Positions 1 to 64,000 of a stretch of 64,000 bases of DNA are shown one piece after another. Origin of the DNA: Blasia pusilla (taxonomy: Eukaryota); NCBI GenBank assembly GCA_050084515.1, contig CM114271.1, positions 10,044,001-10,108,000 of the forward strand, in the 5' to 3' direction. A program made the translations under genes and the position numbers. Position 1 is the first letter of the stretch. The number at the start of each line of letters is the position of its first letter. The notes beneath the pieces were generated by a model, which saw nothing but the letters and a program-made list of their open reading frames with translations, did no database searches and was not told the DNA's origin.

Positions 1-244
1 AAATACCCGCCCGATTAAGCAAGGACGCTTATATAGGCCCGACACTATGCGGGTTCTTGACCTTGGCGCCGGGTCTGCAATAGTCAGTTTGGCGCTTCGC
101 TCTTCTACAAAGCTCAAATACTCTCGCGCTTTGCGCATGTGTGAAGGTCCAATACATCGCGCTTTGCTCTTCTGCAAAGCTTGAATACCCTCACGCTTTG
201 CTCTTCTGCGAAGCTTTAGGCAGCCGCTCAACCCCCTTCCCTCC

Positions 245-1105
245 GGTTTTAGTCCGGGTAGGGTGGCGGCTCATGATACCGCGGAACATGCATCCCATTA
301 ACACGAGTGGGAAGTGCTTCGCTCTGTAAGGTCCCCAACTGCAGTGATCCATTATCATATATGGCCAATACTCAGTAGGGTCCCATCAAGTTCAATTTTA
401 ATTTCCCGGGGAACTTTATCCGACGGTTATCATACAATAGCACCAGGTTCCCAACGCTTATAGATTACGTCCGGAGATGTCGATCATATCGTTGCTTGCA
501 TTTGTTTTGCACACATTTGGTCTGGCGTAAAGCCAACGTGCGTGCTCCCTCCAACGCAATTAAGGTCTCATTCCTTCCCTGGAAAACCTCGCCGACCGCC
601 TCCGTTGTCGTTCCTTCCAACACTCAATAAGTGGGCAAAGCCCATTCAATAGGTGTTAAGGGATGAACGCCATAAGTGAGGAAGAACGGGGTATACTTTG
701 TAGAAACCTTCTCGGCTGTTCGATATGCCCACACTGCAACAAAGATTTTCATATCCCAATCATAGGAATACGTAACCGTCAATCGATTCAATATCGGGCA
801 GATCAGGCCGTTATATTTTTCAATCAACCCGTTGGCTTTAGGGTTGTAGGGCATGATCTTCCGATGCTTAATGAGAAAGTGTGACGTTAAAGACTCAATA
901 GTCTGGTTCATAAAATGGGTGCCTCGATCGCTTACTAATTCCAACGGGCAGCCATACCGGGTGATAATTATTTCATATAAAAATTTGGCCACAGCCTCAC
1001 TATCATCTTTGCGCGTGGCCACCGCCTCCACCATCTTGGTACAATAGTCGGTAGCTATCAAAATATATTTTCGCCTTGTATGGCGGGTAGCGGGGGAAAT
1101 AGGGT
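245..1105 (-). pseudogene. Gypsy (Athila-like) integrase fragment: core plus C-terminal GPY region, truncated at 1105
   Basis: ORF 624-1061 (ATDYCTKMVEA...LVSDRGTHF...YNPKANGLIEK) is nearly the same as the integrase at 35868-36774. The KLNLMGPY-like segment is at about 370-400. Bases 1-40 resemble 35553-35592, just upstream of the extra ORF of the complete element. Confidence 0.9.
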
Positions 1106-1827
1106 TGTCATGACCATACGGATTATGTCATGGAGTATAGTGTGCTAGTAGAGGCCATACCTTATGTAGGGCCGTAGTGTCTAGGTAGAGATGCGGTTTC
1201 ATACATAGGGTTGGGGGTTACTCAGTTGAGGGTGACTTTTCCAGTAGGGCCTGCTCTTAGGTTGGAGGATATAGTATGGAGTGCACTCAAAGAACAGCTA
1301 GTTCTTTGAGTTGAGCCTGTTGCATTGGGAGTTAGCTTTGGTAGTGAGTAGAGCTCTTGGCTATGGTGGCTCCCGTAAGCTTCGACCTGGATTCTCCCAT
1401 CGTGGAGTGGGTTTGGCTCGATTGTATGTGATTCTATACGTGTTTTATGACAGTAGGTCTTTCACAGATTTCACTCAAAGAACTAGAGTAGATTGATGGT
1501 AGCTTCGATTGTGGATCAGTAGGATCCGGCTAGGGCTGATTGTGTATCAGCCGTGGATGTTCGTGGCTTGTGGCCTATATTGGAGGTAGGAATCTGGTGC
1601 GTGATTGATTGGGAAAGAAGCGCCTTTTTGAGAGCTTTCCAGCGCGCTTTAGATCGCCGGATTTTGTGAAGGGAGTTGGAAGTTATCAAGGATTGAAGAA
1701 TCTGGTTCGTGTTCGACGGTTTTCTGATGTGGAGAGCTTGGAGTGCGGAAGCTCTGTTGATGTTCATCCAGAGCGGGTGAGAGGTTCTTGTTGCTACTTG
1801 TATTGTGATCTCAAGCAAGAAATGACA
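1106..1827. repeat. Probable LTR remnant with TGTCAT...ATGACA termini
   Basis: It begins TGTCATG exactly where integrase homology stops and ends with the inverted ATGACA. The flanks (AGGGT / TCAAA) do not form a TSD. Confidence 0.45.
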
Positions 1828-2689
1828 TCAAACGGATGGCTCTTGCTCCCATGAGCACTCTCGTGAGCCATGAAGTGGGGAACACTATCTCCCAACCTGC
1901 AACAAACAGCGAACACCAGCAAGCTCCTCCATCGTACCTCTCAAATCCTCATTCTCTCTTTGTAAATCAAGTAGATCTCACATCACATCTCACACCAATC
2001 TCTCCATGGTGTGCACTCTCTCATGTCAAACCAAACCCACTCTCCTAATGAGAGGCTTGGGTTACACATACAAGGCAAGCAAGACCATAGCTCCGCCGCC
2101 TCATGCCAAGAGGTTCAACAAAGAGAGAATGCTCTCAAACTCTCTCTCTTGGAGGTATATCCCCTTCCCTCTCCCAAGTTCTCTCCTCGGTAACCTATGC
2201 TTGCAGGTCACCTCCTTGGCTCTTGACCTGCTGTAGCGGTTCTAGGGCCACTTCCCAAATTGGAAATTCAACTATATTCCAAATTGAAAATTACCCAAAA
2301 TAGTAAGTTTATCTATATGGCTCCAAATGAGCCGAAACAAAGGGGAAACATGCTCTCTTAGGTTACTCGTCGCCTCAACATGTCATCCTAGATCTCTTGA
2401 GGCTGCCCTCCAATATCTCCGAAGACATGGATCAAAAAATTCTCAAGGTTGCAAAAATGGGGGTTCTACATATCTACATGATATTTTTCCATGTGGTTTA
2501 TAATACACCTACAAAATTACTGAAAAAATGTTGGATGAATTTCTCTACACAAACAAAGATACAAGGAAATCACCCAAAATCCTCTATAACCCTCTGGATA
2601 TGGAAAGCATTCCGGAGTCCACCGCCAGGGCCACAGATGTCAGAATCACCCATAAAAAATCCTACGAATGGGCTAATTTCTACGTGATA
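1828..2689 (-). repeat. Inverted fragment of the 5'/LTR region of the DNMT-carrying Gypsy family
   Basis: 1836-2010 is the reverse complement of about 20530-20680, and 2150-2410 of about 19500-19760. It ends in TACGTGATA, the reverse complement of the family start T(G/A)TCACGT. A related piece lies at about 6820-7005. Confidence 0.7.
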
Positions 2690-3701
2690 AACAGACACAA
2701 TACAACCAAGTCCCAAGGTAAAAAAGGGATATAATAGCCCATGAGACATTGTAAATTGAAAGGTATCTGCCAATGCTATAATTGTGAGAGCCAAATGTTT
2801 CAAACTCAAGCACTTATGGCCAATCCTTGAGTGCTATGGTCACTTGCACCACCTACATCCACTTAATACACATGGATAATACATTCTAAACTTATCAAAC
2901 TGAAATAGAGCGCATTCAAGAAGGAGGTAACTACAAAGACCAACTAACCCATGTATTATAGAGTCTAATCAAGAACCACAAGCCTAATCATTGCATGACA
3001 TAGTACCACACGGCACCCAATACAGCAGCTCTGTAGTCTTCGAACTTAGACTAGTCGAGCGAAATCAAATTAGTGACTATCAATCTATTCTCAATAGAAC
3101 TGCAACCAATTGGCTGCTAATCCCGTCTTACACAATTACAAAGAACAAAAAGAATTTCAGCCTTGCAGTTTCTGCGGATTCCAAAAGTAGGGAGCCAATC
3201 GAAGGGTAGCAAACCTCTCCTCATTCTCTATCCGCATCACTTGATACACCTTCAGAATAGATGCGGAAACGAGGAGAATAAATGCGAAAATGAACCCATC
3301 CAAAGTGGCCCATCAAACACCTCAAAGATGGAGGTGTTCATTAACACATCCATCTCCAAGGATCGGTGTGCAACCTCATTGGAAATAGTAAATCTCCTCC
3401 AATCCCCAAAGGACAATACAATCTAACATTTCCAAGGCCAATACCATGTACATTTCATGTTCATGGTTGAATCACCGTTTGACGACGGGTTCTTTGACAA
3501 GACTCATTAACTTTTCTATCTTTTCTAATACTAATGCAGAAAAAAAATTACTATCTTCGTCCATCCATTGTCTAAGGGGGATAGCTAGAGATAGGAGATG
3601 CTCTTCCATGAGAACTAAGATGGTTGGGTCTCCTAGGCGACAAGGCTTCTTCCTCTAGGCTAGGGTTACCCATCAGCCTTTCCCTTTTCAGCTAATCCTA
3701 T

Positions 3702-3721
3702 GATCCCCGGCAGCGGCGCCA
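3702..3721 (-). promoter_or_regulatory. Primer-binding site complementary to the tRNA-Asp 3' end
   Basis: GATCCCCGGCAGCGGCGCCA on + (TGGCGCCGCTGCCGGGGATC on -), an Athila-type PBS identical to 41968-41987. Confidence 0.85.
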
Positions 3722-3737
3722 AGAATTTGGTTATATA

Positions 3738-5079
3738 TGTAATGTACTAGAATTATAAGAATTGATCTTTTTAAGGTGATTTATGGAGTTCAATCCCCAA
3801 GAGGATCATGATTATCTGAAAAGAAAGTTGAAGTGTTTCATTTATGTGAGTTTTATAATTGTGTTGATACAAAATAGATTCAAGCATTCATTTGCTTATT
3901 CTCCTTCTTACGAGTACCAAGATTTTGCTTTCCTCTATTCTCTCCAGTGGAATTGGATTCACGCTAAGGCAGATCTTTGCTCAACACCACAGAACCTCAC
4001 AAAGATCTTAACAGGATGATGGCTTCTCCTACTTTCGGAACTCAATCCGTCTTGGCAAGCTACTCTCTGTTGAACAAATTTCTTAAAACTTGTTGTTGAT
4101 TATTCTAGTGGTGATAGTATTCTCATGATCTCTTTCTCACTCTACAGACCCAATAAGATGATTCATGAATACATGTCGCACATCAAAATGAAGAAAGGGA
4201 ATCCTTTACTATTCCATCAAGAATGAGAAAGCTTCAAAGTGTATACAAGCACGAGAGGGTACTACTCCCTTGCTCAGACCATTCCTACAACATAAGGACT
4301 TCGGAAGAGAATAATGTTGATAGCTACTTTCATGCTTCTTAAATATCCTCCGAGACAATATTAGTCCTGTAAGATCTGAAGTGCTTCTTGTAAATCTAGT
4401 ACCTATTAGGGTCTTGTAACTACTTTGATCTATGGTTCTCTTATCTTTTCCTAGGATCCTTACGAATCCGCTGTTTGTGACTGTCCTAACTTCCTATCTG
4501 GTCCAAAAAGTCACTTCTCTTCCTAGCCTAACTATTCTAACGGTGTGCGGCTTGAAATCGCGACTAATCTTAGCTTTGCTACGAAGTCAGAACCTCTTCT
4601 TCTTCCTTTGAGGACGGAGCTCTTCCTCTGTGTCTGAGGATAAAGCGTTGCATTCTTTGCGCTTGTTCCAAGTGCTTCGTTCTTTGTGCTTCCGCACCGA
4701 TGCTTTGTCTTGATGCTTTGTCTTGGTGCTTCGTTGAAGAGCAAAGTACTTCTTGCTCTTCTTCTTCATCGTGCTTCGTTCAAGAGCAAAGCACTTCATA
4801 AACCAGTTCTTTATTAAGCTTCGTTGTCTTTGCTACGCTTTGCTCTTGGTCTTTAGACTTCGTTACCTCATTTCCCTCTCCTCCAAGGTAAGTCCTTGAT
4901 CTGCCACCTCTCTGCCTTATCATAAGAGCTTCGTGATCCACTCCAATAATCCTCATTATTCCAATACGCAAAAATAATATCCAAGACAGTCTTGTATATA
5001 CAAGCTTTACTTCACAGAGTCTTCATTCCTTGAATCAAAATGTATAAATCTCCAAAATTACAAAATTTTGGGTATCACA
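3738..5079 (-). repeat. 5' LTR of a deleted Athila-like Gypsy element
   Basis: TGTAATG...GGGTATCACA termini and internal blocks shared with the LTRs at 32415-33595 and 42005-43181. The PBS is adjacent, and the leader at 3450-3700 resembles 41700-41970. Confidence 0.85.
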
Positions 5080-6086
5080 GTTGACTTCAAGGGACCAAAT
5101 TAGAACTTAGGTTTCCATTTAGCCCTATTCGCCCTTTGTATACGTTTTGCATAAACCTAGCAAATGTAAGAATAGAGCTCATTCTTCATAAGCTATTTGC
5201 AACTCTAGAAAGACTACGGAAGGAATATTCTATGGTTAGATATCATAACTAAAGTTTTGACATGGGTGAAGTACTCACAGCCACGTCAAAAGAAAACATT
5301 ATGTTGGCTCAATTCTTCTATGTAAGGGAGAAGTCCAAGGATGTGCTGAACCGATTTCAAATCCACTGACATACACTTTTAGCATAAAATATTAGGTAAT
5401 AAATTATCTATTACAACATCATGCAAAATACTACTATTTGGGACGTCAATCATCATACAACAAGAAAAGACATTAAAAAAGAGATACCTCCAAACAATCC
5501 TAATATATCTTCAAAAAAGGATCCAAGGAATGGAAGTGGCCCACCATTTTCATGGTGTACGCTAAACCAGTAGCCCTATAAGGACTTAAGTTCCCATTCG
5601 ATCTTGAAATTTCTTGTGGAGATTTCAAGACTATACAATGACAAGCCAATGATTGTCTATCAAGATATTTGGCCTATTGTATCCAGAGTGACTGTAAGGG
5701 ACATAATCAAAACTTTAGTTCCAAATCTTCTTTTTCTCTTAAGCAACATAATTTATAAAAAAAAAACCAATTGAAAAGTATTCGTAAGTATAGTTCCAAA
5801 TGACCTTTGATCCACTTCTTGTCCTCTAATTTGAAAATAGTATAGTCTTATTAGAAGTAGCCTTGCACTTGCCCATGGAAAGAATTATTTTGGTCAGGCA
5901 ACAACTCGTGCTATAAGAATCAAATCTTAAGTTCCAATTCAAAAGCTTTTAGAACTATGGTAGCCTTTCACTTGCCCATGGAAGGAGTTGTTCTACTTCT
6001 AGAATAGCTTCTACATTCAAAATGGGATCTTAAGTGTAAATTAAAAAGCATTTAGAACTATATTCTAAATTACCTCTAATCCATTG

Positions 6087-6329
6087 CAAGGTTGTATAGA
6101 AATGGACATGTCCAAACATGTGGACACACATGCTCGGCCCGCACCCACATCCAAGCCCACCCAAAGCCCGCCCAATAGACCCAGGCTCACAGAGCCCGCA
6201 CCCGTTGCGTGGCCCATAACTAGGCCCGTAGGGCGGGCTCAGGTTTGGGTGCACGGGCCCGCACGGACATGTTTTTCCATAGGACAGACATAAGTCCGCG
6301 GACATGGACTTTGTCCATGTGTAACCTTG
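6087..6329. mobile_element. Small non-autonomous hAT-like MITE (243 bp)
   Basis: Termini CAAGGTT...AACCTTG, subterminal GGACATG/GCCCG repeats, GC-rich in an AT-rich context, and an 8-bp TSD ATCCATTG/ACCCATTG (7 of 8 match). Confidence 0.65.
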
Positions 6330-8454
6330 ACCCATTGCTTATTTTCCAAAGTAATATAGAGCTATTGGGCTTAATCTTGTAGTTGCCCACGGAAGTAGCT
6401 ATTGCGGCTCCATAATAGCTCCTACCTCCGGAATCGGATCTTAAGTGCCAATTCAGAAGCATTAAAAACTATATTTCCAAATAACCTCTAATCAAACATC
6501 TACCCTTGAAACTGGTTTGGACCTAATTATTGTAGACTAGTTCTCCTCCAAATTTTTCATCCTACAATAGAACATGATCTTGAGTTTCAACTTGGTCCAC
6601 TTATTCCTACTAGGTATTGTGCTTCACTTTCCAATTGAAAGTTATGTTCCGACTATAGAATGCCTTCTTCCATTGGAATTGGATCTTAAGAGCCAATTCA
6701 AAAGCATTTGGAAGACTGATTATGGTTCCAAATAACGTTTATTATGCATATACACATTGCTACGTAACATACATCATTATCACTAACTACAAGCACAAAC
6801 ACCCAAGATACCATACTCATTCATGGCATCTGAACATCGAGACAAATGAGTACCAAAATATCTCCAATAAAATCAAGATCACTCAAAGCTCTCACACAAA
6901 CTCCATTTCTCTCTCATATCAAACCAAACCCACTCTCTCATTAAAAGGCTTGAGTTACTCGATCACAAGCCAAACGAGGACCATAGCTCCGTCGCCTCAT
7001 GCCAAGAACGTTGCTAATAGCTCATTATATGATGCTCACACTAACAAGGATGAACAAAGCAAGTCATGATCATGGATCTAAGGAGGAGAGACCTTTGAGT
7101 GGCCCACCAAAATTGTAACCTACACAACTAGTCACAAAAATTTATCGTACCCTTATTCCTCTTGAATGTTGATCTCATATATTGTGGAATCTTATATTCA
7201 ATAGGTCATGTTATATTTACTTATCTGCTCCCAAACATACTAACATTAGCGGTTTTTTGGATCAATCAGTCTCCCCTCTCCTAAGTTCTGAACTCGGGCC
7301 CTAACCTAAAATGGCGTTAACGCACCTATTGGTCCCAATTGCCCAATGCACCTCAAACAAGTCTCTAGCCACGACCCAATATCTAAGTTGAGTAAGGGAT
7401 GAAGGCCCTAAGTTGATATCCATAATTAATCCTCTTGGAGTTGGCTTGATGTCCGCATCTTGACGCTAACCTCTTGATCCATCTTGTGGCCTTGGTTCAT
7501 CCCCACCGTTTCCCAAGGTAGGGTTTTGGTCCCAAACTCTCTTCAAGATCCTCCTCCTTATATATAGTTCTAGAGATCTCCACCCCCTCCCTACCTTTTG
7601 AAGATTTCGTTATAGTCAAGCTTATGCTACATTTGATACTCACACGAAGTAGGAAAGCTTAATCTTGGTTATCTAGTTAAGCATGATTATCTTAACTAGG
7701 ATTAGTTAATCCCAGTTAGTCTAACTCAAGACCATGGTTAGGATTAGGGTTAGGGTTGCTTGTACATACTCTATATAATTGAGAACGGCATCAGCCTCTA
7801 CTCATTATTTCATTGCATATTTTCGTTCTCCATGGTGGTGTATGAGTGTGAGAGTCGTATCCTATCAGTTATGTTTCTTTAACAATTTTCTATATGGTAT
7901 CATAGTGATAGGAGAACATCAATTGAAATTCTTGATGATTGAGGAGAGAATAGAGGCAAGAGAAGGCACAATTTGAGTTTCGGAGAAGGAAATTTTGTTT
8001 AGAGCTCAATGGCAGGAGATTTCAAGTAGAGCTATGACGTACGCTGATAAAACTTTGGAGGCATTTTTAGGGCTTTCCCAGTTGATTCAACAATCTAGGT
8101 CTGCATCGATCATAACGACTGAAAATTTTATACCAATCGACTTATAGAGCTTGTCAAGGTATCTCCAACGCATCCAAAATCATTCGATAATGACATTTTG
8201 AGCTTTTGGAATAGCCATTTCAATGTAGGGAAGTGCAATTAGTGAAGGAAAGTTGTGCAATTTGCTTTTTATATGCCAATTTTGACTAGTTTTTTCATAC
8301 TGTTGGTCAATTTTGGAAACTTTTAGGTCAATTTATTTGTAGGAGTGGTCTATACTTCAATTGGAGCACTTGTGAGCCTGAAATTACCTTTTTGTGAGTA
8401 AAATCCTTCTTCATAGAATATTCCTCAATAGTAATCACAAACGAGAAGCTACAT

Positions 8455-11400
8455 TGTTGGATTCTCAACATCCACTTCTCTAAGCACCATTAATCTGATC
8501 GACCCCCTTGTATGAGGAGAAGCCTAGATTGATGGTTCCGACTTGGACGTCGAAGGAGTCATAGTAATATGATGTAGGTGGTTTTAGGAGTAGCGTTACT
8601 AGGTTTATCTAACCCTATATTGCATCAGGGTGCAAAATTTTTCTATAAATAGAAACGAAGAAAAATAGGTAAAAACCCTAGTTTTCCCGAGTAGTCAAAT
8701 AGTCGGGAGCCGCAGCGGTAGCGCATTCTCGTATGTCGAGTTATCTCCATGTTGAGGTTCCATCAAAGTTCTTCTGTGAGCGCACGGACAGACTAGGCCA
8801 CTTTGTATCTATAAGTTTTGTAAAGATTTCAGTGATTTCGTCACTTTCTATTTTCTCACATGGTATCAGAGCAGTAGGTTTTCTTGTATTTTGTATCTGG
8901 CGATCTAGTGTATTTGCACAAAATCTTGAGAGATGGCTACTTCTTCGTCAGTTCGTGCTCGCCCTCCTCTGCTGGATGAAGGGAAGTTAGATGGGTCTAA
9001 CTATACATTATGGAAGTTCAAAATGAGAGCTGTCCTCGAATCATTTGAGATCTGGGAAACGGCAATAGGGGTCGATTCAAATCCACAAGCTACTTTGAGT
9101 TCTGCATGTTCATCTTCATCTGGGGATAGCGATCCTGTTGTATTGTTGGCATGGAGACGCAGAAATGCTGATGCTCTATATGCAATTGTCACGAATATAA
9201 CTGATTCTGTCATGACTCTCATTCAACATACAACCACTGTTGTTGAGGCATGGAACATTTTGAAGAATCAGTATAAAACGAGGAATGAGACTCGAATTCA
9301 GAATGTGGAGAATCAACTTACGTCCGAGAAATTTTCAGAAGGAGAAAGCGCGGAGCAATTTTTGACAAGGATCAAGAATCTTCAAGATCAGATGGCGTCC
9401 GTAGGAATTTCAAAATCTAGCAAAGATTTGGCACGTCGGTGCATAAGGATTTTGCCTCCAAGGTATGACAGTTTGGTCACTACATTGAATACTCAAGTAA
9501 GACCCACGCCGCTTACTTTTGAACAACTTAGTGCAATGTTGGTAGAAGAGGAAATGGGCTTCAAAGCAAGAGAGGGAAGTGATGCAACATTTACTGCCAA
9601 CGTACAGAGAGGTAGAAATCACGATTACAGTTCAAATGTCAAGAATAAATTTCCAAGAAAAGCCCTCAAATGCTTTTATTGTGCTAAGCTAGGTCATCTT
9701 ATCAAAGATTGTAGAAAGAGGAGTCAGGATGAGAAGAACGGTTGTTTAAGACATAAGAAGGAGTGTGGAAATTCTATAGAACTAGGAGAACATGAAGTAG
9801 ATGCTTGGGTAGCAATAGAAGAGTTTTGCACAGAGGCAGAACATTCCACTAAGTCAAAGAGTGAAGATGCATGGGTACTTAATAGTGGAGCATCTAGGCA
9901 TATGACCAATCATAAGGATTGGTATAGCTTCTTACAGCCTCTACAAGAGCCCATCGTTGTTATTGTTGGGAATAATGCAAAGTGCCCTGTAGAAGAGAAA
10001 GGCACAATTTCTTTAGTCTCACAAAAAGGAGATGAAAAGAAGTTAACTGATGTATTGTACGTACCTGAGTTGAAGCAAAATTTGATTTCCGTGGCAGTAT
10101 TATGTGATCGTGACCTAGAAGTTCCTTTCAAGAAAACTGAAGCAGTCATTGAGTATGCCAATTGGAAAGTAGTGGGTGAAGGTATACGACGTGGAAATAT
10201 CTACGAGTTGTATGCTTTCAGGACAAGTGTAGGTACAGATCTTAGTAGCAGTAAGTTGTGGCATGAAAGATTTGGTCATCTAAGCTTTCCCTTACTAAGT
10301 CAGATGTAGAAATCTGGCATGGTTGCTGATTTACCAATAATTTTTGGAGTGTCGGATACTTGTGAAGCTTGTATGATGGGCAAGCAACACCGACAACCAT
10401 TTCCATCAGAGTCCAGCAATAGAGCAAAGGCTCCTCTAGAGTTGATACATGTTGACCTCTGTGGTAAAATGAGAACAGTGGCATTAGGTGGATCTTCCTA
10501 CTTCTTTTTAGTTGTCGACGATTATAGTAGGAAGATGTGGGTGTATTTCCTTTGTGATAAGGCAAGTGCTTTTGGAAAATTTAAAGTATGGCACAAGCTG
10601 GTTGAGAATGAGATAGGAAAGAAGGTACAAAAGCTTCGCACCGATCGAGGAGGAGAATTCTAATCAACAGAATTCAACAAATATTTGAGGAGCATGGAAT
10701 CAAGCGACAGTTAACCACGGCACATACACAATAACAAAATGGAGTTGTTGAGCGTCGAAACCATACAGTGGTGAGATGGCAAGAAGTATGATGAAAGCAA
10801 AAGGTTTGACATTAGGATTTTGGGCTGAAGTTGTTAATACTGCCATATACATTCTAAATAGAAGTGCTACCAAGTCAGTGCAAGGCATGACTCCTCATCA
10901 ATCATACTCATGTAAGGTACCATCAGTCCAACTTTTGAGGACTTTTGGTAGTGAGTGTTTTGTACATATTCCTGAAGCATCTAAGACCAAGCTGGAGTCC
11001 AAGAGCAGGAAGTGCATCTTTATGGGATACAGTGATGAGTCTAAAGCTTATCGCCTTTGGTGTCCTGAGGAAAAGAAGATGCTTGTGAGTCGTGATGTGG
11101 TGTTCTAGGAACAGCCTTGTCAAGTGGCAGATATCAGTGGTCCGTCCAAATTATCATCATACGAAGAGATAACCCACTAGAGCACACCACCAATGTTTAC
11201 ACCAGATCATCAAGAAGAAGAATTTGGTGATGATTACAAAGAGCAACCTTCTCTTCCACTACGGTCGTCATACCCTAAGTGGATAAAGCAGCTCTTGGAT
11301 GGTAAGGATCCACCTGCAACTGATGAAGTTGTTACACATCCAAGGAGATCCAAGAGACTAGAGGAGCAGAATAGAGCTTCCGCACATCTCATCAACATGG

Positions 11401-13435
11401 CCTTGATGATAGAGGTCTTGAAGGTGGAAGAGCCATCATGCTTGGATGAGGCCCTTGCTCATCCTGAATGGAGAGAGGCCATACCGATGGAGATGGACGC
11501 TATTCAGAGAAATGAAACTTGGACTTTGGTTGAAAAGCCAAAGGATAGGAAGATAATATACACCAAGTGGGTGTACAAGACCAAGTACAAGTCGGACGGT
11601 ACATTGGATAAATTCAAGCGAGGTAGGTTGCACCAGGATGCTCACAAATTGAAGGTTTTGACTACTATGAGACTTTTGCTCCTACTACAAGGATGACAAC
11701 CATTCGAATTGTTCTAGCGGTTGCAGGAACAAGACGTTGGCCTGTATACCAATACAATGTGAAGTCTGCTTTTCTGAACGGGAGTCACAAGGAGGAGGTA
11801 TATGTTTCTCAACCACCAGGTTTTGAGACACCCGGATGAGAAGAGAAAGTTTGTTTACTTCATCGAGCATTGTATGGGTTGAAGCAAGCCCAAAGGGTAT
11901 GGTATCAACGAATAGATACATTCTTTCGAGAGAAGGGTCTCATCAAGAGTCTGTCAGAAGCAAATTTGTATGTGTTTTGCGAAGATGGGATCTATATGTT
12001 GATAGTCTTGTATGTGGATGATCTTATCATCACAGAAGACCACAATAAGAAAATAGAGGAAATGAAGGGAGTGTTGAAATCTGAGTTTGAAATGTCAGAT
12101 TTAGGTCTTTTGCACTACTTTATAGGGCTGGAAATTTGGCAACAATCAGATTCTATTTTTCTCTCTTATCAGAAGTATGCTAGAGAAATCTTGAAGGCAT
12201 TCGGGATGACCGAGTGTAAGGCAGTGGTCTCGCCAATGGAGGTAGAGTTGAAACTCTCGATGGAGGATGTTTCACCATTGGTAGATGAAAAGTTGTACAG
12301 AAAGCTTATAGGCAGTTTGATATTTTTGTGTAACACTAGACCAGACATTAGCTTCGCTGTGGGAGTGTTGAGTAGGTTCTCAACTAAGCCTCGTGAGAAC
12401 CATTGGAAGGCAGGGATGCGTGTGTTGAAGTACATCAAAGGCACTATCATGTACGGCATCACCTATGGAGTAGGGACGGAAATGACAAGTTTTTGTGACT
12501 CGGATTGGGCAGGAGATTCAGATTCTCGAAGATCAATTTCGGGTTATTGCTTCTTGGTAGGATCAGGTGTGGTATCATGGGTCAGCAAGAAGCCACCTAC
12601 AGTGGCTCTTTCTTCTACCGAGGAAGAGTACAAGGCGGCTTGTTATACTTCTTGTGAAGCAGTATGGTTGAGATGGATATTCGAGGACATAGGAGAAGCA
12701 CCAGAAAATGCTACTGTAATGTGATGTGACAATAAGAGTTGCATATAATCATGTGTTTCATACTCCTGTGTTTCATACTCCTGTGTTTCATACTCCATTG
12801 CACGTAATCCTGTGTTTCATACTCGTATGAAGCACATAGAGATCCAGTATCACTGTGTTCGTGAATTGATCCAGAGAGGGGTTTTGAAGTTAGTCTATTG
12901 TCCAATAGAGGATAACCGTGCAGACATCTTCACGAAAGCTTTGAACAGAGATCAGCTTCACCGACATGTGAAGGGTCTTGGCATAGGTCCAAGACAGTAG
13001 TCCACATGAGAGTGGATATTGAGGGGGGGTGTTGGATTCTCAACATCCACTTCTCTGGGCACCATTAATCTGATCGGCCCCCTTGTATGAGGAGAAGCCT
13101 AGATTGATGGTTCCGACTTAGACGTCGGAGGAGTCATAGTAATATGACGTAGGTGGTTTTAGGAGTAACGTTACTAGATTTATCTCACCCTATATTGCAT
13201 CAGGATCCAAAAATTTTCTATTAATAGAAACGAAGAAAAATAGGTAAAAACCCTAGTTTTCCCGAGTAATAAAATAGTCGGGAGCCGCAGCGGTAGCGCA
13301 TTCTCGTATGTCGAGTTATCTCCATGTTGAGGTTCCATCGAAGTTCTTCTGTGAGCGCACGGATGGACTAGGCCACTTTGTATTTCTAAGTTTTGTAAAG
13401 ATTTCAGTGATTTCGTCACTTTCTATTTTCTCACA
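8455..13435 (+). mobile_element. Full-length Ty1/Copia LTR retrotransposon
   Basis: 406-bp LTRs at 8455-8860 and 13030-13435 (TG...CA, about 20 mismatches counted by eye). Perfect TSD TACAT, PBS TGGTATCAGAGC (iMet) at 8861-8872, PPT GAGGGGGGG at 13021-13029. Confidence 0.97.
8933..13000 (+). pseudogene. Copia gag-pol polyprotein (gag, zinc knuckle, protease, integrase, RT, RNase H) with stops and frameshifts
   Basis: CFYCAKLGHLIKDC; WVLNSGASRHM; LWHERFGH...CEAC; LELIHVDLCG; LRTDRGGEF; YGLKQA; LYVDDL; CDSDWAGD; ADIFTKAL. Confidence 0.95.
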
Positions 13436-16400
13436 TACATAAGCAGAATTATAATGTCTGGAAATTTTGTATGAAAAAATTTCTCATAGGTTAAGAAATA
13501 TGGTAGTTTTTTACAAGTGATGAGGTCAAACCAGAAGATGACTCAACAAACTTGAATGTTCGCGCTTGAAACAAGTGTGCAAAGCAAGTAATTCACTACA
13601 TTTCAACAACAATCAATTTACCAAAAATTGGTCATATTCAAGATGTTGAAATTCTAAAAGAGTACTTGGATGCATTGGAAAACTTTTTCGAGATATCTAC
13701 AAAGGCTAAAAAGATTCAATTGAAACAACAATTGAATGAAGTGAGGAAAGGATTGCAAAGCATCAATGACAATGTTTTGAGTATTAGACATATTGTTCAT
13801 TAATTGAATAACATTGGAAGGATTGTAGAAGATGATGATATGATTTTGTTTACTCTTCAAGGCCTTCCCAAAGATTACAAGTCTTTTGAGACTTCTATGC
13901 CTATGAGAGAAATATCAAATATTTCAAGAATTAGTTCCACTATTAAGTAGTGAGGAGATGTGCTTAGTAGGCAAGGACACATCATCTAGTATGCAAGAGA
14001 GTGCGTTATTTGCAGGTAATGGATAAAAAAAAGATAGAGATCGTGGAAAAGCTTCTGCGGTCTTTGTGGATATCAAGCATATAGAGAAAGAGGCACTCAA
14101 CATAACCCACTCAATCAACTACGAACCAGTACCAGACACAATCAGAAAGTGGTGATGGTGGAAACCATTGGGATCAAGGTTAACAACATAGGGTCCCTAG
14201 ATCTTGCAATTACTATGGAATAAAAGGTCATTATGCAAAGTTTTGCTTCAAGAAGAAGGCATATATGAGAACGGGAGCCTGATAACAACAAAACTATGTT
14301 GAGCAACAACACCAAGGAAAAGATCAAGAATAACAACATTTATAAATTGAGCATCTCTTTGTTATGACTCCTCGTATAGGAGCAATGGTCAAAAAAGATT
14401 CGACAACAAATGGGTACATCGATCCAAGTGCATAAAATCACATGATCTCACAAGCTAAATGGTTCAGCAGTATAGAATCGGTGAAAGATCTTGCAATAGT
14501 GCTCATAAGAGATGATACTTAACATCATATCATTCATACTCATAAAGTTCCAATAGCATCAGATGGTCTTTGTGCTCTTGGAAATATTCTCTATGTTCCT
14601 ACAATGGCAAGAAATTAGAACTCTATAGGATAAATAGTAGAAGAGGATTATCATATGAAGTTTAGTACAGATGGTTGTTTCATTGAAACAATGAATGATC
14701 AAACTATGATAGCCAAAGAAACAAGATCTAGAAAAATGTTCAAATTATATGTTTCTATGCCAGAAACTCAAATTAGATGTTTCTATGGCAGAGATTCAAA
14801 CAATAATTTATGGTCAAATTGGCCAACAAGTCATAGATCTAAATGTGTGGCATAAGATAATTGAGCATATGAAGCTTCAAAAATTACAGAATCTTTCATC
14901 ATCTAATCTAGTAATAGGACTTCCTAAATTATAGAGTCCTACTATATTAGAGATATGCCCTACTTGCCAATTTGGAAAACAAACTAAATGTCAATTTCCA
15001 AAGCAAGGTAGAAGAGCATACAAGATATTGGAGTTGATTTACAATGATGTGTGGACAACATTACAATGTAGCCTTAGTGGTTTCTAGTACTTTGTTTCAT
15101 TTATTGATGACTTATCTAAGTATATATGGGTAAACTTTTTGAAAGCTAAGTCAGAGGTATTCTCTGTGTTCCAAATATTCAAAATTCTAGTAGAGAAGCA
15201 GACTGGATAACACATTTTGAAACTGCGTTGTGATGGAGGAGGAGAGTATCTTCAACAGAGTTTAATGACTACTTATATAAGATTGGAATCTAACTATAGG
15301 TGACTTGCCGTTATACTCCATAACAAAATGAAGTGGCTGAGAGGAAGAATTGATATATTGCTGAGGCGGCATGTGCTATGCTGAATAAGAAGACCATGCC
15401 TAAGGTGTATTGTGTAGAGGTTGTAGTGTGTGTAATCTTCTTAATCAATGGAACTCCAACAATAGGATTTTATGATAAGACTCCATTCAAAGTCTTCACA
15501 TGAAGTAAACGTGATTTCTCCTTCCTTATAGTATTTGGCTGTATTTGTTATGTTTATGTTCCTTCTAAAAGATGTCAATAATTAGACCCCTAATCTGAAA
15601 GTTATATCTTCATTGGCTAAGGAGTATAAGTGCTACATTCCATCCTCTTGGCAGCTTATTATTAGTCACGATGTTATTTTTTATGAGCTAAAGTCATGGT
15701 ATGCTCCATCTCAGTATATTCCACCTTTAAACTCGTTCGTTGAGGGGGAGAATATGATTATAAAAAAAAATATTGCCTAAAAATTCCCCAAGTTCTAGTG
15801 TAGGATTATGAGAGGTCCTAGGTTCTTCAATTAAATCTATCAATCTATGATCAGGAAGAGTACGTATTCATTGTGTGGACACTACTTAGAGCCCAAGCTA
15901 GATGTTAGAGGCATCCATTTTTGGACAACAACTTTGTAGATCAAGTAGAATCACACATCATATTCATAGATTCATAAATGAAGAATCCCTTGTAACACAT
16001 CATGCATAAATGATGAATATCCTTCAAGAATAGGAACAAAGTTTTTTTTAAGAAGGTGCATGTAAGGTTGAATGGATTGAAGCTAGGGAGGAAGAACTTG
16101 TTGCATTAAGATATCGACAAACCTAGGAGCGGGTGATATACCTTCCGATAAGGAAGCTATTGGTGGCAAATAGATTTACAAATTCAGGTGTAATCAAGAT
16201 GGTACAGTGAACACATAGAAATCCAAATTGGTAACCAAGGGTTATACACAACAATATGACATCGATTATGAGAAGACATTTAGCCATGTTGCAAAGATGG
16301 CGACTACGAGAACAGTGGTTGTAGTTGGAGTAAGTAAGAACTCGAGATTACATCAAATGGATGTAAAGAATGCCTTCTAGAATAGAGACCTATATGAGAA

Positions 16401-18842
16401 GGTGTATAGGGCTCAACGACTTGGTATGAGCTTCCAAAATTTCCATTCCACGTACCTATGGTAAAGAAAGCTCTATATAGGCTTAAGCAAGCTCAAAGAG
16501 CTTGACATGGCAAGATTATATATGTACTACAAGAATTAGGCTTTAGGGTATGTGATTCTGACTCCTCGCTATATGTCTTGAGAGGACAAAGTTGTACACT
16601 TATCATTTGATTACTATGAGTATTAAAGATATGGTACAACAAGTCAAGTTAAAGTTACATGCATAATTTGATATGAAAGACATAGGAGAACTTAAGTACT
16701 TCCTTGGTGTTGAGTTTATCATGGTTGGAGAGGGCATGTGGTCTCTACAATAATAATATGCTCTTCACATGCTTTCAAAACATGGTATGAGGGCTTGTAA
16801 GCCAATCTCTATACCATTGGACTAGAGTGTGAATGTGAGAGTGGATGAAGGAGAGTTGTTTGTAGATTCTAATATGCACAGGCGCATGGTTGGAAGTTTG
16901 ATCTATCTAACTATAACCATACCACACTTAAGTTATGCTGTTGGCCTAGTGAGCCAATTTATGCAAGCACCTCGAAAACCTCACCTTGATGATGTGATGA
17001 GGATTATGGGATATGTAAAATTCTTTGTTCAATTTGGGCTTCAATTTGACCCTTCTTTGAGTTTACAATTACAGGGATTCAGAGATGCTGATTCGGTTGG
17101 AAGCGTCTCTGATAGAGACTTCACATCTGGTTATTCATATTATATTGGGAAGCGCAATTATGAGTTGGGCTTCAAAGAAGCAATCTACAGTTGCTTTATC
17201 TTCAATAGAGGCTACGTAGAGAGGAGCAACCAATGCAGCATGTGAGGTAGTGTGGCTTTATCGATTACTTGTTGAGATTGGTGTTAGTAACTTAAGACCT
17301 TGTGTAATATATGCATAAAATATTGGTTTATTAGTAGTATCAAGCTTGCTAATAACTATGTGTTTCATGCTCAAATAAAGCATGTTGAGGCGCACTACCA
17401 TTTTATCAAAGAGAAAGTGCTTGCAAAAGAAATTGATCTTATGTACATAGGTATAGATCAACAAATTGTTGATATCTTTACAAAGGCATTGTCTAGAGAT
17501 AAGTTTGAGATTTTAAGAAATGATTTAGATGTTAGAGATATCGATATGAGCTTGATGAAGAGTTTTGAAGATTGAGTTATAGTCAAGCTCATCGAAAATC
17601 CAAAATGCTATATTTGGTACTTTCATGAAGTAGGAAAGTTTAATCTTACTTAGTTAGTAAAGCATGATTATCTTAATTAGGGTTAGTTAATCAAAGTTAG
17701 TCTAACTCAACATTATAGTTAGAACTAGGGTTAGGGTTTCTTGTATATACCCTATATAGTTGAGAAGGGGGACCAAATTCCACTCATTCTCTCATTGCAA
17801 AATTTTGTTCTCCATGGTGTTGTGCGAGTGTGAGAGTTTTATCCCATAATTTATACATCTTTAGTAGTTTTCTACATCTATTGGGAAATTCCTTTGGGGC
17901 CGCTCCTTATGGCCGTCAACCCAACTATCATTATGATAACTTAGGGGTGTTTTCTCAATATTCATGTGTTTTTCTGGATCTGAAGTGTGTTGGAATCATC
18001 TTCTTGTAAGCTCTCCAACGACATCTTATTCATTCCAAAGGCATCTTGGTTCTAGTTGTTATGATCTCAAACACGGAGGATCCCCAAATGCTTAGTCAAG
18101 TTCCAAGTCAGGTTGCAATCCCCTTGGCGCCCATCTCTTGTGGGACTTGAGCTCCTCTGAAGTTGGAATTTCATCTTTTTCTACTAGCTCATGACCATCA
18201 TCACTTGAGATGCCCAACAATGTTTGTGTCTCGCTTGTACAACTCATGTCTTACTTGAGAGACTACAAAGTTCTTCCATCTTAGTGTGAGCCCACTAGAG
18301 TTCTAATGTTCCACATTGGCGTAAGTTTGGCTACGAGGATTGCAACACTCTCCCGTATTTAGAGGTTGATGCCCTCATCAATGCAAACCTTTAATTTCAA
18401 GCATCCCACTTGTTTATAAGGTCCAAAACATGTATTACTTTTGGATAATTATATATTGAATTTGACTTAGGTGCATCACTAAGTTTACTCATGACATCAC
18501 AAGTAAGATCACCCCAAACCCCAAAATAGAGTGATTAGCCTCGCCGACGCTAGGGCGAGCCCAAATGTTGGCTCCCCAACACTCGATCTTGTTCTAAATC
18601 ATTATCCAAATCCAATTTCTCTTCTCAAATATGCCTTGCATCTCCTCTTGATATACATCCTAAGCACACGAGGAATACTCAATCGGATGCACTACCACAA
18701 AAAATTGCAATCTTCAACTTATGCATCGGATATCAAAATCCATGCACCACTTTATTGCAAAACTAGCACAATGTAGTTTCAATGACTTTTGAGCTACTCA
18801 AGCTCCAATGGTCACAAGTTATGTCCCAAGTATTTCCATATG

Positions 18843-19330
18843 CTAATGCATGTGCTTTCCTTGCATCCGTTTGAAGTCTTGTAAAACCTCTTGAGCATGT
18901 TCCAAATCGGCTTCAACGATCCAAGTTTCCTCCTTTACGTAGTAGTTCTTCCACTTGATCAAGTTCTCATACTTATTGGCCCTACGTTTTGAATGCAAGA
19001 TGGTCTCCACCTCAAACTCTGATTCATCTTTGATGATTATCGATTGGAGTCTCAACATTTGCCTGCGCTTGAGACGTACATTATTTTTTAAGAACCTCTT
19101 CAATAATGACACATGGAAGTTTGGGTGAATCTTCAATTCTTTGGGTAGCTCCAATGTGTAAACATCCTCAAACGAGTTGGCCTTGACCACATACGGTCCA
19201 ACATACTTGGTGGACAACTCTTTTGGAAGAGAGAGATTCTTCAAACTCAACCACACTTTCTTTCCCTCTTAGAATCTCACTTGGCATTAACTTTTGTTAG
19301 GATTCTTCACATACCTTAGCCAAACCTTCA
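18843..19330 (-). pseudogene. Chromovirus Gypsy integrase C-terminus with chromodomain
   Basis: KYVGPY...IHPNFHVSLLK...EFEVETILHSKRR...LIKWKNY..EETW. A PPT-like GGGAGAG-TGTTGCA lies on the minus strand at about 18341-18355. Confidence 0.85.
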
Positions 19331-20358
19331 CAAGACTCTCTCTTGCTCATTTTTGCATGTGCTTGTTTTTCCAATTACAAACTCTATGTTGCGTCCATAA
19401 GCCAAAAGAAAAGGATTATGCATTTATAAAATGCCTGATCGAGTTGTCACGTATTTTAGGATAGATCGACGAGATCTAGTAGAGAGCCTTGGGAGGTAGT
19501 GGGCGACAACCTCAAGAGGTCAAGAATGATCTGTTGAGTCCACGCGGAACTTGAGAGAGCAAGTCTTATCTTCATTTTTGCTCATTTGGAGCCATATAGA
19601 TCTTATTTAGGATAAGTTTCCATATAGAGTATATTTGACTTTACACTTTGGGAGAGGGGGGGGGACCTTGACTAACTACAGCAGGTCAAGCCAAGGAGGT
19701 GATTTGCGTGCATAGGTTTCCGTGGAGAGAGCTTGGGAGAGGGAAGGGGATATACTTCCAAGTGTCACATTTGAGTAGTCGATAGGCCGAGATCTATTGT
19801 GGATAGGGCGTAGGAGCCAGCGAAGTGTCTTGAGTGTAACTTTGTCCTGTGGTGTCGGATGAGGTTGAGGATAGGTCCGCTGTGTCAAGAATGTCATTTC
19901 TTACAACTTTCTTATTGGGGTCTTTCACAATTGGGTGACTTGTTGAGCAGGTCACCCGCCTCTAGTAATTTATGCGCGCAAGTTACCAAGAGGATAGCCA
20001 TTTTTAGGGAAGAATCTTTTGGCTCTTCCCAACCTTATATAAGGAAGGAAGATGGCTTTCCCAAGCCATCTTTCTCATGTTGGGCCGTTGGAGCACCTCT
20101 CTTGTATGTGTGTGAGATAGGACTAGGATGCTAGCGTTCGGATTCCTTGATAGCGTAGGGTGGACGAGGCTCGATATGCCAATGTAGATTGAGGAGTGGA
20201 GTTTTAGGCCGGGTGTGCCATTTTTACTACTCTTTATTTTTGTTCTGTGATCTCCATATATATGTATGAATTGATTTCTGTACATGTGTGGATCTACCCG
20301 TGTGTGGGGAAGATTAGTGTTGTGTGATGTAGATGTGACCAGCGATATGTATGTGCAC

Positions 20359-20530
<172 letters not shown>

Positions 20531-23500
20531 GTGATGGAGAGATCCACTTGATTTACAAAGAGAGAATGACGATTTGAGAGCTATAATGGAGGAGCTCTGT
20601 GGTGCTCGTTGTGTGTTGGAGATTGGGAACCGTGTTCCTTGCTTCATGGTTCATGGGAGTGCTCACGGGGGCAAGAGTCATGGAGTTTTATGTTTTCCGT
20701 TGCTCATTTTTTGTACGGGAGAGTGGCTTGCGGAAGTGCTGCCCAATTTCTGGTAGAAATTGAGTATGGGGGCCGATTGCTCCATATTGCTATTCTTAGG
20801 GGCACCATATAGCTTTCTGATTGTTGTTTTTTTAGGATTGAGGTTTGCTTTGAGAGAAATTAGCATCGAAGCGCTGCCAACATTTATGTAGGAGAGTAGA
20901 TTAAAGGGTTGTACGATAGTCCCCATCAATTGTTTTCGGAAGCTCCAATAAAAAACATTTGACGATATTGTTGATCAAGAAGCTATGCCTACTATGGAAG
21001 AAATGCTGTGCAATTTAGAGTTGTGAGCAGAAAGTTATGGCTGATTTTGCAAAGTGCCATAGCTAGACAGTTTTTAAGGTAAAATTTTCTCAAACCCTAA
21101 ACCAGCTGTTGCGCCGGCGGTGCCATCACCATCACCTTCGCTGTTGCCACCGTTTCCGCCATTGTTTAGGGCTGTGTTCGACCATCACCATTGAGGGTTA
21201 CGTTGGGCGGCCGCTGCTAGTTACCGCCCCCGTTTGCTGCTAGCGCTATTCAAGGCCATATCAGGCCGCCACCATTCAGGGCCACGTCGGGCCACCGCCG
21301 TGGAATTTGGTTGAGTCTGTACGCGTCACTGCCACTTGTGCACTTCCCAACTCAAACAAGGAGACCTTTTGGTTCATGGGGTTCCAATTTTCTTTTCGCT
21401 TTGCTATATCTTGAGGTTGTAGGTGCTCCGTGACGACCGAGTACCGGTGATGTGACGCTCGTAGCCGCACCACACCGCCGATTGCCCCGTCGTACTACTC
21501 ATGGCTGTATTGCACCATCTCAATCACGGTGTCGCTCCATCACTAGGGAGCAGAGCATGTGTTGTTGAATGAGGAGTTTATGCCATTTAGTGCCGCACCC
21601 CATTCTCGAGTGTCGTGTTGTTTGTATCTATTCCGTGACGCCAGTGCCCACACCGCACATTAAGGAGATTTAAGCATCATTAGTACCACATGAGGATGAT
21701 TGGAGAAGTTTGTCTTCACAATCGAGTTAGGGTTGAGATTTCCAATTTCTGATGAGCAACATTGAAATTTATTAAGGTTACTTATTTTGGTCTTTTTCCT
21801 TGCACGTGTGAGGGATTTTGAGAATTGGGTAGTTATTTGGGGATATTGAGGTTTTTGCAGATGCTGAGAGAATCATTGATGTATATGGTTTAGGGGACAT
21901 AGACTTATGTGGGATGTCTAGAGTTGAGGGTATGTTGTGTTGATGAGATGATAGCACACTAAACGGTTTTTTGCACCACGCCGCTTGTTGCCGCACACTA
22001 CACGTCTCAATAAGAGGGAATGTAGATTGAGTGCCGCATGTTTGGGTTGAGTGATTGAGAGATTACTCGTAAGATTGAGAGTGATCGCATGAGAGAGGCA
22101 CGAGGGTCATCACGGCATCCTTTCGGAACTTTGAGAGGAGAGGCGGTGGATCTAAGAGTAGCTCTCGAGGTTTTACTCGGAATGGCGCGAGGTTTCGAGG
22201 GGCGCCACATGAGGGACAACCTCGAACCCCGAACCCCTTCTGTGTCATCTTTAGAGAAAGGTGAGGGCGTAGAGGAGTTTGTGAGCACATCACCAGATAC
22301 AATGAGTGGTCCTACTATCTAGGAGTACGAGATGGACGATCGGGATGGAGGACCGCATAGGGTTTTGGTTACTATAGGTACCATAGAGTTACACGACTTC
22401 ATCGTAAAGTTGGTGTGATTCAAAGTGGGCTAGGAACTCTAGAGACTTCAACCCATTTACAACATGGAATGGAATGTTCCAGCATTTAGAGGGGGCATCT
22501 AGGGACGATTACCATGAATTATCCCGGAGATATGCCCATGAGATTCAGGCATGGAGACTCCATTATGACCCGCACTATGTGTCACGGAGTGAGCCATTTT
22601 TGGAAAAGGAAGAGATGTTAGGAGAGGCTACTTCCTCTTCCACCAATAATGTGTTAGGAGGGGTGAGTCGGACTAGAGCAATTATATCGTCCAGTCAGGT
22701 TCAACTCCATGCTTGAGTTCTTTGCGGAGTTGCGGATGAATTACCATGGGGTATGGACAGAGAAGTTGCGCAACATCCACAACTTCCATAGATGCACAAG
22801 TGAGAGTTTATGCGCGTGAAGCATTCACTTGCTTGCATTGGTTGATTAGCGTCACTTAGGGGGTGATAAAGTCCCAGTCTATCTAGGCATGGTACGCGAT
22901 GCTGGATCGAGACCTATGGAAATGGGTGAGGGATGGGGTACTTCTTATGCACACCTCATCTATGTTGAGAGATGTTTTTTAGGTCATGGAGTGTATTGAG
23001 CGTAACATGGCCGAGGAGAGCGTAGCAGCCATAGGTTTCGTGCGAGAGGAGTCACGATTTCTTGCACCACCAATGCAGTAATGTGGATTACAAGAGAGGA
23101 CTATGGCATCATAAGCTCTGGGAGGATATTGGGAGTCTGTGCCATAGAGACTTGCGCCATCATATGCGGTGCATCAATATCTGCCACGAATTATTTGTTC
23201 AGCATGTGGTGGAGCCCATTACGGTGCGATTGCATCCGTCACGGAAGTAGACGCGTGCCTCAACATGGAGGAGGAGATGGGTATGCATGAGGAGTTTACC
23301 AGTGTGATCTTTGTGAGAGGTATGGTCATACACGTGCGTAATGTTTTAGCCTACACCTTGAGTTACATCCAGACCGAGTGCCAGAGAGGGCACCCGAGAG
23401 AGTTTTCGGTCTTGGAGAGCCTAGAGGTCGTGCGCCTGGTGGTTTCACTAGGGACATGGATTTGGATTTGCTTGAGGGGGTGTTGGGGTTGCCCACAAAG

Positions 23501-24541
23501 GAGGATAGGTTTGCCACCTAGACGTATTGAGGGAGACGTGGGGCGTGAGGCTAGGATGGTTGCTCAAACACAGCAATTGCAACAGCTGATTTCAGTAGTG
23601 GCGTTAAGGTTACCCGACGCCAGAACAATGGCATCGACACCTTATGGAGAAGCATAGAAATGGAGGATCTTGGTTGGATATGCACGGCTGTACAAATGGA
23701 GGCATCCGTTTGTGTTACGCGTGGAGCAGTTGCATAGTTGGATCCACAAAGAGGGGAGGCCAGAAAACAGACCCGGCTTCCTCTATCTATCACGTTGTCC
23801 AAGGCGATGAAGACTCCATCAATGGGTCCTGATCAGAGTTCTTGGAGGATTGATGTTGTGGGTATGTAGGCACAAAGGGCGATGGGAGAAGTGAGTGTGA
23901 TGACTCCTACTGCATATGCTTATGTGGAGCCCTTGTCGAGTACGTTATTGGGGGTAGCCACTACTATGTACCGCGCCCCATTGTTTTTTGCTTTTGATGT
24001 TATGACTTTGGGAGGTATGCCAGCTGAGATTCCCGGATGGTCGCTATGCTATGTGAAGGTGGAGTTGGTTTTCTTGCATCACGATCAAAGGTGATTGAAG
24101 AGGAGGTGATGGACCTTCCCTTGGAGCCTGTGCTCGGGCTGTCCACCTCAAAGTGAGGAGCGGTAAGAGGAGAGGAAGAGAGGAGAGAGGAAACTAGGGT
24201 CAACCGAAATAGATACTCTTTTTTGAAGAGAGTTTCCGTTGGGTTGAAGAGAGGAAAATTTTTGTTTGAATTTTTTTGCACTTTTTTGTTCATATATTAA
24301 GCGATCCCACGCTTTTTTTTTTCCTCTTCCATATATTGGCAACCCTCTGAGTCCGACGAGTTGCAAATTGCACAAAATTTAGAAAACTGAAAAATCACTT
24401 TGGAATCATAAGTGTGGAACCAATCACTTTTTCCATCCAAGGTCTCAAATAATCATCATTTGCAGGGGCTGAATAGAGTTCAAGCTCGAAGTGAAGGTTG
24501 AGAAAAAAATAAAAGTACAATCTAAAACCTCCTTTGCATCC

Positions 24542-27500
24542 TCAAAGTGGTTTGTTTAAAATACTTCGAACTTCTTTGAGGGACAGAATTGGTTGGTGGA
24601 TTCCTACTCTTACCTCCGACTCTCTTAAAACTACCAGCAACACATAGTACATGTGCTTACAAGGGAAATACCTTTTGCCACTTGTCTCTCTTTGGACAAA
24701 GTCATCACATGAACATGTGGGAAAGCAACAGATGTGCACCACATACACCCCTGTGACACTTGAATTTACAATGTTGTTCTTGACCCAATACAACCTTCCT
24801 ATTCCATTGCCACTCAAGACATCTTTCGTGGCGATGATCTCCATTTTTGCCTCCCGAGCTCCTGCAATTCGCTTTGCTCTCTCCACCGTTGGCCTGCACA
24901 TTCTGTTTCTCTTCACCCCATTTATAGACTCAAACAAAAATAATGGATTGAGATCATCCACCTTCTCCGGGTACATGTTGACATCAATCTTGGGTTGAAT
25001 ACAAAATTGCGAAGGTCTCTGTAATGCGAACATGCTCCGAACTTCCCCCGTCTACGAGTCTGAAACCGGCACTTGTAAGATTGTCCACTTCGTCTTGAGT
25101 GCAGTTCGTGCCTGCGGCGATGAGCCAAATCGTGGGGGTATTCCCGGGAGCTCCAATGGCAGCCGGATAAGACTTCCGAAAGCGCAAGATTCATTTGGGC
25201 AGAAGAAGTACTTCAATTGATCCCCGGTTCTCGTGAAACGATCAAAGGTTTTGAGTCCCCAAAACCCAGGCAGAGGTCGTCCAGTCCTTGTACAGTTCTT
25301 ATTTAGGAAATTGCCGCATGCTCTCCTAATGCCATCAGATCCTGCCCTACATATGGGTCCACGTCCTGGGTTGCTCCGAGACATATGCCACCATTTTAGG
25401 TTGCAATCCACCTCCATTACCGGAATCCCATATTGTTGAACCACCCCAGTGACAGGATGTTGCGAACTTCCTGCAACGGAGGGCTTTTGAAATAAAACAT
25501 TCACTGATTTTGGAGAAGTAACTCCATCACGGATTTGGGACGAGTCCGGGGTCCCCGAATACCTGGGCGGTGTAACTTCCTCATCCAAATCAATCACCAG
25601 ATTCGTTCCTCGATGCTGCCTCTTCACCTGCCTGAAGTCAAGATACTTATCTGGTCTCCACGAGTCTCGTTCGGACTGCTCTACCACCATCTGCATGAGA
25701 CGTCTTGAAACCCGCCCATGAAAATCCCCACCTATGTGTACGTCTTGCTCGAGTGGAGTTCCAGCTACGCATCGGTTGAAGGCTTCGACATACAATTTTT
25801 CATCACCAGATCTCACAGCCGCCCTGACATAGAGCTCGTAGATCAACGGCCCTTTCCCTTTTGTTATGCCTTTTGTGAGAAAGATATGGGATGCTGCAGA
25901 CTGTAGCATTGCTCTTGCCTGGTCTTGTTGGCATGCCTCCACAAGTGAAATTTGTTGGCATGCTTGTGACGACCTCCAAGAGGAATGAACACTTTATGCT
26001 CCACTTGTGTTGGGGCAGAGGGCATTTTCATGAACGTTCAATCCCTGCAACGACGGCAATGTTAGAAGGGAACAAAAATAACTCAAGAGTCAAAGAAATA
26101 AGCGACTTGTCGGAACTAGACGGGTTGCAGGCCCGAGGCATCCCAGGAACGACTCTACGACCCGTCGGGTCCCGACGTGTTGTAACCTTAAACCCACCTA
26201 CTGCAATACGTTGGGTTGCAAGGCCGAGGCATCCCATGAACGACTCTGTGACCCGTTGGGTCCCGACGGGTTGCACACTCGGGTTGCACCAAACATCTGG
26301 ATGCAACCCATCGGGTTCCGTCAGGTTGCACACTCGGAAACCCGTCGGTTTCCGTCGGGTTGCACACTCGGCAACCCGTCGGTTTCCGTCGGGTTGCACA
26401 CTCGGGCAACCCGTTGCATCCGATAGCTTGCTTGGTTTCTTGGGTTTGAAATCCATATAATTCTCACGCTTCTCACCCTGAGCTACAACTTTACAAATAA
26501 TTCTCAGCGTGAGCTTGACAAGACAAAATAGTGAACTCACCTGCCGCATGAAGTTTCCCCATTGTCTCATACGTACAGTCCACCAACTCAACCAAGAGCA
26601 CAACTCTTTGTACTTCCCCTCAATTGCATGCTTCCTCCACCACCCATGAAGTTCTTCCTGGCATTCCATGGCCTGCTTGAAGGTTTTGTTGTCCTTGCAG
26701 TGTTGGAGTAGAGTGACATGCTCTGTCCTCTTATTCTCCTTGATGCAAGATTTGGTGTACCGGGTCACAGACTGTTGCCAATGGAAAGCATCCAACCTTT
26801 CCCTCTCCGGTTGAACCTCTCCACCCCAGAACACTTCCCGGATAGCAATCCACCCAGGTTGTGCATTGTCCGCCATGAACCCATAAATTTCCGGAGGTGG
26901 CCTTTTGTTTTCCTTCACCACCTCCAATAAGAGTAACCAGCACATCTTCAAACTGCCAACGTCTTCTGCCTTTACTTCACAAACAAATATAGTTTTGAGT
27001 CCCTTCTCCACATGGTCATAAACATGAGCACCCATCGTCAACCATCCGTTCAGCACTCTGTAGCAAATATCAAAGCTTACCCAGCTCCCGTAAAGATCTT
27101 CCCCTTCCCTCATTCGATCTATAAGATCGAGGCCACTCGACGGACCTGTGGTTGACATTTTGAAGACATAGGCCCTGGATCCCTCGCCTCCTTGGCCCAT
27201 GAACTGCCATCTGTGAATGAATGGAAATCTGGAGTTGGCCTTGATTCTGGCGATGGCATCCATTTCGGCCGTCTTTCCATCCGAACTCAGATCGACGCAA
27301 GACAAATTCGGAAGCATTCAAGATCAGCGAGAAATGCGAGATTTTCCCAGAGTTGTTTCTCCTCAACCGCCTTGATCTCGCCCTGTCCAGGGATTCCAAG
27401 CAATTGTTCACAAATTTGTGATGCCGTTGTGAGCTTGATCACTCCGAGCTTTGAACCCGGAGAGTTTGTGTAGACCTCGGCTACTTTCTTCGCCACATCC

Positions 27501-28548
27501 TCCTTGATGTGTCTTTGAATTGCATCGGTCACAGGATGAGTGTGGGAGCCAACATGGACAGCCAGCCTTGTATACTCTGACGTGGAGCCCAAGTCGTGGA
27601 CAATGAAAAATATGTATGCAGGACACGCTCCAACGTAGAAGGGCGATGCCTAACAATGAGGACATCGATGGCCTCCCGGCGGTATGGTGGCACCGACCTC
27701 GTATGGAGTTTCTGCATTCTTGGGAGGGAATTGCGACATATTGACTCGCCCGTCGCGCTCTAGATACGGGCATGCTGGACTTCTACACTCCAAGGCTCCC
27801 ACGCATTGGCGGCGGGAGACAATCCAAGGACCATCTGGAATTGAAGCACTGGTCCGTTGAAGCCTGCACCATCGATGACAATCATACTTTCCGTCCATAC
27901 CCTTCAGGCGTCCTCCATCCTTCTTTTGAGCAGGAGCAGCAAGTGGAGGCAACTCAAAAATGCAATTACCATCGAACGTGGGCAGCAGCTCGTCGACAAG
28001 AATGTGCTTGAACATTTTCAAGGGCAGAGACAAAAGCAAACTATTTCGTGATACTCGCAAGAGGAACGAGTAGGCGGACAGAGGGCCCGATTGGTGTCAA
28101 GCAGATCCATCGAGGTTGATGACATCCGGAATTTCTTCGGGAAAAACAACATTATTCTGGCGTCGCGGGTTGGAGTCAAAGCCGGATGTGCGAGCTTGGA
28201 GTTGCAAACGAGAGCTCGGAGCACTAGGAAATTCTAGACCGTCTACTTGGGAAACATTTAATTCAAAGGCGGGGCGTAAAATCTGTATTGACCATTTGGT
28301 ATAGGTAGGAGATTCCATACTTTACGGTCTGAGGTCACTGGCTGGACCGTCTCACCTATTATGTCTTCTGTACTGTCCACCCTAACATCTTTGGATACAA
28401 AGATGGTTCCAATTTGAAGAAGAAATCGAAAAGACAGAAAATTTTCATCCACTGCTATGAAAGACTCACGAGCTTGGGGTTGAATGATTTCCGATTGAGG
28501 AAGGGCCGCCAGATGACTGCCAGAAGTGAGCTTAACATAATTATCCAT
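24542..28548 (-). pseudogene. Mutator-like DDE transposase with N-terminal GCM-like zinc domain and C-terminal SWIM finger; intron 26045-26540
   Basis: Contiguous ORFs give PTFDGNCIFELPP...MDGKYDCHRW...CVGALECRSPAC...CPHC...HVGSHTHP, then WVSFD (D at 27069-71), GFMAD (D at 26868-70) and RERLDAFHW. After a GTGAGT..TGCAG intron comes PNTSGA*SVHSSW, then SWIM CSC..CKH at about 24651-24720. Several frameshifts and stops. Confidence 0.8.
26104..26421. repeat. Palindrome cluster A, in the transposase intron
   Basis: About 7 copies of CAACCCGTCGGNNNCCGNCGGGTTG, including tandem 34-bp units CAACCCGTCGGTTTCCGTCGGGTTGCACACTCGG. Confidence 0.9.
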
Positions 28549-28811
28549 TCCAAGAAGATTCCAACGGGAGGAGATTGAGAATGAGAATGAGAATATTTAA
28601 TTTATAGTGAATAGGAAATTGATACTTCTGACAGATTTTTATTGACAAGATGAATTCGGTGGGTCACATTGTCTGACACAATGGATCCAATTCTGTAACA
28701 CATTCAATTGTGTTGCAATATGTTACCGGATTTGGGAAGCAGAGGGTTGCATCACACTTGGAACCGTCGGAGTCCTGGTAACTCAAAATTACCGAAGCTA
28801 ACCGAAGCCTC

Positions 28812-29475
28812 GCAACCCGTCGGCATCGGAGGGGTTGCACGCTTCTGCTAAACATTGTCGAAGCGAGCAATCCGTCGCTCTCCGACGAGTTGCTCGGATA
28901 CCGCTCCTTCTTGCCCGAAGATGCCGGAGGCGTGCAAACCGTCTGTTCCCGACGAGCTCTGCGGGTGCCTCGCCTTTTAGCCCAAAGACGGCGAGGCGTG
29001 CAACCCGTCGCCCTCCAACGGGTTGCGCAAGGGCCTCGCCTTGTGGTGCAGCCAGCCAGACTCCGACGACTTGCACGGGAAGCCCTCGTTCTTAACCCTT
29101 GATGAGGGAAGCATGCAACCCAACGGTCTCCGACGGATTGGCCAAGATATGTCCCGTTCCTGTCCCAAACACGGCGGAGGTGCGCAACATGTCGGTCTCC
29201 GACGGGTTGCGCGGGTACCTCGCGTTCTTTTCTGAAGACGAAGGAGGCGCTCCACCCGTCGGTCTCCGACGGGTTGCTCACGCACGTGGCGATGTACCCA
29301 GGATGGCGGAGGCGCGCAACATGTCGGTCTCCGACGGGTTGCGCGGGTACCTCGCGTTCTTTTCTGAAGACGACGGAGGTGCTCAACCCGTCGGTCTCCG
29401 ACGGGTTGCTCGCGCACGTGGCAACATAACCCAGGATGGCAGAGCCGCGCAACCTGTCGGACTCCGACGGGTTTC
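28812..29475. repeat. Palindrome cluster B, a 66-67 bp period array between the two divergent genes
   Basis: 11 copies start at 28812, 28867, 28934, 29000, 29048, 29115, 29184, 29251, 29316, 29383 and 29449. A 132-bp higher-order duplication spans 29184-29448. Confidence 0.92.
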
Positions 29476-29564
29476 CATTTTTCAGGTCCGGACTTCCGTA
29501 ACATCCGGCACGTCGCCGTCGAAAGGATGACGGGACCCAACGGTCAGCCCAACGGCTAGAAAAG

Positions 29565-29572
29565 TATAAATA
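29565..29572 (+). promoter_or_regulatory. Candidate TATA box of the ParB-like/MTase gene
   Basis: TATAAATA in a GC-rich context, followed about 25 bp later by a pyrimidine-rich stretch and lying about 300 bp upstream of ATG 29864. Confidence 0.5.
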
Positions 29573-31076
29573 GGGCAGAAATCGCTCATTTCCGATTTCT
29601 CATTTCGCGATCTTCATTCCTCACTCTCCCGCGCAGCAGCTCATCAGATACGAAGGGGCATTTCACACGGTGACACATCGTGAGTCGATAGGAGGGAACG
29701 AGAGCGAGACCGTTCGACGCAACGACAGCGAGACGGTTTGACCGAGCGATCGCGGGACGATTTGAGCTACCCATCAAGACGATTCGAGCTCCCATCTCGA
29801 CATCAGCAAGGCGACTGATCAAGGGATTCATCGTGGACATAGGTGGAGGCATTTCCGGAAAAAATGACGAGGAAAAAATCACAAGCCAACAAGTTTGGGA
29901 GCTTCACTCCGAAGTCCATTAGGACTCTTGCGTCAGCTTCTCTTGGGCCTCGTTCGGCAAATGAAATTAGGCAGCGTGAAATCGAGGAGCGGGAAAGGGA
30001 AGTGGAGATGCACAACCAAGTGCTTCTTGCGAGACGTGTTCAAGAGGCGCTAGATAAACAGAACGCAGAGGCTGAGACGTCGCAGGCCTTGAAGAAAAGG
30101 ATCGCCGACGAAAATAGAGAAAAGAAGCGTCTGGACGCGTCGGTGAGGAGGGCAGAATTTTCTAAAGCGAGGAGGAAGAAAGTGATAGCCATTGACGATA
30201 GCCCAGCCCGTCCAACCGCAAGTCTTGAGATGCGGGAAATGTCCCCCACGAAGTCCGGGGACACAATCAACATAGTGGAAATGCCAGAAGTTGAAATCGA
30301 TGACGACGAGGTCATGAGGACCGCCAGCGTGGAGATGGTGGACATGGCCGAAGAAGCCAGAGAGCGGTCATTCTCGACTCCAAGCCCGGCGGAGGACATC
30401 GATCTCTATCGGATCGATGAGTTCCCAGTCGATTTGCCAGCCTCTGTCTCAGACAAGTTAGCTGGTCAAGAAACCGACCCCATCTTCGAGCGGGTAAGAG
30501 AGGTTCTAGGTTTTTTGAATTATGTGAATTGCAATTCATTGGGATTTGAGTGTAGCTTATTCCTCTTGTCCCGGTTCTAACAGGTGGTAAAGCAGATGGC
30601 ACTCATGGAAGGCCACAACGCCCCGAGGATTCCACTCTGCCGATTGCGGACAATGGAATACGTCCGCGAAATTCAGTCCGACGAGGACATCGCGGCTAAA
30701 ACAATCGGGCGGCGACAAAGATCCCACGTCGGCGCTTTCCTCCCTTCTATGTTCAGCCTTACGACGAGCATGGAACCCAAGCTTTGGTTACCGAGGAGGA
30801 CTTGGAAAAGCTCAACACATTCTGGAGGATGCGAGACCAAGACTTCAGAAGGCAAGTTGAGGGCACGGAATTCAGCTGGATGAGGAATCTGCATTTCTTC
30901 ATCTGGGATGGAAATCACAGGTTCATGGCGTGGACCAAGTTTGCGGAGGAGCGGCCCAACTCATTGGAGGCACATTTCTGCGTGAAGGTAGTGGTCCTTC
31001 ACCCATACCCTCATCACATGGCGACGGTGGAGATGGCAATGCATGCCATGAACACGTGAGTATCTTTAACACTTTC

Positions 31077-31441
31077 GCAACTCGTCGGACTCCGACAAGT
31101 TGCTCGATTGATGAATGGGTTAGGTTTTTTTTGCCAAAAGCAACTTGTCGGACTCCGACGGGTTGCTCGACTGCACGCTTTTTTGGATGTTTTTTTAAGA
31201 TTGCAACTCGTCAGACTCCGACGACTTGTTTGATTGAACATAGATTTAACTAGTTTTTGGCCCAAAGCAAACCGTCGGACTCCGACGGTTTGCTTACTAG
31301 GCATTAGCAAATCTGAATGCAATCCGTCGAACTCCGACGGGTTGCATCATTAAGCTCGTTGCTAAAATCCGACCTTGAGCTCTGACAACCCGTCGGAGTC
31401 CGACGGGTTGCAGGAACCCATGTAATTTCCTAACGGGTTGA
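31077..31441. repeat. Palindrome cluster C, intron 2 of the ParB-like/MTase gene
   Basis: 6 full copies (31077, 31140, 31203, 31267, 31319, 31385) plus a half site, period about 63 bp, core GTCGGACTCCGAC. Confidence 0.92.
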
Positions 31442-33634
31442 GTTTGGATGTGCAGGATTGTATCGGAGGGGAATGTCACCCACCACTGGATCCATGATTG
31501 CGATCGGGTGAGGAAGGTGCTTACGACGCACCCAGGAGAGTATAGGGGGTTCTTGGGCGATGCCCTCGTCAATCAGATGCTCGCAAAGGGTGCTCAGATT
31601 AAGAAGAAAACTTGGGCAAACAAGTTTATTTCTCAAGATGCAGTAGTAACCATCCTTTGCTGGTCGAAGATACAGGCCCTGCATTGGAGCTGGAGCAGAG
31701 GGAGAAGGTATCTGCGTCTGAGCGCGCCAAATTCATCCAAGCTGCAGTATCTGTTGCAACGAAATACACAGCAAGCAAGATGCAGCGATACATCAGCATT
31801 CTCAACCCCGAACTTGGTCCGGAGTTCTACAAGGAGCTGAAGGCGATTTTCAAGCGCCAGCGGAAGAGGGATGAAGATCCGAATGGTCGGATTGGGGAGA
31901 AAGTGTCACTCGATTGCGTGCATCGGTTTGGGTTGTCCGAGATAAGCGAGTTCAGGAGGATACGACGGATGAAAATCAGTCTCGAGGGCTCAGAGGCCCA
32001 GAAGAGGGCGGCACACCATCCTCTGGGTGTGTCCGATCCAGTGATCTCGCATTGGCTACGCGAATGGTCATTCTGGGACGCGTTGCGGGTAATCGGGAAG
32101 TCCGTGCTGGACGGTCTGCAAGCGGAGCTCAGAAGATTAGAGCCCATTCCGCCGGAAGCAAACCTTGAAAGTTTTGGAGATTTCGAGGTTTGGCTCGACG
32201 ACATCCGGGAGAAGCCAACCAAAAACCCAAGATTCAAGACCATGTTCAAGGTTTGCGTCCTCCCTCAGGCAGAGCTTGACGAAGAAGTAGAGAGGAACAA
32301 ACGGGATCAAGCAAAGAAGAAGCGAGATCTACAGGAGCAGACGGCCGATTCTGTTTGACTAAAAGCTGCCCAACGGATGGTCTTCAGGTACCTCGTCCAG
32401 TGTAAGAACGCACGTGTAATGTCTAAGTGTTTCTTATTTACAGTCAATTGTAGAGTTTGATCCCCAAGAGGATCATTGTTGGATGAAAAGAGAATATAAA
32501 GTGATGATTATGTTGTAAAAGTGTAATTGATTATGTAATTCAAATGTAATATTCCAGTAACATCTTCCGATCCTTTTTTAGTACCTATGTTTTCTTCTTC
32601 AATTCTCTCGAGTGGAGTTTAAAGTACGCTCAGGCAATTTGTTCTCTCGACATCTCGGAACCTCACAGAGACCTCAAGAATAAAGCTAGCTTCTCCTACT
32701 TTCGGAACTCAATCCGTCGGGGGAGGTTTCTCTCTGTCAAACAGATTTCATACAACTTTATGTTGATTATTCCATTGATGAGAAAGGTTCCCCTGATTCA
32801 CTCTTCACTCGGTAGACCCAAAAAGAATATTCAGACATAAGCATCGCACATCAGAATGAATGAATGAATGCTTTACTACTCCATCAAGAATTGGAAGACT
32901 TCAAAGTATATACAAGCTCGAGAGGGTACAACTCTCTTGCTCGGACCATTCCTACAGCATAAGGACTTCATGAGCGAATGATTATAATAGCTTCTGTCCT
33001 GTTTCTTAAATATTCTCGAGAGTAGGAGCGTTTCTATGATCTGAATCGTTCTTGATGAAGTTGGTGTCTTTTCAATATCTGTAACTACCTAGATCTATGG
33101 TTCTCTTAGCTTTTCCTACGATCCCTGTGAATCCGCGGTACAAAACTGTTCTAACTACCAATTTGATACAAAGGGTCGCGCCCTTTCCTAGTCTAATTGT
33201 TTAAACTATGTGTCGGTTCGAATCACAATCATGTTGAGCTTCGCTGCGCTAAATTTCCGGAGGACGAGTTCTTCATTCTTCTTCGTCTTCGTGCTTCGTG
33301 CTTCGTGCAAGAGCAAAGTACTTCGTAAACAGAGCTTCGTTGAGCTTCGTTAGATTTTTTTAAGCTTCGCTGAGCTTCGCTGAGCTTCGCGTTGATCCTT
33401 TATACCGTTCTGACTTTTGATTCTCCTCTAAGGCAAATCCTTGATCTTCCATCTCTCTGCCTTGTCTTAGGAGCTTGGTGATTCACTTATTCTTCTTCAT
33501 AATAATAAATAATCATAATCAAAATCATAATATACAAGAGTCTTCGTTGAATAAAAAGATATATTCTTCAAGATTACAAAATTGTGGGTATCACATACCC
33601 CCTCCCTCAAATGTGAGCCGCCCCGGCGAACACT

Positions 33635-35551
33635 TCATGATGTGTCTCCTATCTCCATAAAAGTGTCGTCTAAACTATCAAATTCAGGGGTAGGCACAAA
33701 ATGGCCATGAATCGTAGAAGGTTTGTTGATAATGTTAGGGGTATGATTGCGCATTCTTTCTCGCGACTTGTTAACCACTAAGTGACTCCCTAGGACTTCA
33801 TTCAGGACTAAGACATCAAATGGAGTGAATGCTGATAATTCTTCAAGAGTAAGTGAAAGAGTGCGTACTACTTCTGGAAGAGACTTAGTATGATTGTCGA
33901 ATTGGCGCTTCCAATGTTTGTTGATGTAGCCGATTTCCTCGTTCATCTGCTCTCCGAAGTTCTTGCTTGCTTCGTCGACCAGCTCTTTGACATCTTCCGG
34001 GTCCATCTGGGCTTCGCTGAGTAGCTTCTGCTCTGCCTCCAAGATTGCGATCCTCCCGGTAGCCTCCGCCCACTGCGCCAATAAGTCTTTGTTCGCTTCT
34101 TGATGTTCTTAAAGCAACTTCGAAGACTCAACATGTTGGATCGACAACTTCTTGAATTCGGTGTGAACCCGCCATATTTGATGTTGATACTTGTCAATGA
34201 GGTGCGAAGCTTCCTTGATCTGCGAAACTAACTGATCCGCCCCACATTCGAGGTTAATCTCCAAACTTTCCCATTGGCGTTGCTCGTGCTTCAGATCGAC
34301 ATCGACCAAGTCGCTTTGAGCTTTGCGAAGCGTGGTCTTTGTGTCCTCGAGTTCCTGATCCCGTAATTTCAGATTCGTTTATGCTACTCGACGCTGTACT
34401 TCGTGGTCGGACAAAGCTTGGGCTCTGCAGTTGAGGTCGTGCAGGCCTTCTAAATAATCGTCCACGGACGCTGTATCCTCAAGGTGAAGAACCCGCTGGA
34501 GTTGGTTCATGACGGGAACTGCCAATTGCAAGAACCATATCATGTCGTTTGCCGTCTGCGACATGAGTCGAAGTGCAGGTTGATGATCCCTTGCCCGCGG
34601 GGTCTCGTCGGAATCCTCCTGCATGACAGGTTCTGGGGCCGGGGGTGTTTCAAAATTGACCCGGCCTCGCTTTGGCCGAGGCATTTTGTTGGTATCTTCG
34701 TCTTTCTTCAAAGCCGAAGTATGAGGATGTTGCTGAGGTGCTTCGAAGGGCGGGGTGACTTCGCGGCTACCCATGGTACTAGTTGCGCCTTTCCGTGGTA
34801 GTCGGACGGGGGTCACTTGCGACCAATCTAACGCCTCCTCTGCGGTTAATTCCTGCTTGTGAATATAAAGATGGATCAAGAAAGGAGATAGGAAGGACTT
34901 CGTGCTTGGATGAAGCACGTCCACCATTCCTCGTATGTGCCCGTCCACAAAAGCAGCAAAGTCGACTCCTGGGGCTTCGGGGTCAAGGTGCTGATTCCAG
35001 ATGATGTAGCACATCTTCAAAAGCTTATTTGTCAGATAGTAAGAACGAGCGGGATAAAACAGGGTCATCAAATGTTTGCAAAACTGACCAAATACGGGCG
35101 GAGAGAGTGACGAAGCCTTGTAGCCGTTCCTGCCCAAGCGCTCAGACGTGACACAGCCGAGTGCTAAAAGATCTTCATGTTTTACTAGCAACTCCGTGTC
35201 ATACTCGTACTCTGGTGCAACCGGGAGCAGATAAGTTGCTCGCCAGTCGTCCGCCGTCCAGTGTTGGGATTGAGCTCGATACCGAAGACCCTTCTCTCCA
35301 AACTTGGCGACGGCAGACGCAGAGCGAAGCTCACCCAAGAGTTCTCCGGATGTTAAGGTCCAGTTGGCTTGAAAGAAAGTTGCCAACGATCGCTCCTTGA
35401 GCGCTTCGATCAGCTCCGGTGACAGCTTGACCATCGGCATCGCCGCGCTTCGCAGAATGGGTGTGGAGTCTTCGCGAGGCATGTTGCTAGGTCGATCTCG
35501 ATGGACACCCCGCTTTGGCCTGCTATGCAACTTCGTGGTGATCCCGTCCAT
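33635..35551 (-). CDS. Extra 3' ORF of the Athila-like element (env-position ORF; globular N-terminal domain plus predicted coiled-coil tail; interrupted)
   Basis: The 390-aa ORF 34379-35551 lies downstream of integrase in the sense orientation. It is continued by ORFs 34109-34309 and 33635-34081 up to the PPT. Confidence 0.65.
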
Positions 35552-35867
35552 GAAAATACCCGCTTGGTTACGCCGGACTGCTCTTATAGTCCGCTCCCCC
35601 CTTGTCCGTTCTTGGTCGTGGCGCCGAGGCTATAACAAGAAGGTGGACGCTTCGCGTCTTTGCCACGCTCCCCCTTCCTCACTTCCTGCGCTTCGCTGCT
35701 TCGCGAAGCATGGGATGTCTGGAACCTCGGTGCTTCGCTGCTTCGCGAAGCACGGTATATCTTGAACTTCTGTGCTTCGCGACTTCGCGAAGCTCGATAT
35801 GTCCTGAACTTCGTAGCCGCTACTGCGGAAGGCATGTGGTGTTCGCCTACCCCTTCCTCATGTTTGA

Positions 35868-38800
35868 TTATCCTCGGTTCGGGCTCATAATACCGGCGAC
35901 ATGCATTCCATTGACTCGCGTGGGCGTGGATTCTCCGTGTAAGGTTTCTAATTGGAGGGATCCATTATCATAGATGGCCAATACCCGGTAGGGTCCCATC
36001 CAATTTAATTTTAATTTTCCGGGGAACTTTAGCCGCCGGTTATCATACAATAGCACTAAGTCGCCAACATTGATAGATTGTGGCCGGAGATGTCGATCGT
36101 AACGTTTCTTACGTTCTTTTTGCACTTGGCCTGTCCGGCGTAACGCGAGCATGCCTGCTTCTTCCAACTCCACTAGGGTCTCATTCCTGTGTTCGATAAC
36201 TTCGCCCGCAGCTTCCGTTCTTGTGCCCTCCAATACCCGGTAAGTGGGCAACGCCCATTGAATAGGTGTTAAGGGATGTACGCCATAAGTCAGGAAGAAC
36301 GGGGTGTATTTTGTCGTCACCTTCTCAGCTGTTCGGTACGCCCATAATGCTGGGGAAATTTTCGTGTCCCAATCATAGGAATATGTTACCGTTAATCGAT
36401 TCAATATTCGGCAAATGAGGCCGTTCGATTTTTTCGTCAACCCGTTGGCTTTAGGGTTGTAGGGAGTGGTTTTCCGATGCTTAATGAGAAAATTGGGAAG
36501 TGAGAGACTCAATAGTCTGGTTCAGGAAGTGCGTACCCCGGTCACTTACTAGTTCCAACGGACAGCCATAGCGCGTGATAATCATCTCGTATAAAAACTT
36601 AGCCACTGCTTCACTGTCATCTTTCCGCGTGGCTAGTGCTTCAACCATCTTAGTACAATAGTCCGTGACGATAAGAATATACTTCCGCCGAGTTTGGCGA
36701 GTGGCCGGGGAGATAGGGCCCACGAAGTCAATGCCCCATTTTTCAAAAGGAGCTAGGGGCATGATGGGGACCAAAGGCCACCCAGAGTCGCTGTGGGTCG
36801 ACCGCCCTTTGGCAGCATCACAATTCGAATAAAATTACCTACGTCTTTGTACATAGTCGGCCACCAATAACGTGCGGCCAAAATTTTCTTAACGGTATTT
36901 TTTACTGCATAGTGTCCACCGGAATCAGCCATATGCAGGGCTCTGATGACCTGGGGAACCTCTTCCGCTTCCAAGCATCTTTGATGCTCTTCATCAGCAC
37001 CTAATTTGAATAAGACCCCTTGTCAGATCTCATAAGGGCCTATCCGATGTAAAAAAAACTGCGCGTTCTTCCCCGTCATCGTGGTAGGAAGTCGCAGAGT
37101 CATTAGAAACCACAGAATATCCTCATAAAATGATCGGCTCAACGTTCCTCGTTATCCGGAAAGATCTTCATCGGAAAGGTATCATCGCAGATTGGGTGAG
37201 GTCGCGTTTGTCATCCTCAACCGGGAAAGAAAATCGGCATTGGTATGCACCTTGCGGCAGACGGGTCACAACATCAAATGTGAATTCTTGTAGCAACAAG
37301 ATCCACCGTGCAATGCGCCCCGACAGTCGGCTTTCACCATTAAGGGTCCGAGTGCAAAATGATCCACATGAAAGACAAATTCGCACCCTAATAAATAGTG
37401 TCGGAACTTTTACACGAGAAGACCATGCCTAACGCCTCGTTCGGTAGTTGTATATTTTGCTCTGCCGTCGATAGTTGTCGGCCGGCGTAGTAAATTGAAA
37501 ATCATGTTTGTGCTCATCCAATTGGTGAGCACTACCCAATGGCAATGAGGATGTGTCCACATACACGTGGAAGGGTTTGGTCCAATCGGGGACCGGGCAC
37601 AGAGCCTTTTGCAATGCGTCTTTTAAGGTGTCGAATGCCACTTGGCACGCTGGTGTCCACTCCCATTCGGTGGTCTTCTTAAGTAATGCAGTAAGAGCGC
37701 CCACTTTTACCGCGTAATCTTTAATGAACCGTCGATAGTACCCGACATGTCCCAAGAATCCTCTCAATTCCCGGAGATTAGTGGATGGTTCCAATGTCGA
37801 CCTCAATTCCTTGCGCCGACACTCGGTGTCCCAGCAGAATTCCTTGTTTCATAGCGATATATGATTTGTCCGGATGAAGGGACAAATGCACTTCGCGACA
37901 GCGTGCGAGTGTTAACTCTAACTTTTCCAGATGTTTGGGCTCTGTGCTAAAGATACAAAAATCGTCTAAAAAGATTTCCACGAACTTCCGAAGATAGTCC
38001 TGGAAGATGGAGATCATCATCCGTTGGAAAGTAGCTGGGGCATTGCACAACCCAAAAGGCATTACGCGATATGCGAAAGTTCCCCAGTCCGTCGTGAACG
38101 TTGTGAGGGGACGATCCTTTTATCGTATGGATACTTGGTTGTACCCCGAATATCCGTCCAAGAAAGTATAACGCTCGTGCCCGGCCACTTTATCCAAAAT
38201 ATTGTCAGTGAAAGGTACAGGATGGTGGTCTTTTAAGGTGGCCGCATTTAATTTTCGATAGTCCTGGCACACTCGGATTTTGCCCGTTTGTTTTTTAGGC
38301 ACAATTACGATGGGCGACACCCACTCACTGCTTAACACCGGATAGATTATTCCTACCTCGAGACGCTGATTGATCTCGTCCTTGACTAACAATGAATACT
38401 TTGGATTCAGTCGATATTGTCGCATCCGTACCGGGACCGCCCCTTTTTTAAGATCAATTCGGTGTTCACCATATTGTGCGGGAATGCCTGTCATTTCATC
38501 CATGGAGTATGCAAAGACATCCAAATACTCAAACAGTAGTCTTTTATATTTTGTAAGTGTGGTTGGAGACAAATCCACCGAAAAGCGTAGAGACTTTTGA
38601 TCTGCAATATTGACCTGGACGTAGTCCTACTCCTGAATTTTTTTTTTTGTAAACTGGAAGGTGCTATGACCTAGCTTCTCTTCCTCTCGAGTCGACCTTG
38701 GCTTGGAGGGTACTGCCTCCTCGTCTATTTCATAACATTCTAAATAATATACATTGGACGAGGACTCGAGAGCGGTGGTGTTGTCTTGATCTCGACGTAT

Positions 38801-41227
38801 AGCCGCCGTCGGTCGGTGGCGTCTCTCCTTGGGATGGTCGAGATTTCCACGGCTTGACTTGATGAGCCGCCGAGTCCCCGATTCGGCGCTGGAATGTGAA
38901 ACGTCGCCTTTTCCAATCAGAGTCACCCTCGCGCCATACAGCCAGGGTCTTCCGATGAGCAAAGGATAGCCCGTCGCGGTCAGGGGTTGCAGGACTAAGT
39001 AGTCCAATGAAACAACACACCCCGAGCATGGTCGGAATTTGCGTGATGCCGAGGGGTCTCTTCCGGATTGATCCCAAACCGCAAGTACTTGTCGGTGGGC
39101 TCGTGCACAATGCGTGTACCCTAGGCCCGAGCCGTTTGCTCGTCATAATATTGATTCCGCTTCCGGAATCAATGGGGACCTTCTTAATAGTATGGCCCTC
39201 AATCTCCACCTCCACTTTTGGGGCTCCCAAGTCTTCTACTTTGATGCGGAACAAATCCACCACTGGCAGATGCTTCACCGACTTTCTGGGTCTTTTGCGG
39301 CTGATTTTCCACTGCTGCAAGATTTTTCCGTATACTGGGTTATCCATTAGCAACTATAGCAGGGTTATGTTGGCCGGGGTTGACGCCAAGTCCCTCAATA
39401 AATCGTAAGCTTCTAGGACCAGTGGTGATTTCGCCATGGCTTGGACTGTCGTACTTGGTTTGGCCTTTGTCTTCTCTGGGGTCTGTTTCCCCTCTGGTCC
39501 CTGGGCCTCCCGAACTTGAGCACGGACCTGGTCCTCCACATCCTGATGGAAGTATTTCGGATGACTTTGGTCAAAGGCCGGGTCCACATCGCCTTTGAGG
39601 ATGGCCTTCCCGGCACGTAAGGTGCTCACAGCTTTGTTCTTGGGTTCCCTAGCTTCGCGCGAAGACGAAGCACCCTTCTTTACCTTTGGGGTCCCCGCGC
39701 TCTGACTCTTCGATCTTGTGGTGACCGCCAACACAGTTTCTTGAAATTCTTTGGGCCAGTCCAATGATTCCTCGTTGGCCCCTTCGGTCGAGTCTTCCTC
39801 ATTGATGGTGAATCGCTTTGGTCTCGGGGACACTACTTCTTCCACCCGGATCAGTTGTACATTTACATCGTTCTTGGGCTCTGGTTGAGCCGCGGGAGTA
39901 TTTACGTATCTGACCAACAAATGCGGGACCTTGGGCTCCAGGCATTCCACGGCAGTGTGCCCGCCCTTCTTGCAGTTCCCGCATAAGGGATTGAGTCCCA
40001 CTGGTCGCTTCGGGTTTGGGCAATTATTGGCCCAATGGTCTACTGTGCCGCAGTTATAACAAAAATTTCTTTTGATGGGTGGCGTGAAGGCCGCCGCACC
40101 CATAATCTGTCTCAGGGGTCTTTGTTCTCCGTATTCCGGAGGTACATACCGCGTGATCCAGCTTCTCCCAGGGTTTGAGGGTGGTACCGCTTGAACGGCA
40201 TAGCACCCTTCCCACTGTTTTGGTTCATACCATCCTTCTTCAATAGGGGCCTCTTCCTGGATCCACCGCAGATCCCTCTGAGTTGGGCATTCTTGTACAG
40301 TATGCCCCTGGGTTCCACAACTACTACACCAAATGTTGGGCCTCATCAGCCCGGGTCGTCTTCTGGGGTCCTTCTGGGCCGCCAGATGTACCTTCAACTC
40401 AGCCATTTGTTTACTGAGTTCCTCCATGGCCGACTTGCCGGCCTTCCTTGCCGTCCCTCTTACTGGACTTTCCGACCACTGAGGACGACGCTTGGTACTT
40501 GGTCGGGTTTTGGTCTGGTGCTTGGGGGAGCGATGACGCCTGCTCTTCCCTTTCCTTTTAGCTTTTACCTCCTGCTCCGAGTCCGAGGACTCGGACGAAT
40601 CCTCTGTAGAGGATTCCGTGTCGGTGGAGGACGCTTCGTCTTCGGACCAAGCACTAGTCTGCGACGCCCCTCTTCGTTGGTGACACCGTCTTCATGTTCG
40701 GCGGGACTTTTCTGAGGCTTTGTACGCCTCAGCAGAGGCTATGACCGCCTCAGCAGAGGCTATGACCGCCTCCAAGGAATCCCGTTGGCCTCTTCGACAA
40801 TACCGATCCATTTCTTTGGACAAGCCGGACACGAACCAATCTACCAATTGGGAGGTAGTCGTGTGTTCTAGCTTATTCACAAGGCTCCGGAACCGTTGGG
40901 TATATTCCCGGAGGGTCTCCCTCTTTCTACGCTTTAGGTCGCGAAGCTTTGTAAGAAGCCTGTCCTCGAACTCCAAGTCGCGGAACTCATGTAGGAAGGA
41001 TTCCAAGACGCTTTTCCAGGTTTCCGTGACTTCTGCTCCGAGACCTTCGTACCACAGGCTTGCTCGCTTCTTGAGCAGGCCCGGAAAGACTGTAACAAAT
41101 CCTCCTCTGCCCCTTCCCCGTTGGCTTTTGCGACATGGGTGAATTCAAGAACAAAGTTATCCACATCATCTCGTCGGCCTCCAGCAAAGGTGGGGTACCT
41201 TAGCAGAGTTTTTCTAGTGTTGGCCAT
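35868..41227 (-). pseudogene. Gypsy gag-pol (gag with three zinc knuckles, protease, RT, RNase H, integrase), frameshifted
   Basis: YPTFAGGRRDDV; CSSCGTQGHTVQEC, CYNCGTVDHWANNC, CGNCKKGGHTAVEC; IDSGSG; RVCQDYRKLN; MPFGLCNAPATFQR; FLDDF; FHVYVDTS; WGIDFVGP; SDRGTHF; NWMGPY. Confidence 0.95.
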
Positions 41228-44200
41228 GGGAACTGCTCTCCTGCTGGCCCCCGGGCTTGATGCTCGAGAGGGAGGAGGTAAAGGTGCCGCCCGAGGTGCT
41301 CTGATCGGCTCCTCGCTCCCTGACTCCCCAAAGGGGTCCCAGGACAACTCTTCGTCCGACTGCGAATTGGCAGGGGAGGTAGTGGAGAATTTGTCCCTTT
41401 CTTTCTTCTTGCTCTTTGCCTTCGGACGAGGATTTAAGACTCGAGACAAACCAGCCGCTCTCAAGCCGGTTCTTTATTCTCGCCGCTATCATACCGATCG
41501 CTCATGCTGCTCGCGAAGAGGGCTGAGAGCCTTCCATAAGTCTCTTGGGGGATTTGGCAACTTGCGTTCACCCCCACGGTGGCGATAGGGTAAGGATCCA
41601 TGGATGGAGGTTAACTACTGATTCTTTTTATATCTACAGGAGGGTGCCTGGTGCTCCTACGCTTCCTGCTAGGTTTTCCTCCCATAGACAGAAGTACCGG
41701 GTTTTCACCAAGTACAACTATCGTCCATGGGCGAAACACTGTTCGGCAACTGGTTCTTTGACCATTCTAATTAGTTGGTCTATCTTCTCTAGCACCAATG
41801 CAGCAATTGTATTGTTATCTTCAAGAATACATTGTCTTATGGGGGTCGCTAGAGCTAGCCGATGGTCTTTAGTAAGAACTAGAATGTGGGGTTGTCTAGG
41901 AGCGAAGCTTTTTTCTCCGTTCCCTGCTCCCCCATGGGTCTTTCTCTCCCTTCTCAGCCAAGGATATGATCCCCGGCAGCGGCGCCAAAAAGTCTTCGAC
42001 TATATGTAATGTCTAAGTGTTTCTTATTTACAGTCAATTGTAGAGTTCGATCCCCAAGAGGATCATTGTTGGATGAAAAGAGAGTATAAAGCTATGATTA
42101 TGTTGTAAAAGTGTAATTGATTATGTAATTCAAATGTAATATTCCAATAACATCTTCCGATCCTTTTTTAGTACCTATGTTTTCTTCTTCAATTCTCTCG
42201 AGTGGAGTTTAAAGTACGCTCAGGCAATTTGTTCTCTCGACATCTCGGAACCTCACAGAGACCTCAAGAATAAAGCTGGCTTCTCCTACTTTGAACTCAA
42301 CGTGGGAGGTTTCTCTCTGTCAAACAGATTTCATACAACTTTATGTTGATTATTCCATTGATGAGAAAGGTTCTTTGATTCACTCTTCACTCAGCAGACC
42401 CAAAAAAGAATATTCGAGACATAAGCATCGCACATCGAATGAATGAATGAATGCTTTACTACTCCATCAAGAATTGGAAGACTTCAAAGTATATACAAGC
42501 TCGAGAGGGTACAACTCTCTTGCTCGGACCATTCCTACAGCATAAGGACTTCATGAGCGAATGATTATAATAGCTTCTGTCCTGTTTCTTAAATATTCTG
42601 GAGAGTAGGAGCGTTTCCATGATCCGAAGCGTTCTTGATGAAGTTGGTGTCTCTTCAATATCTGTAACTACCTAGATCTATGGTTCTCTTAGCTTTTCCT
42701 ACGATCCCTGTAAATCCGCGGTGCAAAACTGTTCTAACTACCAATTTGATACAAAGGGTCGCGCCCTTTCCTAGTATAATTGCTTAAACTATGTGTCGGT
42801 TCGAATCACAATCATGCTGAGCTTCGCTGCGCTAAATTTCCGGAGGACGGAGTTCTTCATTCTTCTTCGTCTTCGTGCTTCGTGCTTCGTGCAAAAGCAA
42901 AGTACTTCGTAAACAGAGCTTCGTTGAGCTTCGTTAGATTTTTTTAAGCTTCGCTAAGCTTCGCTGAGCTTCGCGTTGATCCTTTATACTTCGTTACAGC
43001 TTTTGATTCTCCTCTAAGGCAAATCCTTGATCTTCCATCTCTCTGCCTTGTCTTAGGAGCTTGATGATTCACTTATTCTTCTTCATAATAATAAATAATC
43101 ATAATCAAAATCATAATATACAAGAGTCTTCGTTGAATAAAAAGATATATTCTTCAAGATTACAAAATTGTGGGTATCACAGCAGGTACGTGGGGAAAAT
43201 TACCGGTAGCCTTGAAATTGTGGGCTTCGCCGCCAGATGCAGAGACATTCTCCATGTACGACGTGGAGATGGGGCAACACATGTCCGATTGGGAGGTGGA
43301 TAATTGCCCCATTTGGCTCGACTTCAACGACCCTGAAGACATCACGGATAAGGACTTACGAGTGCTTCATGATGCAGTGGCCTTAGGACAAGACGACATC
43401 CCCAATTTCGTCTAGCCTGAAGACTTCTTCGGAGGAGATGCAGAAGAGTAGGCCCACGAGACAGCTGAGTTGGCTTCCTAGGTCCGCACAGCCAAAGACA
43501 AATCCACAGTGGGTCTCAAAGGCAAGGCGAGGGGAGGGAAAAATTCAGAGGCCGAGTCTTCCCAAAGAGAGGCTGAAGATTCAAGGCCAGAGGTGAAATC
43601 GTCCGGACGAGCGGGGAGAGAGGGTCGGACCAGGTCCTCGGCGAAAAAAACGCCACCAGAATCTGAGGTCATAGAAACCCCGACAAGCCGTCCCCAGGCT
43701 AGGGAGAATTGGAAGCGAGAGGTGCCCGGGTTGTCCCAAGGAGAATACAGCCCATCATCCTTGGGAAGACACAGACAAACAACGACCGGACAAGCGTCCT
43801 CCTTGATTCACTCCTTTTCGGCCGAAATGAAGAGATTCGATTCTCAGCGTCGACACCGACCATCGAAAAATTGACAACGCTGGGACGGAAGCTCCAACGA
43901 AACGGGCACGCTGCCTGGACGGTGAATGGAGTGGTCGAAGAGGTTGCGGTGGATCTCTTGATCGCCGATATGCCCTCGGGGTTGCGACTTTGGGGCGAGG
44001 ATCCGTCGAACGAGGTACCTGAGTGGAATGTGCCGCTCTCTTATGACCAGATTGCACTTTTGTTCTCCTTTGCAGACGCCTATCTGAGTGACAGGGGCTG
44101 CTTCTTGGTGTTGATTGGAGGGAGCGAGGACGAGCTCTTCAACCTCCAGTGCGTCAAGAGGTCGCTAAAGTGGAGGACGGCACAATCGTGGATCATAAAA

Positions 44201-44312
44201 AACGAGTACCCATTCCGATCCGCGACGAGTCAGATTCGGGGAAGGCTCAATTCATGTACTATAATTTCAATTATATTTTAATGATTTGTAGAATGAGAGT
44301 CAATCTGGGTTT

Positions 44313-44707
44313 TTTTTGTCCGTGAGCAACCCGTCGGAAGGCGACGGGTTGCTGGCTTAGAGCAGCCCATGCTTGGCTGAGAGCAACCCGTCGGTTTCCG
44401 ACGGGTTGCATCTTTCCCACATACAGGGAAAACCGCGGTGTACCTGCAACCCGTTAGAACCCGACGGGTTGCAGTTGCTTTTGGTTTTTCCCAGTTGATT
44501 TTGGTTTTTGGATGCAACCCGTCTGATAGCGACGGGTTGCTCTCAGGCGAGCATGGGATGCTCTAGGCCTGCAACCCGTCGCCTTCCGACGGGTTGCTCA
44601 CGGACAAAAACAACGGAGCCCGACGGATTGTTTTGTCCCTGACCAACCCGCCGGAAGGCAACGGGTTGGTCCGGGACAAAACAACCCGTCGGACTCCGAC
44701 AGGTTGA
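44313..44707. repeat. Palindrome cluster D with two larger fold-back structures, intron 3 of the ParB-like/MTase gene
   Basis: Copies at 44326, 44383, 44446, 44514, 44571, about 44612 (partial), 44643 and 44681. Inverted arms at 44313-44412 / 44511-44610 and a hairpin at 44614-44698. Confidence 0.92.
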
Positions 44708-45835
44708 TCCAAAGTCAGTTATTGAAAATGTTCTCAAGGCGACTTCTTTAGTTTCTGACATTGTTTCCAACGTGCTAATTTATAAATGGACCACTCCTAC
44801 GTCTATTGCTTCGTTCGGCCCGAGCACAATTTCCAGGTGTTGAAGATCCAGGATCCTGTGGATCCATGCTCAGATGGGTACAGCTTAGATAGTTTGTACA
44901 ATTCCCCCCCGGGAATTTACATGCAAGACAGTACCCCACTTTTGGGAGGAAGGGAAAAGTCGCCAGCCCTGATGCAAACGCTCATCGAGCTCTGCTCAAG
45001 GCCGGGTGACTTGGTGTTCGACTTAGTGGGACTTTGAGGGGCAAGTATCAAAGGCGCCTAGCAGAGTGGCAGGAACATTCTCTGCCTCGAGGGAAGGCAG
45101 GAACTGTTTGACCTTTGCAAGGAGGCAAAGGCAGAATACGAAAGGCTCGTTGGGGCGTACAACTCTCCACCGAAGCCGAGAGCTCTGGTTCCAGAGCCAC
45201 CCTTGGTAGTGACTCCATCGTCACTTCCAACGATTCCCAAAATCGGGAGGGCAAGGCCGAAAGTGATTTTGCAAGAGCTCTCGGACGATGATGAGTGAGT
45301 TCAAAGAACTCAACAACCCAGCTTGACTGCAGCGTTTGGAGTAGGGAGTTTTTTGATAATGAGGCAAAAGATTTCATAGAATAGATCAAATGTACAGTTC
45401 CGAGATTTTTTGGATGATATAAAGCAGAAGATTTTTTTGATCGATGGTGGTGCTTGTTAATGTTTGCTGATCATAGGGGGAGTGATCGAGCCACGGCCAC
45501 GAGAGATGGCGATATTAGCAGCATTCAACAGCGCCATCACTTGGCCTAGTGATTTGATTGAGGGGCATGTCCATATAGAGGACACACCCGCACTTGACAC
45601 TTATGGGGAGAGAAGTGTTATGATAGCCGTATCATTCCATGGAGGAGAGTTGTCCCTTTGGGGCTTGATTGACAAGCTTTTACACTTAGCCGGTGAGCAC
45701 GTGGAGACGGCATGGAGTGAGACATTTGCACCAGAGCGTGATGGGTTAGAGAAACCTGAGGTAGCCAGGAGTGCTACAATGACACCCTTGGACATAACAC
45801 TGATTTTGTGGTGTATTCTAGAGGAGGGTATTTGA

Positions 45836-46650
45836 GTGTTGGATTTCTTCGGAAGGATCAACACTAGGTTAGTTGTTGTTTTGCAGGCATGAGTGTGCGC
45901 GCAACATTATTTGTATGTTGAGCTTGATGAGGTTGCAAGGCATATTTCACTACAACATGTGGCACAATTATAACTCCATTTTCTCGACTTGTTGTGTGTG
46001 TCCGCTATACAAGGGTACCAGAGTTCCCTACCGAGGGACATTTCATTGCTGGGGGCATAGGACTTGGAGCGAGTAGGGACCATTGATTTGGTCATTGATG
46101 GTTGGCTATGTTAGGGCCAGTCAAGTGTTGGATGAGATGGCAGGTTTGCTCACACTCGGTCCAGGTTGTTTTGGGAGATGATGAGGATCTTGCGACACTT
46201 GTAGGAATATCAATCCCATTCTCCAACTTACATCTTGGAGAATGTACTAATTTTGGGCATTTGGAGGTCACATCAGGTACGTGCATGGATCGGCCCAATA
46301 GTATTTTTGGATGCGGCCAGTGTAGGTTCACTAGCACATTGCTTGTGTCTTTGGTGGACCAACTTGGTGTCACATGAGGTGTTGCGTAGGGCGTATGCGA
46401 GAGTGGAGCCCCCCTCCCATTTGTTGGTGGATTCCATTATGGATCCAAATTGTCAATCATAGGCAATGAGGCATGATGATTGACCGCCATTGACTATGGT
46501 CAATAGGATTGACATGCCACGGGTAGCCTTTCCCATATTTTTGAGTTTTCCCGCTTCCTATACATATCGGCATTTGGTGAGTCCCATACCTACTGAGACG
46601 GTTGAGGCAATGGCTGGGGGTGAGATCTACAGCGATCGACATGCCAAGGG
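45836..46650 (+). pseudogene. Cytosine-C5 DNA methyltransferase domain inside Gypsy pol (copy 1)
   Basis: Read through stops in one frame: VLDFFGRI (motif I), YLYVELDEVAR (II), LPRDI (III), IDLVIDGWLC*GQS (IV, from WPCQ), RSRLFWE (V), YILENV (VI, 46238-46246) and LDAASVGSLAHCLCLWWTNL (VIII, decayed RxR). Confidence 0.88.
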
Positions 46651-46999
46651 TGACTCTTGGACTTCTTAGGATGTTTTACAGGTACGCCGATAGATGATAA
46701 CTATAGCATGGAGCGTGGTTCTGGGTTCTACACGTGGAGGAGATGAGATTCTGTAGTTGGTTGTAGGGGAGCAGTCAAGTCATGTTGTTCGAGATGGGAT
46801 TATACCATCAATACCCGCGCCTAAGAGTCCTACCATAGTCACGATGGAGACTTGGGAGCCAGATATGGGCCCTAAGTCCTAAGTTGACAAGAGGAGAGCG
46901 GCGTTAGATACATCAGTTCCTTAGGAGTTATAGGAGGTGTTTTGCATTTAGCATGCAAAATTTGGATACGCTGAAGGGTCCAAGGATCCGTAATGAGTT

Positions 47000-48340
47000 T
47001 TCTAGTGACACGCCAATCTTCCAACAACCTTAAATGAATAGTGAAATGGAGAGGGCTCTTATTCAGAGTAGGAGCCAAGACTAGTGGAGATGTTGCATGG
47101 GAAGTAAGCATCTACCTCTACTATGCCTGCTAAGAAGGATATAACTTGCAACTGATTGGATAGGCTGATCTGTGGAGATTACCAACCTCTTAATCCGTAA
47201 ACAAAGTCCGATAAATATGCCATGTCTACGCTTTAGGAGATCTTTGATGCTATTGGGCATGCAAAGGTCTTCAATTCATTAGATCTTCAAGTCAAATATC
47301 ATCAACTGCCTATCAGATTGGAGAACAGGCAGAAGACGGCATTTTGGGGCATCGATCCTCACGGGAAGGATTGTTTGTACTTGTGGCGATTCTTACCATT
47401 TGGGTTAAAAAATGGCTCGACTAAGTTTCAGAGGGTCATAGAGAGGATCTTGGTAGGTCAAGATTTTGCTAGGTGTTATATCAATGACATTGTAGTCTTT
47501 AGCGCCACGGTTGAGGAGCATGAGCGACATCTGGAGGAGGTGTTCCGAAGATTGCAGTTACACGGGCTGAAGCTACATCCAGGAAAGTGTAAGTTCTTCT
47601 ACGACCAGATTGAGTACCTAAGACATATGATATACCCAAGTGGCCGTGGTATGCAAAAGATAAAAGAAGAGGCTATTTAACACATTCCACGCCCTATAGA
47701 TGTGAGTCCTGTTTGTGCATTCATGGGATTGGCAAACTTCTATCGACAGCACGTCAAGGGTTTTAGCTTGATTGCGAAGCCGCTAACCTTGTTGACCAAG
47801 GTGGATCACAAGTGGTACTGGGAAAATAAGCAAGAGAGAGCATTTCAACTGCTCATGACAAAGTTGATGTATGCATCCATATTCAGGAGACCGATTAGGG
47901 GACGTCCTTTCCAGTTGCATATAGATTGGAGCATGTTGGGGCTTGGAGCGGTGCTCAACCAACATGACGATGAGGTTAGAGAGTTCGTGGTAGCTTATGC
48001 TAGTCGCTCGAATAATGATGTAGAGGCAAAGTATAGCTTGTATGAGGGTGAGTGCTTGGCTGTAGTGTGGTTTGTCGCGCATTTTGGATGTTACTTATAC
48101 GGCATCCCCTTTACCATCATAATTGATCATTAGCCACTTAAGTGGTTGATGAAGTCTAACAAGCTTGCGAGGTGGTCTCTATTGTTACAAGAGTATGATT
48201 TCCAAGTGGTACATAGACTTGGGATACTCAACCAGGATGCAGATAGGTTGAGTCGTAACCCTTGTTTGAGTCAGCGAGATGTGATTGGAGCTCGGTGGCA
48301 TGGAGAGAGTGATGAGGAGTTGGTGCCAAGATAGCACGCG
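47000..48340 (+). pseudogene. Gypsy reverse transcriptase and RNase H (DNMT-Gypsy copy 1)
   Basis: KTAFWG...FLPFGLKN..KFQRV...CYINDIVVFS; FMGLANFYR; FQLHIDWSMLGLGAVL; VAYASRS; EGECLAVVW; KLARWSLLLQEYDF. Confidence 0.92.
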
Positions 48341-49424
48341 TCAGCGTATTTGGGCTTGTGGCTATGGAGAGCTAAAGTGTTGAGACTTCGATGGCGAGGT
48401 TTGATGGAGAGTCCTTAGATCCAGAGGCTGATGCGGAGGCAACAGGTGGCCAAGATATACATGAGGATGGAGTAGTCTTGGAGGACTTGCCCATTGGCAA
48501 TGTCATGAGCACAGTGGATGCTATAGAGCGCGATCAAATCCTACAGCAATCGAGACAATTTCGGTGGGAGAGGACACATGTGTTGTAAGTTTGGGAGGAT
48601 GGTAGAGTAGGTATAGTGCGTCGTCCTTCACAGAGAGCACTTTTGATGCGACATGCCCACGAGGAGTTGCACTAGAAGAAATGGGTGGTTTTTATGACTA
48701 GACTTTAAATGACTCACCAAAAGAATGACTCAAATTATGACTAGCATGGTTTAGTCATAAAATTTAGGTTCATTCAACTCACCTAGTTATCTGCTTATGT
48801 CTCAAGTTGTTATCAATGACCTTTAGTCAAGACGAGTCATACTTGTTTAACTCACCTAGTAATATTAAGTCATAAACAACGACTGATATGTTTAAATGAT
48901 TACATGCTGTAATGTTATCGTATTTTTTATTGGTGTTGGGATATGAGTTCTTACCCTAAGTTTCAACACTATTTTTTCTATGTGTTTATGGGGTTGGGGT
49001 AACCCTTTGGGAAAATTTTCTTGATTTTTGGACCTCTAGTTGAGTAGGAAGGGTAGAAAAAGAGGTATCAAGAAGAAAGAGGACGGATTTGAGTAGGATT
49101 TTTCCAAGTGTTTATGCCATTTTCATGTTAACTATCTTTATTTTCCGACCATTAGAGCTATCCTTACTTCCAACCATTGGATGGTGATAAAACTTGGCAC
49201 TAGCCTTTTTATTATACCTTTCTTAAACTTCAACGGTTCAAATCCAACCTTAAGCCCCCCACTCTCATACCAAAAATGAAATATCTTATTTAGGGTTTAG
49301 GATTTTTAATTCCATGTGTGAGTGGTCATTTAAAGTTGTTTCTTTTCCCCTATGATCCTAGGGTTGGAGTGTCCCTATGGAAAAATTTTCCAGAGTTTTG
49401 AACCCCTTCTTGAGGGTGGAGGGG

Positions 49425-50345
49425 AGAAAGAGGAATATGATTGATTTACGAGTAATGTTCCAACTCTTTTTTGAATTTTGGTCTTCTTACCCATGCACCC
49501 TAGGCTCCCAATCGTTGGATTAAGCTGAAACACAAGAGATGTGTGGTTGGGAATTCCCTCTTGCCCTTGGACGGTGTGGATCTTCTAAATCGCACTCTAT
49601 GTTGAATTTAAAATTGGGAGACCACATAAAGGGTTTTTTATTTTTAATTCCCTCTATATATGGTCATTTGGAGTTTTTTTCTTTCTATTGGGATCTTGAA
49701 ATAGAAGTGCATGTTGTGACAAACTTTCATGATTTATGAGATTAAGGATGAAATTGAGGACCTAAAAATGGAGGAGAAAGAGGAATATGCGTGATTTACA
49801 AGTAATGTTCCAAGTCTTCTTTCAAGGGACGTCTTTTGATCCACGAATCTAGAGGTCCCACTGTTGGATTGAGCTGAAACATGAGGGATATGGGTTTGGG
49901 AATGCTCTCTTACCCTTGGACGGTGTGGATCTTCTATGTCATACTCCATGTTCAATTTAAAACTAGGATACCACATTTAGGGTTTTTGATTTTTAATTCC
50001 CTCTTAGTGTAGTCATTTTGAGAATGAAGAAGAAAGAGGAATATGTGTGATTCATGACTAATGAGTCGTCTTTTTTGAATTTTGGTCTTCTTACCCACGC
50101 ACCCCAAGTTCCCACTCTTGGATTGAGTTGAAACATGAGGTATGTGGGGTTGGGAATTCCTTCTTGCACTTGGACGGTGTGGATCTTCGAAATCATACTC
50201 TATGTTCAATTTAAAATTGGAAAACCACATTTAGGTTCTTTGATTTTTTTATTCCCTCAATGTGTGATAATTTTGATATTTTTTTCCCATTGGGATCTTG
50301 ACATGTTGTGCATGTTGTGACAAAATTTCATGAGTTACGGGCTTT
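49425..50345. repeat. Three diverged direct repeats of about 250-340 bp inside the CACTA
   Basis: The block TTGGATT(A/G)AG(C/T)TGAAACA...CTTGGACGGTGTGGATCTTC...ATTTAAAA recurs at about 49515, 49863 and 50118. Confidence 0.8.
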
Positions 50346-51256
50346 AGGAAGAAGAGGAGGACTAAAAGATGGGTAAGATGTGTTTGGCGCGAGACAATCG
50401 CAAAGACTACGTGTAGTGGAGTAGGCCGTTTGAGCTGTTGGAAGATGTAGTGAACCATGAGGTCGGTTTTTCATGTTTTATGGACCTACTCAGGGATGAG
50501 AGGTATAAGAAGTAGGTTCATGTGAATTTATGTGGGATGTTTCGATGACATTTAGGGCTAATTGCATACAAATATTAACCTAAACCTCTTACACAAGCAT
50601 GCTCCAAAAATCAAGGAAGTTTAGGGTGACACTTCATTTACGTGGCATATATTGTATGATATGGTATATTACATATCGAGCGTGGTTGGGAATATCTTTT
50701 GTTCTCTTCCAAAGTTCTCTTGTGGCAAAAAAAATAAAAAAACAAGAATTCCCTGATGCCCGGTCTTGCGTTTGAGCAGGCTTGTAATTTTGGGAATATA
50801 TTTTGTACTCTTCCAAAGTTCTCTTGGCGCAAAAAATTAAAAAATTCCCCAATTACTTAATGCTTGGTTGCGCGTTTTAGAGGCCTTGTAATTTGGGATT
50901 GGGAAATACCGGGAGTTGAAGGTGCAATGGAGAGAATGAGATGATGTGTCAGAAGGAGAAGAACAAAACTACATTGAGGTTTGAATTTGTTTGTAGGCTA
51001 TTTCCATTATGCCGTTCTCTCTCTGAGGCTTCCTCTCTCTTCAAAATGTTGTTTCCTTCTTGCAAAATGTTATTTCTTTCTTGTGCAATCTGTCGCACAC
51101 TCTTGACAGATTGCGACGGTCGTGTCCATCTTGAAGCCCCCTCATTTTTGTTGTCGTTCCCCATTGGAATCCACCAACCTTATTTTTAGATCGTTGGTTT
51201 GGTCAGATCTTTACCTTGCATAGACACTTTAAGGGCAAGAGTAGGCGGAGGAGCAT

Positions 51257-52433
51257 ATGGCAGCGACAAACATCGAGATGATGGATGGGGTGTGTTTTGT
51301 GGGAAGAAATGAAATTGTAGCGTGGATTAACTCGACTCTTTTACTCTACCTCAACAAAGTGGAGGAGGTACGGTTCATTCTACGGATATTGTACATGTAA
51401 ATTAAATGAACTCCTACGGGTCCTTTGAGAGATGTTGCTCGACAATGAATCAGCCTTGCCATCTTTCTCAACGTAGTTTGCACTACTTCTTACCGTCCGA
51501 CGACTAACTTTCCTCATTGTCTTTAGGTTACCCTTTGGGCTGCCTCATTCAACTGGTGCCTTAGTTCAGGACGATAGCGGTTCTTGCACCTAGCTAGTCG
51601 TTAGCATGAAGGGATTTTTTTGGTCCAAACATTACAATCTTATCAGACTCTTGCTCATAGCAATACATTTCAGGGTTTAGTTCTCGGGTTTCCGTAATGC
51701 TGACTGTACTTCTGCTTCATAGATCAAGCCAGTTTTGTTGCCAAACTTCCTCTTGAAAATTTTAAAATTGCAGTTATCTTTTATTTTCCAAACGTCATCA
51801 CCTTAATTTGAATGTAAGGGGGACAAAAGCCTCATTCTTCACCACGTACAATATCCTCTCGATTGATCTTGTCACATGGGATTGAGTTGTCTTTCTTTAA
51901 AACGGATGGTACCCCTATAATGTCCTCAGACCTTACGAGAGAAAAATTTAGGCTTCTATACACCAATTGGCCATTTTTTCAAAGTTGAAATATAGGATCA
52001 ACTTCGCCACGGTTTGCAATATTGAGATTCTCGTGGCAAGGAGTATTTTCCTACAAGCGTCATAGTTTTTGGAGTCACTTCAAGCTTGCAAAGTTTCTTT
52101 CTTCTATTTTGCCTAAAGATTTTATTAAAGATATCCAGTGTGTGTCAATAGTTCATGAATCATAGTCATCTTTAATTTTAGTCATCGCATGAAATTGGGG
52201 ATCTGTCAAGGAGTACTAAAGTGCACTGTAAGCGTATCATCACGTTATCCTTACTTTTAGCAGGCTCCATGATTGAATGCTTAGGGATCCATTTTAGAGA
52301 TCGGATGTAGAGGCAGAGTTGTGGAAGAGACTCTCTTAGGTCATGAATATCGTTTTGTAGTGCAGGAACCTCTAGAGTTGTGCATTGTTAGCTGATGAAT
52401 GCCGTACATCTGAGAGTGGTCGCAATGCCCAAG
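51257..52433 (+). pseudogene. EB1: Captured 5' fragment (exons 1-2) of a microtubule end-binding protein gene
   Basis: 51257-51367 reads MAATNIEMMDGVCFVGRNEIVAWINSTLLLYLNKVEE and is followed by GTACGG. 52366-52433 follows TGCAG and reads SRVVHC*LMNAVHLRVVAMPK. Both match the plant EB1 calponin-homology N-terminus as recalled (MATNIGMMDSAYFVGRNE...EEAASGAV.CQ..D...PGVVPMHK). Confidence 0.9.
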
Positions 52434-52920
52434 CACTAGTGGAGGCCTTATAGTTACAACAATACAGGATGGAGGTCGATGATCCTCGTTACTCTATATG
52501 TGAGTGTCATGTCATTTGTTAGGGCATCTCTAGGTTGTCCTAACAAATGTAAAGTATGTATGTAGTCCTGACAACAATTTTGGTAGCGGCAAGGGAATGG
52601 ATGTTGGAGGCACTAGCGCTTGTACTAGCTGATGGGGGTTATGCTATATCGACAAGCTTGACAAAAGTGTTAGATGTGCTCGATTTCTAATTTTGATAAA
52701 CTGTACATGAGCTTTCATTCCAACACAAGAACTTGCTCTGTGTGTGGAAACTCTACTTTGAAGTTTTCTTGAGTTGTTTACATCTTCAAAGTTTTTGTAA
52801 ACAAAATGGAGAAATTGCAATACTGGTGTGATGAATTTTGCGTGGGCTCATAAAATGATGTGTGCGTTACATGTATAACTATTGTAGTTTTCAGGAGGCG
52901 GATAGATCAACTATACACGG
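52432..52920 (+). pseudogene. MCM9: Captured fragment (three exon pieces) of an MCM helicase AAA+ domain, MCM9-like
   Basis: 52432-52474 STSGGLIVTTIQDG|gt; 52593-52666 EWMLEALALVLADGG/LCYIDKLDK (Walker B region); 52895-52918 EADRSTIH. The EWMLEAGALVLADGG wording suggests MCM9, but the paralogue call is less certain than the family call. Confidence 0.8.
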
Positions 52921-53164
52921 GCTTTGACGTACAACTTTGCATTAGAAATGTATTCTGAGCCATTCCTCCATTACTAGGACTTGACATTCTAGAGAACTTA
53001 AAAAGAAAAAAGGCTAAATACGAAGAGATTAGTTCATTGGATCACTGTGAATACTGAGACTTAATAACGCATGCACTAGGAGCAGTCACGAGAGTTCACT
53101 CCGTCTACAAAATGATGAAAGAGACCAATACATATTCTAATTTCAACAAATTTATGGCTCACAG

Positions 53165-53517
53165 CGGCATTGGTGATACAAGGCTCCACGCAAGTATATA
53201 GCATGAAGGTGGAATACCTCTGCGCTTTGGAGCTGCAAGCACTTGACTTCATTGCGCAAAATAAGTAAGCTCGCACTAAGTTCGCTTATGTGGTACTGCT
53301 CGTTTGGCTATTAGGTACCTTAATATGTTTTTCATGGAATGTCGCTAGTTTGTTCGATTGTCGTGAGCATCTACAACTTTTTTGTTTCTCACAAACTACG
53401 GGATCAAATCGTAATGCAGGCAAGGCCACGAGTACGTATCCTTTGAGCAAGCCAATGCTCAACATGATGCTGTAGAAGAGAAAGAAGAAGATTTTCTCGA
53501 CCTTGATGACATTACAG
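53165..53517 (+). pseudogene. CAP-H2: Captured fragment (two exons) of the condensin II kleisin subunit
   Basis: Exon 53165-53264 reads ALVIQGSTQVYSMKVEYLCALELQALDFIAQN and exon 53420-53517 reads ...EEKEEDFLDLDDIT. AG/GT sites are canonical and the phase is consistent. Confidence 0.85.
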
Positions 53518-56500
53518 GTACGTAGTCGGTTTCCACCAGTGTCCACTAACTCCTCAAGGACCCGTTCACCAAAGCGGATTGCAATAGCAATGCTTTTCAC
53601 AGATGTACAAGCCCTTCAATCGCTTATCAGAATCTCTTTTCCTTGTTTCTTATTCACGTGGCATTCTTAATTCCAATCCAAATGTTAAACAAATGTAATT
53701 TCCACCTATGCAAACATCTAGTAGAGAACCATAAGTAGGGAGATACTATCTTCATTACGTGTGGCATTTCGATGCCTTACTACTAGACCTATCAGACCTC
53801 GTGTCCATGGTTGGATGGTTGGTGATAGAGATGGGGATGGTGCATGAGAAAAGAGTGAAGAAAGTACTATTTCCTCATGAAATATCAGTGTAGCCAAAGT
53901 GATTATTTAACGTTAACTCCAAAATAGATGCGACAAGAAATTTGGAAGATCTTTTGTGTTGTAAATGTTCAATTTTTTCCAGTTGGTCCTTGCAAGATTT
54001 TATGCCTCGGATGTCATTCACTACTCTGTCCACATCTAGCGCTAGTGAGGAAGCATAAGTTACCAAACCAAACCCCTTTCTTCACAATGAATTGGTGCCT
54101 ACTTTCACGGAGATTAACTATTTGCTTTGGCAGGCTGGACTCGTACAGACTCTGAATATAAGGTGCACAGTATTTGGAGTCACCGATCCCAAAGGCCAAT
54201 ATAATCCATATCAGTGTGAGCTTTCCACCTCCAAATTTTTTTCTCCCCCTTCCTTGTATTTTCTCGTAACTTGATCTTACTTTCTAGATTGGAGTTCACT
54301 AACCAATTTAGATTCTTGCCCTAACTCCTAAATTCTAAGTTTCATCGGTTTGTAGTACTCTCTTAAATTACCTTGTCTTTGTTTGTAGCACGTTAAATAA
54401 TTAGAATGGACGAAACTTAGTAATTAGAAATCGTCCAAGCTGATAGAGAACTTGGCTAACAATCTCGAAATTGCTCTAGCTCTGAATAGATTGCTACGCA
54501 ATGTGTGAAGTGTTTGTTCATTCCGTTGTCACTACAGGGTAATATGCAAGATGCAGCCTAGTTTGCGATGATGCAAGATTTGTAGACTCACTCCTTCTGA
54601 AATATGAATGCCGCTAGGTAGGTCTGAGGAAACTCTCATATTAAAATGATAGTGATGAATTCTTCTACGTCGGAGAGTTAGAACTGTTGTCGTGTTGTGG
54701 CTAGGGCACACACAACATGCTAGAGCTGCTTATTGCATGAGTGCACTATAATTGCGACACACACATGTGACAAGGTTTGATTTTCTGTCTTGGCAGATGC
54801 GAGCACGCAAATTTGTGTTGTGACAGCGTAGACCTTTGAGATGATGTTTCCTATGATTGGGCCTTTATTGTACTGCGCATTGGTTTTTTCCGGATGGGCC
54901 CTTTATAACAAGCATAATTGCGTTGGTTGCAGGTGCAAAAGGGAAGAAGAGTCGATAGATGCTAAACTTGGCAAGTATCTGAATTCAGCAATGCAAGGAG
55001 ATCAAATGGTTCTTTCTTTGCTCAAGGCAATGGTGATTTTCCCTTTACAAGTGTTGGCTCGTAGTTGAATTTCATGATACTTAAGGAGGATGATCATTAC
55101 CATCTTGTAGAGAGGACGACAAGAAGCCGACAAAGAGGCAAAGGATTTGTGTTATCTCAACCATGCATAAGCTTTGCTGCAACTATGGTCGTCCTCAAGT
55201 AGTTTTTGGATTTGAGCCATGAACCCAGGACCCCAGGTAGATGTATTTAGGGCCATGTTAGTATGTTACAACTGGAAACCATATGTGGTCCACACTTGAA
55301 GATCCTGCAGAGGGATGTTGCCCTTCCTATTTCTTAATGTTCTCAAGAGTGTGTTCAGTTGTATTTGAATTGATCTTCAAGTTCAAAGATCTTATCAACA
55401 AGTTACTTGCATTTCCTCCAAGGGAGAAAATGTCTGTTTGTGCTTAACATCTGTTGAGTGTATATAAAATATGGTTCTGCCCTCATGGAGTGTTGGAGTT
55501 CCCTTTGCACTAACTCACTCCTTGTCAAATCATGACTTTGAGAAGAATGTGCAAATGGGAGTAGTCTACTTATCTCCATATAATTGGAATGGGAAGACTT
55601 TTCTACAACAATTATGTAGAATGCTACTCATATGGGGAGTTCTCATGTTTAAGGATAAGTTTTTGAGTGCATCAGTGAGCAATACTTCATTCTATCTTAT
55701 TTCGTTGGAATTGTAATGGCATTTCACCAGTGGTATTCCTTTCTCCTTAGCCAGGGTGCAGGGGGGATAGCTTTAGAGACGTATATCGCGAAGTAGATCA
55801 ATTCATGATCAGATTCAAAACAATGGTGTTACTTTGTGATGGTTGAAACTAGGTGAGGGAGGCAGGTATAGATGATAGGGAGTGAGCTTCTCCTGAACTT
55901 GCGGGAACTGGAGAGGGTTGAGTTTCTCCGACATTGGTGTAGACCTTTAATCTCATCAGTGATGATCTGCGAGTAGGATGTGGTTTGATAAATCTACTAT
56001 GTTGTGGTGCTTGAGTTGGGAGTTCCACTTCATCTCGTGTGACTGGAAGATTGTATCTAGGGATTGTGACTTGAGAGAAATGTTATCTATCAATCTTCAA
56101 CTTCACGCCCTTCAATACTGGGTCATGGGATATAATTTGTAATTAGCAGCGATTGGGTCCAATTTAAATTATGATAGTGTGCCATGCATCACTATCAATA
56201 TTACTAGTGCAGCAAACTTTCATTCCGACCTAGTCAATAAAACTGACTTGTTCAATCCTATTGCAATTTAATGACTGGTGGAGACATGACCATTATCACC
56301 AAGTGGATTCCTCTCCCATGGGGTACATTTGTCACATTATCATTGGATATTGTATACTTTTACATGACTAATGTAGTCCTTAGCGGTAACTAGACAAATA
56401 CCCTAGATATGACTACACGAGTTTTATTCCATAGTCCATGTCATCAGTGACATGTCATACCAATTAGTCCACGTCATACGTTGACGTGTCATTATTCCGC

Positions 56501-56714
56501 GTCATCTAAGTGACATGTCAATCATGGCCTCATGACTACACCCTCTAGTCATGCACCAACGTCCACCTAAGCCAACCATCCTAGTTAGCCTAGTCGCTAG
56601 ATAAATATGGCTTGGCTTTTGTGTCTGAAGTAGTTGTCAATCATTGCCAATCGTGGAATGACTTGTATGAGTCATATAACCTAGTCATAAAACCAAGGAT
56701 TTTTTCTAGTGTTG

Positions 56715-57340
56715 GTTCATTTTGGAGTGAAGTGGATGTATAGCTTGCTCAAGATACAATATTGGTGGTAAGGCATGTAGACTGATGTTCAGAAATTTGT
56801 TGCCAGGTGCATGGTGTGTGATCGGATCCAGGCATTGTTCAATGCTTCGACTCCATAATTGCATCCACTTTTGATCATGGGTTTAGGTTATGGATGGAGT
56901 TTGAAATTTATAGGACCTTTACCTTTGACAAAGCGCTATAGTTGTTATGTGTTGGTGATGATCAAACACTTCTCGAAGTGGATAAAGTTCCTCACAAAGC
57001 GAGTGAGGGAGTAGCGTATGCCTTCTTAGATAGAGTGTTGAGTCATTATGGAGCACCACCTGAGGTGTTGAGAGACCAAGATACGGACTTTCGCGGGGAG
57101 TTTTAAGCCTTATGTGATCAAGCGCTGATCGACCACCACACCACTTTGCGGGATCATCCTGAGGTAGATGGACTAGTGGAAAGGGTTGTGCAGATGATGA
57201 CAAGAGGTTTATGCAAGTACGGCTTTGTAGAGAGGTCACCTAAGAGATTGGAACCTCCAATTCCCTTGGATGGCGATGGGATATAAATTCAGCAAGCGGC
57301 TTACTTAACGCCTTTTTTCATCGTATTTGTTGCTTTATGG
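56715..57340 (+). pseudogene. Integrase of DNMT-Gypsy copy 1 (continuation after the CACTA)
   Basis: HFGVKW..SLL..QYWW*GM*TDVQKFVARCMVCDR, followed by a decayed catalytic core. Cut at 57341 by copy 2. Confidence 0.85.
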
Positions 57341-60300
57341 TATCACGTTTGTTAGGATATATCAACAAGATCTAGTACAGAGCCTTTGCATGTAGTGGAG
57401 GATAGCCTTAGGAGGTTGAGGATGACATACTGAGGCCACGGGTAACTTGAGAGAGCAGGTTTCCCCTTCATTTTGGCTCATTTGGAGCCATATAAAGAAA
57501 CTTACGATTTCGAGTAAGTTTCCATATTGAATAGAGTTGGTTTTCCACTTTAGAAAGTTGCGCTTGAGCTCTAGACATGCTTTAGCAGGTCTAGAGACAA
57601 GGAGGTGAGGTTATTATGGAGAGAGCTTGGGAGAGGGAAGGGGGTATACCTGCGCTGCCAAATTTTCATTATAAATTGAATATGGGGGCGAGACCTCCAT
57701 GTTGGTGAACTCAAGGGCACCATTTAGCTCTAAGGTTGTTGTTTTTATAGGTTTGAGGTTTACTTTGAGAGAAATCAACTCAGAAGCGCTACCAAAATTT
57801 GTGTAGGAGAGCAAATTGAAGGGTTGTATGATAGTCCTTGTTTGTTTTTGTTGGAAGTCCAATGGAAAAAAAATTTGACACCATCATATATCGGGAAGTT
57901 GTACATGCTGTGGAATAAACAGTGCATAATTAAAAGTTGCAAGTAGAAAGTTATGGCCAATTTTGGAAACTGCAACAACTAGACCATTTTTAGGGTGAAA
58001 ATTTGTCAAACCCTAAATGAGCCGCCGCACCGTTGCCGCTGCTACCACCATTTTCCATGGCCGCCGCTAGTTGCCACTTTTTGCCACTATTCAAGGTTGC
58101 TTTCTGCCTTGGGCGCCATGCAGGGCCAAGTCAATCCGCCGCTGCCAGACTTGGTTGACTCCGTACGCGTCGCCGCCACTTGTGCACTCCCGACTTTGAC
58201 GAGGTGACCTTTTGATTTATGGGGTCCAAGCTTTCTTTCAGATTTGCTATGTGTTGAGGTTGTTGCTGCTCACGATGATTGATTACTGTACCCATAGTCG
58301 CAATGCAATGCCAATTTCTGCGCCATACCGCTTGTGGCCGTACTGTACCGTCTTGATCACAAAGTCGTCCAATCACTAGGGAGTAGAGCATATGTTGTTG
58401 ATTGAAGAGGGTATGCCGTGGAGTGGCACACCCAATTCATGAGTGCCTTGCCATTTGTAGTCGTTCTGTGTTGCAAGTGCTGCATTATACCGCTGGACCC
58501 GCACCACACATCAAGGAGGTTTGAACATTGTCAGTACCAGAGCAGTTCGACTTGCTGATTAGGGGAGTTTTTCTTCACGACCGAGTTGGAGTAAAGATTT
58601 GTAATTGCTGAGAAGCAACATCAACATTTGTTGAGGTTACCCATTCTGGTCTTTTTGCCCTACTCGTGTGAGGGAATTTTAGGTATTGGATAGTTATTTG
58701 GAGATATTGGAGATATGGAGATGTTGAGAACATCATTGATGTATGTGGTTTAGGAGAAATTGACATGTATGGGATGTTCACAGTTGAGGGTATGTTATGT
58801 CGATGAGACGATAGATTGGTCAATTTTTTGCACCACGCCACTTGTTACGACACAGTAAACATCTCAGTGAGAGGGATTGTAGGTTGAGTTCTACATATTT
58901 CCTTGAGTGATTGAGGGATTATTCGTGAGATTAAGAGTGATTGCGCAAGAGGGCCACCAGGGTCATCACGGCGTCCTTTCGGGACTTTGAGAGACAAGAT
59001 GGTGGACCTCATAGTAGCTCTAGAGGTTTTACATGGAGTGGAGCAAGATTTCAAGGGTCTCCACATGAGAGACCACCTCGGTCTCCTTCTGTGTTGTCGC
59101 CAAACGAGGAAGACGATGTAGAGGAGTTTATGAGCATATCACCATACATAGTGAGTGATCCGCCGCATGGGAGTACGCGATGGACGACCGGGGTAGAGGA
59201 CCGCGCAGGGTTTCGGGTGCTATAGGCACGATAGAGTTGCACGACTTTGTTGTGGAGTTTAGGAGTTGGTGTGATTCACCGCAGGCTAGGAACTTTAGAG
59301 AGTTCAACCCGTTCACAGCATGGAACGACATGTTTGACCATTTAGAGGGAGCGCGCATGGACGATTACCACAAGTTCTCCCAGAGATATGCCCATGAGAT
59401 TAAGGCATGGAGACTCTTCTTTGACCCAAACTATGTGTCATGGTTTGAGTCATTTCTAGATGAAGAGTTAGGAGAGGCTACTTCCTCTTCCATCGGGGAT
59501 GTGTTAGGAGGGGTAAGTTGGACTCGAGAAGTCGGGTTCGTCTTAGGTTCAACTTCGTGGTTGAGCTCTTTGCGAAGTTACGGACGAACTACCAAGGGGT
59601 ACGGACTGAGAAGATGCTGAGCATCCATGACTTCCATAAGGTCCTGGGTGAGAGTTTACATGAGGCATTCACTCGATTGCGTTGGTTGATTAATGTCACT
59701 TAGGGGGTGACAAAGTCCCAAGCTATCCAGGCATGGTAAGCAATGGTAGACCAAGACTTGCGGAAACGGGTGAGGGGTGGGGTACTTCTTATGAGCACCT
59801 CACTTACATTGAGAGATGTTTTTGAGATCACGGAGTGTGTTGAGTGCAACATGGCTGAGGAGAGTGTAGAAGCCATGGGTTCCGTGCAAGAGCAACCACG
59901 ATAACCTGCACCATGAGTGTAGCAATATGGATTGCGGAGAGGTGTGTGGCACCATGAGCTTAGGGAGGATATCAGAAGTCCATGCCACAAAGACTTGCGC
60001 CATCATATGCCGCGCAGCTGTAGCCGCCACGAATTATTTTTTGGGTATTTGATGGAGCCCATCACCAGTACGATTGGACCTATTACGGTAGTGGACGTGT
60101 GCCTCAACATGGAGGAGGAGATGGGTCTACACCAAGAGTTTACCTGTGTGACCATTGTCAGAGATATGGTCATACAGGTGCACGATGTTTTAGCCTTTAC
60201 CATGAGTTACGTCCAGACTAAGGGCTAGAGAGCGCACCAAAGCAAGTTGTTGGTTCGGGTGGGCTAGAGGTTGTGCACTAGGTGGTCTCGTTGGGGAACC

Positions 60301-62331
60301 AGGAGTTGGATTTCCTTGAGGGGGTGGTAGAGTTTCCCATGGAGGAGGTAAAGGTCCGCCACTTAGACGCGTATAGGGAGTTGTCAGACATGAGGCTCCG
60401 ATGGCTGCTCAGATACAGCAGTTGCAGCAACAGATTGCGGCTATGGCATTGAGGTTACCCAAAGCTTGATTAGTAGTACGTTTATAGTAAATAATAAAAT
60501 ATAACCATACAAAAATTATTATTATTATGGGAGAGTATCTTTTCACTATAGGGGAAACAAGAAATACTCATATGTTAAGGCATCGACATCTTATGGAGCA
60601 GCCACCGACATGGAAAATTATGGTTGGATGTGCGTAGCCACACAAATGGAGGTAGTTGTTGTTGTTACATGTGCAGCAACTGCAAAGTTGGATCCATAAA
60701 GAGAGGAGGCCACGAAACAGACGAGGCTTCCTCATTCTTTTACTTTTTTTGAGGAGATGAGGACCCCATCGATGGGTCTTGATTAGAGTTATTGGAGGGT
60801 TGATGTTGTGGGTGTGCACGCACGGAGGATTTAGGGTTTACCTTGTGTTTTGCTCAATCAATCTTTTAATATTTTACATTTTTTTAAAAGCATGTTAATT
60901 CCCATGTTTATTATTATAGGTGTTTGGGGCACATAGTTTATTTTCCGGGTTTCTTGCAGGCGTCCTAGATTGAGGCCAAAGGCTCTGGACGGGAAGGTGA
61001 TCTTGGCTCTGTGTGCCATAGTGTATTTGGCCGCAAACTGATGCCACAAGAAGCAAGAAGAATGACTCTTATTGCAAATGCCCAAGTGGAGCTTGTGTCA
61101 AGTACGTTGTTGGGGGCGGCCATTGCTTTGTATCGCACCCCCATTTTTTTCTACTTCCGATGTTACAACGTTGGGAGGTACGCCCGCCGAGGTCTTTCGG
61201 GTGGCCGCTACGCTATGTGAGAATGGAGTTGGTGATCTTGTGTCACATTGGAGGTGATTGGAGAGGAGGTGGTGGACTTGCCCTCGGAGCCTTTGCTCAT
61301 GTGGTCCACCTTAGATTCATAGCAAGTTGCGGCTGCGAGGATGGCAGAGATGCCCGCTAAACCCGCAATCGAGCATGCCATGGTATCGCCATGTGTTGTG
61401 TTTCTTGAAAATCAAGGAGAGGTCTTCCAATTGGTGAGTCCAAGAAGCAAATTGTTCACTCCGCAGCGTGTCTTGTTAGATTCGGGAGCGCAACCCCTGA
61501 TGTTGGGAAAGGCGGCATTTACAAGATTGGGCCTATCGAGGGCCGATGTGGAGCATTGCCCATTAAAGATAGATAAATCCTTGGGTGGATCAAGTACAAA
61601 GAAATTTATCACCCGACATGAGGTTGTGGTGAGGATTTTCCCGGGACATCCATCAGATGAGTCCATAGTGCGAGCCAAGGCGATAGTGATCGATGTCGAG
61701 TCATATAATGTCTTGGTTGGAGAAGTAGTGTTATGCGTGATGGAGTTTTCCCTTGATTATTGGGAGGAGTCAACATCTTAAAGACCAAGATGGCAGTCTG
61801 ATGATGGACGACTTATCTCATACTTGTTCAATTCATGGGAGGAGTGATTGAGCGACGACTAGGAGAGATAGCAACATTAGCAACATTTAGCAGCGCCATA
61901 ACGTGGCATAGTGATTTGATTGAGGGGCATATTCATGTAGAGGGCACATCCGTACCTAACACATCTACGGAGAGGAGTGTTATGGTAGCCGCATTAGGTT
62001 CAGCACTAGGTTGGCTGTTGTTTTGTAGGCAAGAATGCAGATGGAGCAATACCTATATATGGAGCTTGATGAGGTTGCGAGGCGAGTTTCACTATGATAT
62101 GTGGCATAATTATGCTTCCATTTTCCTGACTTGTTATCTACGTCCGCTGTACATGGGTATTAGAGTTCCCTACTGAAGGACATTTCAATGCTAGGGGCGC
62201 AGGATTTGGAGCAGGTAGGGACCATCGATTTGGTCCTTGCTCGTTGGCCATGTCAAGGCCTGTCAAGTGCTAGACGGGATTGCAGGTTGGTTGACACTCG
62301 ATCCAGGTTGTTTTGGGAGATGTTGAGGATC
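57341..62331 (+). mobile_element. Second copy of the DNMT-carrying Gypsy family (5' region, gag, protease, partial DNMT)
   Basis: The start TATCACGTT..TAGGATA matches 19445 and the copy is collinear with 19445-24148, with an internal deletion. Gag-like ORF at 59180-59620, protease LLDSGAQPLMLG at 61341-61781. Confidence 0.85.
61996..62331 (+). pseudogene. C5-DNMT domain fragment (copy 2) with intact catalytic PCQ
   Basis: YLYMELDEVARRV...GTIDLVLARWPCQGLSSA...DTRSRLFWEMLRI, with PCQ at 62248-62256. Motif I is deleted and the fragment is cut by the LTR at 62332. Confidence 0.88.
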
Positions 62332-63429
62332 TGTGATACCCACCATTTTTAAAATTTTTCCTTTAAAAGATTTTTTTGTACAGAATTAAGTACAAGTCGT
62401 CATGGACGAAGACTAAAGACTGAGTATTTTATGAAGATTATATATAAGCAAAGGAAGGAAGCTCTTTGTCAAGATCTTAAGTACTGCGGTGTACCAAAGT
62501 GAATGGAAGTTGTATACATGTGAGTGAAGCTCTCGTCAGGAAACAAGGAGATTGGAAAATCAAGGACTTGTTTTGGAGGAGTAACAAAATTTGAAGATAG
62601 TTTAAAGTAAAGAAGGAAGTGGTGCGTGTTGCAATAAAGACATGTTAAGGAGAAGAAGTGCTAGAGAAAGACTATGAAGACACAGGTACTCCGTAAAAGA
62701 AGGAAGAGGGAAAAGAAGTATCATATCTTCTCTATGTAGCGAAGACTTATGAACGAAGCACTTTTGAGGACATGAGGAGGAAGAAACAGCTTCGCGCAAC
62801 TGAAGCTGCTTCGCAAAGTAACGAAGATTGAAACAACTTTGCATAGAAAAGAAGACAATAACCAATTCCAAGAGGCACACCCTTAGAGTAGTTAGGATGT
62901 AAAGGGGTATACCGTTCCAGGGAAGCACAGAAGGGTACAACGGTTAGTGTTAGCGGATTCATAGGGATTAGGGGAAAAGTAACCAGAAGTGTAGATTAAG
63001 TAGTTAAGAGGATCTAAACAGATTCTTACACATCAAGAAGCACTTCATATCTCAAGAACTCATGCATTTTGATCCAATATTTAAAGAGTGTTAGAGTAGT
63101 TTGTGTTATCATTCTCGTAAGACGTTGTTATGCTGTAGGAATGATCCAAGCTAAGAAAGAGAGTACCCTCTCCAACTTGTATTGCCTTGAGACCCTCATA
63201 TCTTTGATGGAACGAATGTCTCCCCTTTCTTCAATTTGATGTGCGGAGTTGGTGTATGATCTTATTGGGTCTACAAAGAGAGGAAAGGATGTTTCTTGCA
63301 TTCCATAATGAAAGAATAGACAATAAGAAAGATGTATGAAATTTGTTAGAAAGAGAGTAACCTACCTTGACAGATTAAGTTCTAATAGTAGGATAAGCCA
63401 TTGACTCATTATGTTCTTTGTGAGATTCT
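62332..63429 (+). repeat. Athila-like LTR (related family), interrupted by a Copia
   Basis: It starts TGTGATACCCAC like the reverse complement of the LTR ends at 43181, 33595 and 5079. It shares internal blocks (GAGTACCCTCTC, TTGATGGA, ATTGGGTCTAC). Confidence 0.8.
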
Positions 63430-64000
63430 TGTGGAAAACTGCTAAAGAAGCATAATTTGTGGGAAACGGCTCTCACACTCACACACCATTATGGAGAACA
63501 AAATTTGCAATGAGAGACTAAGTGGAGGCAAGTCCCCTTCTCATTTATATAGGGTATGTACAAGCAATCCTAACCCTTATCTTAACCATAGTCTCGAGTT
63601 AGACTAACTGTGATTAACTAACCCTAGTTAAGATAATCGCGCTTAACTAACTAACCAAAATTAAGCTTCCCTACTTCATGTAAGTACCAAATATAGCAGT
63701 TCAGGTGTCTCATGAGATTGACTGTAACTCAATCTTCAATACTCCCCCTCAAGCTTATATCGAAATCTTTAACGCCTAAATCATTTCTAAACATCTCAAA
63801 CTTATCTCTAGACAATGCCTTTGTAAAGATGTCATCAATTTGTTGATCTGTGTCTATATACACAAGACCAATTTCTCCTACAACTACTTTCTCTCTGATA
63901 AAATGATATTGCATCTCAATATATTTTGTACGAGCATGAAACACAGGGTTATTAGCAAGCTTGATGCTACTAATATTATCTGCATATATTACACTAGGTC
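63430..64000 (-). mobile_element. 3' end of a Copia element of the same family as 7596-17876 (3' LTR 63430-63741, PPT, RNase H end)
   Basis: The LTR is the reverse complement of 17563-17876. PPT GAGGGGGAG at 63742-63750; ORF FHARTKYIEMQYHFIREKV...DIFTKAL. Confidence 0.92.

Follow-up and report, generated by a model that had tools for sequence, protein, structure and literature searches.

The locus studied here raises the question of what a gene that joins a ParB/sulfiredoxin (Srx)-like domain to a methyltransferase (MTase) is doing in a plant transposon. The window, a stretch of 64,000 nucleotides from the Blasia pusilla genome (contig CM114271.1, positions 10,044,001 to 10,108,000; coordinates below count from its first letter), had been read from its letters alone as holding a prokaryote-like ParB–MTase gene that had acquired spliceosomal introns, with a product possibly acting as an NTP-gated loader on palindromes. 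The location of this gene in a plant transposon is borne out by a Mutator-like (MULE) transposase, by target site duplications (TSDs) and by exact right ends found genome-wide.

The carrier element

The gene is the cargo of a Mutator-like transposon of about 12 kb with poor terminal repeats, in which it is transcribed divergently from the transposase gene. The left end of the element, GAGG[A/T]GCGGTAAG followed by a GA-rich tract, lies at 24155..24190 on the plus strand, and a matching end is found in nine fetched copies. The transposase gene (24542..28548, minus strand, start codon inferred) encodes a C-terminal SWIM finger (Pfam, E 0.01) and is broken in the window copy. The Pfam MULE model itself gave no match in the transposase, which scores 0.96 to a MULE cluster in the Atlas and has all ten of its family matches in the same clan.

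A genome search with the exon gave 150 scored matches of 92-100% identity, out of 2,561 first-look candidates, and the final 16 bases of the element occur exactly 843 times in the genome, compared with none for the reversed control. Ten loci of 17.5 kb each were fetched for comparison, and all ten contain both transposase sequence and cargo gene. Both ends are present in seven of these copies, which are 11.9-12.8 kb long. All seven are flanked by a TSD of 9-10 bp (five perfect, two with one mismatch), a count that leaves out the three fetched copies missing one end in the fetched stretch. The termini are weakly inverted, matching at 14 of 30 terminal bases, and do not form long terminal inverted repeats (TIRs). 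MULEs without TIRs exist, and the combination of a MULE-type transposase, a 9-10 bp TSD and poor TIRs identifies the element as Mutator-like with poor terminal repeats. Bacterial contamination was considered as a source of the gene and rejected because of its introns, the TSDs and the presence of copies on many chromosome-scale contigs.

Genome searches with two diverged homologues recovered the same family again (12 loci checked, 82-97% identical). When metagenomes were scanned for the surroundings of a diverged homologue, the sole locus recovered was short and of poor quality, so that the association of cargo, MULE and palindromes is observed in the B. pusilla genome alone.

The copy in the window is a dead, LTR-interrupted pseudogene, a point that the original prediction had overlooked. 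An LTR retrotransposon foreign to the MULE sits inside cargo exon 3 (32415..43181, minus strand), with LTRs 96.5% alike and a target duplication of GCACG/GCAGG; this insertion is absent from all ten fetched copies. There are additional indels and stops, and mutations affect both splice sites of intron 3, donor and acceptor. The last sequence shared with other copies is at 45299..45474 (plus strand), where the window copy is truncated and lacks the final ~1.6 kb and the right end. Elsewhere in the window are pieces related to the inserted retrotransposon, from its LTR (about 4200-4950) and from its internal part (near 286-1104).

Internal palindromes

Within the element, a 27-bp palindrome, GCAACCCGTCG-N5-CGACGGGTTGC, recurs 31 times, compared with no occurrence in the 53,451 other bases of the window when up to 6 mismatches are allowed. 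Three complete copies hold 31, 34 and 44 palindromes. Almost all are found in introns, in the divergent promoter and at the ends, with a spacing of about 65 bp. In the window copy, six lie in an intron of the transposase gene (26102..26397), eleven in the divergent promoter region (28812..29475, spacing ~65 bp), six in intron 2 of the cargo gene (31077..31411) and seven in its intron 3 (44326..44707); 24 of the 31 are in or adjoining the cargo gene. Variation between palindromes is greatest in the 5-bp core, which reads GANTC in 157 of 363 cases.

The copies also carry a record of host methylation. Transitions per site among copies, counted after dropping a diverged subfamily of five, are 0.057 at CG, 0.058 at CHG and 0.012 at CHH, and the excess at CG and CHG (about 4.6 times CHH) indicates that the copies are 5mC-methylated most of the time. 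Inside the promoter palindromes the rate of CG transitions is 0.036 versus 0.057 beside them, a small and tentative dip based on 79 sites in 7 copies.

One spliced gene

The ParB/Srx domain and the beta-class amino-MTase belong to a single gene of four exons (630, 473, 2,029 and 510 nt) with GT/AG borders in most copies. All four are on the plus strand. Exon 1 (29864..30494) encodes a charged, low-complexity N-terminus, and exon 2 (30584..31056, flanked by AG and GT) encodes the ParB/Srx-fold domain. Exon 3 is split in the window into a 5' part with a conserved middle region similar to the Riccia sorocarpa protein R1sor_027256 (31456..32414) and a 3' part with a linker and the catalytic half of the MTase (43187..44239). 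Exon 4 (44786..45298) encodes the SAM-binding half. The majority reading of the gene is 1,214 aa long; it is uninterrupted by stops in the larger of two subfamilies and contains a single one in the smaller. Exon 3 is free of frameshifts in 2 of 20 copies, and no fetched copy was shown to be intact over its full length. Four single copies have 18-21 frameshifting indels each in exon 3, far more than others of similar identity; this excess may reflect uncorrected long-read errors in repeats, in which case the share of intact copies is underestimated.

Intron 2 (977 nt, GT..AG) is precisely skipped by four RNA reads, one and three from two stranded runs. Since exon 3 is one 2,029-nt frame that reaches MTase motif IV, the joint between exons 2 and 3 ties the ParB exon to the MTase. 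No splice joint for introns 1 and 3 was among those listed from the same low-depth runs, which had been chosen by species label. Reads on the cargo gene are mostly of the sense strand and of low depth; most are just 88-95% alike, so that they appear to come from related copies or a related organism.

Both domains are also present in independent gene models, namely R1sor_027256 (1,207 aa) and R1sor_008990 of the liverwort Riccia sorocarpa and L7F22_057433 of the fern Adiantum. R1sor_027256 is colinear with exon 3, with 24% identity over 541 aligned columns (E 2e-25). The predicted fusion is thus upheld by the four reads that splice exon 2 to exon 3 and by the liverwort and fern models, and the alternative that the ParB and MTase parts are separate genes is contradicted by the transcripts. 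The two domains are separated by ~560 aa in the cargo protein, and this middle region had no Pfam match over the cut-off, including no HTH or dimerisation domain.

The cargo gene is under purifying selection. Between the two subfamilies, whose exon 3 sequences are about 86-89% identical, dN/dS is 0.010 in the ParB exon, 0.075 in the MTase, 0.118 in the middle region and 0.152 in the N-terminus. The value for the ParB exon, the lowest in the gene, reflects one nonsynonymous versus 21 synonymous differences.

The ParB/Srx-fold domain

The peptides from which a ParB/Srx domain had been proposed are found exactly where they were placed, with IPLCRLRTMEYVREI beginning at 30629 and WDGNHR at 30904-30921. 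The frameshift noted in this exon is real in the window copy, with indels near 30695 (-2), 30708 (+1), 30718 (+1) and 30734 (-1). Each of the four is private to this copy (0 of 25 other aligned copies) and may represent decay or an assembly error. Exon 2 is frameshift-free in 24 of 26 aligned copies, a share that is biased upward by the choice of copies as top exon 2 matches.

The product of exon 2 is predicted to have the ParB/Srx fold, as had been proposed. An AlphaFold2 model made from a 100-row alignment has a pLDDT of 93.2, and a search of 48,161 chains gave KorB as the best structural match (Z 8.5, rmsd 2.2, 91 residues aligned), followed by PadC (Z 8.0, rmsd 2.7, 95 aligned), Arabidopsis Srx (Z 6.9, rmsd 3.5, 89 aligned), Pnob8 ParB (Z 6.4) and SerK (Z 6.2). 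Just 16 of the 48,161 chains reach Z 2. Ranks 1-11 are all of the ParB/Srx type and comprise ParB, Srx, SerK, SbnI, SspE, GmrSD-type proteins and the ParB-like Atu1540; SspE, the GmrSD-type proteins and Atu1540 presumably represent ParB/Srx-type families. Foldseek gave ParB-CDP as its top match (E 0.024, with none at E <= 0.001), and the BFVD list of fold matches is filled by viral ParB-like proteins. Among the language-model neighbours of exon 2 are clusters with ParB_N (11% of members), DUF3723 (31%) and DUF6551 (98%). A Z of about 8 is middling when taken alone, but the top matches form a single superfamily and Foldseek, BFVD and the language model agree; the fold settles the ParB/Srx assignment.

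A phmmer search with the ParB exon returned 147 homologues of 26-48% identity. The 20 that were looked up comprised nine from Riccia sorocarpa, four from Adiantum nelumboides and seven without an organism, and none came from a named prokaryote. Among the 49 homologues that reach the end of exon 2, 29 stop no more than one residue from the exon end, which points to eukaryotic exons with a common intron. In a set of 120 homologues that span 100 residues or more, the Box II GxxR is retained by 99 of 118, R29, which lies upstream of it, by 98 of 109, and N112 by 119 of 120. Among 30 sequences of the B. pusilla family, WDGNHR occurs in 22 of 24 matches.

Profile methods gave little at the level of sequence. 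Pfam matched exon 2 to DUF1015 alone, below the cut-off (E 0.008-0.013), and ParB_N matched neither exon 2 nor 100 aligned homologues. PHROGs gave no ParB match over the cut-off, with ParB families appearing for homologues at E 0.17-0.34. Searching proteins by word index with the half exon of the window gave no match, and two chance matches were all that an HMM of the ParB alignment found among PDB sequences. When the plant profile was aligned with eight phage ParB sequences by hhalign, GxxR was aligned at a score of 19.6; the highest-scoring of 30 shuffles reached 20.0. Run against the genome, ParB_N missed the element and had a single match, an unrelated phage-like gene on contig C23 (42397-45663), 57-60% identical to IMG/VR ParB genes, and this contig is probably a contaminant. 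The implied descent directly from a phage or prokaryote was not supported, given that no homologue looked up is from a named prokaryote, that exon 2 had no tblastn match in phages, and that size and motifs differ from the phage fusions discussed below. A host sulfiredoxin was also rejected as an identity for this domain, with structural matches 12-18% identical and the gene multi-copy and transposon-borne.

A fungal cluster bearing DUF3723 scores 0.94 in the Atlas to the ParB-like exon. DUF3723, in the portions of the literature covered, occurs mainly in papers on Starships, and this domain may likewise have a ParB fold and an accessory role in giant eukaryotic transposons.

The methyltransferase domain

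The C-terminal part of the cargo protein is predicted to be a beta-class amino-MTase domain, with the beta-class motif order of IV before I. PF01555 (N6_N4_Mtase) matches at E 9e-6 to 2e-4, just under the cut-off, and at 1.9e-4 in an open copy. A model of a Riccia homologue (pLDDT 46, uninformative on the active site) matches M1.HpyAVI (E 8e-7), CcrM (E 2e-6), M.BceJIV and RsrI. An hhalign comparison of the plant sequence with two phage MTases was weak.

Motif IV reads D-M-P-S in the window copy (43967-43978) and DLPS in 14 of 19 matches within the B. pusilla family. Of the 20 homologues matched by a regex, 19 have D[LM]P[ST] and one, a fern protein, has DVPF. The final aromatic of a catalytic motif IV of the DPPY/SPPY type, which stacks on the flipped base, is thus missing from the cargo MTase, a feature that had gone unnoticed. 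Four phage enzymes have DIPY in two cases and DPPY in two. Because DIPY occurs in phage enzymes, loss of the first proline is evidently tolerated in nature, whereas loss of the aromatic is unusual. Motif I, which contains a stop in the window copy (region 45020-45040), reads DLVGLSG in 18 of 23 matches in the B. pusilla family, with Leu replacing the first Gly; the Riccia and fern homologues have GxG in 18 matches to a pattern that itself demands GxG. Methyl-transfer activity of the cargo MTase is doubtful, since the motif IV aromatic is lost and the first Gly of motif I is Leu, although the domain is conserved.

Relation to known systems

The brown-algal Ectocarpus element Sola1-1_Ec32 has a gene for a 1,104-aa protein with a ParB-like domain and an N4C/N6A MTase, opposite its transposase (PMC12477816). 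Citing Iyer et al. 2011 and the Bostrychia paper, its authors suggest that there is a class of transposon accessory proteins whose targets for binding and modification are the very elements that encode them. The Blasia protein resembles it in combining ParB-like and N4/N6 MTase domains in ~1,100-1,200 aa, encoded on the strand opposite the transposase of a large DNA transposon. The proteins are likened by architecture, and the carriers differ: a 21.5-kb Sola element with a 4-bp TSD in a brown alga, and a MULE of ~12 kb with a 9-10 bp TSD in a land plant.

Plavaka elements of the red alga Bostrychia carry the accessory genes PAG2 and PAG3, also found in Mutator elements of Chondrus (bioRxiv 2025.02.11.637652). 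PAG3 has a ParB-homologous N-terminal domain, whose best match, 7BNR, was found here too, and tandem inverted-repeat arrays beside the gene; a PF01555 methylase is present in the same element, and copy number is very high. In Plavaka, however, these are two genes, one joining ParB to a 2OG oxygenase (PAG3) and the other joining the methylase to a SET domain.

Phage ParB–N6_N4 MTase fusions, found in ParB-terminase loci, have the same order of ParB followed by a beta-class MTase. Unlike the cargo protein, they are about 370-400 aa long with adjacent domains, intact DPPY and GxG and no introns, and they have no significant match to exon 2. They were catalogued by Kaljevic et al. (bioRxiv 2025.10.10.680097), a survey of ParB-fold proteins that names sulfiredoxin as the common eukaryotic member and, in the parts drawn on, makes no mention of plants or transposons, so that proteins like the one described here escape standard detection. 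The ParB-type HTH fused to chlorophyte Dam is a different module (Iyer et al. 2016, PMC4738411). Related literature includes the Walker 2021 preprint, Rodriguez 2022 and PMC12344493.

The Arabidopsis VANDAL/VANC system offers a parallel of another kind. VANC21 binds intron, intergenic and terminal regions of VANDAL21 (Hosaka 2017, PMC5735166), so that a Mu-like carrier again combines an accessory gene with motif arrays in non-coding introns, intergenic and terminal regions. Nothing yet suggests kinship between VANC and the cargo protein, and anti-silencing is shown for VANC but inferred for the cargo. The Marchantia MpDN4MT1a/b and bdelloid N4CMT are likewise beta-class amino-MTases in eukaryote nuclei, one of them in a liverwort; in contrast to the transposon-borne cargo with its D[LM]P[ST], they are host genes with SPPY, shown 4mC activity and no ParB.

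The ParB–MTase accessory gene of transposons is therefore of a kind already published in algae, self-binding idea included, which the original prediction did not take into account. The literature searched, in which subscription papers are sparsely covered, mentions neither a land-plant gene of this type nor the degenerate motif IV; within it, the occurrence in land plants, the MULE carrier of the fused form, the motif IV lacking its aromatic and the defined 27-bp candidate site are reported here for the first time. The self-binding and modification of transposons by ParB proteins is a published idea for algae, for which the Blasia family provides a concrete land-plant test case: the candidate site is defined, hundreds of genomic copies can serve as a read-out, the GxxR domain is nearly invariant, and there are homologues in one liverwort and one fern.

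Possible function

The explanation preferred here, with a confidence that falls slightly short of an even chance, is that the cargo protein serves the transposon as an accessory factor and has the element itself as its target, with VANC-like anti-silencing and NTP-gated loading on palindromes. The 27-bp palindrome would, as part of the same tentative explanation, be a candidate target of the protein, which would bind it as a dimer. The ParB domain would bind and probably hydrolyse NTP through its GxxR, so gating loading or spreading, while the MTase domain, lacking the motif IV aromatic, would mainly grip or flip bases with little or no methyl transfer. As with VANC, the effect would be to keep the promoter and the CG-rich arrays of the element open against host 5mC silencing, allowing the transposase to be expressed.

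This explanation is favoured by the ParB/Srx fold, the conservation of GxxR, N112 and R29, the dN/dS of 0.010 and the single spliced gene. The confinement of the palindromes within the window to the element, where they occupy the types of region bound by VANC21 in VANDAL21, the inverted-repeat arrays that also adjoin PAG3, the altered motif IV and the dip in CG transitions within palindromes are consistent with it as well. Against it, the copies are mostly methylated and the dip inside palindromes is small, and Pfam detected no HTH or dimerisation domain in the cargo protein. The strong conservation of the MTase and the DVPF of one fern homologue would fit an active enzyme. In the ParB-fold survey, 17 of 28 purified proteins bound no NTP in vitro, which counts against NTP gating, and NTP specificity is said not to be predictable from sequence (bioRxiv 2025.10.10.680097). 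Transposases can also themselves activate cognate copies (bioRxiv 2026.08.24.746577), so that the palindromes may be transposase sites.

A more far-reaching version, which seems somewhat unlikely, is that land-plant MULEs carry a ParABS-like module for self-recognition, in which an NTP-gated sliding clamp loads at the 27-bp palindromes and spreads the MTase over the element, where it would write 6mA/4mC or shield CGs from host 5mC. If true, it would place a ParB-type clamp on eukaryotic chromatin and represent a second, mechanistically distinct anti-silencing system after VANC, common to algal and land-plant transposons. If a clamp or a writer is indeed at work, anti-silencing would gain a mechanism that can be programmed, and 6mA/4mC in plant genomes a possible origin.

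That the MTase is an active writer is unlikely. The enzyme would put 6mA or 4mC on the element, for instance at the GANTC core or the palindrome CGs, with ParB as an NTP-dependent activator or processivity clamp, and the mark would block host 5mC or flag the element for the transposase. The beta-class fold matches of the low-confidence Riccia model to M1.HpyAVI and CcrM (E 8e-7 and 2e-6) would suit such an enzyme, as would the MTase dN/dS of 0.075, the retention of the motif IV Asp and second Pro, the motif I GxG of the Riccia and fern homologues, the GANTC in 157 of 363 cores and the existence of 4mC writers in a liverwort. However, S/T replaces the motif IV aromatic in 19 of 20 homologues, 18 of 23 motif I matches read DLVGLSG, in which Leu replaces the first Gly, and the core that would be the target varies more than the rest of the palindrome.

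It is quite improbable that the palindromes are instead bound by the transposase, or are hairpin-forming repeats with no protein partner, and that the cargo protein works elsewhere, such as on host chromatin or RNA, without sequence specificity. Transposases act as sequence-specific activators, Pfam identified no DNA-recognition domain in the cargo protein, and Srx, SerK and SbnI show that a ParB fold need not load on DNA; yet transposons of unrelated superfamilies combine ParB-type genes with inverted-repeat arrays, and 24 of the 31 palindromes are in or beside the cargo gene. Least probable is a transposition helper with no epigenetic role, which would load on the palindromes inside the 12-kb element, compact or bridge it and thereby help the transposase to bring both ends together despite the poor TIRs: the 14 of 30 matching end bases, the palindromes along the whole element and near both ends, and the DNA-clamp ParBs among the best structural matches would fit, but retention of the MTase domain would go unexplained, and a similar gene is present in the Ectocarpus Sola element, which has a 282-bp imperfect TIR.

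Genomic distribution and the right end

Right ends concentrate near the position of the window, with 49 of the first 100 listed on C1 (about 8.0-11.7 Mb), which suggests a heterochromatic or pericentromeric domain. At 42396000-42413499 on contig C3, two neighbouring copies are found in inverted orientation, one of them internally deleted. The right 1.6 kb of other copies (~5700-7400 in copy L042), missing from the window, contains two further palindrome clusters and, behind each of them, a short conserved reading frame of about 60-110 aa, e.g. ...GWVSHCRAYKVYCRGRRWD... and ...KYQGHCFLLTETGNVKKLRLTW..., possibly representing two small extra cargo genes. RNA reads accumulate on the first of these frames (6097-6350 in copy L042).

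What the first reader, a model, noticed from the sequence alone, without database searches (positions are those of the whole stretch)
45780..46650. Gypsy retrotransposon carrying a cytosine-C5 DNA methyltransferase between protease and RT
Seen: the ORF track misses it, but reading through stops gives DNMT motifs I, II, III, IV, V, VI (ENV) and VIII in order, continuing the pol frame and about 400 bp upstream of RT. Known: DNMT-encoding retrotransposons have been reported in dinoflagellates and the charophyte Klebsormidium and are not a standard feature of land-plant Gypsy elements. Inference: this lineage persists, or persisted, in this genome and could methylate its own cDNA.
Basis: partly seen in the sequence, partly recalled or inferred. 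Interest (0 to 1): 0.82.

Follow-up and report, generated by a model that had tools for sequence, protein, structure and literature searches.

The report
Dead Gypsy retrotransposon carrying a DNMT3
This stretch is a decayed copy of a jumping gene that carries its own DNA-methylating enzyme, a rare kind so far described in an alga, and its closest relatives sit in liverwort and moss genomes.

Summary
Read through stops, window 45,836-46,714 (+) encodes a C5 DNA methyltransferase with motifs I-VI and VIII-X in canonical order. It matches a Calypogeia fissa protein at E 1.8e-89. It lies directly upstream of RT, RNase H and integrase homology.

A second copy at 57,343-62,331 has gag with a CCHC knuckle, protease and the DNMT N-terminal half with PCQ intact. 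Both copies are dead: at least 17 in-frame stops and 3 frameshifts in copy A.

The enzyme is DNMT3-like by sequence and by fold. Relatives with the same order gag-PR-DNMT-RT-RH-INT occur in Marchantia, Calypogeia, Sphagnum and many unnamed metagenome contigs. A Klebsormidium protein belongs to the same DNMT family.

Whole relatives show split direct repeats A...B-A-B, the pattern the 2018 paper's figure legend describes. They also share an in-frame stop between DNMT and RT.

Verdict: a relic of the known Gypsy-DNMT3 kind, here in a probable liverwort. My ten paper searches found no report from land plants. Catalytic activity and self-methylation of cDNA remain untested.

The parts
45471..45835 (+). 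Copy A: conserved linker between protease and DNMT. The element is cut off on its 5' side at about 45,470.
   Evidence: DNA homology to copy C begins at 45,471. tblastn of P0003 residues 205-312 and of P0166 from residue 768 starts at 45,497-45,506. No protease or gag homology lies upstream of 45,471.
45836..46714 (+). Copy A: DNMT3-like C5 cytosine methyltransferase domain with motifs I-VI and VIII-X. It is inactivated by 9 in-frame stops up to 46,570, by PCQ reading L-C-stop, and by AHRxR reading AHCLC.
46845..48319 (+). Copy A: reverse transcriptase and RNase H. 46,845-47,081 is in the +1 frame and the rest is in the DNMT frame. There are 8 in-frame stops.
   Evidence: Pfam RVT_1 E 9.6e-20 and RT_RNaseH E 9.3e-29. 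57% identity to Marchantia P0213 and 61% to P0222. The RT groups with the Marchantia DNMT elements (SH-aLRT 100).
48418..48690 (+). Copy A: spacer after RNase H and the first half of the integrase zinc (HHCC) region. The homology is then broken off.
   Evidence: tblastn of P0213 residues 1134-1189. The end near 48,690 is approximate.
48691..56690 (.). About 8 kb of unrelated, lower-GC sequence that splits copy A's integrase. It includes tandem repeats at 49,423-50,372.
   Evidence: The integrase protein homology stops near 48,69x and resumes at 56,712, about where it left off. GC 0.395. The borders are approximate.
56712..57341 (+). Copy A: second half of the integrase zinc region and the DDE core.
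   Evidence: tblastn of P0155 residues 1909-2126, E 1.25e-34, and of Sphagnum P0245 residues 1103-1237 at 53% identity.
57343..59194 (+). Copy C: terminal repeat and leader upstream of gag. Its inner borders are not determinable in the window.
   Evidence: Homology with copy D starts at 57,343 <-> 19,447. gag homology starts at 59,195.
59195..60774 (+). Copy C: gag, with a CCHC knuckle at 60,147-60,188. It carries several frameshifts and stops.
   Evidence: tblastn of Marchantia P0166 residues 9-488.
61141..61814 (+). Copy C: aspartic protease, with the active-site LLDSGA at 61,473-61,490.
   Evidence: tblastn of P0166 residues 528-750 at 47% identity, E 7e-46.
61834..62331 (+). Copy C: linker remnant and the N-terminal part of the DNMT (second half of motif I to motif V), with PCQ intact at 62,248-62,256. 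About 90 codons are deleted, and the copy is cut off at 62,331 by other repeats.
19447..24013 (+). Copy D: leader and gag of the same family (CCHC at 23,303-23,344). It is about 76% identical to copy C and has no DNMT part left.

Best explanation
Window 45,471-48,690 plus 56,712-57,341 is one old, dead, 5'-truncated and interrupted copy of an LTR-type Ty3/Gypsy retrotransposon. Its family carries a DNMT3-like cytosine-C5 methyltransferase between protease and reverse transcriptase. A second dead copy (57,343-62,331) and a gag-only third copy (19,447-24,013) lie in the same window. The host is probably a liverwort.

What is shown for intact relatives: the layout is repeat A, leader, gag(CCHC), PR, linker, DNMT, in-frame stop, RT, RNase H, integrase, then repeats B-A-B. 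The DNMT is therefore the last domain of the first ORF.

What is inferred: the DNMT is made with every Gag-PR translation, while RT and integrase need read-through of the conserved stop. The domain has the DNMT3 catalytic fold but none of the chromatin-reading domains of host DNMT3s.

Most likely mechanism (inferred, about 0.35): the protease frees the enzyme, or it acts within the particle or pre-integration complex, and it methylates the element's own newly made DNA at or before integration.

In this window nothing works any more. Both DNMT remnants are broken. Their CpG depletion fits long-term methylation and deamination by the host.
For: - **Identity of the domain.** One search gives E 1.8e-89 in one frame. 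Searches give Pfam PF00145 for both copies. Searches show the best solved relatives are DNMT3A/B/C: the top 29 of 48 distinct sequences for P0003, E 8.4e-11 to 1.2e-7, ahead of DRM and the bacterial enzymes. In one search the AF2 model of P0003 has block means of pLDDT mostly above 90 across residues 301-640 (lowest 79). In one search all 30 listed Foldseek rows are DNMT3A/B/C, TM 0.76-0.84 on the chains of 271-291 residues.
- **Part of the element.** Searches show collinear DNMT-RT-RNase H in Marchantia P0213 and P0222. One search shows single ORFs with CCHC, DNMT, RT, RH and INT (P0155, P0160; a protease match in P0155 only). One search shows ten metagenome loci examined: seven carry gag-PR-DNMT-RT-INT in order, one stops after RT (L022), and two end at or within the DNMT (L010, L011).
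- **Family placement.** In the careful DNMT tree of 69 rows, the window pairs with Calypogeia (86/86) inside a 15-row clade with Marchantia and Sphagnum (100/100). The RT groups with Marchantia DNMT elements (SH-aLRT 100, 69% identity).
- **Terminal repeats.** L029 and L031 show A1...B1-A2-B2.
- **Conserved stop.** 24 of 80 loci have the same in-frame stop (21 TAG, 3 TAA) between the DNMT tail and RT, plus one variant. The Marchantia and Calypogeia proteins end at the matching place.
- **Catalytic motifs in relatives.** P-C-(Q/N) or E-C-Q is present in 172 of 186 proteins with a near-complete domain, and AHRxR in 167 of 186.
- **Decay.** Copy A has at least 17 in-frame stops and 3 frameshifts. 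CpG observed/expected is 0.57 for copy A and 0.65 for copy C, against 0.94 for the young element B. Transitions to transversions between A and C are 71:27.
Against: - No activity has been shown for any Gypsy DNMT3. The 2018 paper found none in yeast for the Klebsormidium enzyme and called this inconclusive.
- dN/dS between metagenome copies is only moderately below 1 for the DNMT (median 0.58, 103 pairs) and higher than for RT/RNase H (0.37, 44 pairs). Much of that divergence may be decay after insertion.
- Exact ENV is present in only 103 of 186 relatives.
- The Pfam score of copy A sits on the threshold: 22.4 and 21.6 bits against 22.
- Terminal repeats, target-site duplication and primer-binding site could not be found for any of the three copies in the window.
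- No host plant DNMT3 sequence was available, so my trees do not exclude that host and element enzymes interleave.
- The host organism is inferred from best matches only. No genome is held for the window.
Confidence: 0.88

Rival explanations
1. The DNMT segment is a host DNMT3 gene or pseudogene that merely lies next to an unrelated Gypsy insertion. On this view the 'fusion' is an accident of nesting.
For: The region is a pile of nested elements. Copy A is truncated exactly upstream of the DNMT linker.
Against: - The same order recurs in two copies in the window, in Marchantia proteins, in single-ORF polyproteins and in eight of the ten metagenome loci examined.
- There are no introns, and the DNMT is in frame with RT in relatives.
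- Pfam finds only PF00145 in P0003 and P0166. No accessory domain of host DNMT3s appears: the DUF3444 named in PMC6453930 (passage) or the PWWP and ADD named in PMC12344493 (passage).
Confidence: 0.02
2. In living family members the DNMT domain acts mainly on host chromatin in trans. For example it could lay down CG methylation around insertion sites or genome-wide, shaping the host methylome rather than marking its own cDNA.
For: The DNMT sits in ORF1 upstream of the conserved stop, so it would be made in excess over RT and integrase (inference). It has no targeting domain. The 2018 paper discusses effects on host epigenomes (passages).
Against: No data. The 2018 paper reports that the Klebsormidium methylome looks like that of land plants despite these elements (passage).
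Confidence: 0.15
3. The domain is kept for a non-catalytic role such as DNA or RNA binding in the particle, or it methylates RNA.
For: No activity was seen in yeast for the Klebsormidium enzyme. DNMT dN/dS is higher than that of RT. Exact ENV is missing in 83 of 186 relatives.
Against: The catalytic cysteine motif is kept in 172 of 186 and AHRxR in 167 of 186. Fold and motifs are those of DNA-acting DNMT3s.
Confidence: 0.12

Closest known systems
KnitGypsy-Dnmt3 of Klebsormidium nitens (de Mendoza et al. 2018, PMC5890265; abstract and passages read)
   Same: - Both carry a DNMT3-type, non-rearranged, intronless DNMT inside a Gypsy-type element.
- The paper's figure legend describes DIRS-like repeats (A-coding-B-A-B) for that element. 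I found the same pattern in whole relatives L029 and L031.
- The K. nitens protein P0272 falls in the same DNMT family, shares the motif VIII-X signatures, and groups with CCHC...DNMT proteins.
   Different: - P0272 is only 31% identical and sits in a different subclade from the bryophyte group.
- The domain order of the alga's element is shown only in a figure I could not see.
- The hosts here are land plants, which the paper's survey table did not show to carry such elements.
SymbioDIRS-Dnmt3 and SymbioLINE-Dnmt of Symbiodinium (same paper)
   Same: Retrotransposons that encode a DNMT in the Pol polyprotein. The DIRS type is DNMT3-like and methylates CG de novo in yeast.
   Different: They use a tyrosine recombinase or a LINE endonuclease instead of a DDE integrase. 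The host lineage is unrelated.
Host DNMT3 enzymes: animal DNMT3A/B/C, and plant DNMT3 with DUF3444
   Same: Closest solved sequences and folds: 22-24% identity, TM 0.76-0.84 on the chains of 271-291 residues.
   Different: Pfam detects no PWWP, ADD or DUF3444. The domain is embedded in a gag-PR ORF.
RT-RNase H-DNMT-integrase-PHD elements (for example 'pol' of Scenedesmus sp. PABB004, P0046; database records only)
   Same: The same DNMT family at 35-42% identity, and a Gypsy-type RT.
   Different: The DNMT lies between RNase H and integrase, and a PHD finger follows the integrase. These form their own clade in the DNMT tree (26 tips, 100/100) and in the RT tree (33 rows, SH-aLRT 99).
EpiLTRs (preprint 10.64898/2026.05.21.726589; passages read)
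   Same: LTR elements that carry a DNMT.
   Different: By the preprint's own words, their DNMT is sister to DNMT4, sits at the 3' end of pol, and comes together with an adenine methyltransferase and a chromodomain.

Membership tests
C5 cytosine DNA methyltransferase, DNMT3 class | Conserved motifs I-X in the linear (non-DRM) order | tested here: met
   Alignment with intact relatives shows I, II, III, IV, V, VI, VIII, IX and X in order at 45,836-46,714. Motif VII was not identified.
C5 cytosine DNA methyltransferase, DNMT3 class | Catalytic P-C-Q, E-N-V and R-x-R residues intact | tested here: not met
   Copy A has L-C-stop and AHCLC, though ENV is intact. Copy C has PCQ intact but ends before ENV. 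Both are remnants, not working enzymes. Intact relatives keep these residues.
C5 cytosine DNA methyltransferase, DNMT3 class | Pfam PF00145 at or above the gathering score | tested here: inconclusive
   Copy A scores 22.4 bits and 21.6 bits against a cut-off of 22. Copy C scores 23.3 bits. Intact relative P0003 scores 35.2 bits.
C5 cytosine DNA methyltransferase, DNMT3 class | Closest to DNMT3 rather than DNMT1, DNMT2, DRM or bacterial enzymes | tested here: met
Ty3/Gypsy LTR retrotransposon | Order PR, RT, RNase H, then DDE integrase, with a gag that has a CCHC knuckle | tested here: met
   Copy A has RT, RNase H and integrase. Copy C has gag with CCHC and PR with DSG. Whole relatives show the full order.
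Ty3/Gypsy LTR retrotransposon | Two identical-at-insertion LTRs (TG...CA) with a short target-site duplication | tested here: inconclusive
   No repeat pair was found for copies A, C or D in the window. In relatives the repeats start TG and end CA, but they are arranged A...B-A-B rather than as two plain LTRs, and I found no target-site duplication.
Gypsy-DNMT3 elements (KnitGypsy-Dnmt3 kind) | DNMT3-type domain encoded within the element's own polyprotein, without introns | tested here: met
Gypsy-DNMT3 elements (KnitGypsy-Dnmt3 kind) | DIRS-like split direct repeats (A-coding-B-A-B), as the 2018 figure legend states | tested here: inconclusive
   Met in relatives L029 and L031. Not detectable in the window's own decayed copies.
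Gypsy-DNMT3 elements (KnitGypsy-Dnmt3 kind) | DNMT and RT form one clade with the Klebsormidium elements, to the exclusion of host DNMT3 and of other Gypsy lineages | not testable with these tools
   Only one K. nitens protein (P0272, a gene model lacking motif IV) was reachable, and no host DNMT3 or reference Gypsy RT set. P0272 is in the same family but in another subclade.

The most novel reading that the evidence does not exclude
Gypsy-DNMT3 elements are not a Klebsormidium oddity. They are an old streptophyte lineage that crossed onto land. The shared features are the DNMT3 module at the end of ORF1, the conserved leaky stop before RT, and the split A...B-A-B repeats. The lineage may still have working members in bryophytes, including the model liverwort Marchantia polymorpha, where ORF1 models of about 1,250-1,280 residues with all catalytic motifs exist. 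If so, a transposon-encoded de novo methyltransferase acts in a land plant and can be tested genetically.
Probability: 0.3. Interest if true: 0.7.

Novelty: new member of a known kind. Interest (0 to 1): 0.45.

Why it matters
Cytosine methylation is the host's main weapon against transposons, so a transposon that brings its own de novo methyltransferase is a paradox. Its purpose is still unknown. The described cases are in a dinoflagellate and a charophyte alga, which are hard to manipulate, and for the Gypsy type no activity has been shown.

The same kind of element occurs in liverworts and mosses, with apparently whole first ORFs in Marchantia. That would move the question into a plant with good genetics and methylome tools.

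Two results narrow the possible mechanisms:
- The DNMT is placed upstream of a conserved in-frame stop, so the enzyme would be made at Gag level rather than at RT level.
- The repeat layout is shared with the algal element.

The window's own copies matter only as evidence that the family once lived in this genome.

Tried and rejected
- **Own genome:** not held, so copy number and intact copies in this genome are unknown.
- **Pfam scan of 34 kb in three frames:** Replaced by smaller scans.
- **Atlas look-up:** Stop-free window ORFs were used instead.
- **Earlier findings of this scan:** none for this genome.
- **Sequencing runs:** 6 coded DNA runs with small shares (0.06-0.13), and no RNA holder listed.
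- **Decay by substitutions only:** rejected. Copy A has at least 3 frameshifts, and several of the 31 stops of the single-frame read lie in an out-of-frame stretch.
- **Ancestral programmed frameshift between DNMT and RT:** rejected. In 6 of the 8 loci with both parts, the DNMT end and the RT start share a frame. 24 loci share an in-frame stop.
- **'LIDGGAC' at 45,437-45,457 as the protease active site of copy A:** not supported. No protease homology lies upstream of 45,471.
- **B-type repeats or LTR pairs for the window's copies:** none found.
- **Relation of copies A and C:** it is open whether C is nested in A's integrase tail or follows it in tandem with shared repeats.
- **dN/dS between metagenome copies:** only weak evidence of constraint on the DNMT.
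- **ParB-like motif near 30.9 kb:** no Pfam match at E 0.05 or better. Only a language-model lead.
- **Papers:** ten searches found no report of DNMT-bearing Gypsy elements in liverworts, mosses or other land plants. The library lacks most subscription journals. The PDF supplements of the 2018 paper, which hold its figures of domain order and alignments, could not be read.
Full report
**1. What is in the sequence**

The window is eukaryotic, TE-rich DNA, and no genome is held for it.

Reading 45,401-48,334 in one frame with X at stops gives four Pfam matches:
- RVT_1, E 9.6e-20
- RT_RNaseH, E 9.3e-29
- RT_RNaseH_2, E 2.9e-25
- PF00145 (C5 DNA methylase) at threshold: 22.4 bits, E 9.5e-05, and 21.6 bits

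A word-index search with the read-through DNMT part found one protein, P0003 of the liverwort Calypogeia fissa, at E 2.2e-72. tblastn of P0003 back on the window aligns residues 205-567 to 45,506-46,570 in a single frame at 47.7% identity, E 1.8e-89. It also finds the second copy at 61,098-62,331.

Alignment with intact relatives places motifs I, II, III, IV, V, VI, VIII, IX and X at 45,836-46,714.

**2. State of the copies**

Copy A is dead.
- Against Marchantia P0213 its homology falls into four pieces in frames 0, +1, 0 and +2, with 9, 2, 6 and 0 in-frame stops.
- Motif IV reads L-C-stop and motif VIII reads AHCLC.
- Of the ten stops in the linker and DNMT part that have aligned residues in relatives, about six sit where relatives have Q or R, as C-to-T change would give.
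- CpG observed/expected is 0.57, with a TpG+CpA excess of 1.26. The young neighbouring element B has 0.94 and 0.98.
- Copy A lacks everything upstream of 45,471.
- Its integrase is split. The first half of the zinc region ends near 48,690. The second half plus the DDE core resume at 56,712-57,341, about where the protein alignment left off. About 8 kb of unrelated lower-GC DNA lies between.

Copy C (57,343-62,331) holds the following:
- a leader
- gag with a CCHC knuckle at 60,147-60,188
- a protease with LLDSGA at 61,473-61,490
- the DNMT from the second half of motif I to motif V, with PCQ intact at 62,248-62,256

Copy C has many frameshifts and a deletion of about 90 codons. It is cut at 62,331 by another repeat family.

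Copy D (19,447-24,013) keeps only leader and gag.

Copies A and C are about 80% identical in DNA, with transitions to transversions 71:27.

**3. The enzyme class**

For both the window's remnant and the intact P0003, the best solved sequences are mammalian DNMT3A/B/C.
- For P0003 the top 29 of 48 distinct sequences are DNMT3s, E 8.4e-11 to 1.2e-7.
- After them come a plant 'DNA methyltransferase' entry (3.9e-7), DRM2 (2e-4), HaeIII and HhaI (4e-4 to 7e-3) and DNMT2.

An AlphaFold2 model of P0003, built from an alignment of 40 relatives, has block means of pLDDT mostly above 90 across residues 301-640, with a lowest block of 79. All 30 Foldseek rows listed are DNMT3A/B/C. TM-scores are 0.76-0.84 on the chains of 271-291 residues, at 22-24% identity.

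The motif order is linear, not rearranged as in DRM. Pfam finds no accessory domain in P0003 or Marchantia P0166.

**4. The family**

A full HMMER search with P0003 against 1.84 billion representatives gave 281 proteins at E 1e-30 or better.

I classified the 268 session proteins with a DNMT match by the position of RT and integrase homology:

| Layout | Proteins |
|---|---|
| DNMT before RT | 20 (one is the window's own read) |
| DNMT after RT/RNase H | 81 |
| DNMT before integrase only | 18 |
| DNMT alone | 149 |

Pfam confirms two layouts.
- The first is CCHC, (protease) DNMT, RT, RNase H, integrase (P0155 with a protease match, and P0013 and P0160 without one; P0182 has protease, DNMT and RT; P0021 has DNMT and RT only). 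Marchantia P0213 and P0222 carry DNMT, RT and RNase H.
- The second is RT, RNase H, DNMT, integrase, usually followed by a PHD finger. It includes 'pol' of Scenedesmus sp. PABB004.

Named members of the first kind:
- 22 Marchantia polymorpha records from three annotation sets, so some loci may be counted more than once
- 2 Calypogeia fissa records
- 3 Sphagnum records
- 1 Klebsormidium nitens record (P0272, 31% identity, E 7e-33)

I built a careful DNMT tree of 69 rows. Eight rows were left out: five long branches, two near-duplicates and one gappy row. Results:
- The window pairs with Calypogeia (86/86).
- That pair sits inside a 15-row clade with Marchantia, Sphagnum and three unnamed proteins (100/100).
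- The RT-first elements form one clade of 26 tips (100/100).
- The Klebsormidium protein sits in a separate 6-row group of CCHC...DNMT proteins (100/100).

In a quick RT tree of 46 rows (26 RT-first rows dropped at random), the window's RT joins the Marchantia DNMT elements (SH-aLRT 100, 69% identity). The other Gypsy element of the window (B) is far away.

No host DNMT3 and no reference Gypsy RTs were available. The number of captures therefore stays open.

**5. Whole relatives**

A scan of metagenome contigs gave 80 loci. I examined ten long ones. Seven carry gag, PR, DNMT, RT/RNase H and integrase in that order on one strand. One (L022) stops after RT. Two (L010, L011) end at or within the DNMT.

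L029 and L031 show a 342-344 bp repeat A upstream of a leader of about 1.1 kb. At the 3' end, a 113-115 bp repeat B lies on both sides of the second A, giving A1...B1-A2-B2. L002 is cut by the end of the locus.

The legend of Fig. 4 of the 2018 paper says that the repeats of KnitGypsy-Dnmt3 have the structure of a DIRS element. The legend of its Fig. 1 writes that structure as A-coding-B-A-B.

In 24 of the 80 loci the tail after the DNMT ends at the same stop codon: TAG in 21 and TAA in 3, followed by CAA CCC (CAA CCT in one locus). The RT region follows in the same frame. One more locus has TAG CAA CTA. The Marchantia ORF1 models P0166 and P0208 and the Calypogeia protein end at the matching position.

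I recall that UAG followed by CAR-YYA promotes read-through in plant viruses. That motif comes from memory, not from a call, and most copies here fit it only in part.

Copy A of the window lacks about 75 codons here, including the stop.

No B-type repeat was found around the window's copies. Whether copy C is nested in A's integrase tail or follows it in tandem stays open.

**6. How it most likely works**

Shown: the domain order, the DNMT3 fold, and the retention of the catalytic cysteine motif in 172 of 186 near-complete relatives and of AHRxR in 167 of 186. Also shown is the placement of the DNMT at the end of ORF1, ahead of a conserved in-frame stop.

Inferred: the enzyme is translated with Gag and protease, and so in excess over RT and integrase. 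It is released by the protease or acts inside the particle or pre-integration complex, and it methylates the element's new DNA. The 2018 authors suggested this for their elements.

Against this: the Klebsormidium enzyme was inactive in yeast, which the authors call inconclusive. dN/dS between metagenome copies is 0.58 for the DNMT against 0.37 for RT/RNase H.

My estimates are about 0.35 for self-methylation, 0.15 for action on host DNA in trans, and 0.12 for a non-catalytic or RNA role. The rest is open.

**7. Comparison and novelty**

This is the known Gypsy-DNMT3 kind. The new points are these:
- the land-plant (bryophyte) hosts
- the evidence that the bryophyte and algal elements share the odd repeat layout
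- the conserved stop between DNMT and RT
- the size of the related RT-first, PHD-bearing group

Papers I could search speak of the Klebsormidium case or of 'streptophytes' citing it. None of ten searches found a bryophyte report. The survey table in the one readable supplement of the 2018 paper lists Physcomitrella and Selaginella but not Marchantia.

The family is plainly visible in public Marchantia annotations. A specialist may therefore already know it.

**8. Verdict**

- Observation: confirmed.
- Interpretation: supported.
- The window's copies are relics.
- Interest is moderate (0.45).
- Novelty: new member of a known kind.

Noticed in passing
window 29,843-32,414 and 43,182-45,300 (+): The two flanks of element B form one older locus, with GC about 0.52 and CpG not depleted.
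- A beta-class N6/N4 DNA methylase-like remnant has a motif IV-like part near 43.9-44.3 kb and a motif I part near 44.95-45.12 kb.
- Support for the methylase is weak: Pfam PF01555 E 0.0016, 18.9 bits, below its cut-off; PDB M.RsrI E 0.085; atlas 0.85-0.86.
- Upstream lies an ORF (30,700-31,059) with a ParB_N-like lead: atlas 0.93-0.94, no Pfam match.
- It lies directly upstream of copy A but is not part of the Gypsy-DNMT family.

Marchantia is reported to have bacterial-type 4mC methylases (preprint 10.1101/2021.02.12.428880, passage read). No link was tested.
   Followed up: partly
window 32,415-43,181 (element on the minus strand): A full-length, younger LTR retrotransposon (element B).
- Its 1.18 kb LTRs are 96.6% identical, with TG...CA ends.
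- It has a 5-bp target-site duplication, GCACG/GCAGG.
- It has an open 445-residue gag ORF with three CCHC knuckles (39,354-40,691).
- RT and integrase homology lie at 36.2-38.6 kb.
- It carries no DNMT.
   Followed up: partly
window 44,309-44,614; also 28.8-29.5 kb and 31.1-31.4 kb: A 306-bp palindromic repeat (arms about 80% complementary) sits between the two methylase-like parts. Short related stretches occur at two other places. It looks like a MITE-type insertion or intron repeat.
   Followed up: no
metagenome loci L001-L031, L040, L042, L051 (for example L002 12,401; L029 6,940): A conserved in-frame stop between the DNMT tail and RT occurs in 24 of the 80 fetched loci, plus one variant: TAG CAA CCC in most, with TAA in 3 and CAA CCT in one. 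This suggests that RT and integrase are expressed by stop-codon read-through.
   Followed up: partly
metagenome loci L029 (1,676-2,017; 10,238-10,805) and L031 (7,056-7,399; 15,702-16,270): Split direct repeats A1...B1-A2-B2 replace plain LTRs in elements that otherwise have a DDE integrase. How such an element completes its ends is unexplained.
   Followed up: partly
proteins P0018, P0035-P0046 and others; Scenedesmus sp. PABB004 'pol' P0046: A large related group of elements has the order RT, RNase H, DNMT, integrase, PHD finger. It accounts for 81 of the 268 session proteins with a DNMT match (66 with integrase homology as well). It forms its own clade in the DNMT and RT trees. My searches found no paper on it.
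   Followed up: partly
window 20,362-20,528: A perfect repeat of 6-bp period lies inside a 1.09 kb insertion that interrupts copy D's leader.
   Followed up: no
window 268-1,104 and 35,882-36,718; 7,624-7,892, 17,329-17,876 and 63,430-63,975: Further repeat families:
- an integrase-bearing fragment at the window start, 80% identical to part of element B
- a repeat of about 0.5 kb present three times, one copy of which lies in the DNA that follows the cut end of copy C
   Followed up: no
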